Both the position numbers and the translations under genes were made by a program. From positions 82,088,001 through 82,152,000 of the forward strand of contig CM097884.1 in the NCBI GenBank assembly GCA_044892505.1: DNA of 64,000 bases, in the 5' to 3' direction. The number at the start of each line of letters is the position of its first letter. Position 1 is the first letter of the stretch. This document shows positions 1 through 64,000 of the stretch, in pieces. The DNA comes from Schmidtea nova (lineage: Eukaryota). The notes below the pieces were generated by a model. It saw only the letters and a program-made list of their open reading frames with translations. It was not told the origin of the DNA and did not search any database.

Positions 1-846
1 TATTGTGTACTTATTTAAAGAAATTTGATATATTGTAATCCATTATGGGAATTATTGATATTAATTATATATATATACCAGTTATTTTTCATTGATATTT
101 TAAAATGACCAACTTATTATCAAATGATAAATTTTAATTTCAAAGGCAAAGGATCTTTATCCATGTCTTTTAAAAGAATTGATATACTGGACCCGTGAAT
201 TATAACATTTTAAATATGGATGTCAACAGGAATAGATCTCAATGTTGTTTTATTGGATTATTTAAAGAAGATTGATCATGAACTAATGATAGATAAATAT
301 CTAAAAGGATAAAATAAAACTGATGACAAAAATGACAAAACTTATAATGAAAATGTCAATAAGGATGGAAATTTCTTAATGGTAAAATACTGAGAATTAT
401 TAAAATGAAACTATAAATGTAAAATATATTGAAAGGTAGGAATTCAGGTGAGAAATTATATTGAAAGAGTTATTTCTTTGGGAAGATATATTCAGATTGG
501 GATATTATAAATGGTAAGTCAAGTAAGATGATGTTAATTCTATGATTGAAAATTTTATTCAGTGATTACTTATAATGGGGAAATTAACAATGAAAAATGA
601 CTTTATTGATGAAATATTTATTTTCAGTTTCTAGCGGGATTTAATCAATTACATTTAAATTACAGGTTTTTATAGATTGTTGTTTTGTCATCTGATTTAG
701 AGAGAATTATTTGTAGTTGATGTTTATTTTTTATATAAAATAATGTATCCAATTTAGTTGTCAATAGTAACCAGTCACCCACTCAAATTCGAGTATTTAT
801 CAAAAGACAATAATATAAATACCACATCTTTGAAAATATAAATCAA

Positions 847-1334
847 ATGTTGTGCAATTTAAATTATAAAGGTAAATGTTTAGTTCCTGGTTTGATATTC
901 CAGGGTGGAAAACCCCAACAATTTTTAGATAGAAGCTGAAAGTATCCCATCATATTTTTCAGATCAGGGAACTGTCGGATAATGGGGTGTAAACAACCGC
1001 TGTTAATTGGAGATTTACCATACAAAATAAAAATATTCAATTACAATCAGTTACCGTAACTGTTGACATTGGATTGAGAATTGATATAAATGAATTGACA
1101 AGAAAACCCAATTGTATTTACGAACCAAAAGTATTCCCCGGTTTGAGAGTGCTGAAATTTAATCCATTATGTGTTAATGTATTAACCAGTGGTAAAATAG
1201 TTATTTTTGGAATAAAATCTTTAGAATATCATGCTTTGGTTGATGAAATTGTAAATTACATAAAATCAATGATCATTGATTCTATATTGATGACAGATGC
1301 AGAATCTTTTGAGTTTTTGCTTGATATTGAATAG
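847..1334 (+). pseudogene. TATA-binding-protein (TBP)-fold gene, disrupted, probably of mobile-element origin
   Basis: Translation MLCNLNYKGK...GKPQQ...*KYPIIFFRSGNCRIMGCK, then a frameshift, then ...CIYEPKVFPGL...CVNVLTSGKIVIFGIKS. The two halves match the TBP repeat motifs (IFxSGK and YEPExFPGL...SGKIVIxG). It has one in-frame TGA and one frameshift. Confidence 0.7.
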
Positions 1335-1938
1335 TTGTTTTATAAAATAAAAATTTCATTACAATTTGTTTATTTTTAATTAGAAATTATATTAGTTTTC
1401 CCGGGACTTTTTATTATTTCAACTTTTATATTCATGTTTAATTATTACTTTCATTGTAACTTTTTATTAAAATAATAATATTGCAATGTAAATATATTCT
1501 AATAAATTGCTTTCTTTTTTAAAACTTATATTTGTAATTCATATTTAATTACTTCTATTATTGTTAAAATAATTTCTATTTAAAATGATATTAATATGTA
1601 TTTAATTTTTTATTAATTGGTTTTACATTTAATTGATTTCTTATTACAATTTCTATTTTTAATTCTTATTTATATATATCTTCTTTAGTTTATTTGTTCG
1701 AAGTAGTAGAAGTGTACTTTATTCCCTGGATTTGTTTAATTACAACTAATTTTTGAAATATTATGCCTTTCTAAAAATAATCCAAAATTAGAAATATGGA
1801 GAAATTATTATTCATGTTTAAGACTTATCGGGAAGTAAAAAAGAAATATGGTAGTGCATGTAATATTAATTATTAAAATCTAAAATTAAGAAATTTTAAT
1901 AAATGTGAAGAAACGTTTGAAGTTATTATTAAAAAATT

Positions 1939-2558
1939 CGGTACTTATGCACATTTCCCCCATTAATTAAAATTGATCAAAAGATTTTAAATAGAAGAAA
2001 ATGAATTGTTCCATAAAAATAAAATAAATAAGAAAACCAAAAAGTGCATAAGTACCGAAAATGTTCTTGACAGACCTTTCTACAAATTAATTTATAAAAA
2101 ACCACTGTGTTTTCTAATCATGTTCCAAGCTCATGCATAATATCATCTTGCTTTTGATATTATTTAGTCCGCATATATAAAAATGTGACTATTTGAATAA
2201 ATGCTAAATGAGAGCCTTCAAATAAAAATCATTTTAAATATTAAATTCGTATCTGTGTGTAGAATTATTGCATCTATAATAAAACCCGTTCTTTTTATCT
2301 GTGGCACTTCTTAAAACTAAAGGATGTCCACATCTACAGTGAGATACCAGCTTGATTATACTCGGATTTAAACAGCATCTCTAAGCATCTTCCTCAGTGA
2401 GAGTATTTATTACTATATCTCTCATAGTATATTTATCTAATGGCTTGTCTATATTTTCCATATTTATAATTTATCCGTAAATAATCCATATTTATTATTT
2501 ATTGATTATTAAAAATTTTTGATTAATTTTAATTATTGATGGTAAAGTGCATAATTAC
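1939..2558 (-). mobile_element. Merlin (IS1016/ISXO2-like) transposon relic with short inverted ends
   Basis: Minus-strand fragments CRCGHPLVLRSATDKKNGFYYRC...EGSHL and ...DDIMHELG...TVV...ICRKVCQ resemble the Merlin transposase N-terminus. CGGTACTTATGCAC at 1939 is inverted at 2044-2057, and a degenerate copy lies near 2546-2558. Confidence 0.5.
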
Positions 2559-2989
2559 CAAATATTCTGTATGAAAACGCTGTTTAGGAAAGACTCTGGT
2601 GTTAGCAAAATTTAAGATACAATAACCCAAATAATACAAAGAAAGGGGAAATCTAATAGTGTTTTTCACACTCTTCATCGCAAAGTAAACATAAACTTTT
2701 AAAGAAAATAATTTGCATTGCCATCTGAAGAAAATTCGAGACAGCAACCACAATCAAACAAAATTTCAGGATATTTGGAACAATCATTCAATTTGGATAC
2801 CGAATCTTTTGGTATTGTATGTTCGAAGTTGTACGTCGTGATGGGTTATCCTTTAGATTTATTGGTACTTTAGAAGTATTACAAAAATCATTGATTTCGA
2901 AAGAATTTATAGTTTTAGAATAATTGGGGAGATTAAGCGAAGAAATTGAACAGTATGTCTTTATAAGAAAAATTACAACTGATTATTAA

Positions 2990-3175
2990 GCAAGAGACGT
3001 ATTGAAATCAGGTAAGTGTGGAATTGTGGAGCCAGAAAAAACTGGTTGAAGGAGAACTTTTTTAGAGAAATGTCTACAATATCTGCTCACTATTTCTCCA
3101 ATCCGTGTAGATTCAGAATGAACCTGTTTTGCTTGCGGTAATAATAAAATTAAGATTAAAACATTAAAAATCAAA
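2990..3175 (+). pseudogene. hAT transposase C-terminal dimerisation-domain fragment
   Basis: Plus-strand translation ...FLEKCLQYLLTISPIRVDSE*TCFACG... aligns by eye with the LMTIKPTSVESERAFSAAG motif of the hAT ORF at 45867. Confidence 0.55.
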
Positions 3176-4389
3176 TATGTAATAATAAATTAATTTTTAA
3201 ATTTCTGTATTATATTTTGTGATATAAATTATTGTTTTCGGTTATTATTAAATAGTCAGTTACTGTCTGACTCCTCGTGTCCTTTCTTTATAAACAAATT
3301 AATAAAACACAACACAGTAATCTTTATTTTCAAATTTCATTACACAATTACAGTTACACACTTATCTGCACACTTCCAGCATTAGGGATAGGTCCTCCAA
3401 TGAGAAATCCCTCTTTCTGGTTAGCAAACAACTGATTTGATCCAAATTTTAACCTTCTGTAAACTTTAAAACTTAGCATTTTTTCTCTTTAGTAAAGATT
3501 TATATAGTTTTTAATTTGTAATTTCGTTCTTCGACCAACAGGAGCGAACACTAAATTCATTTCTTTTTTATATGGTTTCTTTAATTGAATGATTATTCAG
3601 TTTGATTGTATTACTCGTCAGAGGATCTTACTTTATTTTGGTCTAAGCCGAATTAGGTTAGCTTTGTTTGGGATTCCTTTTACCACTCGAGCTTTTTAAT
3701 CTTCCCTGGGTTTGCTGCAAATTAATTTTGTTAGGGGTAATGGGTTTAAGCACTGCTCACCCGGGCTACTTCTAGATCACTCAATTTCTTTTAGCAATTT
3801 TCTCCAGTCAACAAAAAGTAATAGTTTTAATAATAATTTCTTTAATAATTTTTGTCTTTTTTTAATATTTCTTTCTGGGGCCAGTAGTGTATCGGTAAAA
3901 TATTAGGTACCGGAACGCATGGTAATATCTGGGGTGGCGAATCTGATTATCTAAAAAATACATTGCCAAAATCTTTCTTTTTTCTAAATATATTTAATGT
4001 ATAGAGAAAAAATCTTTTTTATGTTGTTTAAAAAAATGATACATTCTTTGCCCTAAAATTAGGCAAAGTTTTACCAGCAATAAAACCGAGTTTCTTATTT
4101 TCTAATCAAGGTCTGTATTTTGATATTTTAACGCTAAGCTTAAAAAAGCCTAAATAAAAGATAGGATCATTACGACTTTAAAAAAATTTTTCTCTATAAT
4201 AAAATATTAGCTAGTCTCAATAAAAACAAAATATAATTTTTTATTCATACTCAGTAAAATATGAAATATTAACAAACACAAAAAAAATTCAAAAAAAGAT
4301 TAGAATAAGATTCTTAAAGATATCATTATTATGTAGTATACTATAAAATTTATAAAATCTCCCAGATAGAATAACAGACAATTTCATTA

Positions 4390-6460
4390 TTTGCCCCTGC
4401 TCTTTTAGTTTGCTCCTCAGTAGCGGATCGATGAGAACGCAGCCAGGTTTTTAAATATAAAATTTGGATTCCAATATTCCAAGGGTGGTCCATGAAGTTT
4501 TATAAACAATAAATTTGCAACATGATCAATTCAATATGTGATCTTCTTTCCGTTAAAATTAAATTCATGCTGCTGAAACTATGCTCGCATTCAGAACAAC
4601 TGCAAGCTATAATTTTGGAATAAATTTTAAAGTTTTCAAATCTTCTGAAATGTTACGACCACCAAAACCAACTAATTTCTAAAAGTATTTAAAATTTTCC
4701 CAAAAGGAAAAGTAAAGCTTTGGCAGAGAGATTCTTCTTCATTTTCTCCAAACTACATATTAATTTCAGATGGCCATTCCATTGGTTCAAGAATTCGCAA
4801 TATTTCAACTATGTAGAACTGCCGGAAGTCGGAGTCCACCTGAACTTAAACAGTTTGCAGATGTAGTGTTTAGCCTATTCCTCATATTATTAATAATACT
4901 AGTTACGAATTATTTTCTGTGAATAAATTTTAAGTTTTTTTATCTGTCAACGAAATTGAAGATAATTGCATTATTTCACAAGTAAAAGCTGCTTCCAACA
5001 ACTTCTTTCCTTTCTGAGAATCTTTTAAATATTCTAAATAATTGATTGTGTGGCGAATATATTTGTCGGCATCTACTATTGAAGTTTCTCTATTTTTGTA
5101 ATGCCTCTGACAGAATAGATAGACCAAATAAAACATCATACATTAACGCTAAATCTTGAACAAATTGTTTCGATGATATTTTTTATATAATTTATTGAAC
5201 ATGGATTCTTCAGTTTTTAGTGCGGTTGTTGTCCTTACTCGCATTTTCGAAATAATGACCTAAATATGACCAACTCTTTCAAATTGGTGCTACAGTCCTA
5301 AATAAGCTGGCTAACCATCTGACGTTAAATATAAATCCAATACGTTTAATTTCTACGCCGAGAGCAGTTGCACATGTTTCAATTTCTTTTTGATTTTACG
5401 GAGATTGACTATATATGGAGTATAACTTGTCCATAAATATTTGAAAATAAATTACCCCATTAACCTCAGATTTAGCATCTCCTACTGACAATTCGAGCCG
5501 GTGGTTTAGACCAGGGCTTCTTAAACATTTTCATATAACAACCCCCTTCAAGCCTATGAAATTTCAAACGACCCCCTCCTCCATATAATGAAATTTATAT
5601 TGACCGTAGATGTAAGTGTAATATCGCAGCATTGTAGAATCTACAGTGAAGATTCTACTCTATAGATTTTTAAATGTCAATATAGTAAGGATTAAAGAAT
5701 TAAATGTATTCTTTAAGTAGTCTTATGACTCCCCGGGAGGTCGCGACCCACAGTTTAAGAAGCCCTGGTTAAGACAATGCCATGTAATTAGATTTGGATA
5801 TTTCTGTGTAAGTCTTGTTCCCGTCGCTTCTAAATGAAATTTAATGGTGCTTTAAATAATTATCATCAAAACCATTTTTTCCAAATATTTTAAGATACAC
5901 TCTGTTATTCTGTTGACTGTTTGATGCTGCAGTTCAATTAAATCAAGTTTTGCATTTTAAATAAATACTAAGACCTGATTTTTTACTTAAGTGGCAGATT
6001 CATCTATGACAATAGATAAGTTTCCTTGATCTTTTACTATTTGTTGACAAACCTTTGATCTCATTTAAATTCCTATATGATCAATTATTTCCGTAGCGCT
6101 TAATCTAGATCGTAATCCGTGAGCTATAATAGATCCATTCATTTCTTGAAGTTTTAATAAATCAAAATGATTAGAATATGGACGATCATGTTTAGTAATG
6201 TAATAATCAGTTCTTAAAAACCTTGCTGGTGCTACAAATTTCAGAATCTTTTATCTTATCTGCAATAACATCAAGCTTTTGCCTGTCTGCTTCTTTTAAT
6301 ATATTCTCAGCTGCTGTATGTAAAAACCTTTTACAATGTTCGTACATTTTTTCGCAAAGAAGTTAGTTGTACAGCTTTATCATTTTTTATAAACTGATAT
6401 GTCAGTGCCACTCAATTTTTTTGAGATGCTTACTCCCTGCATCTTTAAAGGTCCTAAAGT
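4390..6460 (-). pseudogene. Decayed KIAA1586/ZNF862-like hAT transposase
   Basis: Minus-strand fragments KHDRPYSNHFDLLKLQEMNGS...HGLRSR, KLSIVIDESAT and IIACSCSECEHSFSSMNLILT...HGPPLEYWNP occur in the same order as in the 7992-10014 transposase. There are many stops and frameshifts, and the MITE at 5512 interrupts it. Confidence 0.7.
5512..5767. mobile_element. hAT-family MITE
   Basis: TIRs are CAGGGCTTCTTAAAC / GTTTAAGAAGCCCTG, and the 8-bp TSD is GTTTAGAC / GTTAAGAC (one mismatch). Confidence 0.85.
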
Positions 6461-6560
6461 CTGAAAAACCGAACAAATCAGACATCCTTATTTACCAGAA
6501 TAGCATTTTTTGCCAAGTATAAATATTTTTCTTTACAAAGCACATATATACAGTCCAAAT

Positions 6561-7144
6561 GGCGAACCCCTAAAACAGCGATTTCTAAAACATCGATACG
6601 AAAAAATAGATTTCTAAAACATTGACTGTCAAAATCATTGACTGTCAAAGACATCGACAACAATAACATCGAGAACTGATATACCCTAAAACATGACTGT
6701 CAAAAAAATATTGAATACTAGTTTTCCTCTAGTGAGCATTTGACTTACCACGGTAATTAAAATTAAGTTTTATGGAAAACAAAATTTTTCTTTTTCTTTT
6801 CCTTTTCTTATTAAAAAAGCATTGTCAAATATTATCAAAAACATTCATTAAATTAAACACTATTTAAAATAACTAATTATTAATTAATTAATATTCAAAT
6901 TAATATTGATTTAATAATTCTGCCAACCACATATTAAATTAAAACCTAACCTATTAATTAATTAATAACTAGTTATTTTAAATAGTGTTTTATTTAATAA
7001 ATGTTTTTGATAATATTTGATCATGTTTATTGTTTCTGAGACTCGATGTTAATGCTAGTCAATGTTTAGTTTTAAAAATTCGATTTTTTAGCAATCTATG
7101 TTTTAAAAGTCGATGTTTTAGTACTCGTACAAGGAGGGCGGCTG
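6561..7144. mobile_element. Foldback MULE-like non-autonomous element
   Basis: The 9-bp direct repeat AGTCCAAAT flanks it (6552-6560, 7145-7153). TAAAACATCGA motif arrays are inverted at the two ends, and a ~68-bp internal inverted repeat (6826-6893 / 6953-7021) surrounds AACCTAACCT. The terminal match is imperfect. Confidence 0.5.
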
Positions 7145-7660
7145 AGTCCAAATAATCGGCAAAATTATTATTGTTGATTGTGCTTCTTTTTGAACATTTT
7201 CTGTTGATGTTGTACATTTTCTTCTTGCTGCCCCCAGGTACTCCACATTGGAACTGCGCAGGCTGAGCAGGCAGGTGAGCTGCCTAGGCGGCGACTATTT
7301 CCTGCTCGTGCCCACTTGGGCTCTGACTGTTAGGAGGTCTTTGCTCTTTACATTTCCAGTCATCCGGTCTCTTTTATTAGTGTATATATTCTGAGCATTT
7401 ATCCAATATTATTAATATAATTTTCATGACAACACATTCGTTTTAATACATTTATTAAAATACAAATTGGGTTTCCGTTTACAACGGAATAACCTCCGCT
7501 AGTAGATCAAGTTTCGCCAATTCATTCAAGTGATCGATTTGAGACGTAAATTGTTGCGCCCATGCTTTCTTCCGCCTACTGCACATGGATCCGATGCGTT
7601 TTCTCTTTGAACCGAAGATTGGGACACTTCTGTCTTATACTGAGTGGTTTGGGATGGATG

Positions 7661-10565
7661 CAAGGATGCTTTCCCAAAATTAATCAACCGGTTCGCAGTG
7701 ATATTTTCTTACAAATTTTTCTATTTTTTTAATATTAATATTTCCATCAAAATATTATGGTTTGTCAGAGTAGCAGACTAAGTCAAGAATATTTAACTAT
7801 CGTTCATATTCTTTTAAACAATAATGTAATAGGATAAAAGAGAATAAAAAAATAATTCAACGAGGTGAAAATCACTTTTATTTTATTTATTCATTTCAAG
7901 AGATACAAAATTTACATTAAAAAAACTGAACATAACAAAAAATTGTGAAATTTCATATATTAGTAAATATTATTGTTATAAAGTAATTATATTATTTAAA
8001 ATATTTCCAAATAGCTAATTGATTTTCAGTATATTCTTTCGGTTTAGATTTTTTAACCCTGGTGTCATCTGCCGAGTTATGGTTCCTCAACCAAGTTTTT
8101 ACATAGGGAACTGCGTTCCAAGTTTTCAATGGACAACCAACTAAATTTAATGTCATCAAATTTGATATTGTCTGCACTGTTAATCTGGCTCTTATATCAG
8201 TAATTATGATGTTCATCAATGAAAATCCTCGTTCTGCTTCAGTACTGCTAACGGCAACCGTATTAACCATATTTTTCGCTTTTTGAATGTTTTCTGCAAT
8301 TTTACTAATTTGCTGATGGCCGTTGTTTATTATATTTTCTACATAATCACGGAAATCATTCTTATCGATATCAAAATTAAAAACTTTTCGAAATTTATCA
8401 AAATTCTCTTCGGCCTATATCCACGGAACTACAATATCTTCAATTTTCCATGTGCTCGGCTCTAGCAAATTGGCTAGCTCATAAATAATGCATTTATCAA
8501 TATTTTTTTTGTTACTATTTGATCCGAGATGACAGCAATCCATCAATCTTAATTTCATATTTTTTATGATGCTGTCAATAAGGGAATCTCTGGGAAGGTT
8601 TCCATAAATTCTGTTTTCGACGAAGATAATGTTTTTGAATGCTTCAGAGTTTATAACTTCATCCACATTTTTTTCGTAATGACCGCGACGATCTTTGAGA
8701 ATTTGAAAAGCGTTAATTGTTCTTCTAATCAGTTGATCTCCCTTTGCAACATTTATATTTCTAGCTTGAAGGGCATTAGATAGTAGAGAGCACTCCTGTA
8801 GGATGTCAATCATTAGAGCTAAATCTACTAGAAAACATTTGTTTTGTAGTCGTTTTGCCATTCCAGACATTTTTTGGTTAGAAGAGAACAACGTATACAA
8901 AGCAGGGTAGCTCCGCCATACAGCACGCAGCCCATCATGGTCCTAACACTCTTCCAATCTTAATTATATCCAAACTAAGCTCCTGGGAAATATTATTCAG
9001 TTCTTTTTGGTTTTTATTAGATTGATGAAAAATACAATATATTTTGTCCATGAAAAGTTTAAAATGATTAACCTGTTTGATATCGTTTATGGAATCATCT
9101 AAAACAAGTTGTAGACGGTGATTGAGACAGTGCCAAATAATAACATTTGGAAACATCTCTTTTATTCGTACGCTGACTCCAGATTTACAACCGAGCATTA
9201 CGCTAGCACTGCCAGAACAGAATCCTATTAAATTCAGTTTTAAATAATTTGTATCAAATCCAACAGCAAGAAATACACCCAACAAACTTTGAAAAATAGT
9301 ATTCGCATCTTGTGCGTCAAGTTCCACAATATCTACGAACATTATTGGGGATATTTCAGAAGATTCTACTTTGATGAAAACTATAAGCGTTGATTTACTG
9401 GAAATGGTGGAAGCTTCATCAATAACAGTACAAATTTTTAAATTATTCTTAATAATTGATATAAACAATTCTTTTTTAGTTTCTTGCGCGATATGCTCTA
9501 CTATCTTACTTGCACTATGTCGAGAATGAAGTCCGGTTCCCATGTCCAACCCGTATTTTACTTGAAGCTCTATTACACTTTCTATGTCTGAAAACGGACG
9601 GTTTCCTTTCGCTAGACTGTAAACAGTGTTGAAGATTCTTGTAGTAGAACTAATAAATTTCTCGGTCATCTTATCGATGCATGATGTAAAAGTTTGTTTT
9701 TCAAGTATCTTGGCATGTTCATCATCTAGTTTGTGTGCTTTTGATCCAAAATGTTCACTCGTTATTTCCCTCAAAGATGCTTGTTGCACTATTTTGTCTT
9801 TACCCGATGTCGTAACTTTACATTTTTTCCATTCCTGAGATATTAGTTTTGATTCCATTTTTAAACAATACTTACATCCCAATTTCTGATTACTGACAAA
9901 TAGCCCATCATATTTAATTTTAAACTCCTTCAACTGTTTCGCATTCCAACAGCTTGGTAAATTATTATTGTCCTCATTTTGGTAACTAGGAATCTCTAGT
10001 ATTTGTTCCTGCAAAGTTATTGAAACTGCTTCTATCTCTGTTATAGTCGACCTGCTATCATTATTTACTGATGTTTCCTCTCTTATTTTTTCGAGAAATA
10101 TGTGGTTAACATATTTTGTCTCTTCATCTTCAAAAAATAAAATATGTATTTAAAAATAAATTATTTAACTTAAAACATGAAAATAGTTAATTGAACTTAC
10201 CTTACAAAACAAATAATAACTGACAAAATGAAATATTTAGATTAAACTTTTTCAATAGAAATTTCAAATAGATTTAACTTTTACATATATACCTATCTAT
10301 GGTAACTTGATAAAATTTAAAAAATTTTTTATTTTTTTTAAAATTAACTGAAAGATTTCTATAAAGTAAAAAATTAGAATCGCAATGAAAGATAGATAAA
10401 ATTTTCAAATTGTTTATATAAATTTGCACCAAGTGGTAAATAAATTTTATTTAAATAATTTATTTTTTGCGTATTTTTTTTGCCAAAGTAAATAATTTAT
10501 TTTTTTCGCTTATTTTAATAGCCGGTTCGCACGAACCGGTGCGAACCGATAGGAAAGCATCCCTG
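7661..10565 (-). mobile_element. hAT DNA transposon (KIAA1586/ZNF862-like), near full length
   Basis: TIRs are CAAGGATGCTTTCC / GGAAAGCATCCCTG, the 8-bp TSD GATGGATG is perfect (7653-7660, 10566-10573), and it contains an internal transposase. Confidence 0.9.
7992..10130 (-). pseudogene. hAT transposase, KIAA1586/ZNF862-like, broken into three ORFs
   Basis: ORFs 8935-10014 (IDEAST, WHCLNHRLQL), 8415-8900 and 7992-8270 (VSSTEAERGFSLMN...ADDTRVKK) are separated by stops or frameshifts. A probable 5' intron lies near 10130-10200. Confidence 0.85.
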
Positions 10566-10573
10566 GATGGATG

Positions 10574-11950
10574 GCACTTCCGTGAGTAATTCGGTCGTAT
10601 CAGTTCCTACCGAAGGTTTAGCTCTTTCTTTCAGTTTAATGTTGATAAGTGAAAGGCCGCATACACGACTGCAGTTTGGACTCGATGAATGACGGCGTTT
10701 CTTTTTTGAGACAGTTCCTCAATTCTATCTTTACAGCGCCCAGCTCTAATTGCACCTCCACTATCGCACGTTTGGCTTGTTTGGTACGCATGATTTGGGC
10801 TTTCATCTGTTCGGAGGTAAATAATTTATGCCGAAGTTCGGTGTTTTCCATCGACAGTTTGGTAATTTAGAATTTTAGATACTCATTCACTCTCTTCTTG
10901 AGACTTTTCAGTCGCTTTCCCCAAGTATCAACGACGTGGTTGCAGCATGAAGCTGAAATACCTATAAAGATTACAAATTTATAAACTTCTACATGGCGAA
11001 ATTAGTGAGAAGATTTAAAGTTTTAACACCTAAATTCCTACTCTCTCCCCTGCTACAATGGAATTTACGACTATTGTCACAACGTATTCACGCAATTTCC
11101 ACCTCAACAAACAAAACGTTTATTTATATATTACCACTTTTTAATCAACAGATAAAATGTTTTGGGAGGCAAACATTTGATGAATTCGGATTCAATCTTT
11201 TATGGAGATCTTGGCAGAGTCCATACTGAAAGACGTGGACAGTACTTTCCTCTACGACTCTCGAAGATATCGTGGTGGGTCGATCACCACGAATCCCTAT
11301 TCCTGGAAGGTTTTGTGTGGAATATATCTTCAGTATATTAGTGTTTGGGGTCGATGCAACTCGTCTTTGATCACGGTGAATCATTTAGCCTGCCCGTCCA
11401 AGTAGTCGGTATCTGTTGGAATTGGTCATTTAGGTCTTCCGAAATCTCTACTTTCCTCTTGGTCGTTGTCCCATAGAGTGAATGGACATTTTCTCTTCAG
11501 TTCGTTACGCCATCCTCTCATTCGGGCTTTCATTTGTCAGTATATCGTTGTCGGCAAGTTTTACAGATCTTAGGACCCGTCAGCTTTGGCCTCCATCTCC
11601 CGTTCAAGCGTAAACTTCATTTGCACCTTACTCCGTTGAGATTCATAACATTGATTGATATTGAACATAGTTGCTATGAATTCTGAGATTGTAGGTATAG
11701 AGATTAAATCATTAGATCGCTCCTCCTTGCTTTGTCTATGGGTATAGTCATGATTTCAGTGCATGCATTGTTCATTTGATTTAGTTGTTCAATGACCTCT
11801 TATTCTTTCCAGGTCTACTAGGTGGATTCATGAAAATGTAAGGTTATAAGTGCGTCCCTCTGCCATTGATGACATCACCTGCTCTCAACCTAACTTTTCC
11901 CCACACGAAATTCGCAGTATCACCGCCGATTTCCTCCAGATAGTAAAACT
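10574..11950 (-). pseudogene. Unidentified degenerate coding-like, GC-richer segment that continues at 7440-7660 across the hAT insertion
   Basis: It has higher GC than the flanks, coiled-coil-like ORF fragments (10636-10851) and a possible short intron near 10960-10990. Sequence of the same style resumes on the other side of the hAT TSD. Confidence 0.35.
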
Positions 11951-13251
11951 TATTCTATCCTTTGAAACCCCTTATGTGCAGCTCCTTCATGTGTAAATTA
12001 AAAATTTGTGCTCATTTAAAATTTGAACCCTCTAACCATATTGCGGAGCTAATAAGCCCTGCACATACGGAATTACCCTCACAACTTTCACCACAGAGGA
12101 CGCCCCTCTGCAGTTTAGAAAGTTTAAAAATAATGAATGAATGATTTTATAAAATTTTCATGGCAATAAAAACATGATAGCAACACAAAATCATACTACA
12201 TTCGACAAAGTAAAATTTACCTAAAGTAATCCGTGAAAGTCTATGATTCGATAAACTGACAAAGTCAAGATCGGTTAAATCGCTTGAGCTTTGAAACTAA
12301 TCGGTAATATTCTGATTCTTATGGTTTTGGACTTCAGTATTTATACTGATCTGGTTTGCTAATAGGGCCAATCAGAATCGTTCTACCGCTCAAATTAAGT
12401 TGGTTTTTTATTTATTTGGTAAAAATTTGATAGAGGTTTCAGATAGTGTCTTGTGGATCAACGTCTACTTAATGAATTAATAAAAAAAGTACTTTTATTT
12501 TACCTAATTATCTTAAATTTGTTTTAATCGATTCTAGATACTCTGTATCTCTTGGGTATTACTGCTACTTCTACATTAAATTCTTGAAATGATAATTTTT
12601 CTTTAATCATTTTTCACTATTATTATCTAATTAACAGCTTTAGCCGACTCTGTGAGGCTATTTTAGGGTATTTTTCTATTATTTAAAAATTAAAGAGACA
12701 AAGAAATATTTACTGTTAAAAGAGTCATAGAAAAATAAATCTAAGTCACGTTTTACAAAATTTAAATAGCATCTCTTGTTAACAAAACAGTTATATCGAA
12801 GGTATTTTGAATATTATTTTCATTTGATTGTGACATAATTTGTTTCATTTGGATTTCTGAATCTGGACAATCTTTGTGATTCCTCTGGAAATGAGTAATA
12901 ACAAATTCACCATTTTTTTCAATAAAATCTTTATGAATGTAGAATTCATTATTTTGGAATGCGTTATCAGCTGAAAAATGTAATTATTAAATTACGGAAC
13001 TCAGTTTAAACAGTAAATATATATTTATCAAGTAGCCAATCGGGAAACGGTGAATAAATATTTTGTTGAATTAGAAGTCAAGTATTGTCCGGCCGTAAAG
13101 ATGCACAATCCATACAATAAATGGCAGAGATAAAATGTGTAATAAATCCCTATTGTAGTGCTGAACATAGTGACGTATTATGAAATTAGGAGCCTCTGTG
13201 ATTAGAATTATAAGGAGCCTTACATTTTTTTCATATTTCTTATTTACAAAA

Positions 13252-13442
13252 AGTAGTAGGATGTGTCCCCGTCAGATCAGTTACCCCCCCCCCCCAAATT
13301 TTTTAAAGTTACATAACACCGGACACTTGACCATAACATCACTCGTCCGTGACCAGCACACTTGTGCAAAGACACACTTATGGCACGTGTTTCCAATGGC
13401 AACTACTACTTTTAGAATTTTTTGTATCATCCTCACGTGCCC
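13252..13442 (+). repeat. Left terminal inverted repeat (191 bp)
   Basis: It is the reverse complement of 27459-27648, with about 5 substitutions and a 12 C versus 11 G homopolymer difference. Confidence 0.9.
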
Positions 13443-13558
13443 GGCACGATTATTAACCATTGCATCATCCGCGCGTGCCCGCCATGATTATTGACCAGCA
13501 CACTTATGGGTAGTAACCGGCACACTTAGTGACCAACACACCATCAGGTAATCACTAC

Positions 13559-13682
13559 CCGCCAACCGCCAACCGCCAACAACCAACCGCCAACTGCCCA
13601 CCGCCGACCGCCGACCGCCGACCACCAACCGCCATCCTCCATCCGCCATCCGCCAACCGCCAACCGCCATCCGCCAACCGCC
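13559..13682 (+). repeat. (CCGCCAA)n heptamer tract, left
   Basis: Degenerate tandem CCGCCAA/CCGCCAT/CCGCCGA units. Confidence 0.9.
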
Positions 13683-14084
13683 CACTGCGCTCCGCTGCGC
13701 TCAACTGCGATCCATTAAACTTTCGAAAATCTATATTAGTATTATAATTATATAGTTTTCAAGTTATATAAATGCAAGATTTCTCATAAGGATTCAGATT
13801 CGTAATGCTTTCATGAAGTCCATAAAAGTTTAAAGATATAACATATATTTTTATTCTTAATTCATGCCATTATTTAGAAAATATGTAATCAACTATCTTA
13901 ATGGTAAAAAAATAATCCGGAATGGTCTTTATATAAAAATATACAAGTTTATACAATCTGTTTACTAACTACTTTATCAGTAGTATTTGATAATTTTATT
14001 TAAATTAATCAAATTTATTTTTTAATTAATTTATCTTTATTTCTATATTAGTCAATTATGGTCCGATTTTTATGAAAACTTGTA

Positions 14085-14545
14085 TACATATCAAATTCAA
14101 TATGCTGAATCCGAATTTGTTACAAAAAATAGGAAAAAAAATTAGTCCAAAGTGAGAGTTGAACCTGGGCCTCTCACATATAAAAAAATTTTAAATGATT
14201 TTTCTCGACTAATACTTGTCAGATTTGAACCAAAATTTCTATTTACATCAAATTCAATATGCTGAATCCGAATTTGTTAAAAAAAATAGGAAAAAAAATT
14301 AGTCCAAAGTGGGAGTTGAACCTGGGCCTCTCACATATAAAAAGATTTTAATTGATTTTCTCGACTAATACTTGTGAGATTTTAACCAAAATTTCTATTT
14401 ATATCAAATTCAATACGCTGAATCCGATTCCTTAACAAAATTTTCATAAAAACGGCCAAAGAAAAAATTATTCAACCTTGAGAGTTAAAACTGGGGTCTC
14501 ACAATTAGAAATCCATAGCCTTTCCAACTAAGCTACATTCCACAC
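14085..14545 (-). repeat. ~157-bp tandem repeat (about 3 units) headed by a degenerate tRNA-like sequence, left arm
   Basis: TCAAATTCAA recurs at 14091, 14248 and 14404. The minus strand reads TAGCTTAGTTGGAAAGGC (A-box/D-arm) and GGTTCAACTC (B-box/T-arm). Confidence 0.7.
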
Positions 14546-14599
14546 TTTTAATAAACAAAATTTTAGCATATATTTGATTTTTCTAATCTTTACATAGGT

Positions 14600-14601
<2 letters not shown>

Positions 14602-14667
<66 letters not shown>
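14602..14667. repeat. (AAT)22 microsatellite, mirrored as (ATT)22 at 26061-26126
   Basis: Read directly from the sequence. Confidence 0.95.
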
Positions 14668-14671
<4 letters not shown>

Positions 14672-14783
14672 TACACAAATAAAACTTGACACAAAATAAA
14701 AAAAAAAAGACATTTTCAAATAACAAAATTTATTTCAATAACAATTTTCATTCTGGAAATATCGACATTAAGAACTAGTCATC

Positions 14784-15154
14784 TCAGTCGTTCAATGTAT
14801 TGACTCCTAAATAATGCCCGAATGCAAAACTTTCATTTTTACCCACCCACTGACGCTTATCATCGTTGTTACTTAAAGCAATTTTAGTATTCTTAAAAGT
14901 ATACAATTGATGATTTTGCTTCCCAATTCGAGTTTGAGGAACAGAAAAGATTTGATTATTATTGTAGCAATCAAGATAAGAAAGATGTTTTATCTCAGTT
15001 CCTTCTAAATATACTCCCTTCGCTTTATTACTTTCAGATTCACCCAAAAGACTGTAGCACTTCGGACTTAAGAAAACCCATTCATTGGATCCAAGTCCAA
15101 ATTTGCCAATGACTGAGTCAGGATTTCTTGAATACAATGGATGTTCAGGAATAA
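14784..15154 (-). pseudogene. Protein-primed DNA polymerase B (pPolB) C-terminal fragment, left arm
   Basis: Translation EHPLYSRNPDSVIGKF...LSPKCYS...KAKGV...TKIALSNNDDKRQW...FGHY carries the Polinton pPolB C-terminal motifs KxY, KxKG and DDKR...GH. It is 5'-truncated, with only about the last 125 aa. Confidence 0.85.
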
Positions 15155-17263
15155 CCTATATAGTTTTAATAATAACAATAGTAATATTAATACTTGAAAC
15201 CAATCAAAATGAAACTTGACACATAAAAAAGTCAAATTTCTTTTTTAAAAAACTTGATTTACAAATTTTTTTTCCATTCTTCATCCATACCAGATTTGGT
15301 AAAACAATATGATATAAGTAACTGAATTTGTAGTGATTAGTTGACAACTAGTTAAAAAGTTTCAAAATCTATATATATTGCACAAAACCCTTATTAGCGC
15401 AATAATTAACAAGTTTTGAAGCTAAAGCATGAAAATCAATCCAAATTAGTTAAGTTATCAAAATATTTTAAATATTTCTGTTATTATATATTTATTATAG
15501 AAAAGACATGTTAGTTGATATCAGTTGATAATAGTTAAAAATTAACTAATAATACGTGGTAATCATTATTTTTACAAGTTCTCAATGAAAGTAGTAAACA
15601 ATGATTTAATTATAATTGTAAAAATACTAAGAGAAATTCCTAAGAAAAGTGACTCTCAAAAGTAATTTAAATATCATCTTCAAAAATTTATTAACAAAAA
15701 TTTAGTTTCAAAACTTTTACTCACAAAAATTTAGTTTCAAAAATTTATTCACAGAATTTAGATTCAAAAAATTATTCACAAATTTTAGTTTTAAATTTAT
15801 CCACAGTATTTAGATTAAAATCTATTTTTTACCCAGTTTTTGTTCACTAACCAGTTAGTAACCCATTAATTATTGATAAAATATATACTAATTTGATTTA
15901 TATTTAAAGTTAATTTCGTAATATTTTAAATTAATATATATCATTTGAATACAATTTTAAAAATTACTTTGACTTAAATTAACTTTTGAAACTTAGAATA
16001 AATTTTAGTAAACAAATCTAAATTTTTTCAATTAAAATTGATTTTTTTTCCAAATTGAATTTTGTCGGGAAAATATAGTTAGTTACACAATCAATTTTAT
16101 ACTAATTAATTAAAACTTATTTAAAATTGATGTCTTGAAGATTGGCTACATTAATGAGTTCCAAAATCATTTCAAAATGATACCAGGATATTTATGAATT
16201 TATTTGCAATTATTTATTTTACTAAAAGCAAAAATTATTATCATTTATTTGAAAATATGCGGATTTTTAAATTGAAACTTAAATAAAATTTTAATTGTTG
16301 GCTAATTAAAAGTAATTTTTATAGGTTTAAAATTAATCTAAAATTAAAATAATAATCGATTGATCAATGTACAAAATTTTATATTACTTAGTCAGCAACT
16401 TTAACAATTGAATAATCTTTTAAATAAATTAGACAACTGAATTTTTAAATAAGACGAAAAGAAAAAGAATAATAGAAATTTCTATATGCTTTAATTTCAA
16501 AATTGTAATGCTTAATTTTCAAATATTTTGGTTAATAAAGTATTTATTTTGAACCAAAACTAGTAGTTAGAATACTAAAGTTTACTTTATTATAACATTT
16601 AAAATGAAAAACAAATCAATTTACTCATTATCAATTAGTTACTAATTATTAATAAATTCGATAATAATTTAATACACGTTAAAATTAATTTAAATAGATC
16701 TTTTTAAGAATTGATTTCATTAGATTTCAAAAATTTTTAGAATAAATTTTAAAATATTTTTAATAAAAGAACTAAATGCAATAAACTCGATTGATTGACA
16801 ACCATTGACAACAAACTCATTTGTGCAATAAGATGTTTTGTCAGCGTATTTATTATCACTAGGTTATGAAACCATTAATGAATGCTGTTTTTATGTATTG
16901 ATTGAAGAAAACATGTAATAAAAACTAAAATCAACCAATTAAATTATCCAAATTCGCTCCAGTGTGTACATTATTTGTATAACATGTGGTATTTTTATAC
17001 TGATATTTTCCTATCGATTTGAATACAATTACTATACATTGCTACAAAAATCACTAAATTTCGGTATTAAACTGATATAACTCAAATTGAGGCTCCATTT
17101 TAAAATTACTTGCACCTTTTTAATTGATATTCATCATAAAACCTATTTAATTATCGATTTAACCGTTATAATGTATTATACCTCCATATTTCTTAGTATT
17201 CTCAAAAGTATAACACAATTTATCACGTAATTATATAAAATCAGTATTGATAAATTTTAAATA

Positions 17264-17760
17264 AAATAGCTACAAACTTCTTAGTTCAATAAAACTTACT
17301 CAAATATGTCGTTAACTTTGAAATAACTCTTAAGAAACCGCATAAAATCACCAAATTAAACGTGAAAATTTTATCAAATCTTATTACTCTTGATATTATT
17401 AATATCTTTACTAAATTATCACATGATCCATCATTGAAAATTACATTATTATTCTGCTAAATTAAAATACCAGTAAATTAATTAAATTGTTAATAAAAAT
17501 TGTTAATAACAAAACACAATTTATGAAATAGCTACAAACTTCTTAGTTCAATAAAACTTACTCAAATATGTCATTAATTCTGAAATAACACTTAAGAAAC
17601 TGCATAAAATCCCCAATTAAAACGTGAAAATTTTATCAAATCTTATTAATCTTGATATTATTAATATCTTTACTAAATTATCACATGATCCATCATTGAA
17701 AATTACATTATTATTCTGGTATATATTAAAAAATCATTAAATTAATTGTTAATAAAAAGC
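17264..17760. repeat. ~262-bp tandem duplication inside the arm (mirrored at about 22969-23465)
   Basis: AAATAGCTACAAACTTCTTAGTTC occurs at 17264 and 17526. The two units are diverged from each other but are the same in both arms. Confidence 0.85.
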
Positions 17761-19380
17761 TATGTAGTCATATATATTTTAAAATCCCATAAAAATGACC
17801 AAATATCATTCAAATCATGACAAAAAGCTATTTTGTCATATATAATTTAAAATCACATTAAAATCACAACAAATCATCCAAAACTCAATATTCAAGTCAT
17901 TATAACTGATACTGACTATGCTTAGTGGCTTTGAGTTTCAAATTTTACCATAAAGTAATCAATAAATAATCCTAAAATTTGATATAATCTGAATTAAAAG
18001 TTTCGACCATTTAATTAACAAAGAATATTGAATTAACACAAAATTATTTACGTTAAGACATTTCAAATTATCAACATTACTTGATATAAATCCTTAACTT
18101 CATTGAATTTCCATAAAATCAATTAATTACATAAATCACCTGTTAAAATTTATTTTACATCTAAATTCTTTCAATTATCTTCATAAATTTTCCACAATTC
18201 ACTTAAAAATTGTAATGAAATTACTTTGGAAGTTATTTGAATTTTTATTAGTTTGCTATAAAATTATTATAATCACTGTAATAATCGAAAATATTTATAA
18301 TCACTGTAATAATCTAAATTTTAGTCATAACCTTTGATTAAATTGACATTAATTTCAATCTTAAATATATTTTAAATTTAATGAAATCAATAATTTGCAT
18401 AAAATATTAATTGAGAGAAAATAAGTTGGAAATTTTAAAAAGAAATTTGAAATACAATCAATGTGTATTTCTAAAATATTAATTATCTTTGAATTTAATT
18501 AGAATAAATTGTATTTAATTTTAGCAAATATTTAGTTTATTTCGAAAAAAGTATTTGAATTATTGCCAAATAAAAAGTCATGGTAACTAAATATAATTAT
18601 AATATTATGATTTTAATTTAGAATTAATTAATTTGCATGATGATTTCTGAATTTAATTTTAATGTAGAATTAAATACTGGTCATTTATATTTTGTGAAGA
18701 AATTCCTATTACTAATTTTAAAAAATCAAAGTTATTTTAAAAAGTTTCAAATAATACACATTAAAATCTATATAAATAGTATATAAGTGAATATACAATA
18801 TGAATCTTTTACAGGTAAAAACCATCACAAAAGAGGTTCTGCTACCAAAGGTTCTGTTAGAAAGGTTCTGATACTAAGGATATATTAGAAAAGTTCTGAT
18901 ACTGAATATAATTGTTAATAATGAATTTTACCAAAATATTTATTGATTTTTCATTTTAAATATTTTCAGTGAATTATTAATATTAATAATTTTTATTATT
19001 ACCACGTAATAATTTTGTAACATTAAATCTGTTTCGATTGTTTTTTATGATATTTATAAAAGTTGATATAATATGAAAAATTTATTCACAAAGGGCAGTT
19101 TATGTATGTGATGCAGTTATCTGTTTGTGTATAGTAACTTTTCATTGAATTGTGTCAGTTTTTATCATAATTCGATGCATTACATTATTTTTTGATATAA
19201 TCTGTCTATTAAAAGATTTTGCATAAATAATTAATTATCATATTAAAATAAAGTGTGTATCTGCACACAAAAATATCAATAAATAAAAATTAATAAAAAT
19301 GTTAAACGAAATCTGATTGGTCAATTTAAATTATGAAAACATATATATAAATTGATTAAAAATTACAGATTTCATTAAAA

Positions 19381-19921
19381 ATGTATCAACTTAAAAGTAA
19401 GTTTAAATAATTTTAAATGATTATTTTTAATATTTTATTCTAGAATCTTCGAACAAAAAGATGTTGAAACAAGAAGTAATGAAAATTATTCTTGAAGAAA
19501 ATTCTATTTCGGCATCAAATTTGGTTAGGAATCCTGCAGTTCAATTTCTACAATACTCGATGGAATATTTAAAATTTCCAATAATTTATTCATTTAAAGT
19601 ATATATTTATTTAATTAAAATAAATTTCTAATAATTATTTTATAGGAACCTGTTACATTGAAACAATGCATGTATAATCTTCAAGTGGGGAAAATTGGAG
19701 ATATTGATAGACGAAATATTTCAGAAATTTTGTTAGCAATCAACAAAGAAATACAATTTAATGAAGCTTTTACGTATATGAATTGCATTAAAGATTGTAA
19801 TTTGAAAAATCCCGATGAAAATTCAATATATTAAATTAAGATAATGATTCAAGGCTTCAAAGAATCTAATGATGTTGTCAAACCTGTTTGGAAAATTATA
19901 GAAACAAATATATGTGAATAA
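19381..19921 (+). CDS. Spliced orphan gene (3 exons): 119 aa, or 148 aa if the in-frame TAA is a lesion; left arm
   Basis: Exons 19381-19396, 19444-19598 and 19646-19834 are joined in frame by two 47-nt GT-AG introns. The product is MYQLKKSSNKKMLKQEVMKIILEENS...NPDENSIY*. The frame stays open for 28 more codons to a TAA overlapping AATAAA at 19919-19921. Confidence 0.65.
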
Positions 19922-20751
19922 AATTTATTTATCAAATCTTATCTTTTCATTTCATTTTATTTTATTTTATTTTATTGTTTGTTTTGGTTAATTTAAATTT
20001 TTAATAAAAATTATTTTTTGTGTTAAATTTATTACCAAATATTTAAAATCGATTAATTTTTTATTAAAATAAAAATAATTAATTTTTTATTTTATTTTAT
20101 TTTTTGTTTTGGTTAATTTAAATTTTTAATAACAATTATTTTTTGTTTTAAATTTATTACCAAATATTTAAAATCGATTAGTTTTTTATTAAATAAAAAT
20201 AATTAATTTTATTATCATAATTAATCTAAATTGATTTTGTTTTAATAATTGATTATACGTTTAAAATTAAAATTCAAATTAATTTTCTTTAATATTTCCC
20301 GGCAACAATAATTAATTCGGAATTTGATATATATTCGAATATATATCAAATTCCGAATTAATTATTGTTGCCGGGAAATATTAAAGAAAATTAATTTGAA
20401 TTTTAATTTTAAACGTATAATCAATTATTAAAACAAAATCAATTTAGATTAATTATGATAATAAAATTAATTATTTTTATTTAATAAAAAACTAATCGAT
20501 TTTAAATATTTGGTAATAAATTTAAAACAAAAAATAATTGTTATTAAAAATTTAAATTAACCAAAACAAAAAATAAAATAAAATAAAAAATTAATTATTT
20601 TTATTTTAATAAAAAATTAATCGATTTTAAATATTTGGTAATAAATTTAACACAAAAAATAATTTTTATTAAAAATTTAAATTAACCAAAACAAACAATA
20701 AAATAAAATAAAATAAAATGAAATGAAAAGATAAGATTTGATAAATAAATT

Positions 20752-21292
20752 TTATTCACATATATTTGTTTCTATAATTTTCCAAACAGGTTTGACAACA
20801 TCATTAGATTCTTTGAAGCCTTGAATCATTATCTTAATTTAATATATTGAATTTTCATCGGGATTTTTCAAATTACAATCTTTAATGCAATTCATATACG
20901 TAAAAGCTTCATTAAATTGTATTTCTTTGTTGATTGCTAACAAAATTTCTGAAATATTTCGTCTATCAATATCTCCAATTTTCCCCACTTGAAGATTATA
21001 CATGCATTGTTTCAATGTAACAGGTTCCTATAAAATAATTATTAGAAATTTATTTTAATTAAATAAATATATACTTTAAATGAATAAATTATTGGAAATT
21101 TTAAATATTCCATCGAGTATTGTAGAAATTGAACTGCAGGATTCCTAACCAAATTTGATGCCGAAATAGAATTTTCTTCAAGAATAATTTTCATTACTTC
21201 TTGTTTCAACATCTTTTTGTTCGAAGATTCTAGAATAAAATATTAAAAATAATCATTTAAAATTATTTAAACTTACTTTTAAGTTGATACAT
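20752..21292 (-). CDS. Mirror copy of the spliced orphan gene, right arm
   Basis: It is the reverse complement of 19381-19921, with the ATG at 21290-21292. Confidence 0.65.
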
Positions 21293-24200
21293 TTTTAATG
21301 AAATCTGTAATTTTTAATCAATTTATATATATGTTTTCATAATTTAAATTGACCAATCAGATTTCGTTTAACATTTTTATTAATTTTTATTTATTGATAT
21401 TTTTGTGTGCAGATACACACTTTATTTTAATATGATAATTAATTATTTATGCAAAATATATGATAATTAATTATTTATGCAAAATATATGATAATTAATT
21501 ATTTATGCAAAATCTTTTAATAGACAGATTATATCAAAAAATAATGTAATGCATCGAATTATGATAAAAACTGACACAATTCAATGAAAAGTTACTATAC
21601 ACAAACAGATAACTGCATCACATACATAAACTGCCCTTTGTGAATAAATTTTTCATATTATATCAACTTTTATAAATATCATAAAAAACAATCGAAACAG
21701 ATTTAATGTTACAAAATTATTACGTGGTAATAATAAAAATTATTAATATTAATAATTCACTGAAAATATTTAAAATGAAAAATCAATAAATATTTTGGTA
21801 AAATTCATTATTAACAATTATATTCAGTATCAGAACTTTTCTAATATATCCTTAGTATCAGAACCTTTCTAACAGAACCTTTGGTAGCAGAACCTCTTTT
21901 GTGATGGTTTTTACCTGTAAAAGATTCATATTGTATATTCACTTATATACTATTTATATAGATTTTAATGTGTATTATTTGAAACTTTTTAAAATAACTT
22001 TGATTTTTTAAAATTAGTAATAGGAATTTCTTCACAAAATATAAATGACCAGTATTTAATTCTACATTAAAATTAAATTCAGAAATCATCATGCAAATTA
22101 ATTAATTCTAAATTAAAATCATAATATTATAATTATATTTAGTTACCATGACTTTTTATTTGGCAATAATTCAAATACTTTTTTCGAAATAAACTAAATA
22201 TTTGCTAAAATTAAATACAATTTATTCTAATTAAATTCAAAGATAATTAATATTTTAGAAATACACATTGATTGTATTTCAAATTTCTTTTTAAAATTTC
22301 CAACTTATTTTCTCTCAATTAATATTTTATGCAAATTATTGATTTCATTAAATTTAAAATATATTTAAGATTGAAATTAATGTCAATTTAATCAAAGGTT
22401 ATGACTAAAATTTAGATTATTACAGTGATTATAAATATTTTCGATTATTACAGTGATTATAATAATTTTATAGCAAACTAATAAAAATTCAAATAACTTC
22501 CAAAGTAATTTCATTACAATTTTTAAGTGAATTGTGGAAAATTTATGAAGATAATTGAAAGAATTTAGATGTAAAATAAATTTTAACAGGTGATTTATGT
22601 AATTAATTGATTTTATGGAAATTCAATGAAGTTAAGGATTTATATCAAGTAATGTTGATAATTTGAAATGTCTTAACGTAAATAATTTTGTGTTAATTCA
22701 ATATTCTTTGTTAATTAAATGGTCGAAACTTTTAATTCAGATTATATCAAATTTTAGGATTATTTATTGATTACTTTATGGTAAAATTTGAAACTCAAAG
22801 CCACTAAGCATAGTCAGTATCAGTTATAATGACTTGAATATTGAGTTTTGGATGATTTGTTGTGATTTTAATGTGATTTTAAATTATATATGACAAAATA
22901 GCTTTTTGTCATGATTTGAATGATATTTGGTCATTTTTATGGGATTTTAAAATATATATGACTACATAGCTTTTTATTAACAATTAATTTAATGATTTTT
23001 TAATATATACCAGAATAATAATGTAATTTTCAATGATGGATCATGTGATAATTTAGTAAAGATATTAATAATATCAAGATTAATAAGATTTGATAAAATT
23101 TTCACGTTTTAATTGGGGATTTTATGCAGTTTCTTAAGTGTTATTTCAGAATTAATGACATATTTGAGTAAGTTTTATTGAACTAAGAAGTTTGTAGCTA
23201 TTTCATAAATTGTGTTTTGTTATTAACAATTTTTATTAACAATTTAATTAATTTACTGGTATTTTAATTTAGCAGAATAATAATGTAATTTTCAATGATG
23301 GATCATGTGATAATTTAGTAAAGATATTAATAATATCAAGAGTAATAAGATTTGATAAAATTTTCACGTTTAATTTGGTGATTTTATGCGGTTTCTTAAG
23401 AGTTATTTCAAAGTTAACGACATATTTGAGTAAGTTTTATTGAACTAAGAAGTTTGTAGCTATTTTATTTAAAATTTATCAATACTGATTTTATATAATT
23501 ACGTGATAAATTGTGTTATACTTTTGAGAATACTAAGAAATATGGAGGTATAATACATTATAACGGTTAAATCGATAATTAAATAGGTTTTATGATGAAT
23601 ATCAATTAAAAAGGTGCAAGTAATTTTAAAATGGAGCCTCAATTTGAGTTATATCAGTTTAATACCGAAATTTAGTGATTTTTGTAGCAATGTATAGTAA
23701 TTGTATTCAAATCGATAGGAAAATATCAGTATAAAAATACCACATGTTATACAAATAATGTACACACTGGAGCGAATTTGGATAATTTAATTGGTTGATT
23801 TTAGTTTTTATTACATGTTTTCTTCAATCAATACATAAAAACAGCATTCATTAATGGTTTCATAACCTAGTGATAATAAATACGCTGACAAAACATCTTA
23901 TTGCACAAATGAGTTTGTTGTCAATGGTTGTCAATCAATCGAGTTTATTGCATTTAGTTCTTTTATTAAAAATATTTTAAAATTTATTCTAAAAATTTTT
24001 GAAATCTAATGAAATCAATTCTTAAAAAGATCTATTTAAATTAATTTTAACGTGTATTAAATTATTATCGAATTTATTAATAATTAGTAACTAATTGATA
24101 ATGAGTAAATTGATTTGTTTTTCATTTTAAATGTTATAATAAAGTAAACTTTAGTATTCTAACTACTAGTTTTGGTTCAAAATAAATACTTTATTAACCA

Positions 24201-25574
24201 AAATATTTGAAAATTAAGCATTACAATTTTGAAATTAAAGCATATAGAAATTTCTATTATTCTTTTTCTTTTCGTCTTATTTAAAAATTCAGTTGTCTAA
24301 TTTATTTAAAAGATTATTCAATTGTTAAAGTTGCTGACTAAGTAATATAAAATTTTGTACATTGATCAATCGATTATTATTTTAATTTTAGATTAATTTT
24401 AAACCTATAAAAATTACTTTTAATTAGCCAACAATTAAAATTTTATTTAAGTTTCAATTTAAAAATCCGCATATTTTCAAATAAATGATAATAATTTTTG
24501 CTTTTAGTAAAATAAATAATTGCAAATAAATTCATAAATATCCTGGTATCATTTTGAAATGATTTTGGAACTCATTAATGTAGCCAATCTTCAAGACATC
24601 AATTTTAAATAAGTTTTAATTAATTAGTATAAAATTGATTGTGTAACTAACTATATTTTCCCGACAAAATTCAATTTGGAAAAAAAATCAATTTTAATTG
24701 AAAAAATTTAGATTTGTTTACTAAAATTTATTCTAAGTTTCAAAAGTTAATTTAAGTCAAAGTAATTTTTAAAATTGTATTCAAATGATATATATTAATT
24801 TAAAATATTACGAAATTAACTTTAAATATAAATCAAATTAGTATATATTTTATCAATAATTAATGGGTTACTAACTGGTTAGTGAACAAAAACTGGGTAA
24901 AAAATAGATTTTAATCTAAATACTGTGGATAAATTTAAAACTAAAATTTGTGAATAATTTTTTGAATCTAAATTCTGTGAATAAATTTTTGAAACTAAAT
25001 TTTTGTGAGTAAAAGTTTTGAAACTAAATTTTTGTTAATAAATTTTTGAAGATGATATTTAAATTACTTTTGAGAGTCACTTTTCTTAGGAATTTCTCTT
25101 AGTATTTTTACAATTATAATTAAATCATTGTTTACTACTTTCATTGAGAACTTGTAAAAATAATGATTACCACGTATTATTAGTTAATTTTTAACTATTA
25201 TCAACTGATATCAACTAACATGTCTTTTCTATAATAAATATATAATAACAGAAATATTTAAAATATTTTGATAACTTAACTAATTTGGATTGATTTTCAT
25301 GCTTTAGCTTCAAAACTTGTTAATTATTGCGCTAATAAGGGTTTTGTGCAATATATATAGATTTTGAAACTTTTTAACTAGTTGTCAACTAATCACTACA
25401 AATTCAGTTACTTATATCATATTGTTTTACCAAATCTGGTATGGATGAAGAATGGAAAAAAAATTTGTAAATCAAGTTTTTTAAAAAAGAAATTTGACTT
25501 TTTTATGTGTCAAGTTTCATTTTGATTGGTTTCAAGTATTAATATTACTATTGTTATTATTAAAACTATATAGG

Positions 25575-25945
25575 TTATTCCTGAACATCCATTGTATTCA
25601 AGAAATCCTGACTCAGTCATTGGCAAATTTGGACTTGGATCCAATGAATGGGTTTTCTTAAGTCCGAAGTGCTACAGTCTTTTGGGTGAATCTGAAAGTA
25701 ATAAAGCGAAGGGAGTATATTTAGAAGGAACTGAGATAAAACATCTTTCTTATCTTGATTGCTACAATAATAATCAAATCTTTTCTGTTCCTCAAACTCA
25801 AATTGGGAAGCAAAATCATCAATTGTATACTTTTAAGAATACTAAAATTGCTTTAAGTAACAACGATGATAAGCGTCAGTGGGTGGGTAAAAATGAAAGT
25901 TTTGCATTCGGGCATTATTTAGGAGTCAATACATTGAACGACTGA
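25575..25945 (+). pseudogene. pPolB C-terminal fragment, right arm
   Basis: Mirror copy that differs by one codon (QTQIG versus QTRIG). Confidence 0.85.
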
Positions 25946-26056
25946 GATGACTAGTTCTTAATGTCGATATTTCCAGAATGAAAATTGTTATTGAAATAAA
26001 TTTTGTTATTTGAAAATGTCTTTTTTTTTTATTTTGTGTCAAGTTTTATTTGTGTA

Positions 26057-26128
<72 letters not shown>

Positions 26129-26182
26129 ACCTATGTAAAGATTAGAAAAATCAAATATATGCTAAAATTTTGTTTATTAAAA

Positions 26183-26643
26183 GTGTGGAATGTAGCTTAG
26201 TTGGAAAGGCTATGGATTTCTAATTGTGAGACCACAGTTTTAACTCTCAAGGTTGAATAATTTTTTCTTTGGCCGTTTTTATGAAAATTTTGTTAAGGAA
26301 TCGGATTCAGCGTATTGAATTTGATATAAATAGAAATTTTGGTTAAAATCTCACAAGTATTAGTCGAGAAAATCAATTAAAATTTTTTTATATGTGAGAG
26401 GCCCAGGTTCAACTCCCACTTTGGACTAATTTTTTTTCCTATTTTTTTTAACAAATTCGGATTCAGCATATTGAATTTGATGTAAATAGAAATTTTGGTT
26501 CAAATCTGACAAGTATTAGTCGAGAAAAATCATTTAAAATTTTTTTATATGTGAGAGGCCCAGGTTCAACTCTCACTTTGGACTAATTTTTTTTCCTATT
26601 TTTTGTAACAAATTCGGATTCAGCATATTGAATTTGATATGTA
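26183..26643 (+). repeat. Mirror copy of the tRNA-like / 157-bp repeat, right arm
   Basis: It is the reverse complement of 14085-14545 with about 2 substitutions. Confidence 0.7.
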
Positions 26644-27043
26644 TACAAGTTTTCATAAAAATCGGACCATAATTGACTAATATAGAAATAAAGATAAATT
26701 AATTAAAAAATAAATTTGATTAATTTAAATAAAATTATCAAATACTACTGATAAAGTAGTTAGTAAACAGATTGTATAAACTTGTATATTTTTATATAAA
26801 GACCATTCCGGATTATTTTTTTACCATTAAGATAGTTGATTACATATTTTCTAAATAATGGCATGAATTAAGAATAAAAATATATGTTATATCTTTAAAC
26901 TTTTATGGACTTCATGAAAGCATTACGAATCTGAATCCTTATGAGAAATCTTGCATTTATATAACTTGAAAACTATATAATTATAATACTAATATAGATT
27001 TTCGAAAGTTTAATGGATCGCAGTTGAGCGCAGCGGAGCGCAG

Positions 27044-27187
27044 TGGGCGGTTGGCGGATGGCGGTTGGCGGTTGGCGGTTGGCGGTTGGCGGTTGGCGGT
27101 TGGCGGTTGGCGGTTGGCGGATGGCGGTTGGCGGTTGGCGGTTGGCGGATGGCGGATGGCGGATGGAGGATGGCGGTTGGTGGTCGG
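27044..27187 (+). repeat. (GGCGGTT)n heptamer tract, right
   Basis: Tandem GGCGGTT/GGCGGAT units; the copy number differs from the left tract. Confidence 0.9.
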
Positions 27188-27458
27188 ATTTTTGGTCTGG
27201 TATTTTTGAATAGGATTTTTGGTCTGGTATTTTTGAATAGGATTTTTGGTCTGGTATTTTTGAATAGGATTTTTGGTCTGGTTATTTTGAATAGAGAATT
27301 TTGGGTCGATCTTTTGTATAGGAAATTTTTGTCGGTCTTTTTGTATAGGATTTTCTATTCCGAGATTTTTCTCGGCCAAAAAGGGACGCTGGTATTTTTG
27401 TACATGGAATTTTGGTCTGGTATTTTTGTATAGGATTTTGGTCTGGTTATTTTGAACA
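27188..27458 (+). repeat. Right-end-specific ~29-bp tandem repeat (GGATTTTTGGTCTGGTATTTTTGAATA..)
   Basis: Several near-identical copies are followed by degenerate ones. It has no counterpart in the left end, where 13443-13558 is a different sequence. Confidence 0.85.
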
Positions 27459-27648
27459 GGGCACGTGCGGATGATACAAAAAATTCTGAAAGTAGTAGTT
27501 GCCATTGGAAACACGTGCCATAAGTGTGTCTTTGCACAAGTTTGCTGGTCACGTACGAGTGATGTAATGGTCAAGTGTCCGGTGTTATGTAACTTTAAAA
27601 AATTTGGGGGGGGGGGTAACTGATCTGACGGGGACACATCCTACTACT
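27459..27648 (-). repeat. Right terminal inverted repeat (190 bp)
   Basis: It is the reverse complement of 13252-13442. Confidence 0.9.
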
Positions 27649-27818
27649 ACAAAAATAAAAAACGTGATTATTTTAAAAGAAAAATTTAATTCAAGAACCA
27701 AAACAAGTAATAATGTAATATAGATAAATAAATATAATAACATATAAAAAGAAAATAATCCGAAAAGAATAAACATAAAAAGAATAAATAAACACAGTTC
27801 TTTGACAGCATAAATTAA

Positions 27819-27823
<5 letters not shown>

Positions 27824-27864
<41 letters not shown>
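27824..27864. repeat. (TA)n microsatellite
   Basis: Read directly from the sequence. Confidence 0.95.
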
Positions 27865-27867
<3 letters not shown>

Positions 27868-27915
27868 CATAAAAATATGGCAATGATTTAATAATAGATA
27901 AGCGCCAACTAACTA

Positions 27916-29870
27916 CACTCAATCCTTTTTTACGCGATTTTATTTTCGCCGAAAATTCAAAAATTTCGGTTCAGTTCTTTATATTTTATTTTACATCAAA
28001 CATTATACATTATGCAAACATTATACAAATTTCCGTATTTTGAAAAATATTTTTTCTGTGTTATGTATGTATACATACATATTCCTACTTTAGTTTTCTA
28101 GAAGATTTTAATGGTGTCAGATGCGCTTCTGTATGATATGTTATAATTCCAAAAGCATTATAAGTTAAAGTGTGTAGTTCGTCGTAGTGTATAATAATTT
28201 ATTATTTGCAAAACTGCTGTTTTTTAATTAATTATAATCAATTAATTTTAATCAATTGGAAAATCAAATTCTCTGAAAATTAAAATTATTTAAGTGGATG
28301 TTATAAAATTCATTTTTACAGTTTTTTTACCGAAATGGCCAGCAAATTAGGAACCAAGCGCAAGGGAATTTTACTAGAGCTAAAAATCAAAGTTTTAGAC
28401 GAGTGGTTCTCAAAGCGTGTTCCGCGGAACACTGGTGTTCTGGCGATCACTTTCAAGTATTCCGCGAAAAAATCAAATGTACAATTCAATTAAAAATTGT
28501 TCTCAAATAAAAATAAATTCAATATAAAATTTATACGTACCATTCGGCTTTGTATAATTACAAACATAATGGAGTGTTTTTGCGAACATTATTCAATTTT
28601 TTATTGCTCTTTTGATTTTAAAAAGGTTAACTACCCGCGCCCCCTGTTTTAAAGTTTATGTTGTATTGTAGATGTTCCGCCTAAAAATGTATCAGAGTTT
28701 AGTGTTCCCCGACTTCAAAAAGTTTGAGAACCACTGTTTTAGACAACCTAGAACAAGGTTTAGGTCCTACAAGAGTTGGTCAGAAACTTGGCCTCAGTAA
28801 ATCGACAGTGCGTACAATAAAGAAGAATGAAAATTCTATCAGGTAGTCCGTAATATTTGGTTAGAAAGTAACTGTATCAACATCGTTGTATTGTAGAAAT
28901 ACTAATGTAGAAAAAATGGAAAATCTCTTAGGAATAATTTAGCAATAATTGAGGATCTCAATCAAAAAAGGATCACTGTTTACACAGCAACGATTAAAAA
29001 AAGGCCATTCGTATTTAAAATCAAATTTTGCACCAAGAACTATCAACTTCGTCATCTGCAAAATAGAGAAAAATGAATTTTCGGCCAGCGGAGGGTGGTT
29101 TTCTAAATTCCTAAACTGGCAAAAATTGTAGAAGAAGGTAGTTACACACCCGACCAAGTATTCAACGCAGATGAAATCGGGCTTTTCCGGAAACGACTGT
29201 CAACTCGGATGTACGTATCTAAAACTCAGAAATCTATAGGTGGTTTAAGTAGCAAAAGAGCGTGTAACATTTTTACTATGTAGTAATGATTCCGAAGATC
29301 GAATGTTAATTCCTCTGCTCGTAAACAAAAACCTCAGGCTCAGAGCACTAAAATGAAAGGATTTAATGAAATTACCTGTTCATTGGGTTGCAAATAAAAA
29401 AGCGTGGGTAACTGCAGTTTTATTCCAATATTATTTCGAAAAATGTTTTGTACCAGGGATGAAGAGGTATCTGAATGAAAAGAAGCAGACCTTCAAGGTC
29501 TTATTAATTATTGATAATGCGCGTGGTCATCCAGTACTAAACCAACCCTATGTAAAGGTAATTTTCTCCCACCTAATACCACATCAATCAAACAACCATT
29601 GGACCAAGGAATTATATTGACATTAAAGTTGTACTTCTTGAAAAAACTTTTCAGTGCATTCTCGAAAAAATGGAGAATGACGATGAACGAGAATTCAGCA
29701 ATGCTTGGAAACAATTTTCTATTATGGATTGTATCACATACAAGACTTCAGCAATCGCAAAGTTGAGAAGGTCTACGTTAAACGCATGTTGGAATCCATT
29801 ATGGCCAGCTTGTGTCGTAACTGAAACAGCTGTGGTCATTTTATTCAAGCAAATAAACCCATTTTTTAAC
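27916..29870 (+). mobile_element. Tigger/pogo transposon relic
   Basis: Fragments are MASKLGTKRKGILLELKIKVLD|NLEQGLGPTRVGQKLGLSKSTVRTIKK (psq-type HTH), FSASGGWFSKF (CENP-B HTH), VFNADE and WVANKKAWVT...LLIIDNARGHP (DDE_1). It has many lesions and a putative left end TA|CACTCAATCC. Confidence 0.85.
28401..28736. mobile_element. Buster/Charlie-type hAT MITE inserted in the Tigger ORF
   Basis: TIRs are (G/C)AGTGGTTCTCAAA / TTTGAGAACCACTG, and the 8-bp TSD TTTTAGAC is perfect. Removing it restores the Tigger reading frame. Confidence 0.9.
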
Positions 29871-30145
29871 TCTTTCTTTTAACTTCCAATTTCTGTTTGT
29901 TTTCTTGTCAAACTTTGGATCGATTTTTAACCCACTTTCCGATATCCAATCGATCTGAAAATTTGCGAGCAGACAAATTATTCCATTGAAAAATTGAAAA
30001 ATTTTGAAAAATTTTGAAACAATGCGATTTTTTAATTTACTGTTGCCAAGAAACTACCAAACAATGTAACAACAATAAAATTAACCGAGAACATGAGAAA
30101 AAGAAAGAGTTACATTAAAAACTTGTTTTTATGGGTTCCTTTTTT
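29868..30145 (+). repeat. ~280-bp dispersed repeat, copy 1 (copy 2 at about 33425-33705)
   Basis: Near-identical sequence from TTAACTCTTTCTTTTAACTTCC to GGTTCCTTTTTT, with small indels between the copies. Confidence 0.85.
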
Positions 30146-31174
30146 TCGTATTTATCGCATATTAATCTAAAACTAAATTCGACCACTATGCTTACCTCCA
30201 TGTTTTCTAGGATTAAACTCTGTAATTTGGTTTAAATAAATAATGTAAACAGAGACTTTAAAAAATTTCAAATAATGTAAAAAATATCTAAATGTTTGTA
30301 AATGAATGAAACTTTGGTAAAATTTGAATGATGTCGAATGTAACTAGCTGACCTTTCAACTATTATTAAATTATTTTAAAATTTATTAAATAAAATATTT
30401 GTCCTTTGCGGTATTATTTTATCGATTATATTCATCAACTCAAAGAGCACATGAGTTCATTTGGTTAGACCAAAGTCTTTGTTTCCTTCATTCATTTTTA
30501 ATAACTATTATTGGATATTAAATTTGCATCATCTATAACTGCTAGAACTTATAAATATTTATAAATTTATTGAAACGCAAATCTATAAATATCTCGTTAT
30601 AATAGAAGACTGACATGTTCCACTTTTAAATAAATAACTAAATTTTAATAAACAATAATCGATGATTGTGCTCAGCAGATTTAATTCACTTATGCTTATT
30701 ATTCATATGGCCAGGGACTTTAAAGTAATAAATTTAAAAATATAAATTATTACACAAATTATTAAACTAAACATAAAAAATATAATATAACAATAAATAA
30801 TAATTATAATTATATCAACAATAAAGAGTTCAGTATATGAAAAATAAACTAACCAAAATTTATTAAATCTGAATCGCAGAGAAAGACAAAACAATCCTTG
30901 TTACCTGTAAATAAAAAATGTCATGTCACAAAATTTTATAACAGATTTTTTAACAATATATTATCAATTTTAATTAATAGGTGAATTAATCGATTTTAAT
31001 TTCACCTCTAGATATGTTGAACGGATAAATAATCATCTGAGACAAGAGTGATGTCAAACATGTGAACTTTCAAAGGTTGAAAATAAACATGTGATAAACG
31101 GTATTCAGTCGGTTAGACAATCAAGTACAGTGGTTCACACATATCATACACCGCGATTTGTAACATTATTACAT

Positions 31175-31538
31175 NNNNNNNNNNNNNNNNNNNNNNNNNN
31201 NNNNNNNNNNNNNNNNNNNNNNNNNNNNNNNNNNNNNNNNNNNNNNNNNNNNNNNNNNNNNNNNNNNNNNNNNNNNNNNNNNNNNNNNNNNNNNNNNNNN
31301 NNNNNNNNNNNNNNNNNNNNNNNNNNNNNNNNNNNNNNNNNNNNNNNNNNNNNNNNNNNNNNNNNNNNNNNNNNNNNNNNNNNNNNNNNNNNNNNNNNNN
31401 NNNNNNNNNNNNNNNNNNNNNNNNNNNNNNNNNNNNNNNNNNNNNNNNNNNNNNNNNNNNNNNNNNNNNNNNNNNNNNNNNNNNNNNNNNNNNNNNNNNN
31501 NNNNNNNNNNNNNNNNNNNNNNNNNNNNNNNNNNNNNN
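31175..31538. other. Assembly gap (N run); other gaps at about 35876-36004, 49763-49918 and 50039-50255
   Basis: Runs of n. Confidence 0.95.
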
Positions 31539-32855
31539 AACAATACCCAAAATTAAAATAAATAATTTATAAATAAATATTGATTTTTTCACTTGTTTAA
31601 TTTAATAATATATAACAGATCAAATGTTGATTGATTTTTTATTGAAACTTTTATTAACCGAACTTTGGTGAGATTTATGACATTGGTTTTTTTTTTGATA
31701 AAATATCTCACTCTTGATGTTTTATAGCTTTTATACTCGTAAAATAAAAGTGTGACTCACACGATATGAGCGAGTTAACTCATGCCGTGTTTTTAAATTG
31801 TTCCCCGAGCAGCACGACTATTTTTAATATAGAAAAATCGGTGTCGACAAAAGACTCTACACGAATAAACTCGCAATTACCGAAATATGTGCGCAGAGCG
31901 AGCACAAAATCTCAAAGCTTATTGCACAGTGAAAGGGTTAATAATTGTTTTATATATTTTATTTAGCACACTGATGATGGTATACTATGATTAGAATATA
32001 GCCCTAATTCCCAAGTATTTCCACATTCGTCACAGTATGTTTATGACACCCACTGCTATGTTTAATTTAACAAATGTGTTCGTTTTTACACGATATCACA
32101 TGATGTATGTATGACGCGAATTAGTGTCTCCTGTCATTAGCAGTTGGAAAATGAAAGACACCAAATAGCGTCTACCGTCAGAAATGTGTTAATTAACGAT
32201 TTAAAGCACTCAAACGAATTAAATCGGGTACAAGAAACCGAACTTTTTTCTCATACTCGAGATAATATGTTGGTTTCACATACAATATTGACTAAAAATT
32301 ATTATGTCGAGATATTTTTGTTGGCATAATTAAGCCGGTTCAGTAAAGTTCGGCCAATATTTTTATGCAAGAGGCAACTTGCTTTTTTACAAGATTTGTA
32401 AATGCTCTTTTATGTAAACATAAAATAAAGAATAAAAAATAACGCTTTCTTATTTTTATTGGTGTGTTACAGGGTTAATCAAGATATTTAAATTGCAATA
32501 TTTTAACCTCATAATGCCTGAATTAATAAATTTTAATTTTTAATTAATTAATAAAATATTTATTTCATAAACGCATATAACAATATAGATAGATATTATC
32601 GTTAGATCTTACGATAGGAATGTAATAAGTATACTACACTCGATCATGGCTCGAAAAATATTTTTCTGTCGCGCATATAATTGTAGAAAAGGTGCATTGC
32701 GAATTTGCAGTGTTCAGCGTTAATCGGTTAGCATTTCGATAATATAGTATGTAGCCTAATGTGGACAAAAGCACTGTTTTTTGCATAATATGATAGTTTT
32801 TATGTGTAAATCACAATTAAACTCGAAATTAATTTTTATTATTTTATTAGTTTAA

Positions 32856-33096
32856 CCCTTCATTGCATGACTTTTTTATTTTTAGTAAAAAAAATCATTT
32901 CTATTGTATCTTACTCTAAACATTAGAAGAAAAATAATTAAATAGCACCTCTTGTGGCTAAATTATGAACTATATACTTGAGTTATGAATGTAACTAATC
33001 AGTAACAACAACGAATGGTTTCTTATATTTTTTAAAGGACGTTTTAACACTAACTTTTGGCAATGTAACAAATTTGATACACGATGCAGCGAAGGG
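32856..33096. mobile_element. piggyBac-like MITE
   Basis: The ends read TTAA|CCCTTCATTGCAT ... ATGCAGCGAAGGG|TTAA. Confidence 0.75.
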
Positions 33097-34765
33097 TTAA
33101 CTACCAATTTTAAAGTTTAGAAAAATAATAATATAAGTTTAGTTACAGTCACCATGACAGTTAAACAAAAATTCAAATTAATAAGTAAAATTTAATAAAA
33201 CAGATTTTAATATTTAAGGTAATATACCGTTTAAAAGGAAATACTAATCCAAGCTGGACAAATTATGCATTATTCGATAAAAAAAGTCGGCTATCAGCAA
33301 AACACTTGATTAATTGCGCAATAGCCTAATTACGTATATTATTAAAAAAGTAATAAATTGAAATTTAGGAATAGATATCTTAAAATCACATAAATACAAT
33401 TTAAAATCAAAATTGAATGTTATTTAACTCTTTCTTTTAACTTCCAATTTCTGTTTGTTTTCTTGTCAAACTTTGGATCGATTTTTAACCCACTTCCCGA
33501 CATCCAATCGATCTGAAAATTTGCGAGCAGACTCGTGGTAGCCCACAAATTATTCCATTGAAAAATTGAAAAATTTTGAAACAATGTGATTTTTCAATTT
33601 ACTGTTGCCAAGAAACTACCAAACAATGAAACAACAATAAAATTAACCGAGAACATGAGAAAAAGAAAGAGTTACATTAAAAACTTGTTTTTATAGGTTC
33701 CTTTTTTTGGTTATTTATTATAAATAAGTTATAATATATTTAACTATTTTACTGTGGAAATAATTTTCAAAAAGCGTGTATGTTTTCCAGTTTTGTCTTA
33801 ATTTGCTACATTACACTATTTTGACAAAATATAACTTTATTTTGATTGAACATTCATGGTTATATAGAAATTCATTCAAAGATAAGTTTACTCGGGATCC
33901 ACGGTAAAGGGATAAAATATCTATGTTTATTAAGCTCGTGATTTACATAGATTTGTTGCAGAAGTTTGTGCAATGTTCCTCGATGTTGACTAATTAATAG
34001 AAAACGTCAAAAATGTAATTTTTAAGTATCGTCGAGAATCCGAGTATTTCACTAGCTGTATAATTGAAAACATTGTATTGAAGAAACAAGCAATATTGTG
34101 AGAACTTTTTCATTAAATTCATCAGCAGTTATTTAAAACACATTCAAAAACTGACGTATATGGCCAACAATTTTCACTAAAAGTGAATAAGAAAGAATCC
34201 GCCGATGATTAAATATAAATAAATTTTTTATCATATGATGTATTTATTTGAAAATATAAATTCAAGTACATTCGGTTGTCAGAAGACATCACATGACACA
34301 CCCAGTAAGCAACATACGGGTATCAAAAGACATCATGTGACGTCTCCGGTCAATAATATGCTAACAACTCAACAACTATTGAAGCATCCTTCACTTTCGA
34401 ATGCTATTTTGATAATAAATAGAGAGAAGTGTTAATTGATTCAGTCAAAAGCATTAATAGTTACATCAAAGATAAATAATATCTAAAAGGTTTTTTTTCA
34501 AGGAAGAATTTAAGAAAACGATCAAGATTAAAGTAGAGTTTGAACAAATAAAAGCTGTGTTTAAGCTAAGAATGAAATTTTAGAAATGTCCAGCTTAAGT
34601 TGAATAATTTAAAATTGCGTTGCAAAAATCATTTCCAAATTTCAAAAATGTATTGAGTGATCAGGTGTGATTTTTCTTTTTTGAATCTGTAAAAACATGC
34701 TATTATTATGCGACAGTAACATTGCCTTTTGCATTTATATATGTAAGGAGTATATATTCTAACTA

Positions 34766-34983
34766 CCGTATATTTCGGCGTATAAGACGACCCTTAAAGT
34801 CAAAAATCACCCTTGAAAATTGTGGGTCGTCCTATACAACCGATATAAAAGAAAGTATTACAGTACAAGATGTATTTATACTACTTTTATGCATATCTAA
34901 AACCCATCAAATTCATCACCATCATCACTCTAATTTTGTACCTCGTCTTATCTGACGGTCGCCTTATACGCCGAAATATACGG
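34766..34983. mobile_element. pogo/Tc1-mariner-type MITE
   Basis: The ends read TA|CCGTATATTTCGGCGTATAAG ... CTTATACGCCGAAATATACGG|TA. Confidence 0.9.
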
Positions 34984-36009
34984 TAATTACAATTAAATTA
35001 AATTGTATTTTATGGAGAATTCAACAATGTAATGTATTTTTATAAATACACATATTTAAAAGTGCTAATATCAAATAAAGATTTTAATTAAAATAAGGTT
35101 AAATTAAATATGGCTTATAATAAATAATCAATATAAAAATCCTAAAAACCAGTTTAAACTTAATTGATTGAATATTAAAAATGTTGGCAGTTTTTTAGAA
35201 ATTAAGTTTCGTTATTCTTAATTATGAACGACGAAAATATTAAGAAAATTGAAATTAAAATGGCGACCACGGTCACATATCTTCAATTTGCAAAGATTAC
35301 AGTGGTTTTCCAGTGCTACCAAAACTAGCAACAGATTCTAGTTACTACATTACTAGATAAATCTTTAGTTGAAAAATATGAAAACACAAGGAAAAACATT
35401 TAAAGAATGATAGAAAATTTATATTTGGTAATAGAAATAATTACCAATAAAAAGGGAACCAGTACACTTATAATAGAAGGGCAATAATAGCAATCGATGT
35501 GGAAGAGGATCAGATACCTGGAAACTATCCAACTAATTCGGAAGAAGTATATGATTAGATACAATACCCAAAAGAACAGGTTCCATCACGAAAGGCTATA
35601 ATCGAAGCAATTTATTAGGTAATTTTTATATTGATGATGTTATAAGCCAGGCATGCTTAACCGAAATGAATTTGGAATGAACATTACAAAAATTTTTTAA
35701 AAAAGAGCCATAACCATTTTTCATAATGTTCTTTTAAAAAACCAAAAACTTTATAAAAAAATTAACATTCATTGATTGAAAAAAACTTAAACTTAATAAA
35801 AAATTAAGATAAATAAATAAGAAAAATTAATATTAAAACATTTTTTATATAATTAGCATTTATGAGAAAAAACTTNNNNNNNNNNNNNNNNNNNNNNNNN
35901 NNNNNNNNNNNNNNNNNNNNNNNNNNNNNNNNNNNNNNNNNNNNNNNNNNNNNNNNNNNNNNNNNNNNNNNNNNNNNNNNNNNNNNNNNNNNNNNNNNNN
36001 NNNNCAAAG

Positions 36010-36900
36010 TCTTTAATGGGAAATTTGTTTTTCCTTTTTTTGTTAATATTAATTTCAATTTTGGTTGTAGCTATACGTAGCTGATTTTCCATTTTAATGT
36101 CCATTTTTCTAGTTTTATTTTTGCAAAGTTTTATTTGAGAAAAAAAGATTCACAAAGATAGGATCTGCCAAAAGAACTTAAAATTCTGATTGCATGTTTT
36201 TTTTAATTTGGACATTTTGCTTCACGTACATATATTTTATAAAATTCAATTTATTTTCAAATTCTGAAAAATATACTTTTTAGATCGCTATGGCATTGTA
36301 AATCAATGATTTCCATTTGGAGTTTAATTGGCACTTGCGTGATATCAACAGTAAATGGTGATGAAAACTTTTCAAAATCTGTATTATATTTGGTTATTTC
36401 ATTGAATTTTATATCAAATTCGTATTTTTATCCACGATAAAATATAAATATTGTTGATTTCATGAAAGTGTGAGGAATCATTTTCCATTAATTGTTTTTG
36501 CCACAAACACAATTTAAATTTAAATACTTTTATAGCGTGGCATGAGTTGATCATCAACATATTTTTACCTCGAGGTTCAATATTCAAATTATCAAGAAGC
36601 TCACAAATATCGACAAGAAAACATTATCTATTCATTATCCATTTTGGTTCAGTTAATTCTGAAAATGTTCGATATATCAGTTCAAAAAATCTTCTTAATC
36701 ATTTGCCACGACTCAACCACTTGATTTAACTGAAATTTCGTCTATTTCTTCTCAATTACAACAAGAAGAATTAAAATTCAATTTAGGATTAGATAAATGA
36801 CCTATTGGTAAATAACCTATTTTTATGTTAATGCTTCTAACTAATAATTCCATTCCACATATTAAAGATAATTCTAATGGTAATGCCGCAATAGACCTTC
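36010..36900 (-). pseudogene. hAT transposase relic, GTF2IRD2/SPIN-Buster-like
   Basis: Fragments KWLSRGK*LRRFFEL, FLVDICELLDNLNI...KFKLCLWQKQL and HAIRILSSFGRSYLCESFFSQIK...LRIAT. Confidence 0.8.
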
Positions 36901-37356
36901 TTTGTTGATTATATATTATTTTATACATTTGTTTTTTATTTTTGGTATTTACGTGCGATAATTATGGTTTCTTGTGTTTGTTCAAAAAATATTTATTAGA
37001 CTTTAACTATAACACTAAGTAAATCAACAATAACATAATTGAAAAACAATTTTAAAATGCAAATTCTTCTGATGCTTGGAGCTTTTAGTAATGCGTTAAA
37101 ATGGAAAACTAGGATACTTTTTTGTTTTTATTGGTTTTCGGCTTTTTTTGATAATATCTTTGGTTTTAAATAGTGCGACAAAAGATTCATTGATTGAAAA
37201 TTTTCTGTAATTTATTTTTTCGGAGGTGTGAAACTGGTTTTAGATGGAATTATTGTTTCACGATTCTTTTTAAAAACTTTACTAAGTTTTTATACCTTTG
37301 AATGTTCAACGAGTGATTTAAGTTTCATGATTGATGTCAACTTTATTTATTCAACT

Positions 37357-37850
37357 TTATTTATAAACCTTGTTGAAAATATCAGTTCAAACACGTAATT
37401 CATCACTGCATTCCTATGTAAAATCAAGAAAACAAACATGTGAGATTTTAGTTGATTCTTAAAATGTATTTATTAAGAAATTTCGATTATAAGGATATGC
37501 CTGTCTTGCAAGAAATTCAGTAACTGTTGCATCTCTAGGATTTTTAAAAACAGTCAAATATTGTACACTCAAATTGCGAGTTTGATGTGATCCACCTTGA
37601 TGAAATAAATTCTGAGTAATAAAAATAACAGTAACATCCTTATGTCTAGCGATTTTCGTAAATAAATTTTTAAAGTCCTTTCTTTCTCGCTTCTAGATAC
37701 AAATCATCAATATTTATCACATAACCTTGTCTCAGTCTAGATGACCCATTTTTATCAAAATCGTTCAGAATCGTCGTTTTTAATTTACAAATCGATCTTG
37801 AGTCATCAGCTTGTTTATGCAAATAAATCTTATTGAATTTTGACTTGAAC
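37357..37850 (-). pseudogene. Polinton-type A32-like packaging ATPase relic (C-terminal two-thirds)
   Basis: Translation VINIDDLY (Walker B), then a frameshift, then LFTKIARHKDVTVIFITQNLFHQG...YLTVFKNPRD...FLARQAYP...LDFT*ECSDELRV*TDIF. These are characteristic Polinton ATPase motifs, with several stops. Confidence 0.8.
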
Positions 37851-38027
37851 AATTGATTTTAATAATTTACAAACAATGTTTTTTCATTTCCACTTTGATC
37901 AACAATTTGATAAACTGTATGATTTTTTAATTCCATTTTTAAATATTTCTTAATTATTAATATTGTTTATATTTGTTTTAATTTTTAAACACTTATGAAA
38001 ATTAAATTGAAAATACTCACTAAAACA

Positions 38028-38365
38028 ATGTTAAGCAACATTAATTATAAAGGAAATGTTCAGTTTCTCATATAAATTTCGTTATGGTAAACCACAACAA
38101 ATTGTGGATAGAAGTAATAAATAACCCATTATATTTTTCCAGTCGGGTAAATGTCGATAATTAGGATGTAAAAAAGCACTGAAAGTTGAAGATTTATTAT
38201 ATGAAATGAATAATCCTTCATGTGTCAACATATTAAACAGTGGTAAAGCAGTTAACCTCGGTATAAAAACCTTAAATAATCGTGCTTTGGTTGAAGAAAT
38301 TATTAAAGACATCAAATCGGTGATTGATGACGTGGAATTATTTAATTTTTTATTAACTATCTATG
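38028..38365 (+). pseudogene. Second TBP-fold gene copy, internally deleted
   Basis: Translation MLSNINYKG...GKPQQIVDRSNK*PIIFFQSGKCR*LGCKK...NNPSCVNILNSGKAVNLGIK...VELFNFLL is colinear with 847-1334. Confidence 0.7.
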
Positions 38366-39589
38366 GAATTATGTAATAATGCAAGATTTTGATTGGATGA
38401 TAGTGTTGAAATAATTAGGATATATACCAATGAGTTTTTACATTTATTTCTATATAGAAATGTCTCTAAATAGTTATAAAGGTAAATATATTTTTATGAT
38501 TTTATTAGATTTAAAAGCAGTTATATACGTACATCTCAGTGAAATCGATGAAGGGCTACCCCTAGTGAATGATCACATAGTTTGTTACACAAATTGTGAT
38601 TAAATAAAGGATGTTTAAATATCACAAATGGATCCTGCGAAATGGGTTAAGGAAATTTCATTTTTCTTCGACTGTAGAATTATAATAAATATTTGATATA
38701 AAATTTGGTTGTTTTTATTTTTGTTTATCAGTAATAGGAGCGTTATCCATTTAGTAATGTGCTTGCTTTTTTATCATGTCTTCGTAATTTATTATTGATG
38801 ACAAGTCTTTTTTATTGGTGGAAACGTTATACATTTAGTAAATTTAATGATGGCAAAAAATTAAAAGTAACTTTAATACTAATTATGTTGCTAAAATGTG
38901 TGTGTAAAAGTTATTTTTATTTATCAGTATTAATTTTAAGTAATTTATAATCAGGTGCAATACAGCCGCATAATATTAGTCACAGGCACACACAAAAGGT
39001 CATGAACTTTGATACACCAACATGTACTCGTATCTGATTGATTGCACACAAATATTTAAGAGTAAAAATACAAAGACAAAATTAGTCTTTATAATAATTC
39101 GAAACAAGCAATCGATTTTCAGTTTCTAGTCCAACCAAGAAAGTATTTGAAAGCTATATTTTGAATGTTAATTTATTCGAGTCTTGAGCAATAAATCTGC
39201 CAAGCCAGTTCACATGTATCACGAACATCAAATGTTTTTCTTGGAGAATGGAATTGAATTCAAATTCTTTTATCTCAATTTTCAAACTTACTAGTTAAAT
39301 TATACAAAGATGTTGTTAATGTCAAAAAAGTTTTGATGAAAATGAATAAGATTTTATCTTGAAACGAAAAGATATACATGAAAAATCGAAAACGCGTTTT
39401 CATGATGCTTTTCCATCAATATAATATAAAGATGACGATAACTGGTTAATTAATATTACACTTCAAGGATACAAAATCGATCCCAAAGATATTATGACAC
39501 CAATTTAGAAAATATATAGTAAGGGATTTGCATAAGATTATAATTTAATAAATTGTATTATTATCAGTCTTGGGTGTTTTAAATATAGA

Positions 39590-39960
39590 TAATTTTTGAA
39601 TTTTAAAAATTTTTTTAAAGTTTTTTTTAATTTTTGAATTTATTAAAGTTTTATAAATTTTTGAATTTTTGAATTTTTTTAATTTTTGAATTTATTAAAG
39701 TTTTATAAATTTTTGAATTTTTTAAATTTTTATAAAGTTTTTTTTTTAATTTTTGAATTTATTAAAGTTTTAAAAATTTTTTTAAATTATTGAATTTTTT
39801 TAATTTTTGAATTTATTAAAGTTTTATAAAATTTTGAATTTTTATGAATTTTTGAATTTTTTAATTTATTAAAGTTTTATAATTTTTTGAATTTTTTAAA
39901 TTTTTATAAATTTTTGAATTTATTAAAGTTTTTGAATTTTTAGAAAGTTTGAAATTTAAA
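39590..39960. repeat. Degenerate AT-rich tandem repeat (TTTTTGAATTTATTAAAGTTTT..)
   Basis: Read directly from the sequence. Confidence 0.85.
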
Positions 39961-40379
39961 AAAAATTGATCTTAAAATGACTTTGACCTTAAAATAATTT
40001 TAAAATTTGACCTTGTCCCTTTAAGACCTTAAGGTTATGTAATCGATGATGTCTTATATTTGTTATGGAGTCCACGTATGTTACTTTTCTGAGCTCTTCT
40101 CAATAATTAATTTTATTTTAATAAAATAAAAATTCAATGTGATAATTCAAAAAAATATAAACTTCTGTGAACTCTACTAGACCATAATCATTAGACGACA
40201 TAAAAAATAATAGATCAAATAAAAATAAAAACCAGTCAACCGTTAACACAAATTTACACATTTATGCTACAAAAAATTTGGAAAATATTTATTATGATTA
40301 AAATCAAAAACAAAAACAAACCTGATTTTATTTTGGATGCTAAATCATTGAGCATAGCTAACTGTTCTTTTTCAGTCGA

Positions 40380-41001
40380 GTCCTGAGCAAAAAATAAACT
40401 TCTTAGTAAAGCGATAATGTTAATAGTATTGTTTCCTATCTAAAATAAATCCGTGATAAAATTGTTAAGTTGTATTCTGATTTGATGGTCACACCTTGAT
40501 CGTTAGTATCATACAAGTTAAAATGTCTTCAATTAGGGAGCCGAGAAGTATGTTGTGGGAAAAATATTCGAAATTCGAAAAAATAGTCAACTTTGACTTG
40601 TCATTATTGTGAATACAGCTATCACCGACGTTGCAATGGATCACATTAAAATAATTCACAATTCCAGCCTTTTCGTTGAGTAATCTAGGGATCTGAGAAA
40701 TCAATTATTTAGAGAAAGAATTTATTAGAACTACATTTTCTTTCAAAGTGAAATTTGATTCTGGATAAATGAGCACAATTATAATGGGTTTGCCATTGTT
40801 TGATAAATAGGTTTCAATAAAATTTTCAGGAAGATCTTCCGTAGAATTTTTTGTCTTCCAAACTGTCAAAAGGAAATTGAATTCGTTACGGATTTCGGTA
40901 GCGAATTGTATACATTCATTAGATATAGTTCTTAAATATGGAAAAAAATACAGTAACGCCAATTTTCGAAATACATGTAATGGGTGAAAAAATATATACA
41001 A
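40380..41001 (-). pseudogene. Unidentified coding-like segment
   Basis: Two adjacent in-frame ORFs (40705-41001, 40489-40704) with protein-like composition; no family recognised. Confidence 0.3.
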
Positions 41002-42015
41002 AAATTCTATTTATATACAGTTGATTTCATTTTCGAAAAAGATAACTTTTTTTGTAAAATAATTAATGCGTTCTATGAATATGATTTAAAATAAATTGAA
41101 ATTCGCAAAAAAAACTTTATTTGCACTCATATTGTTTTTTGTCTCATTGTGCACTTATCAGTTACTCACAATTTGACTCATTTTTTGTCATATAATGTTT
41201 CATTAAAAACAATTATGATAAAATTCATTTTTTTGTACATTTTGGATTTCATTTATTTTTGATTTAGTTGGAAGTTATATGCTTTTTCATATGGTAAAAT
41301 CAAATTGATTATTTATTAAAATATTAAGTTACATAATTAACGTTGTAGGCCCGATTGTAACTTTGTATTTTTTTGTTCTAAATTTTTAAGTAATTTAAAA
41401 ATAAATTTTATTATTAATAGTTATCATCATTTAAAATATGATAATATAATTAAGATAAAATTCTTGATCTATGAGTTGTGATATCATTTAAATTGTATCG
41501 GTATATCACGCGATTTTTACAAGGGTTAGCTAGTAACATTAATATGAAATAAGTAATCATTTAAAAATAATTTGGAGAATAATTTCTCTTTTACAAAATG
41601 CTAAAATATTTATCTAATATCAAGTATTTCTTTAAAACAGACTTTCCGAAATGTTAGAAAGAACTTCTTTTGAAACATTTTAAATATCTACCAATGACTA
41701 GAAATATTTTTGTAAAATATTCGAAATGAATGTTTATTTGTTGAAATGTTTTGAATTGCATCTTGCTCATATTACTGATTTACGTAAATGTGGATTTAAA
41801 ACGGCTTTTGAAAAAATTTACGATATTTTTGTTAATTACATTGAAATTATTAAGAACGAAATAATTAATTTTGTCGTTAGAGGTTAAAAATAATATGATC
41901 ATAATAGAAATTTGTGTTGATAATATAAATGAAACTTCTCAGTCTAAATTATTGGGACCTATCATGTGCAAAATATTTGACATTATTCTTTATTGCATTT
42001 TTTGTATTTTCCATT

Positions 42016-43447
42016 GGGTGGTGATTATCCGGTCACTTAAATTACATAAATGATCACTTAATATTTTTGATCACTTTAATAAATCATAAGCGATCACTTC
42101 AATTACAGATTTGGTCACTTAAATTACTAACTTGATCACTCAAAATTAAATATAAGTGAGCACTTAAATTTACCAAATATGGTCACTTAAATTACTTTAA
42201 TAGTCACTTAAATAAAAAAAATGTAAGCTGTTTGTAGCGTTATTGAAAAAACTACAATAATAAGATAAAATATATTTATATTAAAATACAAATTATTTAT
42301 CATTTTGTTGCTTTTTGAAAATCTTCTTTTCATTATCTTGCATTTTGAAATTATCTCTCTCTAAAATAACTTGTTATTAAAACAAGTTATTTTATTTTTA
42401 TAAATAATTAAATATTGTGATAAATATTTATTATCGGAGGCACTACAATGGTCCGCGCCGAAGTACGCGGAGCGTATGGGGTACATTTGGTGCTGGATGT
42501 TGTTGATGTAGATGTTGGTGCTGGTGCTGTAGATTTTGGTGTTGTAGATTTTGGTGCAGTTGGTGCTGCAGATACTGATGCTGTAAATTCTGGCGCTGTA
42601 GATTCTGGTGCAATAGATGCTGGTGCTGTTGGTTCTGGTGCAATAGGTGCTGATGGTGTTGGTGCTGCAGATACTAATGCTGTAAATGCTGGTGTTGTGG
42701 ATGTAGATGTTGGTGCTGTTGGTGCTGTAGGTACTGGTGCTGTTGGTGTTATTTCAGTAGATGCCGGTGCTGTTGGTGTTGATGCTGGTGCTGTCACTTC
42801 TGACACCAATTGTAGCGTTATTGAAAAAACTACAATAATAAGATAAAATATATTTATATTAAAATACAAATTATTTATCATTTTGTTGCTTTTTGAAAAT
42901 CTTCTTTTCATTATCTTGCATTTTGAAATTATCTCTCTTTAAAATAACTTGTTATTAAAACAAGTTATTTTATTTTTATAAATAATTAAATATTGTGATA
43001 AATATTTATTATCGGAGGCACTACACTGTTCAAAATGTTTATTTGAAATTTAATTGAATTTTTATGTAAAAAAATAAATTAGACCATTAAATTAAAATTA
43101 AAAATTAATTAAAAATTAAAATTAAAAAAATAAATTAATAATAAATTAATAATAAATTAATAATTAATAAATTAATAATAAAATAAATTTAAAAAAAAAT
43201 TAAATTAAAAATAAATTAAAAAATAAATTAAAAATAAATTAGACCATTAAATTAAAATAAGTGACTAAATAAACAAATTAAGAGACAACTTTTTTAATTA
43301 AAGAGACCATTTAGACCTAGTGATCATTCAATAAATTTAATAGACAATTTAATTAAATGACGAGCACATTTATGTTATTAAAGAGACAAATTTAATAAAA
43401 AATAAGTGACCATGTTTGTAATTTAAGTGACGAAATAATAATACCCG
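42016..43447. mobile_element. MULE-like foldback element that hosts the TRIM
   Basis: The 9-bp TSD is TTTTCCATT (42007-42015, 43448-43456). GGTCACTTAAATTAC motif arrays lie in inverted orientation at the two ends. Confidence 0.7.
42233..43025 (-). mobile_element. TRIM-like miniature LTR retrotransposon
   Basis: It has two 215-bp LTRs (42233-42447, 42811-43025; TGTAG...CTACA; one mismatch seen) and the 5-bp TSD CTGTT. A minus-strand PBS, TGGTGTCAGAAGTG (42795-42808), lies 2 nt from the LTR and is complementary to the tRNA-Leu 3' end. Confidence 0.88.
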
Positions 43448-43635
43448 TTTTCCATTTAACCTTCGAGTACCAAAAACTCGAAAAATGGATCGGGAACCGA
43501 TGGGGATACAAATGTACCCCAAATTTAAATTGGGTATTAATGAACTAAAAGTCAATATAATACTAAAATTAATTTTGATATTCATTTTTCGCGTTTCATT
43601 TCATTTATAGATTATCTATAAATATCAGGTGGGCA

Positions 43636-46445
43636 TAGGGTTCGGAATCCCGGGATCCCGAAATCCCGAAATCCCGGGATCCCGCAATTTTTAGCAATCC
43701 CGAAATCCCGGGATCGAGCACTTGATCCCGGGATTTGACTTTTTAAGCCTAAAAGGAAAAATACCTTACAGTTTCCTTAAAAATTCTTTAAAACAATCGT
43801 TTTTGGTTGAACATTTTCAAATTTAAATTTTTTCGGTTGAGATTTGAATTTTGTCATATAGAAAATACTTGGAATTTTTTTTGCATTCAAATTCTTAAAA
43901 TATATATTTTAAAAATCGAAATTCTTGGAACTTTTTTTTTCAATATTCAATTTGTAATTATATTCTTAAAATTTTTTGTTGGCGCTCAGACGTAATTAGT
44001 ATATAATTGTTTTCACGTGTTATTGTTTTTGATTATTTTAAAGTGTAGATTTAATTAAATTATCATTCGCACTATTTGAACAACAAATTTTAAAAATATA
44101 ATGGCTTCTTACATAGACCATGAAAAGAAAAGTAATTCTGCTGTTTGGAAACATTTTTTACGAGAAGAAAAAGGACAGACAGCGATGTGTAAGTATACCG
44201 ACTGCAAAAAAATTCTAAAAATTGGGGGTGGGTCAACGAAAGGTCTCCATACGCATCTACTTTCCGTCCATAAAATTAACATCACAACAGCTACTACTTC
44301 GGCTAACACATCAGATGAACCACCAACAAAAAAATCGAAAACGTTAACCAAGTATTTTCCGATGCTGGAACGAGAAGAAAAATCACTTCCTGCTACACTT
44401 GCAAGGTTAACCGCACTTGATGGGATTTCATTTAATGTTATATGCCGTTCTTCTGATTTACGTGCAGGTCTTATAGCAACAGGATTCAAAAGTTTACCTA
44501 CAACAGTCAACACAGTGCGCAAAATAGTTGTAGATTACAGCAAAAAAATTAAGAATTCATTAATTACGGAAATAGATGGCAAAAAAAACCCACAATTCGG
44601 TGTTGGTGAGAGATTTTCCTTATCGTTTGATGAATGGACATCACTACGTAACCGTCGGTACACGAATATTAATTTACATGCTCAAAATTGTCAGTTCTGG
44701 AGCTTAGGCTTAATTCGAATAACAGGATCAATGCCTGCAGATAAATGTATTGAGCTCCTAGAACAAAAGCTCGCAGAATATGGACTTGATTTGCGAAAAG
44801 ATATCGTCGGAATTATGACTGACGGAGCAAGTGTAATGAAAAAAGTTGGGAGATTATTACCTGTAAATCAACAATTATGTTTTGCCCATGGTGTGCAACT
44901 GGCCGTAATTGAAGTACTATATCAAAAGCAAAATATAGAAACAGATCAGCAATTTGACGAAGACGAACAATCAGAGGTAGAACACGATTTTTCGGAGAGT
45001 AACGACGATGAAATTTTTTCTGACAACGAATAATTGGTTGATCTCGATTCTGGTCATAGGCATGGAGGAAACCAAAGTGATGTTACTGAGATAAATTCCG
45101 CTCCAGTGATCAAAAAGGTACGAAAATTGATAGTAATGTTCAGACGATCGCCAACAAAAAACGATATCTTGCAGAAATATGTTGCGGCTGAATTTGGGAA
45201 GCAAATAACTCTAATAAAAGATTGCAAGACTAGGTGGAACAGCCTTTTGTCAATGCTTGAACGTATCTATTTATTAAAAAATTGTATTCAAAAGGCATTG
45301 ATAGACATAAGTCTACCTGAAGGTGAATCATTTTCTTTATCTAATGATGAGCTTAAAATGATATCTTCTATCATTAGTGCTCTAGTACCAGTAAAAGCAA
45401 CAGTCGAGGCCCTTTGTCGTCGGGATGCTAGTCTGTTCACAGCCGATGTTGCTATAACTTTTATGTTAAAAAAACTTAAAGATTCTAACAACGTTATATG
45501 TCAAAATTTGCATAAGGCGGATATATACAAAGGCGGACAGATATCAGTGGTGTACTTCAGTATTTACATAATGGTAGGACAAACGTTCAGTCCGAATCTG
45601 AAATAGCGCTCGTAACAGTTCCATCTGCCGTAAAATGTCGCAAAATAATAGTTGAGTTACTCGAAAGATTAGATGCTGCAAATTCAGCTACAGCACTAAC
45701 AGCTCATGAGTCCGAAGTTGAATCTTCTGTTTCAAATGAGGCACCTATCGAAATTGTTTCAGATTCTTCTGATTCTCCATCTGAATCTCTTTCCTTTTCT
45801 CTTGAACAACCTTTAACTATTGCAGACGAGCTCAATAAAGCTATAAAACAAGCACATTTTCCGAGGATGCCAATTCGATGTGAGATGCTGTCAGCGAAAA
45901 TTCAAAAGGAAATGGTATTGTTTGAAAATGGAGGAACACGTGGTGATTTTTTGCAAAGAGCGTATGATTTTCTAATGACAATCAAACCAACCAGTGTAGA
46001 GTCCGAACGAGCCTTTTCTGCGGCCGGACTTTTTGCAACGAAAATAAGAAGTCGTATGGGCAATGAAACTTTGGATGCACTATGCTTTCTTAAAAGTTAT
46101 TTGATGTATGAATTTGATGTATAATATTATAAAAACATTTATTTTCTTTATAATTTAATAAACTATTTTTTATAAACTTATTTTTGAATGTGTCATTTTT
46201 TTTAAATACCTGTTCTTGAAATATATTAACGGGATTTTTAAATACCTGTTCTTGAAATATATTAACATATTATTTTAACAAAATTAATCTCTTTCTTTTT
46301 CTATTAATTTGGTTAAAATAGTATGTTAATATATTTCAAGAACATGTATTTAAAATTCCCGGGACTAATCCCGGGATCCCGGGATTAGGAAAATGCAATC
46401 CCGAAATCCCGGGATTGAAAATATAGCACGGGATTGCCAACCCTA
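43636..46445 (+). mobile_element. hAT DNA transposon (BED-finger, ZBED-type), near full length
   Basis: TIRs are TAGGGTTCGGAATCCCG / CGGGATTGCCAACCCTA, with subterminal ATCCCG arrays and a perfect 8-bp TSD GGTGGGCA. Confidence 0.92.
44101..46124 (+). pseudogene. hAT transposase with BED zinc finger, disrupted
   Basis: Motifs VWKHF...CKYTDCKKIL...STKGLHTHL, FDEWTS, CFAHGVQL, TRWNS and PTSVESERAFS are present. There is a stop at 45031-45033 and a frameshift near 45520. Confidence 0.9.
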
Positions 46446-46861
46446 GGTGGGCATCACTAATATTTAACAAATGGTTTAAATAACAAGAACTTTGGAGTAA
46501 AAATGTACCCCAAGTAGTGTCGCGGAGGTTAAAAAGAAAAATAGTTTAAATGATATATCTATACTGAAAGTTCGTTGCCATGGTATTTGTTGACTTTATA
46601 TGAAACAGTACTAACTTTTGAGATTTTCTTGAAATGTTTAAGTTTTATAGTTAAATTGTATATTAGTGAAATGCTCAAAATCAAATAAAATCAAAAATAA
46701 TTATTAAGTAAGTATAGTTTAATTTAAATTCAATTATATTGGTGGCATAACATAAATTAACTACACAACAATAAAGACATAGTCAAGGTTTTATTATTTT
46801 TAAATTTGAATCCGTGACTAAATAACGATACATTGATTTAATGCATGTAAATTGATTTTAC

Positions 46862-48204
46862 CCTGTTAACCGGGCAGGACGTATATACAAGTCCTACGAA
46901 AATTACTACACCAACAGTCTGCAATTAAGGGCCATAAAGACACTTATTGCAGTCAATTGGTATTTATTATTACTTATTTTTTACTTATTTTTTTTAATTA
47001 AATTTTTTATCTATGTATTTAAATTACTTTAACATATTTTAAGTTTATTTAATATTTTATGTTAAATACTTATTTATTTCATATAGATATTTTTTAGATA
47101 TTTATGAAATTCAGAAAGAGGTAAGTAATTATAATTTTTATTCGGTAATAAAATTACATTTCCTTATTTACATGTCTCCCAAGTCTTTGTAATTTTATCA
47201 GCTTATTTTTTAAACATTTGGATATTGTTTTTGTGTATACGTTGTAGCTAATTGTATTTAAGAAGTTTTTAATTTCTTCCAAAGTAATCCAATAATTTTG
47301 GTCCACAATCAATTCATTGTATTCCATTTTCTTCAATTATAAGGCTAACATTTTATTTGCCTCCTTTTCCTGCTGTAAGAATGCCAGTTTTTCTACCTCG
47401 ACTCTATGTCTTTAATAATCTTAGGTTCAAAACCTATTTACCTGCCGAATTCTTCATAATTTTCACGCCGTTTCATTACTTCTTTTAATAATTTTTTGTC
47501 ATGTTCAGATTATCTATAAAATTTTAAGTTAAAAATTAAAAATTCAAATTTTTTTTACGTTTTTCGATGTTTTCTTTCTACAGTTTCGGCCGTTTGAGGC
47601 ATTATAGCTTCATTTTCTGCATTTATAAAAATATTTTTTAAAATTTTTTTAATATAATTGTAAGTTTACATTTCTTCTTGATACTCTCCAATAAATGGTA
47701 CAGTTGATTCCAAAAACGTTTCTTAAATATCATCATAAATCATGATTTTTTAAAATTTTAAAATCCCTTAATTAAAGACTGTCCCTTAAATTATGTCCAT
47801 GTGTTTGTATTTTTCATTATAGGTTTTTTGTGTGTTGTGTAAGTGTGTTTTTTTGACCTAATTTATTTTTCTTATTTTCTATAGTGTAGGCCCGTAATTT
47901 ATGACCGTGCTTTTTTACTTTGTCAAAATCTGCAGTAGGTATGTATATTTTTTCTATATATAAAATAATTTGTTATTATAGAAACTTTAAATTTTGCCTG
48001 TCTGGCCCTTAATTTATGCGCTTTGGTGTATCAAACGGGCGAGACGTATAAATGTAGTGCGCAAAAACTGGCGGAACTTTGTTAGCCTGTTGTATGACTC
48101 ATTTTTACAAGTTTTACATATGTTTTGAGGACGCATTTATACGTCTCGCCCGTTTGATAGTAATTTTCGTAGGACTTGTATATACGTCCTGCCCCGTTAA
48201 CAGG
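46862..48204. mobile_element. TTAA-target (piggyBac-like) non-autonomous element
   Basis: The ~45-bp TIR is CCTGTTAAC(C/G)GGGCAGGACGTATATACAAGTCCTACGAAAATTACTA. The right flank is TTAA and the left flank TTAC. An internal inverted repeat lies at 48030-48158. Confidence 0.7.
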
Positions 48205-49267
48205 TTAATTGATTATATGCTAATTTATATTTTAATGGAGATTATTAAAATTTAAAATTGTCAGTAATTAAAACTACAAATCAGTAATTAAATTGTCAGT
48301 ATGATTTACAGGACCAAAATGCTGAACTGAGTGTACAAAATACTCGAACAATAATTAACATATGTTAAATTCAATGCATTTATGTATAACAATAATAATA
48401 TAAAAATATTGCATTTCAAGAAGCTATTTCCAGCCAAGAAATTACAGTTCAATTCTTAAAAGTTGTATTTGCTCTATTAGTGCGATTATTGTTGAAATTA
48501 AAGCATTTTAATATAAGGTTTTTCCTTTTCAATGATTTTTAAAGTCATATTTAACACGGCAAGTACCATAACGGTCCTAGAGATCACTATCAATATGATA
48601 GAATTTTTTTACAGCTGAGTGTGTTAGTATAAAAACAAATAATAGTATGCTTGAATATATTTGTAGGTTATTCTTATCACATTGACGGGAAAATTATTAT
48701 TACGCAATTCAAATGTAATATTACGAATACCTTACCCTTAAATGTTTATACAAGCATAATATTCAATGATGAATTTGAATCTTTTTTCAAAACTATAGAT
48801 TTTAGTTTTTTATTTATATATTATTATTTTTTAAATTAATACATAACAAAATAAGCTTTGTTGCAAAATAGTTTTTATTAGTGGACAATTTTCGACTATA
48901 AAATAATCTTTATCAATCCTAACTCGAAATATAACTGGTACCTTCATCCATTTATGCTGATTTTTTCTCGTGAATTATTTTCTTTTTCATTGGATATAAA
49001 TCTGATTAATATAGGTTTTAAATCTAAAAATTTTTCGGAATAAATATAAATCTTCTATTTTTTTAAAAGGACTTCTTCCTTTCTAAAATTTAAAATTTTC
49101 CCCTTTTATTGTCTGTATTCTATATTTCAAATTTTTTAACCCTTTATATTTGAATTTAAAAATTAATTTAATTATATATCTTTTTGAAAAGCCAATATGA
49201 TTTCTGTACTTTCTCTTTTTCCCCCTTTTTTCCTTTTTCTCTTTTTTATTTGTAGAACAACATTTAT

Positions 49268-49620
49268 TTAACAAGGTAGTAAGTGGGCAATTTCGCTAAC
49301 TTCCTCTTTAAAGTAAATTTTTGAGTGTTTGTCTCTAATGAAAATAGGTTCTTTCAGTATGAAAGTTTTTTCATCGTTTTCACTTGTCAATATTCTGACT
49401 GATACTAAATTTTCTTTGTTTTCTATCTGACATTGGTGAAGAATTCTATATAAAGATGACTTTCCATCAGTATCAATATGTTCTTTAATTCTCTGATGCA
49501 AAGTCCGAAGGCTGCTTCAGATGTAAATTTCTTCGCAATTATTACACATGATATTATAGACTATGTTCTTCCGGAAGCAAATATACTTAAGGAAGTCAGG
49601 AAATAAGTGTATCAATAGTT
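49268..49620 (-). mobile_element. Penelope-like element GIY-YIG endonuclease relic
   Basis: Translation NIVYNIMCNNCEEIYI*SSLRTLHQRIKEH matches the VVYxIxCxxC...YIG...RLxEH motif. Confidence 0.75.
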
Positions 49621-51129
49621 GTATTGCTTGTAAAGATTCTATAAGAGTGTCATGGTCCAATGGATGTTAATGTTGTATTGATTTAAAAAAGATCAAGTGA
49701 TACATATTTTGTTAGTATAAATGCGAAAAGTATATTATACTGACATTTTAGATTTGAAATAANNNNNNNNNNNNNNNNNNNNNNNNNNNNNNNNNNNNNN
49801 NNNNNNNNNNNNNNNNNNNNNNNNNNNNNNNNNNNNNNNNNNNNNNNNNNNNNNNNNNNNNNNNNNNNNNNNNNNNNNNNNNNNNNNNNNNNNNNNNNNN
49901 NNNNNNNNNNNNNNNNNNTTTGATCTTTTTTTATTATTATTATCAATAATTCTCATAATGACTATAGATCAAATTTTTTTTTATAAACAATAACATTGTT
50001 TGGTGTTATTGTTTATAAAAAAAATTTGATCTATAGTNNNNNNNNNNNNNNNNNNNNNNNNNNNNNNNNNNNNNNNNNNNNNNNNNNNNNNNNNNNNNNN
50101 NNNNNNNNNNNNNNNNNNNNNNNNNNNNNNNNNNNNNNNNNNNNNNNNNNNNNNNNNNNNNNNNNNNNNNNNNNNNNNNNNNNNNNNNNNNNNNNNNNNN
50201 NNNNNNNNNNNNNNNNNNNNNNNNNNNNNNNNNNNNNNNNNNNNNNNNNNNNNNNAGTACAACGATGCAATTTTAATTAAAATAAATATTAAAAAACAAA
50301 TTTATCAAAACCGCAGCAACCTTAAACGCAGAATTAGAAAACTCAAATGATAACGCACAAATTCAAACTATTGTCATCAAGTGTTTTAATAGAGCAAATA
50401 GTGAGTTTCGTGATTATTATATGTTAGGAAGTTTATTGTTTATTAAGCTACGTTAGATATCAGACAATTTTTAATAATAGACAAATAAAGTGGAATTTGG
50501 TTTCACTATGGTAGATAGAGCCACACACAGTGGCATTTTTGAATTTAAAATTTATTTTATTAAATTAAAATTTATTAAATAAAAAAAACTTTGATAAAAA
50601 AATGTAATGTAAGCGAGCTTTGATTTGATTTCTCTTTTCTATCTCTTCCTATTTATTATTTTTGTTTGTCGTTTTTTTAATAAAATCAATTATCATATAA
50701 TACAATTCATTTTAAAAATATATATTTTTAGTTTCTGTTAGCATAAGTAAATTAAATTGATCAAAAAGTACTTGATATATAACACTACTTATTATTTTTA
50801 ATATTATGAAAGGCAGGTCAATACGTGAAATAGTGATATGATCAGAATAGAAAAGAAACATTTATTCACGGTGTCATTTGCAGAGGGTGGGAATTTATCA
50901 CTAAGGGACCAGTTTCAAAGAACAGAATGTAATAATGTTAAAATATCCTTTACCTAGATGATGTCCTTAATATGTGCTTCTAAATCAAATTAGTTATTGT
51001 CTGATCCTTGTCTAAAAATTCAAAATATACTACAGATTTATATAAACGGCTAATATATGCAGTTACGATTCGCAAGGATCCATATTTATTGAACTTGTAA
51101 ATTTCGTGAAAATGGAATGAGTAATAGAT

Positions 51130-51690
51130 GGAAAGATGGTTCAGAACGACGATATTGGTAATAAATGGAAAGATAATAATATCGTGGATTCTTCGCTTTA
51201 GATTTGACTATACTAGATGTCTAAAGGCGTCATTGTTTTAATTTGGTTCCTTGAATCTTTTGAAACATTTTTCACAAATGCTTCTGGCATGGATATGTCA
51301 AGAAAATTAATAACTAGAAAAAAGAATTTGCTTCGGATTAATACTGTAACAAATAAAAAAAGATTAGTAGATCAAGGTGAGTACTCAAGCACAGTTGACT
51401 TCATCGACTATCACATTGCCTAAATGATTTAATCGCACACACAATCGGATGATGAGTTCTAATTATTGTCTAAGACTATTTTGAATTTTCCAATGTCGCG
51501 AGTGAAAACTTTGTTTTTCGTCTAATGAGATATCCAGTGTTATGAATTTTTTGTTTTAATGAAGTTGAAGAGATTAAATATTCACCGAGAAATATAATAT
51601 TTATTACTTTGTATGATAAGTGTCTCAAATTATTTTGGACTGATAGATCATTGAATTTACGATCAATCAAACGTTTGCCTGGTTTTTATA
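51130..51690 (-). pseudogene. Heavily decayed HSP70 fragment
   Basis: KRLIDRKFNDLSVQNNLRHLSYKVIN resembles the HSP70 motif KRLIGRKFxDxxVQxDMKHWPFKV. A weaker match, RRIHDII, resembles KIHDIVLVGG. Confidence 0.5.
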
Positions 51691-51839
51691 ATTAACTTTC
51701 TTGTTTCTTGTTTCGAATTAATATCATAAAATCAAAAATACATGATAGAATAAAGATAAAGTAAGCAAAAACAAAAGTTATATTCACGTTATTTCATTGA
51801 AAAGTTACATTATTCATATAATTGATAAAAATAAAAGTG

Positions 51840-52505
51840 TTTGATTTTTTAATGAGGTATCCAAAATATTGTTTTTGTTTTAATGAGGTTTCCAATACTG
51901 AATTTTATTTTAATGAGCTATCCAACATTTGGCAATTTTGTTTTACTGAAGTTTTCAACCTTTGATTTCTTGTTTTAATGATTTTTTCAATATTTTGAGT
52001 TTTTGTTTTAATGAGTTAGCCAACATTTCGGATTTTTGTTTTATTGAAGTATTGAAAATTTTGAGTTTTATTTTAATGAGGTATCAAACAGTGAGTTTTA
52101 TTTTAATAAGGAATGCATCATTTAGGATTTGTGTTTTATTCAGTATTTGTTTTTTGTTTTACTAATGTATTCAGTATGATTTTTTTTATTATACCGGGAT
52201 ATCCAACATTTTGGATTTTTGTTTTACTGGGGTATTCAACAATTAGAATTTTATTTTAAAGAGAAATGCATCATTTTGGATTTGTATTTTACTGATGTAT
52301 TCAGTATTTGGTTTTTGTTTTACTGAGATATCCAACATGTTGAGCTTTTGTTTTCATGAGGTATGATACATTTTGTTTTTGTTTAGCTGAAGTATCCAAA
52401 ATGTTAGATTTATATTTTAATGAGGTATCTAACATTTTGAGTTTTTGTTTTAATGAGGTATCCAACATTTTGAGTTTTTGTTTTAATGAGGTATCCAACA
52501 TTTTC
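51840..52505. repeat. ~33-bp minisatellite (TTTTTGTTTTAATGAGGTATCCAACATTTTGAG)
   Basis: Tandem degenerate units with no unique spacers. Confidence 0.85.
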
Positions 52506-53169
52506 AAATATTCAGATATTTATTTTTAAGTATAATTTTTAAGTTTATTAATAAAATTAGTAATAACATTTTTAATTTAATATCAATTTTTTCAAAATTT
52601 TATATTGTTTTAAACTTTAAGAAATGTTTTTATTATTCTATTTGAAATAGCTTACTTTTAGGAAGAAACAAATTTAATAGTGTTTATAATTAATTTAATA
52701 GTAATAAATTTTAAGCGAAGTGTTTTTTTCACATTATTTTAAATATAATTTATTTATTATAAAGAATAAGTCATTAATTTCATAACATTTTTTGGTTGTT
52801 ACTACACATCATGTGCACTAATAACAAAAAAGGATTTTGATCTATTGTCATACAATTATTAAAATTATTGATTTAAATAAAAAGAGATCAAAAGTGATAC
52901 CAAAAGATAATTATGATACAGAATAATGAATAGATATTTTATAGTATATAATATTGTTAGTTTTATTTTAAAATGTTACAGGCATGATTTAATCGACTGA
53001 CTCGGTGCGTCCCTTTGATAAAGCAATTGCATTCCAACAAATAACAATGTTTATTTGGTCTATAACACAAATCACAAAACCAATCGTTGATGATAGTTAA
53101 TCAATATGGGTGAGTTTACCAACGGTGAACTACTGTATGATACTTTAGGAAAGGACAATTACTCTTCTT

Positions 53170-53560
53170 TATAATTATTACTTTGAAAACACGTTCTGGC
53201 TTCGTTTCTTTCTCTAATATTTATTCTCTCGATGACTATGGACTCTGTTTATTTTCCTCAACTTTAATTTTTTGCAACTCCAATTTTTCTTCTGGTTTTA
53301 TTGTATTTGGCCTCTTCTTTTATAATGTTTTACATCATATCCCAGTATAGATTAAATCCCAGAATAAATTTGGTTTTATCGACTGCCCGCTTAGTTCCAG
53401 GGAAATGTAATTGTCGAACCAAAGTGGTTAAAGGTATTCTAATCATCAGATTGAGCCTTAATTTGATCTAATATTTTGCAACTCAAATTTTTCTTCTGGC
53501 TTTATTGCATTTGGCTTCTTCTTTTATAGTGTTTTACATCATTTCCCTGTTTATCCCATT
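53170..53560 (-). mobile_element. Gypsy-like integrase (H2C2 region) relic
   Basis: Translation LVRQLHFPGTKRAVDKTKFILGFNLYWDMM resembles the integrase zinc-binding region. A local ~55-bp duplication lies at 53284 / 53490. Confidence 0.4.
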
Positions 53561-54991
53561 TTACTTCATATCCAGCCCTGCTCTAGAACAAAGCCAATAC
53601 AATATCCCAACCGCTTATGAGCAAATCAAAGGGATGAATTTAAAACATGATCCTATCGGAATAAAAAGTTATATTTTACAACAATTAGCTGGTAATGATA
53701 TTAAATCAATAAGCGAATTGGAAAACGAAAACTCAGCTCCAATCATTTTCCATGCTGCAGGAAATATTGGCGCTAGGCAGAAGCTTCGACATGAAAAATG
53801 TGGCAAATTATGTAAATATTATAATTTGAAAGCGGATGAGACAAAGGAGGAAAGTTTAAGGAAGAAAACTAATAGTACATTTATAAATAAATAAATACTA
53901 TTATCTTTTGTTTAAAATACTATTTCCCCAAAACAAGCGTTGTAAATAAACCATCCTGGTAATCATTTATGCATCGATTATATTGTTGGGGATGCCTAAA
54001 TGGTAAATAATATTATAAATAATTGGAATAACTTAGGGGATCCGATAGGGTGATTGAGATATCATTCTGGAACCTGGAGAAGAAAACGGAAAAGCAAAAA
54101 AATGAGAAATGAGAAGATGGCAGCGAAATAAAATAAATTAGCGAGAAAAGGTCATTCCAAATTAATAAGTACAGAAAAACAAAAAGGAAAACCAGATTGG
54201 CATCTTGACAGCTGTCAGAGATAACGCGGGAACTGAAAAAAAAAGATTTGGAAAATGCCAGAGGCAAAAATGGAAATAAGCAAATTATCCCGAGTGCCGA
54301 GCTGTTATGGGTAACACGGGAGATGAAAAAGAAAATTGGAAATGTTTGCGGCAGGAATAGAAAAAAACGAATTATGACGAGTGCCGGATAATGGCGAACT
54401 ATAAAAGGGAAAGACATCAGTTGTATGACAGAAGAAAAATTCGAGTGGGACTACAAATTTGTGTAGAGAAGTTTTGAGGCAAGAATTTGTGACAGAAATT
54501 TATTGAGAAACTTATCGAGAAAGTGATAAAGAGAAATTTATAGAGAAAAGTTTGTTGAGTCGAATTTCAAGCCAAAGCAAAGAAAGCAATTAGCTGGTTA
54601 CACATTGTTGAATGAAAATGAGTAGCTAGTAGTTGATAGAAGGAGATTGTACACGAGTGCTTTTCCTCACAATAGTGTTGTAATAATCACTGTATAATTG
54701 TCGCATATTATTGATTTATTGTGGCAGCGTAATTGTGAAATCAGTTGTGATATCAATAAATGTTTCTGGTGTAATTGTTATTCTATTGATTAATAAAGCA
54801 CGCATTCGGAGTCAGAAATTTGATTGGTAACTTTTAAACTTCACCAACAACCCAATAACGCAAAAATATTATATATTACGCAATAACAATCATTACGATA
54901 ACGACTTCGATTATAAAACAGGAAATATGACGTCACCGGTCACGCAATAAAGCGTTATATGATCACCCATGTCATCATATCTATAATGTTA

Positions 54992-55492
54992 CCTCCGTTC
55001 AAACGTGATTGGCTCATTAGTTTTATATACAATATATTAACTTCGATTTCGCTTTAGAAATTGAAATTTCATGCCCTGGAGTGTAACTTGACCGGCTCTC
55101 GCCCCTAAATTCTTGAAATTGTTTTCTGGAGCTTCTTAATTTCTCCAGCAACATCTTTAATTGTTCCTTTTGGCAATTTCTTATTGTTAGATCGCACCAG
55201 AAGCGTTTGCAAGATGGCATTTCTCTCCTCGTCACTTAAATATTTGTACTTTATTCCAGAACGTTTGATTTTCATTGTTTAAGGTTATTTGAACTGCAAA
55301 GAAAATATTTTCGTACACAGCCAAAAATTACAAATTTCAGAAATTGCTAGATATTTATGAAACTATTGTAAACTGAACGTTATAAACTGATTATAAACTG
55401 ATTCTATTGCTCATACACAAATGACATATCGTCATCTTATATTGCTAAGTTGGCAACAAATGTCAAATGAGACAATCAGTTTTGAACAGAGG
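54992..55492 (-). mobile_element. Tc1/mariner deletion derivative with Stowaway-like ends
   Basis: The ends read TA|CCTCCGTTCAAACGTGATTGGCTCATT ... AATGAGACAATCAGTTTTGAACAGAGG|TA. The minus strand encodes MKIKRSGIKYKYLSDEERNAILQTLLVRSNNKKLPKGTIKDVA..., like the N-terminus of plant/oomycete-type mariner transposases. Confidence 0.7.
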
Positions 55493-55759
55493 TAGTATTA
55501 CATAATAAAAGCATCACTTGGGAACAATTAATTGGAGAGGTAACAGCATAATTGTAATCTATACCGTTTAGGGATTAATGCTTGTGCTAGAACGCTCACT
55601 TCCGCTTACTTTCGTGCATAGTTATTGCGCACTCTTTTAACCCGATTTTAGATTATCTCATAGGGAGGCAATTAGTCTCGCCTTTTAATGTGATAAAACC
55701 CCAAAATGCTCTTGAAAATTGATTGCATGAATAGTATAGATAAGAAAATAATATTGTAC

Positions 55760-56613
55760 TTGATGTCCCCCTGATATGAGGCTTCTCTGTCGGATTTTGC
55801 TATTCCGTTGCTCATTTTCAATTGGATGCACGGTTTCAGTGAATCCAGTAATTTCTGATTCATTCCTTTCACTTTGAGAAACTCTTTCAAGGATTTAAAT
55901 GGACCATTCTTTTCCCGGTAGCTCACAATGCGTTCTGCCAGCGTTTGTGTCAATCCCGGCATCTACAAAAAACGAATTCACAATTTAATCATTATCTACT
56001 ACAATCTATTCAATTTTATCATTTATTCATTTCCACTGCTTACTTTCGTTAATTGGAATATATTTGAATCATTGAGATTGATATAACGGATCTTTGTGTT
56101 GCCAACTGAGTCAAGTGAGATTTCCGATTTTATTAACTGTGAGAGTAAAAAAAGAAATTATTTACGCTTCCAGTTGTCATATTAGCTAGTTTTTTACTTT
56201 AAATTTCGCAGCTCCGATGCCATTTACTAGAGCGATGTCTTCGGTTTTATTGAATTTGCCGATTTTGTTGCGGTATATGACTATATCGTGAGCAATTTTG
56301 CGATTTATTCCCGGCAAAGTCATTAAAACATCTTCTGACGCTTCATTTATATTAACAACATCGGATGAGATATTGTTTTCGGGGATTTCGTTCGATGGGA
56401 TTTCCTAAAATAATCAATTTTATTTATATATCATTCGTTGTTGATGCTATTAGAAGTTAACTGGGGAGCTTATTTCACCTGCAAATTGTTGTCTTCGATT
56501 TTATTGAAGGTAAAACTTCTTGTGGAGTGATTTATTTTTAGTTTACAATGATTTTCTGGACAATTGTTTGATGAAATACAACAGCGAATAAAATAACTAT
56601 TAATGCCCCCCAT
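55760..56613 (-). CDS. EEPD1: EEPD1-like protein, N-terminal tandem helix-hairpin-helix region (4 exons); 3' part unresolved
   Basis: Exons 56479-56613, 56198-56404, 56044-56136 and 55760-55962 are joined by 74-, 61- and 81-nt GT-AG introns. They encode VNINEASEDVLMTLPGINRKIAHDIVIYRNKIGKFNKTEDIALVNGIG and MPGLTQTLAERIVSYREKNGPFKS, with an MG N-terminus. Confidence 0.78.
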
Positions 56614-57069
56614 ATAAGAAATTGGGGAAATAATATATCATTGATTTTCTAATTAAAGTTTATTTGATTTATAATAATAAAAAATTTACAACGTTTTAAG
56701 TAATTAAAATTTTAATTTTTTAATATTGAAAAATAAATTTGTTTCAAAAAATATAATTAAATTTTTCAAGTGTTCATGTAAAATTATTATATTAAAACAA
56801 TATCCAATAAAAACTTTTAAAATATTGACTTTTCATAAATTATTCTAAAGTTTATTTTCTGTACTTGAAATTTGCAAATTTATATAAATAGATATTTAAA
56901 TTAAATTAATTTAATTATAAAATTTTAAATAAATAAATTTATGATAGAATTGAAGACTTTTGAAACCGAGTTGGATTTAACTGGCGGCCACGCCGAAAAT
57001 CAGAATGCCAATGCAGTTTCGAAATCAACAAAGTCATCAATGGAATTCCTACCAAAATCATGCCAAGAT

Positions 57070-57180
57070 ATACTGTCACTGAAAATCAGACGATATGATG
57101 AACGAGGATCAAAAAATAGAAGAATGCATCAGGGACATAGAAGAATGGCTGTTGACAAATGAACTCGATTGACAAGCACT
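57070..57180 (+). mobile_element. CR1/L2-like LINE reverse-transcriptase fragment
   Basis: KIEECIRDIEEWLLTNEL resembles the RT C-terminal motif CLxDIxxWxxxNxL. The fragment is short. Confidence 0.4.
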
Positions 57181-57499
57181 TTCGATGTGTTATTAGTGGT
57201 AGAAGCTAAGAAAATGTGGGATAACTTCAGAGAAACAGCAACAACAGCTGTGAAAGCCAAAAATCGGTTCTTAAATATGTTTACAATTGTTGGGTAAACA
57301 CTAAATATTGTTTAAATAACGCGCTAATACAGCACGTGGAGATCGCGCACGAAGGAAACTTAAAATATGATCAAGAGAAACACTGACTAAAACAAAGTAA
57401 CAACAAAACATATTAATAATTAATTAAAACACGTTTAAAAATTAAACTGAACAAAAACGCATCAAACATACACGTGAAAAACACATATTCAGTCAAATC

Positions 57500-58032
57500 T
57501 TGTTACTATGCCACCTCGATATTATGCCTCGATATTATGGCGCGTCCAGCTCCGATTGATTCCTTTATTTTTACGAAACGTCCTTCCTCCATAGCTTCCA
57601 GCTATTTTCCCATTGAACAGTCTAATGGCATCATTGCAGCTGATTGAGTGTACAATGGTTAATATCGGCTATACATCGACAAATCCTGTAACAGGACATT
57701 TCATAATTATAGCTGCATTCACATCGTGCAATTTATAAAAAGGCTTACAGTTGTGCACTGCATACTTGCGATCCGCAATCAGGAATCATTCCGGTCCTAA
57801 CGCAACCGGTACTCTCAGTAATGTTAATTAATCTTGTAGCTGAATTCTTTTTGTTCATTTTACCTGAAACTTCTCTTTGTGTAGCAACTACGCCACAATC
57901 ATTATCTCGAACATCAACAGAAAGTAATCCATCCAACGCAATCGCTTTAAATGCCAAGTCGAATTGAAATAATCTACCTTCGGGTGAAAAAATTGTCGTA
58001 TGAGGATCAAAAACTCTCGAACTCGAAGACAT
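57500..58032 (-). pseudogene. PSMA6: Proteasome subunit alpha-6 pseudogene, intronless
   Basis: Translation FDPHTTIFSPEGRLFQFDLAFKAI...TQREVSGK...ITESTGCVRTGM, then a stop and frameshifted CRCIADIN...YTQSAAMMPL, matches the PSMA6 pattern. Confidence 0.85.
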
Positions 58033-58533
58033 TTATTAAAATTGAATATTCCGAAAATAATAAATTCCAACCAAATTCCAAAATTTAACCCAAGTTAATT
58101 ACAATTAAATCACAATTTAAATTCAAAAGTTCCAATATTTTTCTTCCTAAAGGATACCAAAACGAAAGCAAAAATTCCAAAGTTTATAACAAAGTTAATT
58201 CATCAAATTTTAAATCCAATTCATAAATTTCATTAATCCCAGAACAACAATTCTTCCCAAAAATTCATTCCATGAAACCGAAACTAAATTAAAAATCCTC
58301 AGCAATTATTTTAAAACTAAAGTTAAATCTGCCCAATATTAAATCACAATTAAAACAGTAAAACAAATCAATTGTTCGAACTGTTTTTAAAAAATAAACA
58401 TCCAATTATTCTCTTTTTAAATTAACATGCCCAAAATAATTACAATTAAACTCAATAAACAAAATCCAAATCCATCTCAAAATAAATCATTTAAATCCGT
58501 CAAACTAATCGTTAACTGTCTTTCGTTCCATAA

Positions 58534-59400
58534 TTATTCTAAAATTCTCATTCTTTCTGGGAGTTCTCTATTCCATGAATCATAATCATACAATCCGTGT
58601 TTAATTATTGATTGGCGATATTCTGACGCTGTCGTAATTAAAGGTACTAGTGCACATAACAAGCGGCTGCTTCGTGGAAATAATAAAGCATACTCTAAGT
58701 CTTCAAAGGTGATGTGAGACAATTTCAGATGCTCTTCCAGCATCAGATCCATCCCCAAACCTTGGAATGCTGCACTGATAAATTCTACAAATTGGATAAG
58801 CTCAGTGCAATTATTCAGTGTTTCATAATCAATTTCTGAGACGTTTCCTAGAAACCATTCATCGAATGTTCGGATAAATTGCTGATGTCGGCGTTTGTCT
58901 TGCCATTTTCGAAATTTTATAATTAAAATATCGATCGGATCCTGCTGGAATTCAGTGTTGTCGGAAAACATTGAGGAAATAGTTCCGAATTTCTCCATTT
59001 CATCTAACATTGCTTTGATTGATGTTACCAATCGGATGTCGGTACTAAATGCTCGGTCTGTACACCGACGCCGCAACATTCCGCTTTCCGCAATTTCCTG
59101 ATATTTAGTTGCCAATTTGCCCATTTTCGAATCACAGCCAAAATATCGATAGCAATTAAATAGCATAAAACGAAAATCACACACAAACTCCTTGATATTG
59201 AGATAATCTGGACTTTCCATTTTATCATGCATTTCATTGAGACATATTGGTTCTTTGACAATACTTGTATAATCATTTAGATGGAGCTTTTTTGGATCAA
59301 TTGGGTTTAAAAATGGACGAGTAATAATTGAATAACTACTAGACATGATGCTTGTTAGGATATTGCGAGCAAAATTCATTTCAATCGACGAATTCATCAT
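58534..59400 (-). CDS. Bromodomain protein, BRD10/KIAA2026-like N-terminal region (288 aa, single exon, probably truncated)
   Basis: Motifs PFLNPIDP...DYTSIVKEPICL...EFVCDFRFMLFNCYRY define the bromodomain, and LEYALLFPRSSRLL...YDSWNREL resembles the KIAA2026 downstream region. Confidence 0.75.
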   Translation of the reverse strand: MMNSSIEMNFARNILTSIMSSSYSIITRPFLNPIDPKKLHLNDYTSIVKEPICLNEMHDKMESPDYLNIKEFVCDFRFMLFNCYRYFGCDSKMGKLATKYQEIAESGMLRRRCTDRAFSTDIRLVTSIKAMLDEMEKFGTISSMFSDNTEFQQDPIDILIIKFRKWQDKRRHQQFIRTFDEWFLGNVSEIDYETLNNCTELIQFVEFISAAFQGLGMDLMLEEHLKLSHITFEDLEYALLFPRSSRLLCALVPLITTASEYRQSIIKHGLYDYDSWNRELPERMRILE

Positions 59401-60902
59401 AAATTAATTATAGAGTTAGTGATAAGTCCGTCTAACGGCTTCCAGGCTCGCCCTACAATCTCTCACAGCGATCAAGCACCCAATTAATTATTTTAATTAT
59501 TATTTAATTAATTTTAAAAATATTTTACTAAGCGGCGCGACCAGAAATTATATTTTCATTTTAAATCTATTTTTGTGTTTTATTATTGCTTGATTTTAAT
59601 TTAATTTTATTGATAAGCGATGAGAATAAAGAGGAGATTCTGTCTCACGACCTATCGAAGTTCAAAATCAGCATCATATTATTTTATGATAGTTACAAAT
59701 TTTTTATTATAATTCTGTTTCCATACGTCTGATGATGGTCCAGCGATAAATTGTATCGGCATTAGTCGCTTTGGTGAATCATTAGTTAGCTGGGGTTCGT
59801 TCAGCTTTCTGATCCATTTTTTATCGAAGTGAGCGCAAACATCCAATAACGCTTCATCTCATACCTGGCTATATGAGGAGTAGTGATGGAAATGTCTAGA
59901 TAATAACATGGAATATTGATTGTGTTAGATTATTTAAATTATATTTGACTTTATTTAGCGGAATTTTACTTTAATCGGAAACATTATTCATAAAAACTTT
60001 TAACGTTTAGTTATAATTCTGGGCATTCGAAATTTCCAAACGAATTAGCTTGAAGACTTTCGGTATATTCATTTGGAAAATTCGCAGGCGATTGAAATTA
60101 TCTTTTTGGTTAAAATATAAATCCATTATTAAAAATAATATATTATGAAAAAATTTTAAATTCAAATTAAACTTAAAGTACAAAAATTATGAATCTAGAA
60201 TTTTTCATTATTATATATTTTTATAAAATTTTAATTTTAAATTTGTCTTAATTTATTCAGGAAAATTATAAATATTACAATCGGTTTGTATTTCATAAAA
60301 ATTCTCAAAAAATTATTTTATATATATCGTTTTATAAATTACCCTCCTAAACCTAAGAAAAATAAATAAAATCATATTTGCAGATCAGTACATCAATTTC
60401 ACTCATTAGTATCATCTATATCTAATACTCCACACAAAAATTCATCCATCTATATTATAGATTATTTTCTATTAGTTATTTTCTATATGCAAATTATTGA
60501 TCGTTCAGCGTTCTAAATATAGGTGCTGAATTTCCATTTTCGATTCGAGTATGTTGAGTAATTTTATGCTTTTGTTGTTTATCAAAATATTTATTTACTT
60601 ATTTTAAGGAGTTCTATTTCCACTGCAACATCGTCCTCAATTCTTCTTGGATTTTTATTCCTGAAAAACATTTATTAACTAATAGAAAATAATAAAACCA
60701 ATTAGGTTGCTATCTAAAAATAGATAGGCGAAAAGCCTAAAATCTTATATATATATTGATAATTCGATATAGAATTTTTACTGATACTTAAAAATTATAC
60801 TAAAAAGGGCGGGGGGGATTTGGTAAATTATTAAACTTAATTTAATTAAATAGTAAGAATTGAACAGTTTAATAAGAAAAACCGTCATCTGGATCTCTAA
60901 AG

Positions 60903-61784
60903 AAGTGGTTCTCAAAGCGTGTTCCGCGGAATACTGGTGTTCTGGCGATCACTTTCAATTGTTCCGCGAAAAAATCAAATGTACAATTCAATTAAAAATT
61001 GTTCGCAAATAAAAATCAATTCAATATAAAGATTATACGTACCATTCGGCTTTGTATAAATACAAATCGGGTTAAAATTATTTCTTGAAAACATAAAATA
61101 TTATTGCAGTTATCAAAATTCAGCTTATTAGATTCTACAGTTAAAATTTAATGTCATTTCTCGCAAGTGCCCGACATCTGCCCGGCTGCGAATTGTAAGA
61201 CAGGCTCTTTGTTAAAGATGAATTTTCGATTTTAAGCAAAAAAGCACTGAACATATTATTGTTAATTTCCACGTCATATCTTTGCGACGCAGGATTTTCA
61301 ACGATGGTTAATATAAAGACAAACAAACGCGAGAGACTATGGAATTTAGAAGAAGAAATGCGAGTAGCTTTATCATTTATTCGTTCCAATATCGGTGAGA
61401 TCTGTAAAGATCGTCAAGCTCATGTATCGCATTAAGTTTGATATTTTTTCAAAGTATTGTAATTTTAATTGTGTTTTCAATAAATATATTTGCATCAATC
61501 AACATTGATACATATTTTATTTATATTCATATTTTTTCTAAAAGTAGCACTTTGAAACAGGGGGTTGCCAATTACACGCTGCAACACGATTCCGTTTCCT
61601 TTTTTGTTATATAATAATGGAGTGTTTTTGCGAACATTTTTCTATTTTTTATTGCTCTTTTGATTTTAAAAAGGTTAACTACCCGCGCCCCTTGTTTTAA
61701 AGTTTATGTTGTATTGTAGATGTTCCGCCTAAAAATGTATCAGAGTTTAGTGTTTCCCGACTTCAAAAGGTTTGAGAACCACTG
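60903..61784 (+). mobile_element. Buster/Charlie-type hAT deletion derivative that keeps the transposase 3' end
   Basis: It has the same ends as 28401-28736 and the TSD CTCTAAAG / CTCTATAG. An extra ~545 bp encodes EFSILSKKALNILLLISTSYLCDAGFSTMVNIKTNKRERL...RQAHVSH*. Confidence 0.88.
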
Positions 61785-64000
61785 CTCTATAGGATAACCG
61801 TAACCGTTGCTTTAGCCTCAGTGGTAATTTCAAATTTTAGAATTAAAATTTAATATAAATTTTTATCCAATTTTTATTGTATAAAATGAACAATTCATCC
61901 TCATATGACTCGTATTCAAATATGATTTGCATAAAACTTTAAGATGAAAAAGTTGAAAATAATAGCCGCATGGATTCAAAATAATAATAATTAAATATCC
62001 CCAAAAATACATGTTTTTTTTAGATTTAGATCCCTGAATTGAGTAGCGATCAGATTCCGCTTAAAGAATGATGCGTTATGAATAAATACATAGAGAATGT
62101 TTGCCTTTTTGTGATTAACAACTTTTGTGTGTTTGGAAATAACTGTTTTCTTTGCTACATTTTAAGAATTATTTTGTCAAAAAAACTATATATTTGTTCC
62201 ATCTTTTTTGTAAATTAAAAAAATACAAAAAAATAATTAAATATGTCAAACTAAAATACAATAATAAATCACATATACTCCATAGAGAAAATAATGGTCA
62301 AAGAATTAAATCAAAGAATCAAACGAAAATTTTTAATAATCAGTCAGTATCATATAAGTTATTATCACTGTCATTTTGAATTGTTGACTTTTCTTTTATT
62401 GGTGTTCTTTATCCACATGTACATTTATCCTATATTTTTTCCCTATTCTATAATTTTCGCTTATCTCAAATTTATTCGTTAATTTCTCTGTATTTAACAA
62501 TATCATCACAAAATATCATCATATTATAGTGCCAAATACACACAAAATATCATCAAATATATGAAATATTATCACAAAGTACCATTAAATACATTAAATT
62601 TCATCACAAACTTTCATCATAAAATATTAAAAATACATAAATATATTTATCATACATACTAGAAATGCGGACAATAATAATAATCAATAATACACGCAAA
62701 ATATCACAAATACTCACAAAATATCGAAGAATACATAAAATTTCATCATATACACATACAACTGTCGGGCTGGCGAAATCGAAAATAAAATTTTGTTTGA
62801 ATTCATCAAAAGTTAAAAAGAAACAAGTTTAAAAACGCACGATAAAGCATTACGCAGTAAACTAACGCAAAAGAAAATAAAACGGTAAAGTACAATAGTA
62901 ATCATACGAACCGCATTCGATAAGTCGGTCAAGATAGGGCTTAAACGATAGAAAAGAGGCATCTCAAAAGAGAGCCCACAATTCGAGTGCAAGTCGCATT
63001 TACACATGGAGGACCGCTCGAGAATTGAATGGGGAAGATCATCGCTGTACAAAATAACGAAAAGCATGATCAAAGAATAAAATTGATATCAAAATAAAGA
63101 AAATCATTTATTAAAAAGTATAGGAAAAGTCCCCATTGATATATCGGAAAAATAACAGAGGTAGGAACAAAAATAGAACTAAATTAAATTTGATTGTTTT
63201 AATCAATCAATAAATGTACAAAAACAATGGACACACACATCATTTAACGGAATTAAAAACAAATATTTTAGAAATAAATAAATAAAATTATAAAATAAAA
63301 TTTACAAAAAATTAAAGAAATAATCGTTTATTGAAACAAATAAATTGAGTTTCAATCACAATATAATAATTTGAATGAAAACATGCCTGGGTTTCAGTCT
63401 ATTTTAGTATAAATAGACACAAAAAATCAGTTGAATTAACTCAGTTAGTTTCTGCAAGTTAACACAAAATTTTGATTTCGTGTTTACGCCAGTCAGTCTC
63501 TTGGGTAAGTATATTTGGTTTTGTAATGTTGCGTAGTAATCATTTTGTCATGGTTAATCATGTTTTTTGGTGTTTTGTTGTAAGTGCTATGACATCAAAT
63601 AAATATTACGAAGCATAAATTTGATGATTATTTGCGGGTAAACCCTCATAACAGCCGGGGTAAAATCGATAAGGGCAGGTCCTGATGATCTCGCGACATG
63701 ATGGGCAATAATTGGTCTCTCGTCCTGGCTCTCTTCGGAAGGTTAGGCGATGCGGCATACTTGAACAAAATTTGGGCGAGAGGAAATGGGATTGCCAGGA
63801 GCATTCATCGTTTTAGTGAATTAATTGAGAAGTAATAAAGGTATATTGTAGATAGCGAAAAGTAATAGATCGTTAGAAGGAAAATCATGCGATAAGACCG
63901 AAAAGAAAGTAGATGTGTAAGTCCTTCTATCGGCAGCAAGAACCCGAAAGAGAGAATTTAGTGAGGAGTAGTTTATGCAACGGAGCTCACCTGCTCACTA

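Follow-up and report, generated by a model that had tools for sequence, protein, structure and literature searches.

How can a mobile element come to carry old ends around a young interior? The question is raised by a 64,000-nucleotide stretch of AT-rich eukaryotic DNA (the window; 27% GC by base counts), in which comparison of the sequence with itself finds a dominant inverted repeat from about 13.6 to 27.2 kb, enclosed by another inverted pair (13252-13442 and 27459-27648). Together these form a relic derived from a Polinton/Maverick element (13252-27648; 14,397 bp), and a single palindrome makes up 94% of it (13,570 of 14,397 bp; Table 1). In our best model, to which we give roughly an even chance, this is a dead Polinton whose terminal inverted repeats (TIRs) grew inward through host repair up to the point where both halves meet, leaving a repair scar without a function of its own.

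The two outer ends belong to one insertion. Mavericks are characterized by (AGT)2//(ACT)2 or (AG)3//(CT)3 end motifs and a 6-bp target-site duplication (TSD), according to the available text of PMC8097293, and the relic begins with AGTAGT and ends with ACTACT between two copies of the same hexamer, a match with a chance of about 0.001. Because of these ends and the 6-bp TSD, we conclude that a Polinton-type element integrated here as a single unit. Its outer TIRs (190 and 191 bp) are 97% alike, and its length falls within the Polinton range of about 13-25 kb, yet half of that length is duplication. For vertebrates, the available text of the same survey gives 12.7-24.6 kb for intact Mavericks, a mean TIR length of 402 bp, and a degraded state for 96% of genomic copies (PMC8097293). 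The TIR has no special fold (z=-0.1). Self-comparison finds no second copy of the element within the 64-kb window, and a 27-base TIR pattern has no match in a contig collection that holds no eukaryotic genomes. An alignment search for the Polinton polymerase pPolB gives 15 pattern matches and one confirmed locus (L001), a broken pPolB beside GC-rich DNA, without long inverted ends and without a match to the ends of the element. The pPolB of L001 lies in a stretch of 32-39% GC (1-3400) with which a bacterial MAG contig begins; the remainder of that contig exceeds 60% GC, and it may be chimeric or the stretch may be eukaryotic contamination.

Table 1. Parts of the Polinton-derived relic and its target site, in window coordinates.
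Feature	Position	Strand	Remarks
Left target-site duplication, ACAAAA	13246-13251		hexamer matches right side
Left outer TIR	13252-13442	+	191 bp; starts AGTAGT (Maverick end motif)
Left-only block with TIR-type motifs	13443-13558	+	116 bp; shared 7-mers
Outer heptamer units, left side only	13559-13617	+	about 59 bp without right counterpart
Shared inner heptamer tract and end of GC-rich terminal region	13618-13700	+	putative inner edge of original TIR of about 450 bp
Left palindrome arm	13618-20336	+	6,719 bp
157-bp tandem repeat	14088-14427		units 4.5% apart; mirrored at 26301-26640; holds arm difference 14344
(TAA)22	14601-14666		equal length in right arm (26062-26127)
pPolB remnant, last 115 or so codons only	14784-15155	-	homology 14808-15149; lacks five residues present in 11/11 relatives
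AT-rich host-like filler	15156-20336		8-26% GC per 250-bp window; old tandem duplications; 78-bp match to left-flank repeat
Exon-like stretches, in frame via a 47-bp GT-AG intron-like segment (19599-19645)	19431-19921	+	internal stop in the second; as read from sequence
Palindrome centre, no spacer	20331-20342		axis between 20336 and 20337; 1,121 perfect bp each side
Right arm, inverted copy of left arm	20337-27187	-	6,851 bp
28-bp unit, three identical copies	21430-21513		one copy in left arm
Mirror pPolB remnant	25574-25945	+	same five-residue gap; Q where relatives have R (10/11) or K (1/11)
Right heptamer tract	27046-27187	-	first units rare and shared with inner left tract; 11 units more than there
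Right-only block, array of about ten units (26-27 bp), interrupted by 58 bp	27188-27458		271 bp; unrelated to TIR
Right outer TIR	27459-27648	-	190 bp; ends ACTACT (27643-27648)
Right target-site duplication, ACAAAA	27649-27654		hexamer matches left side

Nearly all genes of the inserted element are gone, and each arm consists of a short pPolB tail and host-like DNA. The pPolB frame has 11 relatives among 195 candidates, at 41-69% identity (5 of the 11 are listed with PF03175), and, used as tblastn queries, all 11 recover just the C-terminal 115 or so residues, once per arm. This homology shows ancestry from a pPolB-bearing Polinton, although only about 10% of the polymerase remains. A retroviral-like integrase is absent from the open reading frames, none of which exceeds 123 codons in the left half, and from Pfam matches to short frames (0 of 45). 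Genes for the packaging ATPase, the protease, and the major and minor capsid proteins are likewise absent from the ORF listing and from the same 45 frames, a result that decayed remnants could escape. The 45 frames are those of at least 32 codons in 13690-19400, 49 in all, less three (TAA)n frames and the pPolB frame, which had already been scanned; Pfam is weak for such remnants and misses the true pPolB tail as well. Near the inner end of the arm, the exon-like stretches at 19431-19921, mirrored in the right arm, look like the captured 3' end of a host gene, and both are negative in Pfam (2 of 2).

The state of this DNA bears on the order of events. Tandem units of 157, 262, 125, and 68 bp within the arm are 4.5, 6.4, 8.8, and 16% apart, and a 78-bp piece of the arm (16406-16481) is 77% identical to a repeat in the left flank (6782-6854; E=1e-5). 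Since these diverged tandem duplicates and the five-residue gap in pPolB are mirrored almost exactly in the other arm, decay and capture of host-like DNA would have preceded the duplication, or else were converted across from arm to arm. The left-flank repeat itself (6814-7031) is a MITE-like inverted repeat. By eye, the 157-bp repeat had seemed tRNA-like; we rejected this reading, with no ARAGORN gene in the window and no Rfam match at E<=1 in 13000-28000.

The surrounding DNA holds other repeats and gene fragments. A broken transposase in three frames lies at 7992-10149 on the minus strand; it has no clear Pfam match, and we take it to be hAT-like. A second broken transposase (44080-46124, plus strand) is assigned by Pfam to hAT elements through a BED finger and a dimerisation domain; its ends may be marked by short repeats (43643-43715) and an inverted pair (46230-46361). 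A TBP-domain exon lies at 993-1334 (plus strand), and 830-1273 is 72-76% alike to 38007-38324, perhaps a second TBP-like copy. A 289-codon frame on the minus strand (58534-59403) carries a bromodomain and a KIAA2026 helical domain in Pfam, with no match to longer proteins among 774 candidates. Two pieces of a dispersed repeat are 95-97% alike between 28402-28736, where they are adjacent, and 60904-61784, where they lie about 550 bp apart. At 42232-43031, 222-bp direct repeats (98.6%) flank a GC-rich, low-complexity open frame (42408-42938), either a recent duplication or an assembly echo.

Between the TIRs and the arms, the two ends of the element differ. The first-pass annotation placed a 116-bp block on the left and a 271-bp block on the right and put the end of arm homology at 27187, inside the heptamer tract, and our alignments agree on all three; its repeat unit of 29 bp for the right block is really 26-27 bp. 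In total, the segment found only on the left is 175 bp long (13443-13617), including the 59 bp or so of heptamer units that are missing on the right, and the right heptamer tract in turn is longer by 11 units (77 bp) within the portion common to both ends, in a pattern beyond what one tandem duplication can give. The left block resembles the TIR beside it: it shares 14 7-mers with the first 170 TIR bases (1.3 in shuffles, with 0 of 5,000 shuffles reaching 14), and a 38-bp tandem (13422-13497) spans the boundary between them. The right block shares no 7-mer with either the TIR or the left block, a plain zero count on which we rely, the shuffle null for this block (mean 3.8) being rough in that it does not preserve the repeat structure. 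GC content separates the blocks in the same way (32% in the right block, 46-49% in the TIR and left block). On the left, the whole terminal region stays at 40-74% GC up to about 13700 and then drops from 74% to 24%. Judged from this composition and the shared motifs, the original TIR was probably the whole GC-rich left end of about 450 bp, made up of the 190-bp outer part, the left block, and the heptamer tract.

The right block is then probably a later patch rather than an original Polinton subterminal region, because it shares no 7-mers, has 32% GC, and meets its neighbors at both junctions in the same phase of the 27-bp unit with a 2-bp CC microhomology. The junctions on their own are only suggestive of a patch: toward the TIR, 3 of 27 phases would offer such a match, and toward the arm 35 of 123 positions would. 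The middle units of the block are clearly diverged from one another, and it is possible that the right-end array is native to the element. The claim that both original ends survive can accordingly be kept for the outer ends, which share a TSD and one insertion, and is doubtful for the patch-like right block. Within the right block, the region of the 58-bp interruption (27330-27400) can form a stem that bears a pair of small hairpins (z=-4.1; of 200 shuffles one does as well, for a region chosen after seeing it), and its inverted bits are copies of adjacent array sequence, resembling the snap-back patches of end-joining repair.

The contrast between old ends and young interior is a matter of counts. 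The left and right TIRs differ by 5 substitutions over 190 sites (13335, 13347, 13359, 13413, and 13433) and by one base in a poly-C length. The arms differ by 3 substitutions over 6,661 sites (14344, 14494, and 14929), by one base of poly-A (14698), and by a 28-bp unit present once on the left and three times on the right (after 19215); two aligners agree on these arm differences. The first-pass counts, about five differences between the TIRs and a handful between the arms, are thus borne out, as is the statement that the TIRs are the more diverged: divergence per region is not uniform but stands at 2.6% in the TIRs versus 0.045% in the arms, a difference of about 58-fold (Fisher p=8e-7; p=3e-4 on G/C sites only), and at the TIR rate about 175 arm substitutions would be expected where 3 are observed. 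The arms are much younger than the TIRs, or more homogenised. The absolute age is another matter, and 2.6% is an unsafe clock, as the TIRs may already have differed at insertion. All five TIR substitutions lie beyond the first 83 bp (13252-13334; p=0.057), which may reflect constraint or chance.

Within the arms, the differences lie toward the outside. The outer 1.25 kb or so differs at 3 of 1,254 sites (0.24%) and the inner arm at 0 of 5,407 (Fisher p=0.007, at a split picked after the data were seen), and the poly-A change too falls in the outer part. A run test that is free of any chosen position also finds clustering, both for the three substitutions (p=0.027) and with the poly-A change (p=0.007) or all five differences (p=0.034) included. 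Compared with the outer arm only, the TIRs are 11-fold more diverged (p=0.0015, just p=0.04 on G/C sites). The locus therefore has three levels of divergence: 5/190 in the TIRs, 3/1,254 in the outer arm, and 0/5,407 in the inner arm. The first-pass annotation proposed that the interior was replaced by copy-back of one arm or is homogenised by conversion, and a young interior fits this; a single one-off copy-back does not predict that arm differences cluster at the outer ends, so a second round, conversion, or assembly consensus is needed in addition. Its further suggestion, that the event was resolved in the shared heptamer tract, is compatible with the sequence, which does not prove it.

Changes can also be assigned to one side or the other. 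At 14929 the right arm is derived, with Q where 10 of 11 pPolB relatives have R and one has K, and at 14344 the left arm is probably derived, the neighboring 157-bp unit having the right-arm base. Among the TIR differences, sister motifs in the left block suggest that the right TIR is derived at 13359 and the left at 13433. Because both arms carry derived states and the heptamer difference takes several steps, two physical copies exist, at least at the outer end. That the assembler looped twice through one real arm, an artefact the annotation had allowed for, is unlikely; we reject it given the TSD, the two different junctions, and derived states on both sides.

A less sweeping assembly error fits the sequence well, and the centre is our main doubt. 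The palindrome lacks a spacer, and such a structure of this size is expected to be short-lived because in mice a 15.4-kb perfect palindrome was rearranged in about 35% of offspring (available text of PMC8701086) and because all 21 sequenced human fold-back junctions have a spacer, of at least 766 bp (available text of PMC3907307). This also tells against our repair model: a spacer-less palindrome should not last, yet the arms carry three substitutions. The inverted repeat could instead be real over at least the outer 1.3 kb or so, with an interior or centre made by the assembly, through a consensus pasted twice, a hairpin short cut at a short palindrome that dropped a spacer or the right interior, or both; amplification chimeras could be the source of such a hairpin junction. 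The window has four N gaps between 31175 and 50255 (364, 129, 156, and 218 bases, one pair enclosing 119 bp), and gaps this uneven look like those of a short-read scaffold, though they could be masks. In a short-read scaffold, the interior of such a repeat is unphaseable, and assembly consensus in the interior or a dropped spacer is quite possible.

The spacing of the arm variants agrees with this: they cease at the point that chain phasing begun at the unique ends would reach (680, 149, 203, and 230 bp, then 4,285 bp). In simulations that apply the outer variant rate to the whole arm, 52% of runs with 700-bp fragments lose phase within 1.5 kb; with 3-kb fragments, only 1% of runs give the pattern. 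The equal length of (TAA)22 in both arms points the same way, as does the zero spacer, unstable in vivo, and amplified libraries are known to yield false inverted duplications (available text of PMC6218980). On the other side, an assembly error cannot remove the TSD, the junction of right block and heptamer tract, or the arm-specific derived changes, and the arms differ in the 28-bp unit as little as 1.1 kb from the centre, a difference that could also be produced by two alleles or an unpopped bubble. Overall, we consider an interior or centre made by the assembly less likely than repair, though the strongest rival to it; a milder effect, in which interior differences were lost, can coexist with the repair model. 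The 119-bp piece between two N gaps holds a 77-bp hairpin (49961-50037), and an (AT)23 tract at 27820-27865, about 170 bp past the right end of the element, is a perfect 46-bp palindrome that the assembly runs straight through. The motif TTCGAA at the axis might suggest a restriction-ligation artefact, but we dropped this reading, since every perfect palindrome is self-complementary at its centre.

Under the repair model, events could have run as follows. A Polinton-type element integrated as a unit; its TIR would have been the whole GC-rich end of about 450 bp. Its genes would have decayed before any duplication, while the outer TIRs drifted to 2.6% and the right TIR lost 175 bp to a 271-bp minisatellite patch. 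Later, the interior would have broken, been resected, and been repaired within the chromatid by intramolecular gap repair: the inner right TIR, sharing its strand sequence with the left, would have served as primer on the left half, which was copied inward. The two single-stranded ends could then have closed at a short self-complementary motif, removing the old right interior and leaving no spacer. Seeds for such a closure are common, since the 48.7 kb of window sequence not belonging to the element hold perfect palindromes of at least 14 bp at 27 places; taken by itself, the left half of the centre has no special fold (z=0.2). The extra identity of the inner 5.4 kb may come from a second, younger round of extension, from centre-out repair, or from assembly consensus. 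With stepwise rounds, layers would become younger from the outside in, matching the observed gradient. In this sequence of events, the integration, the gene loss, and the levels of divergence are shown by the data; what we infer from them is how long the original TIR was, the later patch, and the route of repair.

Three other readings were weighed as well. The first places the copy-back before integration: a Polinton derivative folded back into a snap-back genome of about normal length, gained its second end by recombination, and was inserted in trans by a helper integrase, so that the 14.4-kb unit would be an integrated, defective Polinton genome carrying host DNA, and the TIR differences would reflect two parent ends, not age. 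Copy-back products of protein-primed polymerases are known from phi29 work, a perfect TSD surrounds the whole unit, and 14.4 kb lies within the range of intact vertebrate Mavericks (12.7-24.6 kb). Symmetric snap-back genomes are, moreover, a main defective class in AAV (available text of PMC8235507). In its plain form, this route gives identical ends, and here the ends differ by 2.6% and a block, so that at least two further switches would be needed. An arm that is mostly decayed host-like DNA suggests long chromosomal residence, and copy-back does not predict the outer-to-inner gradient; we judge this origin improbable.

Marginally less probable again is a symmetric palindrome as old as the insertion itself, kept alike by arm-to-arm conversion, with the right patch having cut the outer 190 bp off from that conversion, which would leave this outer part alone to reveal the real age. 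The TIR-like left block and foreign right block fit such a history, the gradient runs in the direction of centre-out conversion, and nematode inverted repeats are alike within species while diverging between species (available text of PMC1803023). Those nematode repeats have spacers of 126-414 bp in the same text (PMC1803023), whereas here a spacer-less 13.6-kb palindrome must outlast 2.6% of TIR divergence against its measured instability, and every arm deletion and tandem duplication must have been converted across.

The least probable of the readings we weighed is a join of inversion isomers: one allele would carry its interior in flipped orientation between its heptamer tracts, and at a short internal palindrome a crossover, or a switch by the assembler, would have linked one allele's left half to the other's right half, making the arm differences allelic. 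Zero spacer, two different ends, and few, repeat-dominated arm differences would follow in one step. A right heptamer tract native to the element, which this join requires, is possible, as the first 33 bp of that tract equal the left exactly, which is unremarkable at 2.6% divergence (p=0.11 for no substitution in 85 bp). It also requires a flipped allele, and neither the allele nor a native right tract is seen here; the clustering of substitutions would be unexplained unless heterozygosity is patchy.

Weighing these readings against the repair model, the difference in divergence between TIRs and arms is real and the picture of old ends around a young interior is sound, with the right block doubtful as an original part. 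If the repair model is right, TIR extension, as in Galileo and in butterfly polintons with 2-kb TIRs, ran to completion in a Polinton, and three age layers (2.6%, 0.24%, and 0%) can be read in one locus. The palindrome would then be a natural test case for the germ-line lifetime of spacer-less, multi-kilobase palindromes, and a warning against dating Polinton insertions by the identity of their TIRs or arms. Should the centre stem from the assembly, the locus usefully illustrates how a real inverted repeat can give rise to a false perfect palindrome. Neither of these readings alters the view of how Polintons work; only the improbable copy-back origin would, as fossil evidence in a genome of defective-interfering replication by elements for which no virions have been seen, and as a route to long double-stranded RNA against the Polinton family.

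Among known systems, the element is closest by descent to Polintons. It shares with Mavericks, as the available text of PMC8097293 describes them, the (AGT)2//(ACT)2 ends, the 6-bp TSD, the TIRs, the pPolB homology, and a length within 12.7-24.6 kb, and it differs in the loss of all but about a tenth of pPolB, in having no integrase, ATPase, protease, or capsid genes that we found, in being 94% palindrome, and in its unlike end blocks. Judged from sequence homology, it descends from a Polinton and is not an intact member. Butterfly polintons likewise carry internal genes duplicated in long inverted ends, with TIRs of about 2 kb, but in the available text of that study they are full-length and recently mobile and have a unique interior, and the element here is a relic without one (10.1101/2025.02.07.637071). 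The palindromes of Halocafeteria elements are a different thing, 52 nt long and terminal (available text of 10.64898/2026.07.28.741278). A Polinton palindromic over its whole length is not described in the literature searched by title and abstract opening, which is weak evidence of absence, with most subscription papers, Repbase-type entries, and supplements outside that scope.

Inverted duplications in other systems match parts of the structure. The snap-back genomes of AAV are self-complementary molecules made from one genome moiety, symmetric or asymmetric, but as the available text presents them they are extrachromosomal, have both ends from the same moiety, and are remade in each infection (PMC8235507), whereas this DNA is chromosomal and decayed and its ends differ at 5 of 190 sites and by the 175/271-bp block. 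Human fold-back inverted duplications resemble it in setting an inverted duplication beside a deletion, with short microhomology at the junction; they differ, in the available text, in the spacers of all 21 junctions, in their megabase scale, and in a usually dicentric intermediate (PMC3907307), where here the event lies within one element.

The nearest match in process is Galileo of Drosophila, whose TIRs take up internal sequence, a process attributed to repair from the opposite end, as we propose here (available text of PMC3573991 and PMC4168063). In non-autonomous Galileo copies, sequence beside one TIR, such as gene ends and nested repeats, reappears inverted beside the other, and tandem repeats within the TIRs expand; the expansion of inverted repeats in Polintons is itself said, in the available text of PMC3573991, to have been reported already. 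Long, internally repetitive TIRs with recruited internal sequence, the mark of Galileo and Foldback elements, are present at this locus, and the P-superfamily transposase and 7-8-bp TSD of Galileo are replaced by a pPolB remnant and a TSD of 6 bp. In the parts of the Galileo papers available, total TIR length reaches about 1.3 kb, compared with 6.7 kb here, and stepped divergence and a spacer-less centre are not described. The element is no Galileo, but its palindrome may represent this kind of TIR extension carried to its limit.

What the first reader, a model, noticed from the sequence alone, without database searches (positions are those of the whole stretch)
13252..27648. A 14.4-kb Polinton/Maverick derivative that is one giant spacerless palindrome
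Seen in the sequence: AGTAGTAG/CTACTACT termini, a 6-bp TSD (ACAAAA), ~190-bp TIRs, and 13.6 kb of interior that folds back perfectly on itself at 20336/20337 with no loop. No integrase, capsid, protease or ATPase gene was recognised inside, only the last ~125 aa of pPolB in each arm. Established knowledge: Polintons have 6-bp TSDs, short tandem terminal motifs and protein-primed replication, and linear DNA viruses such as adenovirus and parvoviruses produce snap-back defective genomes. Inference: this is an integrated snap-back (defective-interfering-like) Polinton, a non-autonomous hairpin element mobilised in trans. I do not know of this class as a named family.
Basis: partly seen in the sequence, partly recalled or inferred. 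Interest (0 to 1): 0.92.

Follow-up and report, generated by a model that had tools for sequence, protein, structure and literature searches.

The report
Polinton remnant assembled as giant palindrome
A 14.4-kb gene-less remnant of a virus-like Polinton/Maverick transposon sits in this animal genome with genuine ends, but its perfect fold-back interior is much younger than those ends and may be an assembly artefact rather than a new kind of element.

Summary
The observation largely holds. An element at 13252-27648 has AGTAGTAG/CTACTACT termini, a 6-bp ACAAAA target duplication, 190-bp TIRs and a spacerless symmetry centre at 20336|20337. [quoted passage not shown] It is therefore a non-autonomous Polinton/Maverick derivative.

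The fold-back is not perfect throughout. The two ends differ by 3% in the TIR. They carry non-homologous subterminal blocks (116 vs 290 bp) and reshuffled 7-bp arrays. The inner 5.4 kb of each arm shows no substitution (outer 10/1438 vs inner 0/5407, p=1.6e-7). One 28-bp unit is present once on the left and three times on the right.

So the fold-back post-dates the divergence of the ends. This does not fit a simple history of snap-back genome, integration and decay. My estimates:
- about 45%: fold-back mis-join or collapsed centre in the assembly;
- about 30%: real post-insertion inverted duplication;

Raw reads would decide, and I had none. No independent copy of the locus was reachable.

The parts
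13246..13251 (.). left copy of the 6-bp target-site duplication (ACAAAA)
   Evidence: chance of a match about 7e-4
13252..13442 (+). left terminal inverted repeat, starts AGTAGTAG; 45% GC
13443..13558 (+). left-specific subterminal block (116 bp; a 38-bp duplication and TIR-like pieces) with no counterpart in the right arm
13559..13682 (+). 7-bp (CCGCCAA-type) array, left copy; unit variants are ordered differently from the right copy
13683..14777 (+). AT-rich non-coding subterminal region (157-bp tandem repeat at 14088-14427, TAA microsatellite at 14601-14668); 99.7% identical to the right arm
14778..15149 (-). pPolB remnant, left arm: last ~122 codons only. One break (5' truncation removing about 90% of the gene); no internal stop or frameshift in what is left
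15150..20336 (+). inner left arm X: 19% GC, repeat-rich, non-coding (longest stop-free stretch 76 aa); no substitution against the right arm; one copy of a 28-bp unit at 19216-19243
20336..20337 (.). symmetry centre, no spacer, in the most AT-rich kilobase of the window
20337..25579 (-). inner right arm X', reverse complement of X; three perfect copies of the 28-bp unit at 21430-21513
25580..25951 (+). pPolB remnant, right arm: last ~122 codons only, one break (5' truncation); differs from the left copy by one residue
25952..27045 (-). AT-rich non-coding subterminal region, right copy (157-bp repeat at 26301-26640, TAT microsatellite at 26060-26127)
27046..27168 (-). 7-bp array, right copy
27169..27458 (-). 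right-specific subterminal block (290 bp, about ten 27-bp units) with no counterpart in the left arm
27459..27648 (-). right terminal inverted repeat, ends CTACTACT
27649..27654 (.). right copy of the 6-bp target-site duplication (ACAAAA)

Best explanation
The locus is a genuine insertion of a gene-less, non-autonomous Polinton/Maverick derivative. It was integrated by an rve-type integrase supplied from elsewhere; that step is inferred from the 6-bp duplication and the AG...CT ends. It keeps only the last ~122 codons of the protein-primed polymerase gene near each end.

The two ends are old and distinct. About 1.7-1.9 kb at each end behave like a pair of long, diverged TIRs that reach into the polymerase remnant. 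The inner 5.4 kb of each arm are identical and meet without a spacer, so the fold-back arose long after the ends diverged.

I think the most likely source of that perfect centre is an error at the centre of the assembly. A fold-back (strand-joined) long read, or a collapsed middle, would let the left arm be read back on itself. It would then rejoin the right flank through the long-TIR homology. In that case the true sequence between the centre and the right TIR is missing from the assembly.

Shown: ends, TSD, TIRs, pPolB remnants, lack of genes, uneven spread of arm differences, spacerless centre.
Inferred: integrase-mediated insertion, long TIRs in the parent, and the artefactual origin of the centre.
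For: Ends and insertion. The symmetry stops at the termini, and there is no second such structure in the window.

Polinton origin: the 117-aa ORF hits 327 proteins. It always matches the extreme C-terminus of the 1100-1400-aa proteins among them. Full-length relatives carry PF03175 DNA_pol_B_2. tblastn with 24 long relatives finds only 14778-15149 and 25580-25951.

Gene-less.

Two ages: outer non-array sequence has 10 differences in 1438 bp and the inner has 0 in 5407 bp, Fisher p = 1.6e-7. From the subterminal rate alone, 17 differences were expected inside. The subterminal blocks are non-homologous.

Artefact plausibility:
- The junction is spacerless and lies in the lowest-GC kilobase of the window.
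- Fold-back reads make up 0.55-0.6% of ONT genomic reads, and fewer than half of flagged artefact reads (fold-back and chimeric together) have any sequence between their segments (PMC12870357).
- 40-50% of reads after whole-genome amplification contain palindromes (PMC6218980).
- Non-spaced inverted repeats are preferred nuclease and repair targets in cells, so a long perfect one should be short-lived (PMC3300023).
- Gene-bearing TIRs of about 2 kb exist in insect Polintons (10.1101/2025.02.07.637071).
Against: The two inner arms are not one sequence written twice: a 28-bp unit occurs once on the left and three times on the right. Under an artefact this needs heterozygosity or a consensus error.

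The contig runs into unique sequence with a matching TSD on both sides.

A mis-join would need a fold-back read of about 13 kb or more, plus an imperfect overlap of at most ~1.9 kb.

PacBio HiFi data show virtually no fold-back reads, and the platform of this assembly is unknown.

No reads were available, so the artefact itself is untested.
Confidence: 0.45

Rival explanations
1. The palindrome is real and formed in the chromosome after insertion. The parent was a Polinton derivative with long (about 1.9 kb) diverged TIRs. It suffered an internal break. The right-hand end, resected into its TIR, invaded the left TIR in inverted orientation and copied the left arm inward to the break. Joining there produced a spacerless inverted duplication that replaced the original right interior. 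If transcribed, the locus would give a long hairpin RNA matching the TIR and the polymerase 3' end of related elements.
For: It explains the same two-age pattern, with old unlike ends and an identical interior. It explains why the innermost arm difference lies within the polymerase remnant. The 28-bp copy-number difference is a simple later contraction in one arm. The contig is continuous with unique flanks and a TSD. Mu killer in maize shows that an inverted duplication of a partial transposon gene plus TIR arises naturally and yields hairpin RNA (PMC3440606).
Against: Large non-spaced palindromes are breakage-prone. A perfect centre with zero substitutions in 10.8 kb therefore demands a very recent event caught in the sequenced individual. 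The blunt, loss-free join at the centre is a demanding step. There is no second example in the window, and no report was found in the literature searched.
Confidence: 0.3
2. A linear extrachromosomal copy replicating by protein priming switched strands and produced a snap-back molecule made of one end. This was integrated in trans. Since then the arms have been kept identical by arm-to-arm gene conversion, except near the ends, where the homology is interrupted.
For: The terminal tandem motif, TIRs and TSD fit a protein-primed element integrated by an rve integrase. Symmetry runs from the centre to within about 300-480 bp of each terminus. Snap-back defective genomes are a known class of highly symmetric, non-coding palindromic molecules (PMC13506859). 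A conversion gradient could give 3% in the isolated 190-bp TIR, 0.3% next to the heterology and 0% inside.
Against: Both ends should have started identical, but they carry unrelated subterminal blocks of 116 and 290 bp and rearranged 7-bp arrays. That needs several end-specific events, while 10.8 kb stayed untouched and the fragile spacerless centre survived for as long as it took the TIRs to diverge by 3%. The polymerase homology stops abruptly with 5.2 kb of unrelated AT-rich DNA beyond it, so the folded unit was already a deletion derivative. No other family member is known.
Confidence: 0.15
3. The interior is a separate fold-back-type transposon, or a host palindrome, that landed in or was captured at the middle of a short two-TIR Polinton derivative.
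For: The inner arm is compositionally distinct (19% GC) and unrelated to any Polinton gene tested. It is rich in internal tandem repeats.
Against: The symmetry runs without any break across the boundary between the polymerase remnant and the inner arm. An insertion would therefore have had to hit the exact centre and leave a palindromic or absent target duplication. No termini or TSD are visible there. Similarity between the ends and the inner arm is low-complexity only.
Confidence: 0.05

Closest known systems
Non-autonomous or partial Polinton/Maverick copies, e.g. pPolB-end remnants at the C. elegans eri-6/7 locus (10.1101/2024.01.15.575659)
   Same: TIR-bounded or TIR-associated remnants that keep only the polymerase end of the element, lack an integrase and are immobile on their own.
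   Different: Those remnants are not whole-element inverted duplications. Here both arms carry the same polymerase 3' fragment in mirror orientation.
Insect Polintons with ~2-kb gene-bearing TIRs (Pieris/Euchloe; 10.1101/2025.02.07.637071)
   Same: Long TIRs that include coding sequence, so a gene or gene part is present twice in inverted orientation.
   Different: Those elements keep a unique, gene-dense interior. Here no unique interior is present in the assembly and no complete gene remains.
Snap-back defective viral genomes (review PMC13506859; adenovirus examples are my own knowledge)
   Same: Highly symmetric palindromic molecule without coding capacity, built from one genome end, with no spacer or almost none.
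   Different: Those are free replication products. This is a chromosomal insertion whose two ends are not copies of one end, and its arm differences are unevenly spread.
Fold-back artefacts of long-read libraries and palindromes from whole-genome amplification (PMC12870357, PMC6218980)
   Same: Forward and reverse strand of one stretch joined head to head, often with no sequence in between; near-perfect symmetry.
   Different: Artefacts are single molecules. Here the structure sits inside a contig with unique flanks, and one 56-bp length difference separates the arms.
Mu killer of maize (PMC3440606)
   Same: Natural inverted duplication of a partial transposon gene together with two copies of the TIR region. 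It is proposed to give a hairpin RNA of about 4 kb that silences the family.
   Different: Different superfamily and kingdom. Transcription and small RNAs are untested here.
Foldback (FB) elements of Drosophila (own knowledge)
   Same: Elements consisting largely of long inverted repeats built from tandem repeats.
   Different: FB elements make 9-bp duplications and carry no polymerase remnant. Here the TSD is 6 bp with Polinton-type termini.

Membership tests
Polinton/Maverick | 6-bp target-site duplication | tested here: met
   ACAAAA on both sides; chance about 7e-4
Polinton/Maverick | terminal inverted repeats with 5'-AG...CT-3' ends and a short tandem motif at the very terminus | tested here: met
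   AGTAGTAG / CTACTACT; 191/190-bp TIR at 96.9%
Polinton/Maverick | [quoted passage not shown] | tested here: not met
   Only the last ~122 codons remain in each arm. This shows descent from a Polinton but not a working gene. Full-length relatives carry PF03175. No solved structure was matched by sequence.
Polinton/Maverick | retrovirus-like (rve) integrase gene | tested here: not met
   No ORF and no tblastn match to the rve-bearing gene of L002. Pfam gave nothing on the small ORFs.
Polinton/Maverick | capsid proteins, packaging ATPase, maturation protease | tested here: not met
   No match to the genes of L002. The longest stop-free stretch in the inner arm is 76 aa. The test is limited to the few comparators in hand.
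Snap-back defective genome, integrated | both arms are copies of one and the same genome end | tested here: not met
   Subterminal blocks of 116 and 290 bp are unrelated and the 7-bp arrays are rearranged.
Snap-back defective genome, integrated | complementarity over nearly the whole length with no spacer or almost none | tested here: met
   Centre at 20336|20337, no spacer; about 6.8 kb of each arm is paired.
Snap-back defective genome, integrated | arms of one age (even spread of differences) | tested here: not met
   10/1438 outer vs 0/5407 inner, p = 1.6e-7
Snap-back defective genome, integrated | origin as a free replication product | not testable with these tools
   There is no access to extrachromosomal DNA data or to other copies of the family.
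Assembly fold-back artefact | spacerless junction with identical arms next to it | tested here: met
   1121 bp on each side of the centre at 100%, and 5.4 kb per arm without substitution
Assembly fold-back artefact | junction supported only by symmetric chimeric reads; halved depth on the arms | not testable with these tools
   No reads are available. The exact ORFs of the locus are absent from the protein collection, so no independent assembly could be reached.
Hairpin-RNA locus of the Mu killer type | inverted duplication of part of a transposon gene together with its TIR | tested here: met
   pPolB remnant plus TIR in both arms
Hairpin-RNA locus of the Mu killer type | transcription through the repeat and derived small RNAs | not testable with these tools
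   No expression data are available.
Foldback (FB) elements | 9-bp target duplication | tested here: not met
   The TSD is 6 bp. The defining feature is recalled from my own knowledge.

The most novel reading that the evidence does not exclude
The palindrome is real and is the integrated product of a strand switch during linear, protein-primed replication of a Polinton derivative. Its arms have since been kept identical by arm-to-arm conversion. It would be the first natural footprint of a free, strand-displacing replicative stage of Polintons. It would also be a germline-tolerated spacerless palindrome of 14 kb that could feed hairpin RNA against relatives.
Probability: 0.15. Interest if true: 0.8.

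Novelty: new member of a known kind. Interest (0 to 1): 0.35.

Why it matters
Protein-primed replication of Polintons is a model inferred from their genes and termini. An integrated snap-back product would be indirect natural evidence for a free linear replicative stage. A stable 14-kb spacerless palindrome in an animal germline would challenge what is known about palindrome fragility. A mirror-duplicated TIR plus polymerase fragment could also act as a hairpin-RNA source against active relatives, as Mu killer does in maize.

The present evidence shows only a real, gene-less Polinton remnant with long, diverged inverted ends. The spectacular part, the perfect centre, is the part that sequence alone cannot vouch for. 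It has the hallmarks of a known long-read artefact. Its practical value for now is as a flagged locus for assembly validation.

Tried and rejected
- Independent copies of the locus. Exact look-up of ten window ORFs found none in the collection. A homologue search with the 117-aa ORF gave no hit above 57% identity. No other assembly of this genome could be reached.
- Host identification. A search with the bromodomain exon returned only three unnamed fragments at 61-73% identity. The host stays 'an AT-rich animal genome'.
- Other copies of the element in the window: none.
- Other Polinton genes in the element. tblastn with 24 long pPolB relatives and with the genes of L001 and L002 found nothing beyond the two remnants. 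Pfam and PHROGs were silent on the ORFs.
- RNA genes: no Rfam family and no tRNA. This is despite a T-arm-like motif (my reading of the unit) in the 157-bp repeat.
- Named structural relative: a sequence search of solved structures with a 983-aa relative found nothing. I had the phage phi29 and adenovirus polymerases in mind.
- Relation between the ends and the inner arm: only low-complexity AT-rich matches at 60-72%.
- A fold-back transposon inserted at the centre: rejected, because the symmetry is seamless across the boundary.
- Literature on whole-element palindromic Polintons: none found. The Halocafeteria preprint concerns 52-nt terminal palindromes only.


Full report
OBSERVATION

The window is 64 kb of AT-rich sequence (about 27% GC). 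It has four N blocks, which I left untouched. It is animal-like: it holds a bromodomain/KIAA2026-helical exon and a zf-BED ORF.

- The sequence reads ACAAAA then AGTAGTAG... at 13246/13252, and ...CTACTACT then ACAAAA at 27648/27649.
- A 6-bp match at the local base composition has a chance of about 7e-4.
- The inverted symmetry starts exactly at these termini, and the flanks are not symmetric.
- No other long inverted repeat exists in the window, and no other copy of the element.

The symmetry centre lies between 20336 and 20337 with no spacer. A 200-nt stretch across it folds as one uninterrupted hairpin, z = -28.

ANATOMY OF THE ARMS

From outside to inside:
- a 191/190-bp TIR at 96.9% identity;
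- a block with no homology between the arms: 116 bp on the left, built from a 38-bp duplication and TIR-like pieces, and 290 bp on the right, about ten 27-bp units;
- a GC-rich 7-bp array whose unit variants are ordered differently in the two arms;
- 1.1 kb of AT-rich non-coding sequence with a 157-bp tandem repeat and a trinucleotide run;
- the polymerase remnant;
- 5.2 kb of 19%-GC, repeat-rich, non-coding sequence up to the centre.

The left arm is 7085 bp and the right arm 7312 bp.

Between the arms, the 5.7-kb main block has 21 differences. Seventeen lie in the 7-bp array and the other four lie outside the inner arm, with the innermost inside the polymerase remnant. Beyond that there is no substitution for about 5.4 kb per arm. 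The one inner asymmetry is a 28-bp unit present once at 19216-19243 and three times, perfectly, at 21430-21513.

One search printed the coordinates of the arm-to-arm differences.

GENE CONTENT

The only sizeable ORF is 117 aa, at 14784-15137(-), mirrored at 25592-25945(+).
- A full-library HMMER search gave 327 hits. The match is always to the extreme C-terminus of the 1100-1400-aa proteins among them.
- Several of those proteins carry PF03175, the organellar/viral family B polymerase domain.
- tblastn with 24 long relatives finds only 14778-15149 and 25580-25951 in the whole window.

Each arm therefore holds one polymerase remnant of about 122 codons. Each has a single break, a 5' truncation that removes roughly nine tenths of the gene. 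There is no internal stop or frameshift, and the two copies differ by one residue.

No integrase, ATPase, protease or capsid gene was found. This rests on tblastn with the genes of a related contig, on Pfam and PHROGs scans of the ORFs, and on ORF length: the longest stop-free stretch in the inner arm is 76 aa. Rfam and tRNA scans were empty.

The element is thus a Polinton/Maverick derivative that cannot replicate or integrate by itself.

THE KEY RESULT: TWO AGES

Outside the 7-bp array, the outer 1438 aligned bases carry 10 differences and the inner 5407 carry none (Fisher p = 1.6e-7). From the subterminal rate alone, 17 differences were expected inside (Poisson P = 3e-8). In addition, the two ends carry unrelated subterminal blocks.

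A snap-back molecule copies one end, so its two ends start identical and its arms then age together. That is not what is seen. The outer 1.7-1.9 kb look like an old pair of long TIRs that reach into the polymerase 3' end. The interior duplication is much younger, or has been homogenised.

Gene-bearing TIRs of about 2 kb are documented in insect Polintons. Polymerase-end remnants are common in C. elegans.

WHAT MADE THE CENTRE

Three readings fit the two-age pattern.

(a) An assembly error at the centre (about 0.45).
- A fold-back long read would carry the left arm back on itself and rejoin the right flank through the long-TIR homology.
- Such reads make up 0.55-0.6% of ONT genomic reads, and fewer than half of flagged artefact reads (fold-back and chimeric together) have any sequence between their segments. 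They are virtually absent from HiFi data.
- Whole-genome amplification gives palindromes in 40-50% of reads.
- The centre lies in the lowest-GC kilobase of the window.
- Non-spaced inverted repeats are preferred nuclease and repair targets. A perfect 14-kb one should therefore be short-lived in a germline.

(b) A real, recent, post-insertion event (about 0.30). After an internal break, the right end invaded the left TIR in inverted orientation, copied the left arm and was joined at the break.

This needs several extra end-specific rearrangements and long survival of the fragile centre.

A fold-back transposon inserted at the centre gets about 0.05, because the symmetry is seamless across the boundary.

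The 28-bp copy-number difference argues mildly against a pure artefact, as does the continuity into unique flanks. The zero divergence and the missing spacer argue mildly against long-standing reality. Reads would settle it, and none were available. The locus is not represented in the protein collection, so I could not reach an independent assembly.

RELATIVES AND A POSSIBLE SLIP

To place the remnant I looked up the contigs of four homologous proteins. This brought in L001-L004: metagenome or sequencing-run contigs of unknown host that carry Polinton-like genes.

I used the contigs only for gene bounds, identities and tblastn queries.

They show that relatives have a full-length polymerase followed by other genes; L003 has a protease-like neighbour, and L002 has rve and an A32-like ATPase. 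The arms here are therefore deletion derivatives.

One unexplained coincidence remains. The point where the remnant's homology starts corresponds, within about ten codons, to an ORF boundary inside the polymerase of both L001 and L002.

COMPARISON AND NOVELTY

As a Polinton, the element meets the structural criteria (TSD, termini, TIRs) and fails all the gene criteria. It is a non-autonomous member.
- As an integrated snap-back genome, it fails two of three testable criteria.
- As a Mu killer-like hairpin locus, it meets the structural criterion only.
- I found no description of a whole-element palindromic Polinton.

What is secure is a new member of a known kind. The palindromic form would be a new variant if reads confirm it.

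Interest is 0.35 overall. The most novel surviving reading, an integrated replication snap-back, has a probability of about 0.15 and would deserve about 0.8.

Noticed in passing
window 13399-13413 (mirrored in the right TIR near 27489-27503): Inside each TIR, about 150 bp from the tip, lies the reverse complement of the terminal motif with its A-run (CTACTACTTTT versus the flank-plus-terminus AAAAGTAGTAG). It may be an internal copy of the terminal sequence or chance.
   Followed up: no
window 14778-15149; L001 1378-1931; L002 8758-10390: The point where the polymerase remnant's homology begins corresponds, within about ten codons of a full-length relative, to an ORF boundary inside the polymerase of two independent relatives. 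It could be a shared fragile or slippery spot, or coincidence.
   Followed up: partly
window 36860-37100 (-): Weak tblastn similarity (34 aa, 44%, E about 1e-5 in this small database) to a small gene next to the ATPase of the Polinton-like contig L002. It lies just after a masked block, and no ORF of 60 aa or more is there. It may be spurious.
   Followed up: partly
window 44101-45606 (+): A zf-BED ORF of 310 aa continues in the same frame for 190 aa after one in-frame stop. It looks like a decayed hAT/ZBED-type gene.
   Followed up: no
window 58534-59400 (-): A host exon with a bromodomain and a KIAA2026 helical domain. The nearest database proteins are only 61-73% identical fragments, so the host species is not represented.
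   Followed up: partly
window 29862-30149 and 33420-33711: Direct repeats of about 290 bp at 95-97% identity, 3.56 kb apart, enclose a masked N block (31175-31538). The arrangement resembles an LTR pair.
   Followed up: no
window 28402-28741 and 60904-61789: Two pieces of an interspersed repeat (163 and 176 bp, 95-96%) recur about 33 kb apart. The first lies only 750 bp from the element's right end.
   Followed up: no
window 42232-43031: 222-bp direct repeats at 99% flank a 15-bp-period GC-richer array that is open on both strands (ORFs of 167 and 132 aa). No Pfam match.
   Followed up: no
window 8415-10014 (-): Two adjacent ORFs (359 and 161 aa) in different frames with no Pfam or PHROG family. 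This may be one interrupted gene of unknown kind upstream of the element.
   Followed up: partly
window 39594-40001 and 51875-52537: Minisatellite arrays with periods of about 9 bp and about 33 bp.
   Followed up: no
window 6814-7031: An 80-nt inverted repeat (91%) with a 58-nt spacer, hairpin- or MITE-like.
   Followed up: no

Follow-up and report, generated by a model that had tools for sequence, protein, structure and literature searches.

The window, meaning the whole 64,000-nucleotide stretch of Schmidtea nova DNA that was analyzed, contains a 14,397-bp palindromic, non-autonomous Polinton/Maverick (13252..27648, 5'-AGTAGT...ACTACT-3'), flanked by copies of the 6-bp target-site duplication ACAAAA (left, 13246..13251; right, 27649..27654). 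The same end motif and a 6-bp duplication have been reported for Mavericks (PMC8097293). The inverted arms meet at 20336/20337 without a spacer, and this axis lies within a 60-bp core palindrome (20307..20366) that occurs once per element here. Moving inward from the left end, the arm comprises a terminal repeat (13252..14745, plus strand) that is 90–96% identical to the TIRs of complete Polintons of the likely helper family (L164-L171, L174/L175); a remnant of the pPolB 3' end (14784..15155, minus strand; mirror 25574-25945, plus strand), which has indels and matches the cognate family at 85–90% DNA identity; a segment of a ~128-bp repeat unit (18760..18874, plus strand) that forms tandem arrays in other copies and resembles a motif upstream of the intronless homolog in another Polinton family; and a remnant of the pPolB 5' end (19092..19190, minus strand; mirror 21539-21637, plus strand), which is head-to-head with a small gene, as in complete Polintons. 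The gene set of an autonomous Polinton is absent: the arm retains only the two pPolB remnants, with no intact pPolB, integrase, ATPase, protease or capsid gene. By its sequence affinities the arm appears to be a chimera, one Polinton family accounting for its TIR and polymerase 3' remnant, and a lineage close to a second family for the spliced gene and the polymerase 5' remnant. The right arm alone has 56 extra bases, equal to two more 28-bp units (21430..21485, plus strand), and its subterminal segment (27197..27459, plus strand) has no counterpart at the left end or at other sampled termini. Over 140 bp this segment shows 86% identity with repeats found in the polymerase-only palindromes described below, and apparently reflects recombination between Polinton families near the terminus. 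Elsewhere in the window are a Bromodomain/KIAA2026-like ORF (58534-59400, minus strand), BED-zinc-finger hAT-like transposase pieces (44101-45033, plus strand) and a second transposase-like remnant with no Pfam assignment (8415-9858, minus strand).

The small gene, preceded by CCAAT-type (ATTGG) and TATA motifs (19316..19351, plus strand), is a three-exon Polinton gene of 148 codons (19381..19921, plus strand; exons 19381-19396, 19444-19598 and 19646-19921) whose product is a predicted OB-fold SSB. Its exons and two 47-nt GT-AG introns are exactly where a preliminary description of this locus had placed them, followed, also as described, by an in-frame TAA after 119 codons (codon 120, 19832..19834; mirror 20839-20841), 28 more codons, and a second TAA (19919-19921) inside an AATAAA (19917-19922). 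The internal stop lies upstream of the last two predicted beta-strands. The mirror copy (20752..21292, minus strand) matches at 593/593 compared bases and has the same internal stop, the two terminal stops are 830 bp apart in tail-to-tail orientation, and the poly(A) signals of both copies lie before the palindrome center.

A copy that is 75% identical at the DNA level is present in complete Polintons of the L105/L107 type, where the CCAAT and TATA motifs, the ATG, the open frame and the two introns, of 49 and 45 nt and in unchanged positions, are kept. Compared with the L107 homolog, the window gene has a dN/dS of 0.13 at a dS of 1.36, and the two other frames hold 10–16 stops. Because the homolog keeps the ATG, both intron sites and the frame at this dN/dS, the gene model goes beyond chance, and we regard it as a real intron-type gene, with predicted splicing, inside a Maverick/Polinton-derived palindrome. 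Contigs from four public runs, none of them recorded as RNA, contain no splice joints, which bears neither way on splicing. The ratio itself reads as purifying selection measured across autonomous ancestry. It does not speak for selection inside the palindromes, because of that ancestry, because the polymerase remnant gives a similar ratio (0.13–0.19), and because young copies are ~99% alike.

Homologs and Candidate Helper Elements

The preliminary description took the gene to be an orphan, captured from the host as cargo. Homologs, however, occur in four complete Polinton families of this genome and in one outside contig. In the L105/L107-type elements the copy is head-to-head with pPolB in 13 of 13 fetched loci, and the window preserves this order, with the remnant of the polymerase N-terminus beside the gene. 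Intronless homologs were found in all five Polintons with the cognate TIR and all three of a sister family (tblastn E 1e-7 to 3e-6, 37-locus set); they lie near the left end in three families, one of them the cognate helper family (28% identity), and the one in L098 gives a Smith-Waterman z of 8.0–8.5 (0/2000 shuffles). Outside this genome, metagenome contig L180 carries two tandem intron-type paralogs adjoining a TBP-like gene, whose GT-AG introns, one in each paralog, differ in position, and P0001 is a 60%-identical exon-3 product without genomic context.

Other searches define the reach of these results. The gene was undetected in polymerase-side stretches of one further Polinton family (6 loci) and in the polymerase-only palindromes. 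Word-index protein searches over limited length classes returned no match for exon 3 or for L098 and only P0001 for alignment A3. HMMER over representative proteins gave two matches, of which P0002 was dropped as a repeat protein with 34 residues matched. Scans of viral contigs found the gene in 0/3 and 0/56 candidates, and scans of metagenomes in 0/427 and then 1/322 (L180). No host-type homolog appeared among the best 150 scored candidates per genome search. The homology search once proposed for finding a donor pointed elsewhere: every relative found with context is Polinton-borne or beside a Polinton-type TBP-like gene. A protein tree, unrooted and with long branches, separates the two-intron group from the intronless and L180 sequences at 100/99. 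From these sequence comparisons we take the gene to be a native Polinton gene, and its introns appear to be lineage-specific, with no mark of host origin; introns in a Maverick gene need not mean host capture. What stands of the original interpretation is a real intron-type gene in a Maverick/Polinton-derived palindrome; what falls is host capture and, as shown below, a TAA older than the fold-back.

Five of the eight long terminus pairs that were fetched are complete Polintons of 15.3–17.1 kb, with TIRs 90–96% identical to the window's first 1.4 kb and a polymerase end 83–90% identical to the window remnant; in the remaining three the likeness is limited to the extreme terminus. The window element thus has TIRs in common with complete Polintons of the same genome (90–96% over 1.4 kb, five elements), as a non-autonomous derivative should. 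All five candidate helpers have 6-bp duplications, and they encode an integrase, A32-like ATPase, adenovirus-type protease and TBP-like protein (Pfam), plus a pPolB ORF. By position and size, the 407-aa and 353-aa ORFs of the complete elements are putative major and minor capsid genes; Pfam and PDB sequence searches gave no confirmation of this. PF03175 served to locate polymerase types, although hmmscan reported it for the L153 ORF and not for those of L090, L107 and L165. Given the shared ends, target duplications and copy number, we infer mobilization in trans, in which complete Polintons with the same TIR would supply polymerase, integrase and perhaps capsid. The TBP-like protein (PF00352, E down to 2e-18; L098:7988-8479, L108:4225-4746, L164:3681-4148, L180:2728-3135) is encoded next to the ATPase or SSB-like gene in complete Polintons here and in contig L180. 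In the helper family, between an exonuclease-like ORF and pPolB, there is also what looks like a further small gene, split into multiple exons by several short GT-AG introns (L165:3250-3740).

The Palindrome Family

Exact occurrences in the genome number 521 for the 38-bp center motif, 1237 and 1209 on the two strands for the 19-bp terminus, and 1236 for a 39-mer of exon 3, with 0 for all reversed-pattern controls; the last figure is at odds with the single duplication event that had been described. Twenty copies were sampled from opposed pairs of the polymerase remnant, which biases the sample to two-armed copies. Both arms meet at the window's center base in 9 of the 20 (14.3–15.5 kb), one arm reaches the center and the other is deleted in 5, 1 is truncated on both arms, and 5 belong to a subfamily with a different center and without the gene. 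A 6-bp duplication is present in 14 of the 15 copies with both ends located, three of which allow an extra AGT unit. Close pairs make up 16 of the first 50 listed center sites. In three such copies, from another subfamily, the 60-bp core palindrome occurs once per arm around an AT array, and in another the center is locally duplicated, so the folding points appear to have been re-made more than once. A resemblance of the 3' AT-rich center to the TIR of another family was considered and rejected (score 77.9, vs. 59–102 for 20 shuffles).

The gene-free subfamily (L039:6500-8130; also L041, L043, L064 and L076) has the same outer arms and, at its different center, ~400 bp more arm and a ~0.8–1.1-kb spacer in either orientation. 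By eye, this spacer looks like a decayed small-GTPase-like fragment. At another locus (G000:C1:43058852-43085789) three forward gene copies are followed by three reverse copies at ~5.8-kb spacing, which we read as a tandemly amplified arm within one palindrome. A 954-bp tandem array made of a decayed piece of the gene was seen at L010/L013.

The genome also holds palindromes that contain polymerase only, about 15–16 kb long and of two polymerase types (L090-L097, L103/L104, L142, L153). Four complete cases were chosen as opposed pairs and two further loci, one of the second polymerase type, were not so chosen; at three loci of the first type no mirror arm was found within the stretch fetched. 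These palindromes measure 14.8–15.8 kb, with 6.9–7.4-kb arms at 99.6–99.96% identity, and their only long ORFs are two intact pPolB frames (1,265–1,315 aa) arranged head-to-head.

Compared with known Polintons/Mavericks (PMC8097293; 10.1101/2023.08.22.554363), the window element shares the (AGT)2 ends, 6-bp duplication, near-unit length, and TIR and polymerase remnants, and differs in lacking an integrase, capsid, ATPase and intact polymerase. Its inverted repeat takes up the entire element, with 7-kb arms and nothing between them, in contrast to the 100–1500 bp given for Polintons/Mavericks in those sources, and its native gene is of intron type, whereas intact vertebrate Maverick ORFs are there described as intronless. 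Nematode Maverick cargo (wasp, krma; 10.1101/2022.07.12.499685) is likewise an intron-containing gene inside a Maverick. Unlike that cargo, the gene reported here is conserved from one Polinton family to another and has relatives that lack introns, and no host gene related to it appeared among the best 150 scored candidates; nor does it sit in the variable cargo region of an autonomous element. The nearest described parallel to the palindrome, by analogy, would seem to be the AAV snap-back genome (PMC8235507), which is also self-complementary from one parent end, helper-dependent, with a promoter and gene next to the fold, and can in principle give dsRNA or extra protein. Derivation from one parent end with self-complementarity is seen here too, though with an arm that is chimeric between two Polinton lineages. 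The present element differs from AAV in being a protein-primed dsDNA element rather than a parvovirus, and in being integrated and inherited, with one fixed center in hundreds of copies.

Predicted Fold of the Gene Product

Searches of Pfam, PHROGs, PDB sequences and the ESM Atlas with the gene product gave no match (the ESM Atlas was blank twice, with low recognition), and a single-sequence fold model reached a pLDDT of only 32. The protein modeled further was not that of the window, but its 25%-identity homolog from L098, for which a 13-row alignment gave a pLDDT of 71.7 and a pTM of 0.66 (2/5 models confident). This model is a beta-barrel with one helix of 14 residues (62-75) after the N-terminal strands, a candidate counterpart of the long capping helix that directly follows strand beta-2 in T7 gp2.5-type proteins. 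Foldseek of the L098 model against a viral library returned four matches at E ≤ 0.001, all giant-virus proteins, followed by weaker matches to baculovirus SSB/DNA-binding proteins (E 0.014–0.06), and Foldseek against the PDB returned nothing at E ≤ 0.001 (E > 0.1). In a search of 48,161 chains of solved structures the best match was ASFV CP312R (Z 6.5, rmsd 4.0, 127 aligned), which is below the tool's own caution line of 8; T7 gp2.5 (Z 5.0, rmsd 3.9, 102 aligned), the Enc34 SSB (Z 4.8, rmsd 3.9, 100 aligned) and a DUF2815 protein (Z 4.6, rmsd 3.6, 95 aligned) were also found. These longest structural alignments (95–127 residues) are interleaved with unrelated OB folds of Z 4–5.4.

CP312R is described as an OB-fold protein that binds ssDNA (PMC9963768), T7-like SSBs are described as virus-specific and present in giant viruses, and protein-primed replicons commonly encode an SSB (PMC4889955). 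With these models and matches, the protein probably has an OB fold and more likely than not functions as an SSB. Its predicted barrel with a putative capping helix is like those of T7 gp2.5-type SSBs and CP312R, its best and longest structural matches (PMC4889955, PMC5686142, PMC9963768). Unlike them it is small (138–148 aa), with 5–11% identity, moderate Z scores and no acidic C-terminal tail of the kind found in phage T7-type SSBs, and it resides in a protein-primed element, a class whose reviewed SSBs are non-OB or form a separate phi29/Bam35 group (PMC8276246). The middling scores among many unrelated OB folds, the missing acidic tail, and the position next to a TBP-like gene in several families would also suit an OB-like barrel with some job other than that of a replicative SSB, such as end protection, RNA or protein binding, or transcription together with the neighboring TBP-like protein. 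We consider this unlikely, as the longest structural alignments are those to CP312R and T7-type SSBs, the gene is linked head-to-head with pPolB in one family, and an SSB is common in protein-primed replicons. Since the window's internal stop aligns to residue 110 of the L098 model, before the last two strands bearing the invariant QG.K and P.W motifs, it would remove two C-terminal strands, and the window copy would be non-functional and not fold. A Polinton OB-fold SSB, if real, would supply a component lacking from the protein-primed machinery and connect that machinery with giant-virus SSBs.

Age of the Stop Codon and Origin of Arm Symmetry

From its presence in both arms, the internal TAA had been thought to predate the fold-back. 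Hundreds of copies have the same center without the stop, and private changes routinely sit in both arms; the stop is therefore younger than the center. An exact 40-mer with the stop occurs four times in the genome, in the two window arms and two single copies. The gene is intact in 22 of 25 copies from 14 sampled young elements, and none of the young copies compared has the window's stop. Of 16 diverged loci that cover the codon, 14 have a stop at this position and 2 are mixed. The search behind these figures passes over frequent words, which favors the rare allele carried by the window, but an older stop-bearing lineage may exist.

Private changes in the window number five in both arms and one in one arm. 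The corresponding counts are 80 vs. 61 over 14 copies and 108 vs. 13 over 5 subfamily copies, some of these "private" variants being clustered and likely recombinant tracts. In one copy, each arm carries a 1,730-bp Tigger/pogo-like insertion at the mirrored position, and the two are 100% identical. Because copy-specific changes often sit in both arms, one arm appears to be re-copied onto the other, and on this sequence pattern the re-copying is likely at each mobilization. Copies split into mostly-both and mostly-one classes (17/1 and 16/0 both/one vs. 0/13 and 0/16; chi-square p 1e-10), so that a symmetry reset at insertion fits better than steady gene conversion; a rank correlation of both-arm with one-arm counts over the copies falls short of significance (rho -0.41, p 0.19). 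Arms differ near their ends in several copies (91–94% over ~400 bp), which a pure hairpin template would not give, and recombination must therefore be at work too.

The reading we favor, with moderate confidence, is that the gene is native to Polintons, has predicted splicing and likely encodes a viral-type OB-fold SSB, and that it rides on a helper-dependent palindrome whose arms are likely re-copied with each move. A helper polymerase would prime at the shared terminus and displace a strand, and the displaced single strand would fold back over its full length, much as in AAV snap-back genomes. When one arm was lost or cut it would be re-made on the other, giving a symmetric copy, and the integrase would insert the symmetric duplex. 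Intact gene copies could supply SSB for the long single strands of protein-primed strand-displacement synthesis, and the stop in the window copy would have arisen after the center was fixed. Kapitonov and Jurka reportedly put forward a strand-displacement/fold-back replication model for Polintons in 2006; we know of no direct observation of Polinton replication. How strands are templated is recorded in hundreds of dated palindromic copies that share a fixed hinge, which makes the model testable from sequence alone. Palindrome lengths are near those of complete elements (14.3–15.5 kb, from biased sampling, vs. 15.0–17.1 kb), a similarity that would agree with the packaging limit proposed for Mavericks (PMC8097293).

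The young copies are ~99% identical, so the 22 intact genes out of 25 are uninformative about selection, and the native gene could be a mere passenger, kept intact by one recent master palindrome whose arms stay alike through chromosomal inverted-repeat gene conversion. The spread of the related subfamily without the gene (5 of 20 sampled) and the failure to homogenize the terminal 400 bp agree with this. Copies with 13 and 16 one-arm changes and none in both arms do not, nor do the one-arm deletions and a nested Polinton that persist unconverted, or the 1.7-kb insertion in both arms, and we rate this account as rather unlikely, though the most serious of the competing accounts of the element as a whole.

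Far less probable is the original model, in which a captured host gene, present in tail-to-tail copies, gives rise to a long hairpin RNA acting to silence both the gene and its homologs. The introns, promoter and poly(A) motifs do look host-like, nematode Mavericks carry intron-containing cargo (10.1101/2022.07.12.499685), the convergent genes end 830 bp from each other in arms that meet without a spacer, and engineered tail-to-tail AAV snap-back dimers lowered Rep expression (PMC8235507). Yet each homolog found with context is either carried by a Polinton or adjacent to a TBP-like gene of Polinton type, T7-like SSBs are reported to be virus-specific (PMC4889955), and the poly(A) signals precede the center. 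Only 14 of 957 21-mers are common to the nearest complete-Polinton homolog and 0 of 957 to the cognate-helper homolog, so any hairpin RNA would mainly affect its own family. Taken singly, some read-through RNA across the center is plausible but less likely than not, a functional silencing role is improbable, and host capture is highly improbable. That the palindrome is a fold-back artefact of assembly or amplification is next to excluded: no listed public contig piece bridges the center by 31 bases on both sides, as short contigs are not expected to, but the unique flanks bear a 6-bp duplication, 14 of 15 copies have target duplications, the same center recurs at 521 places, and the arms differ by real indels.

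Set beside the favored reading, the contents of the different palindromes allow a broader and quite speculative proposal, to which we assign a low probability. One palindrome family retains two putative SSB genes; in at least two more, a pair of intact protein-primed polymerases is all that is left. Polinton replication might thus be divided among capsid-sized palindromic satellites, with integrase and capsid coming from complete Polintons. Such satellites would act as cooperating subgenomes and raise replication throughout the whole Polinton population, and a T7-type OB-fold SSB would be an unrecognized core Polinton gene. Non-autonomous Polintons are already known. Our searches of a mostly open-access literature turned up neither fully palindromic Polintons nor a Polinton SSB with an OB fold, and passages of an eri-6/7 Polinton paper, a review and an animal genome paper on Maverick expansion hold nothing on palindromic Polintons. 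Near-identical sequence, set aside in this analysis, was also seen at very low depth in the runs of a second organism, reflecting either contamination, maybe from the same study, or recent transfer.
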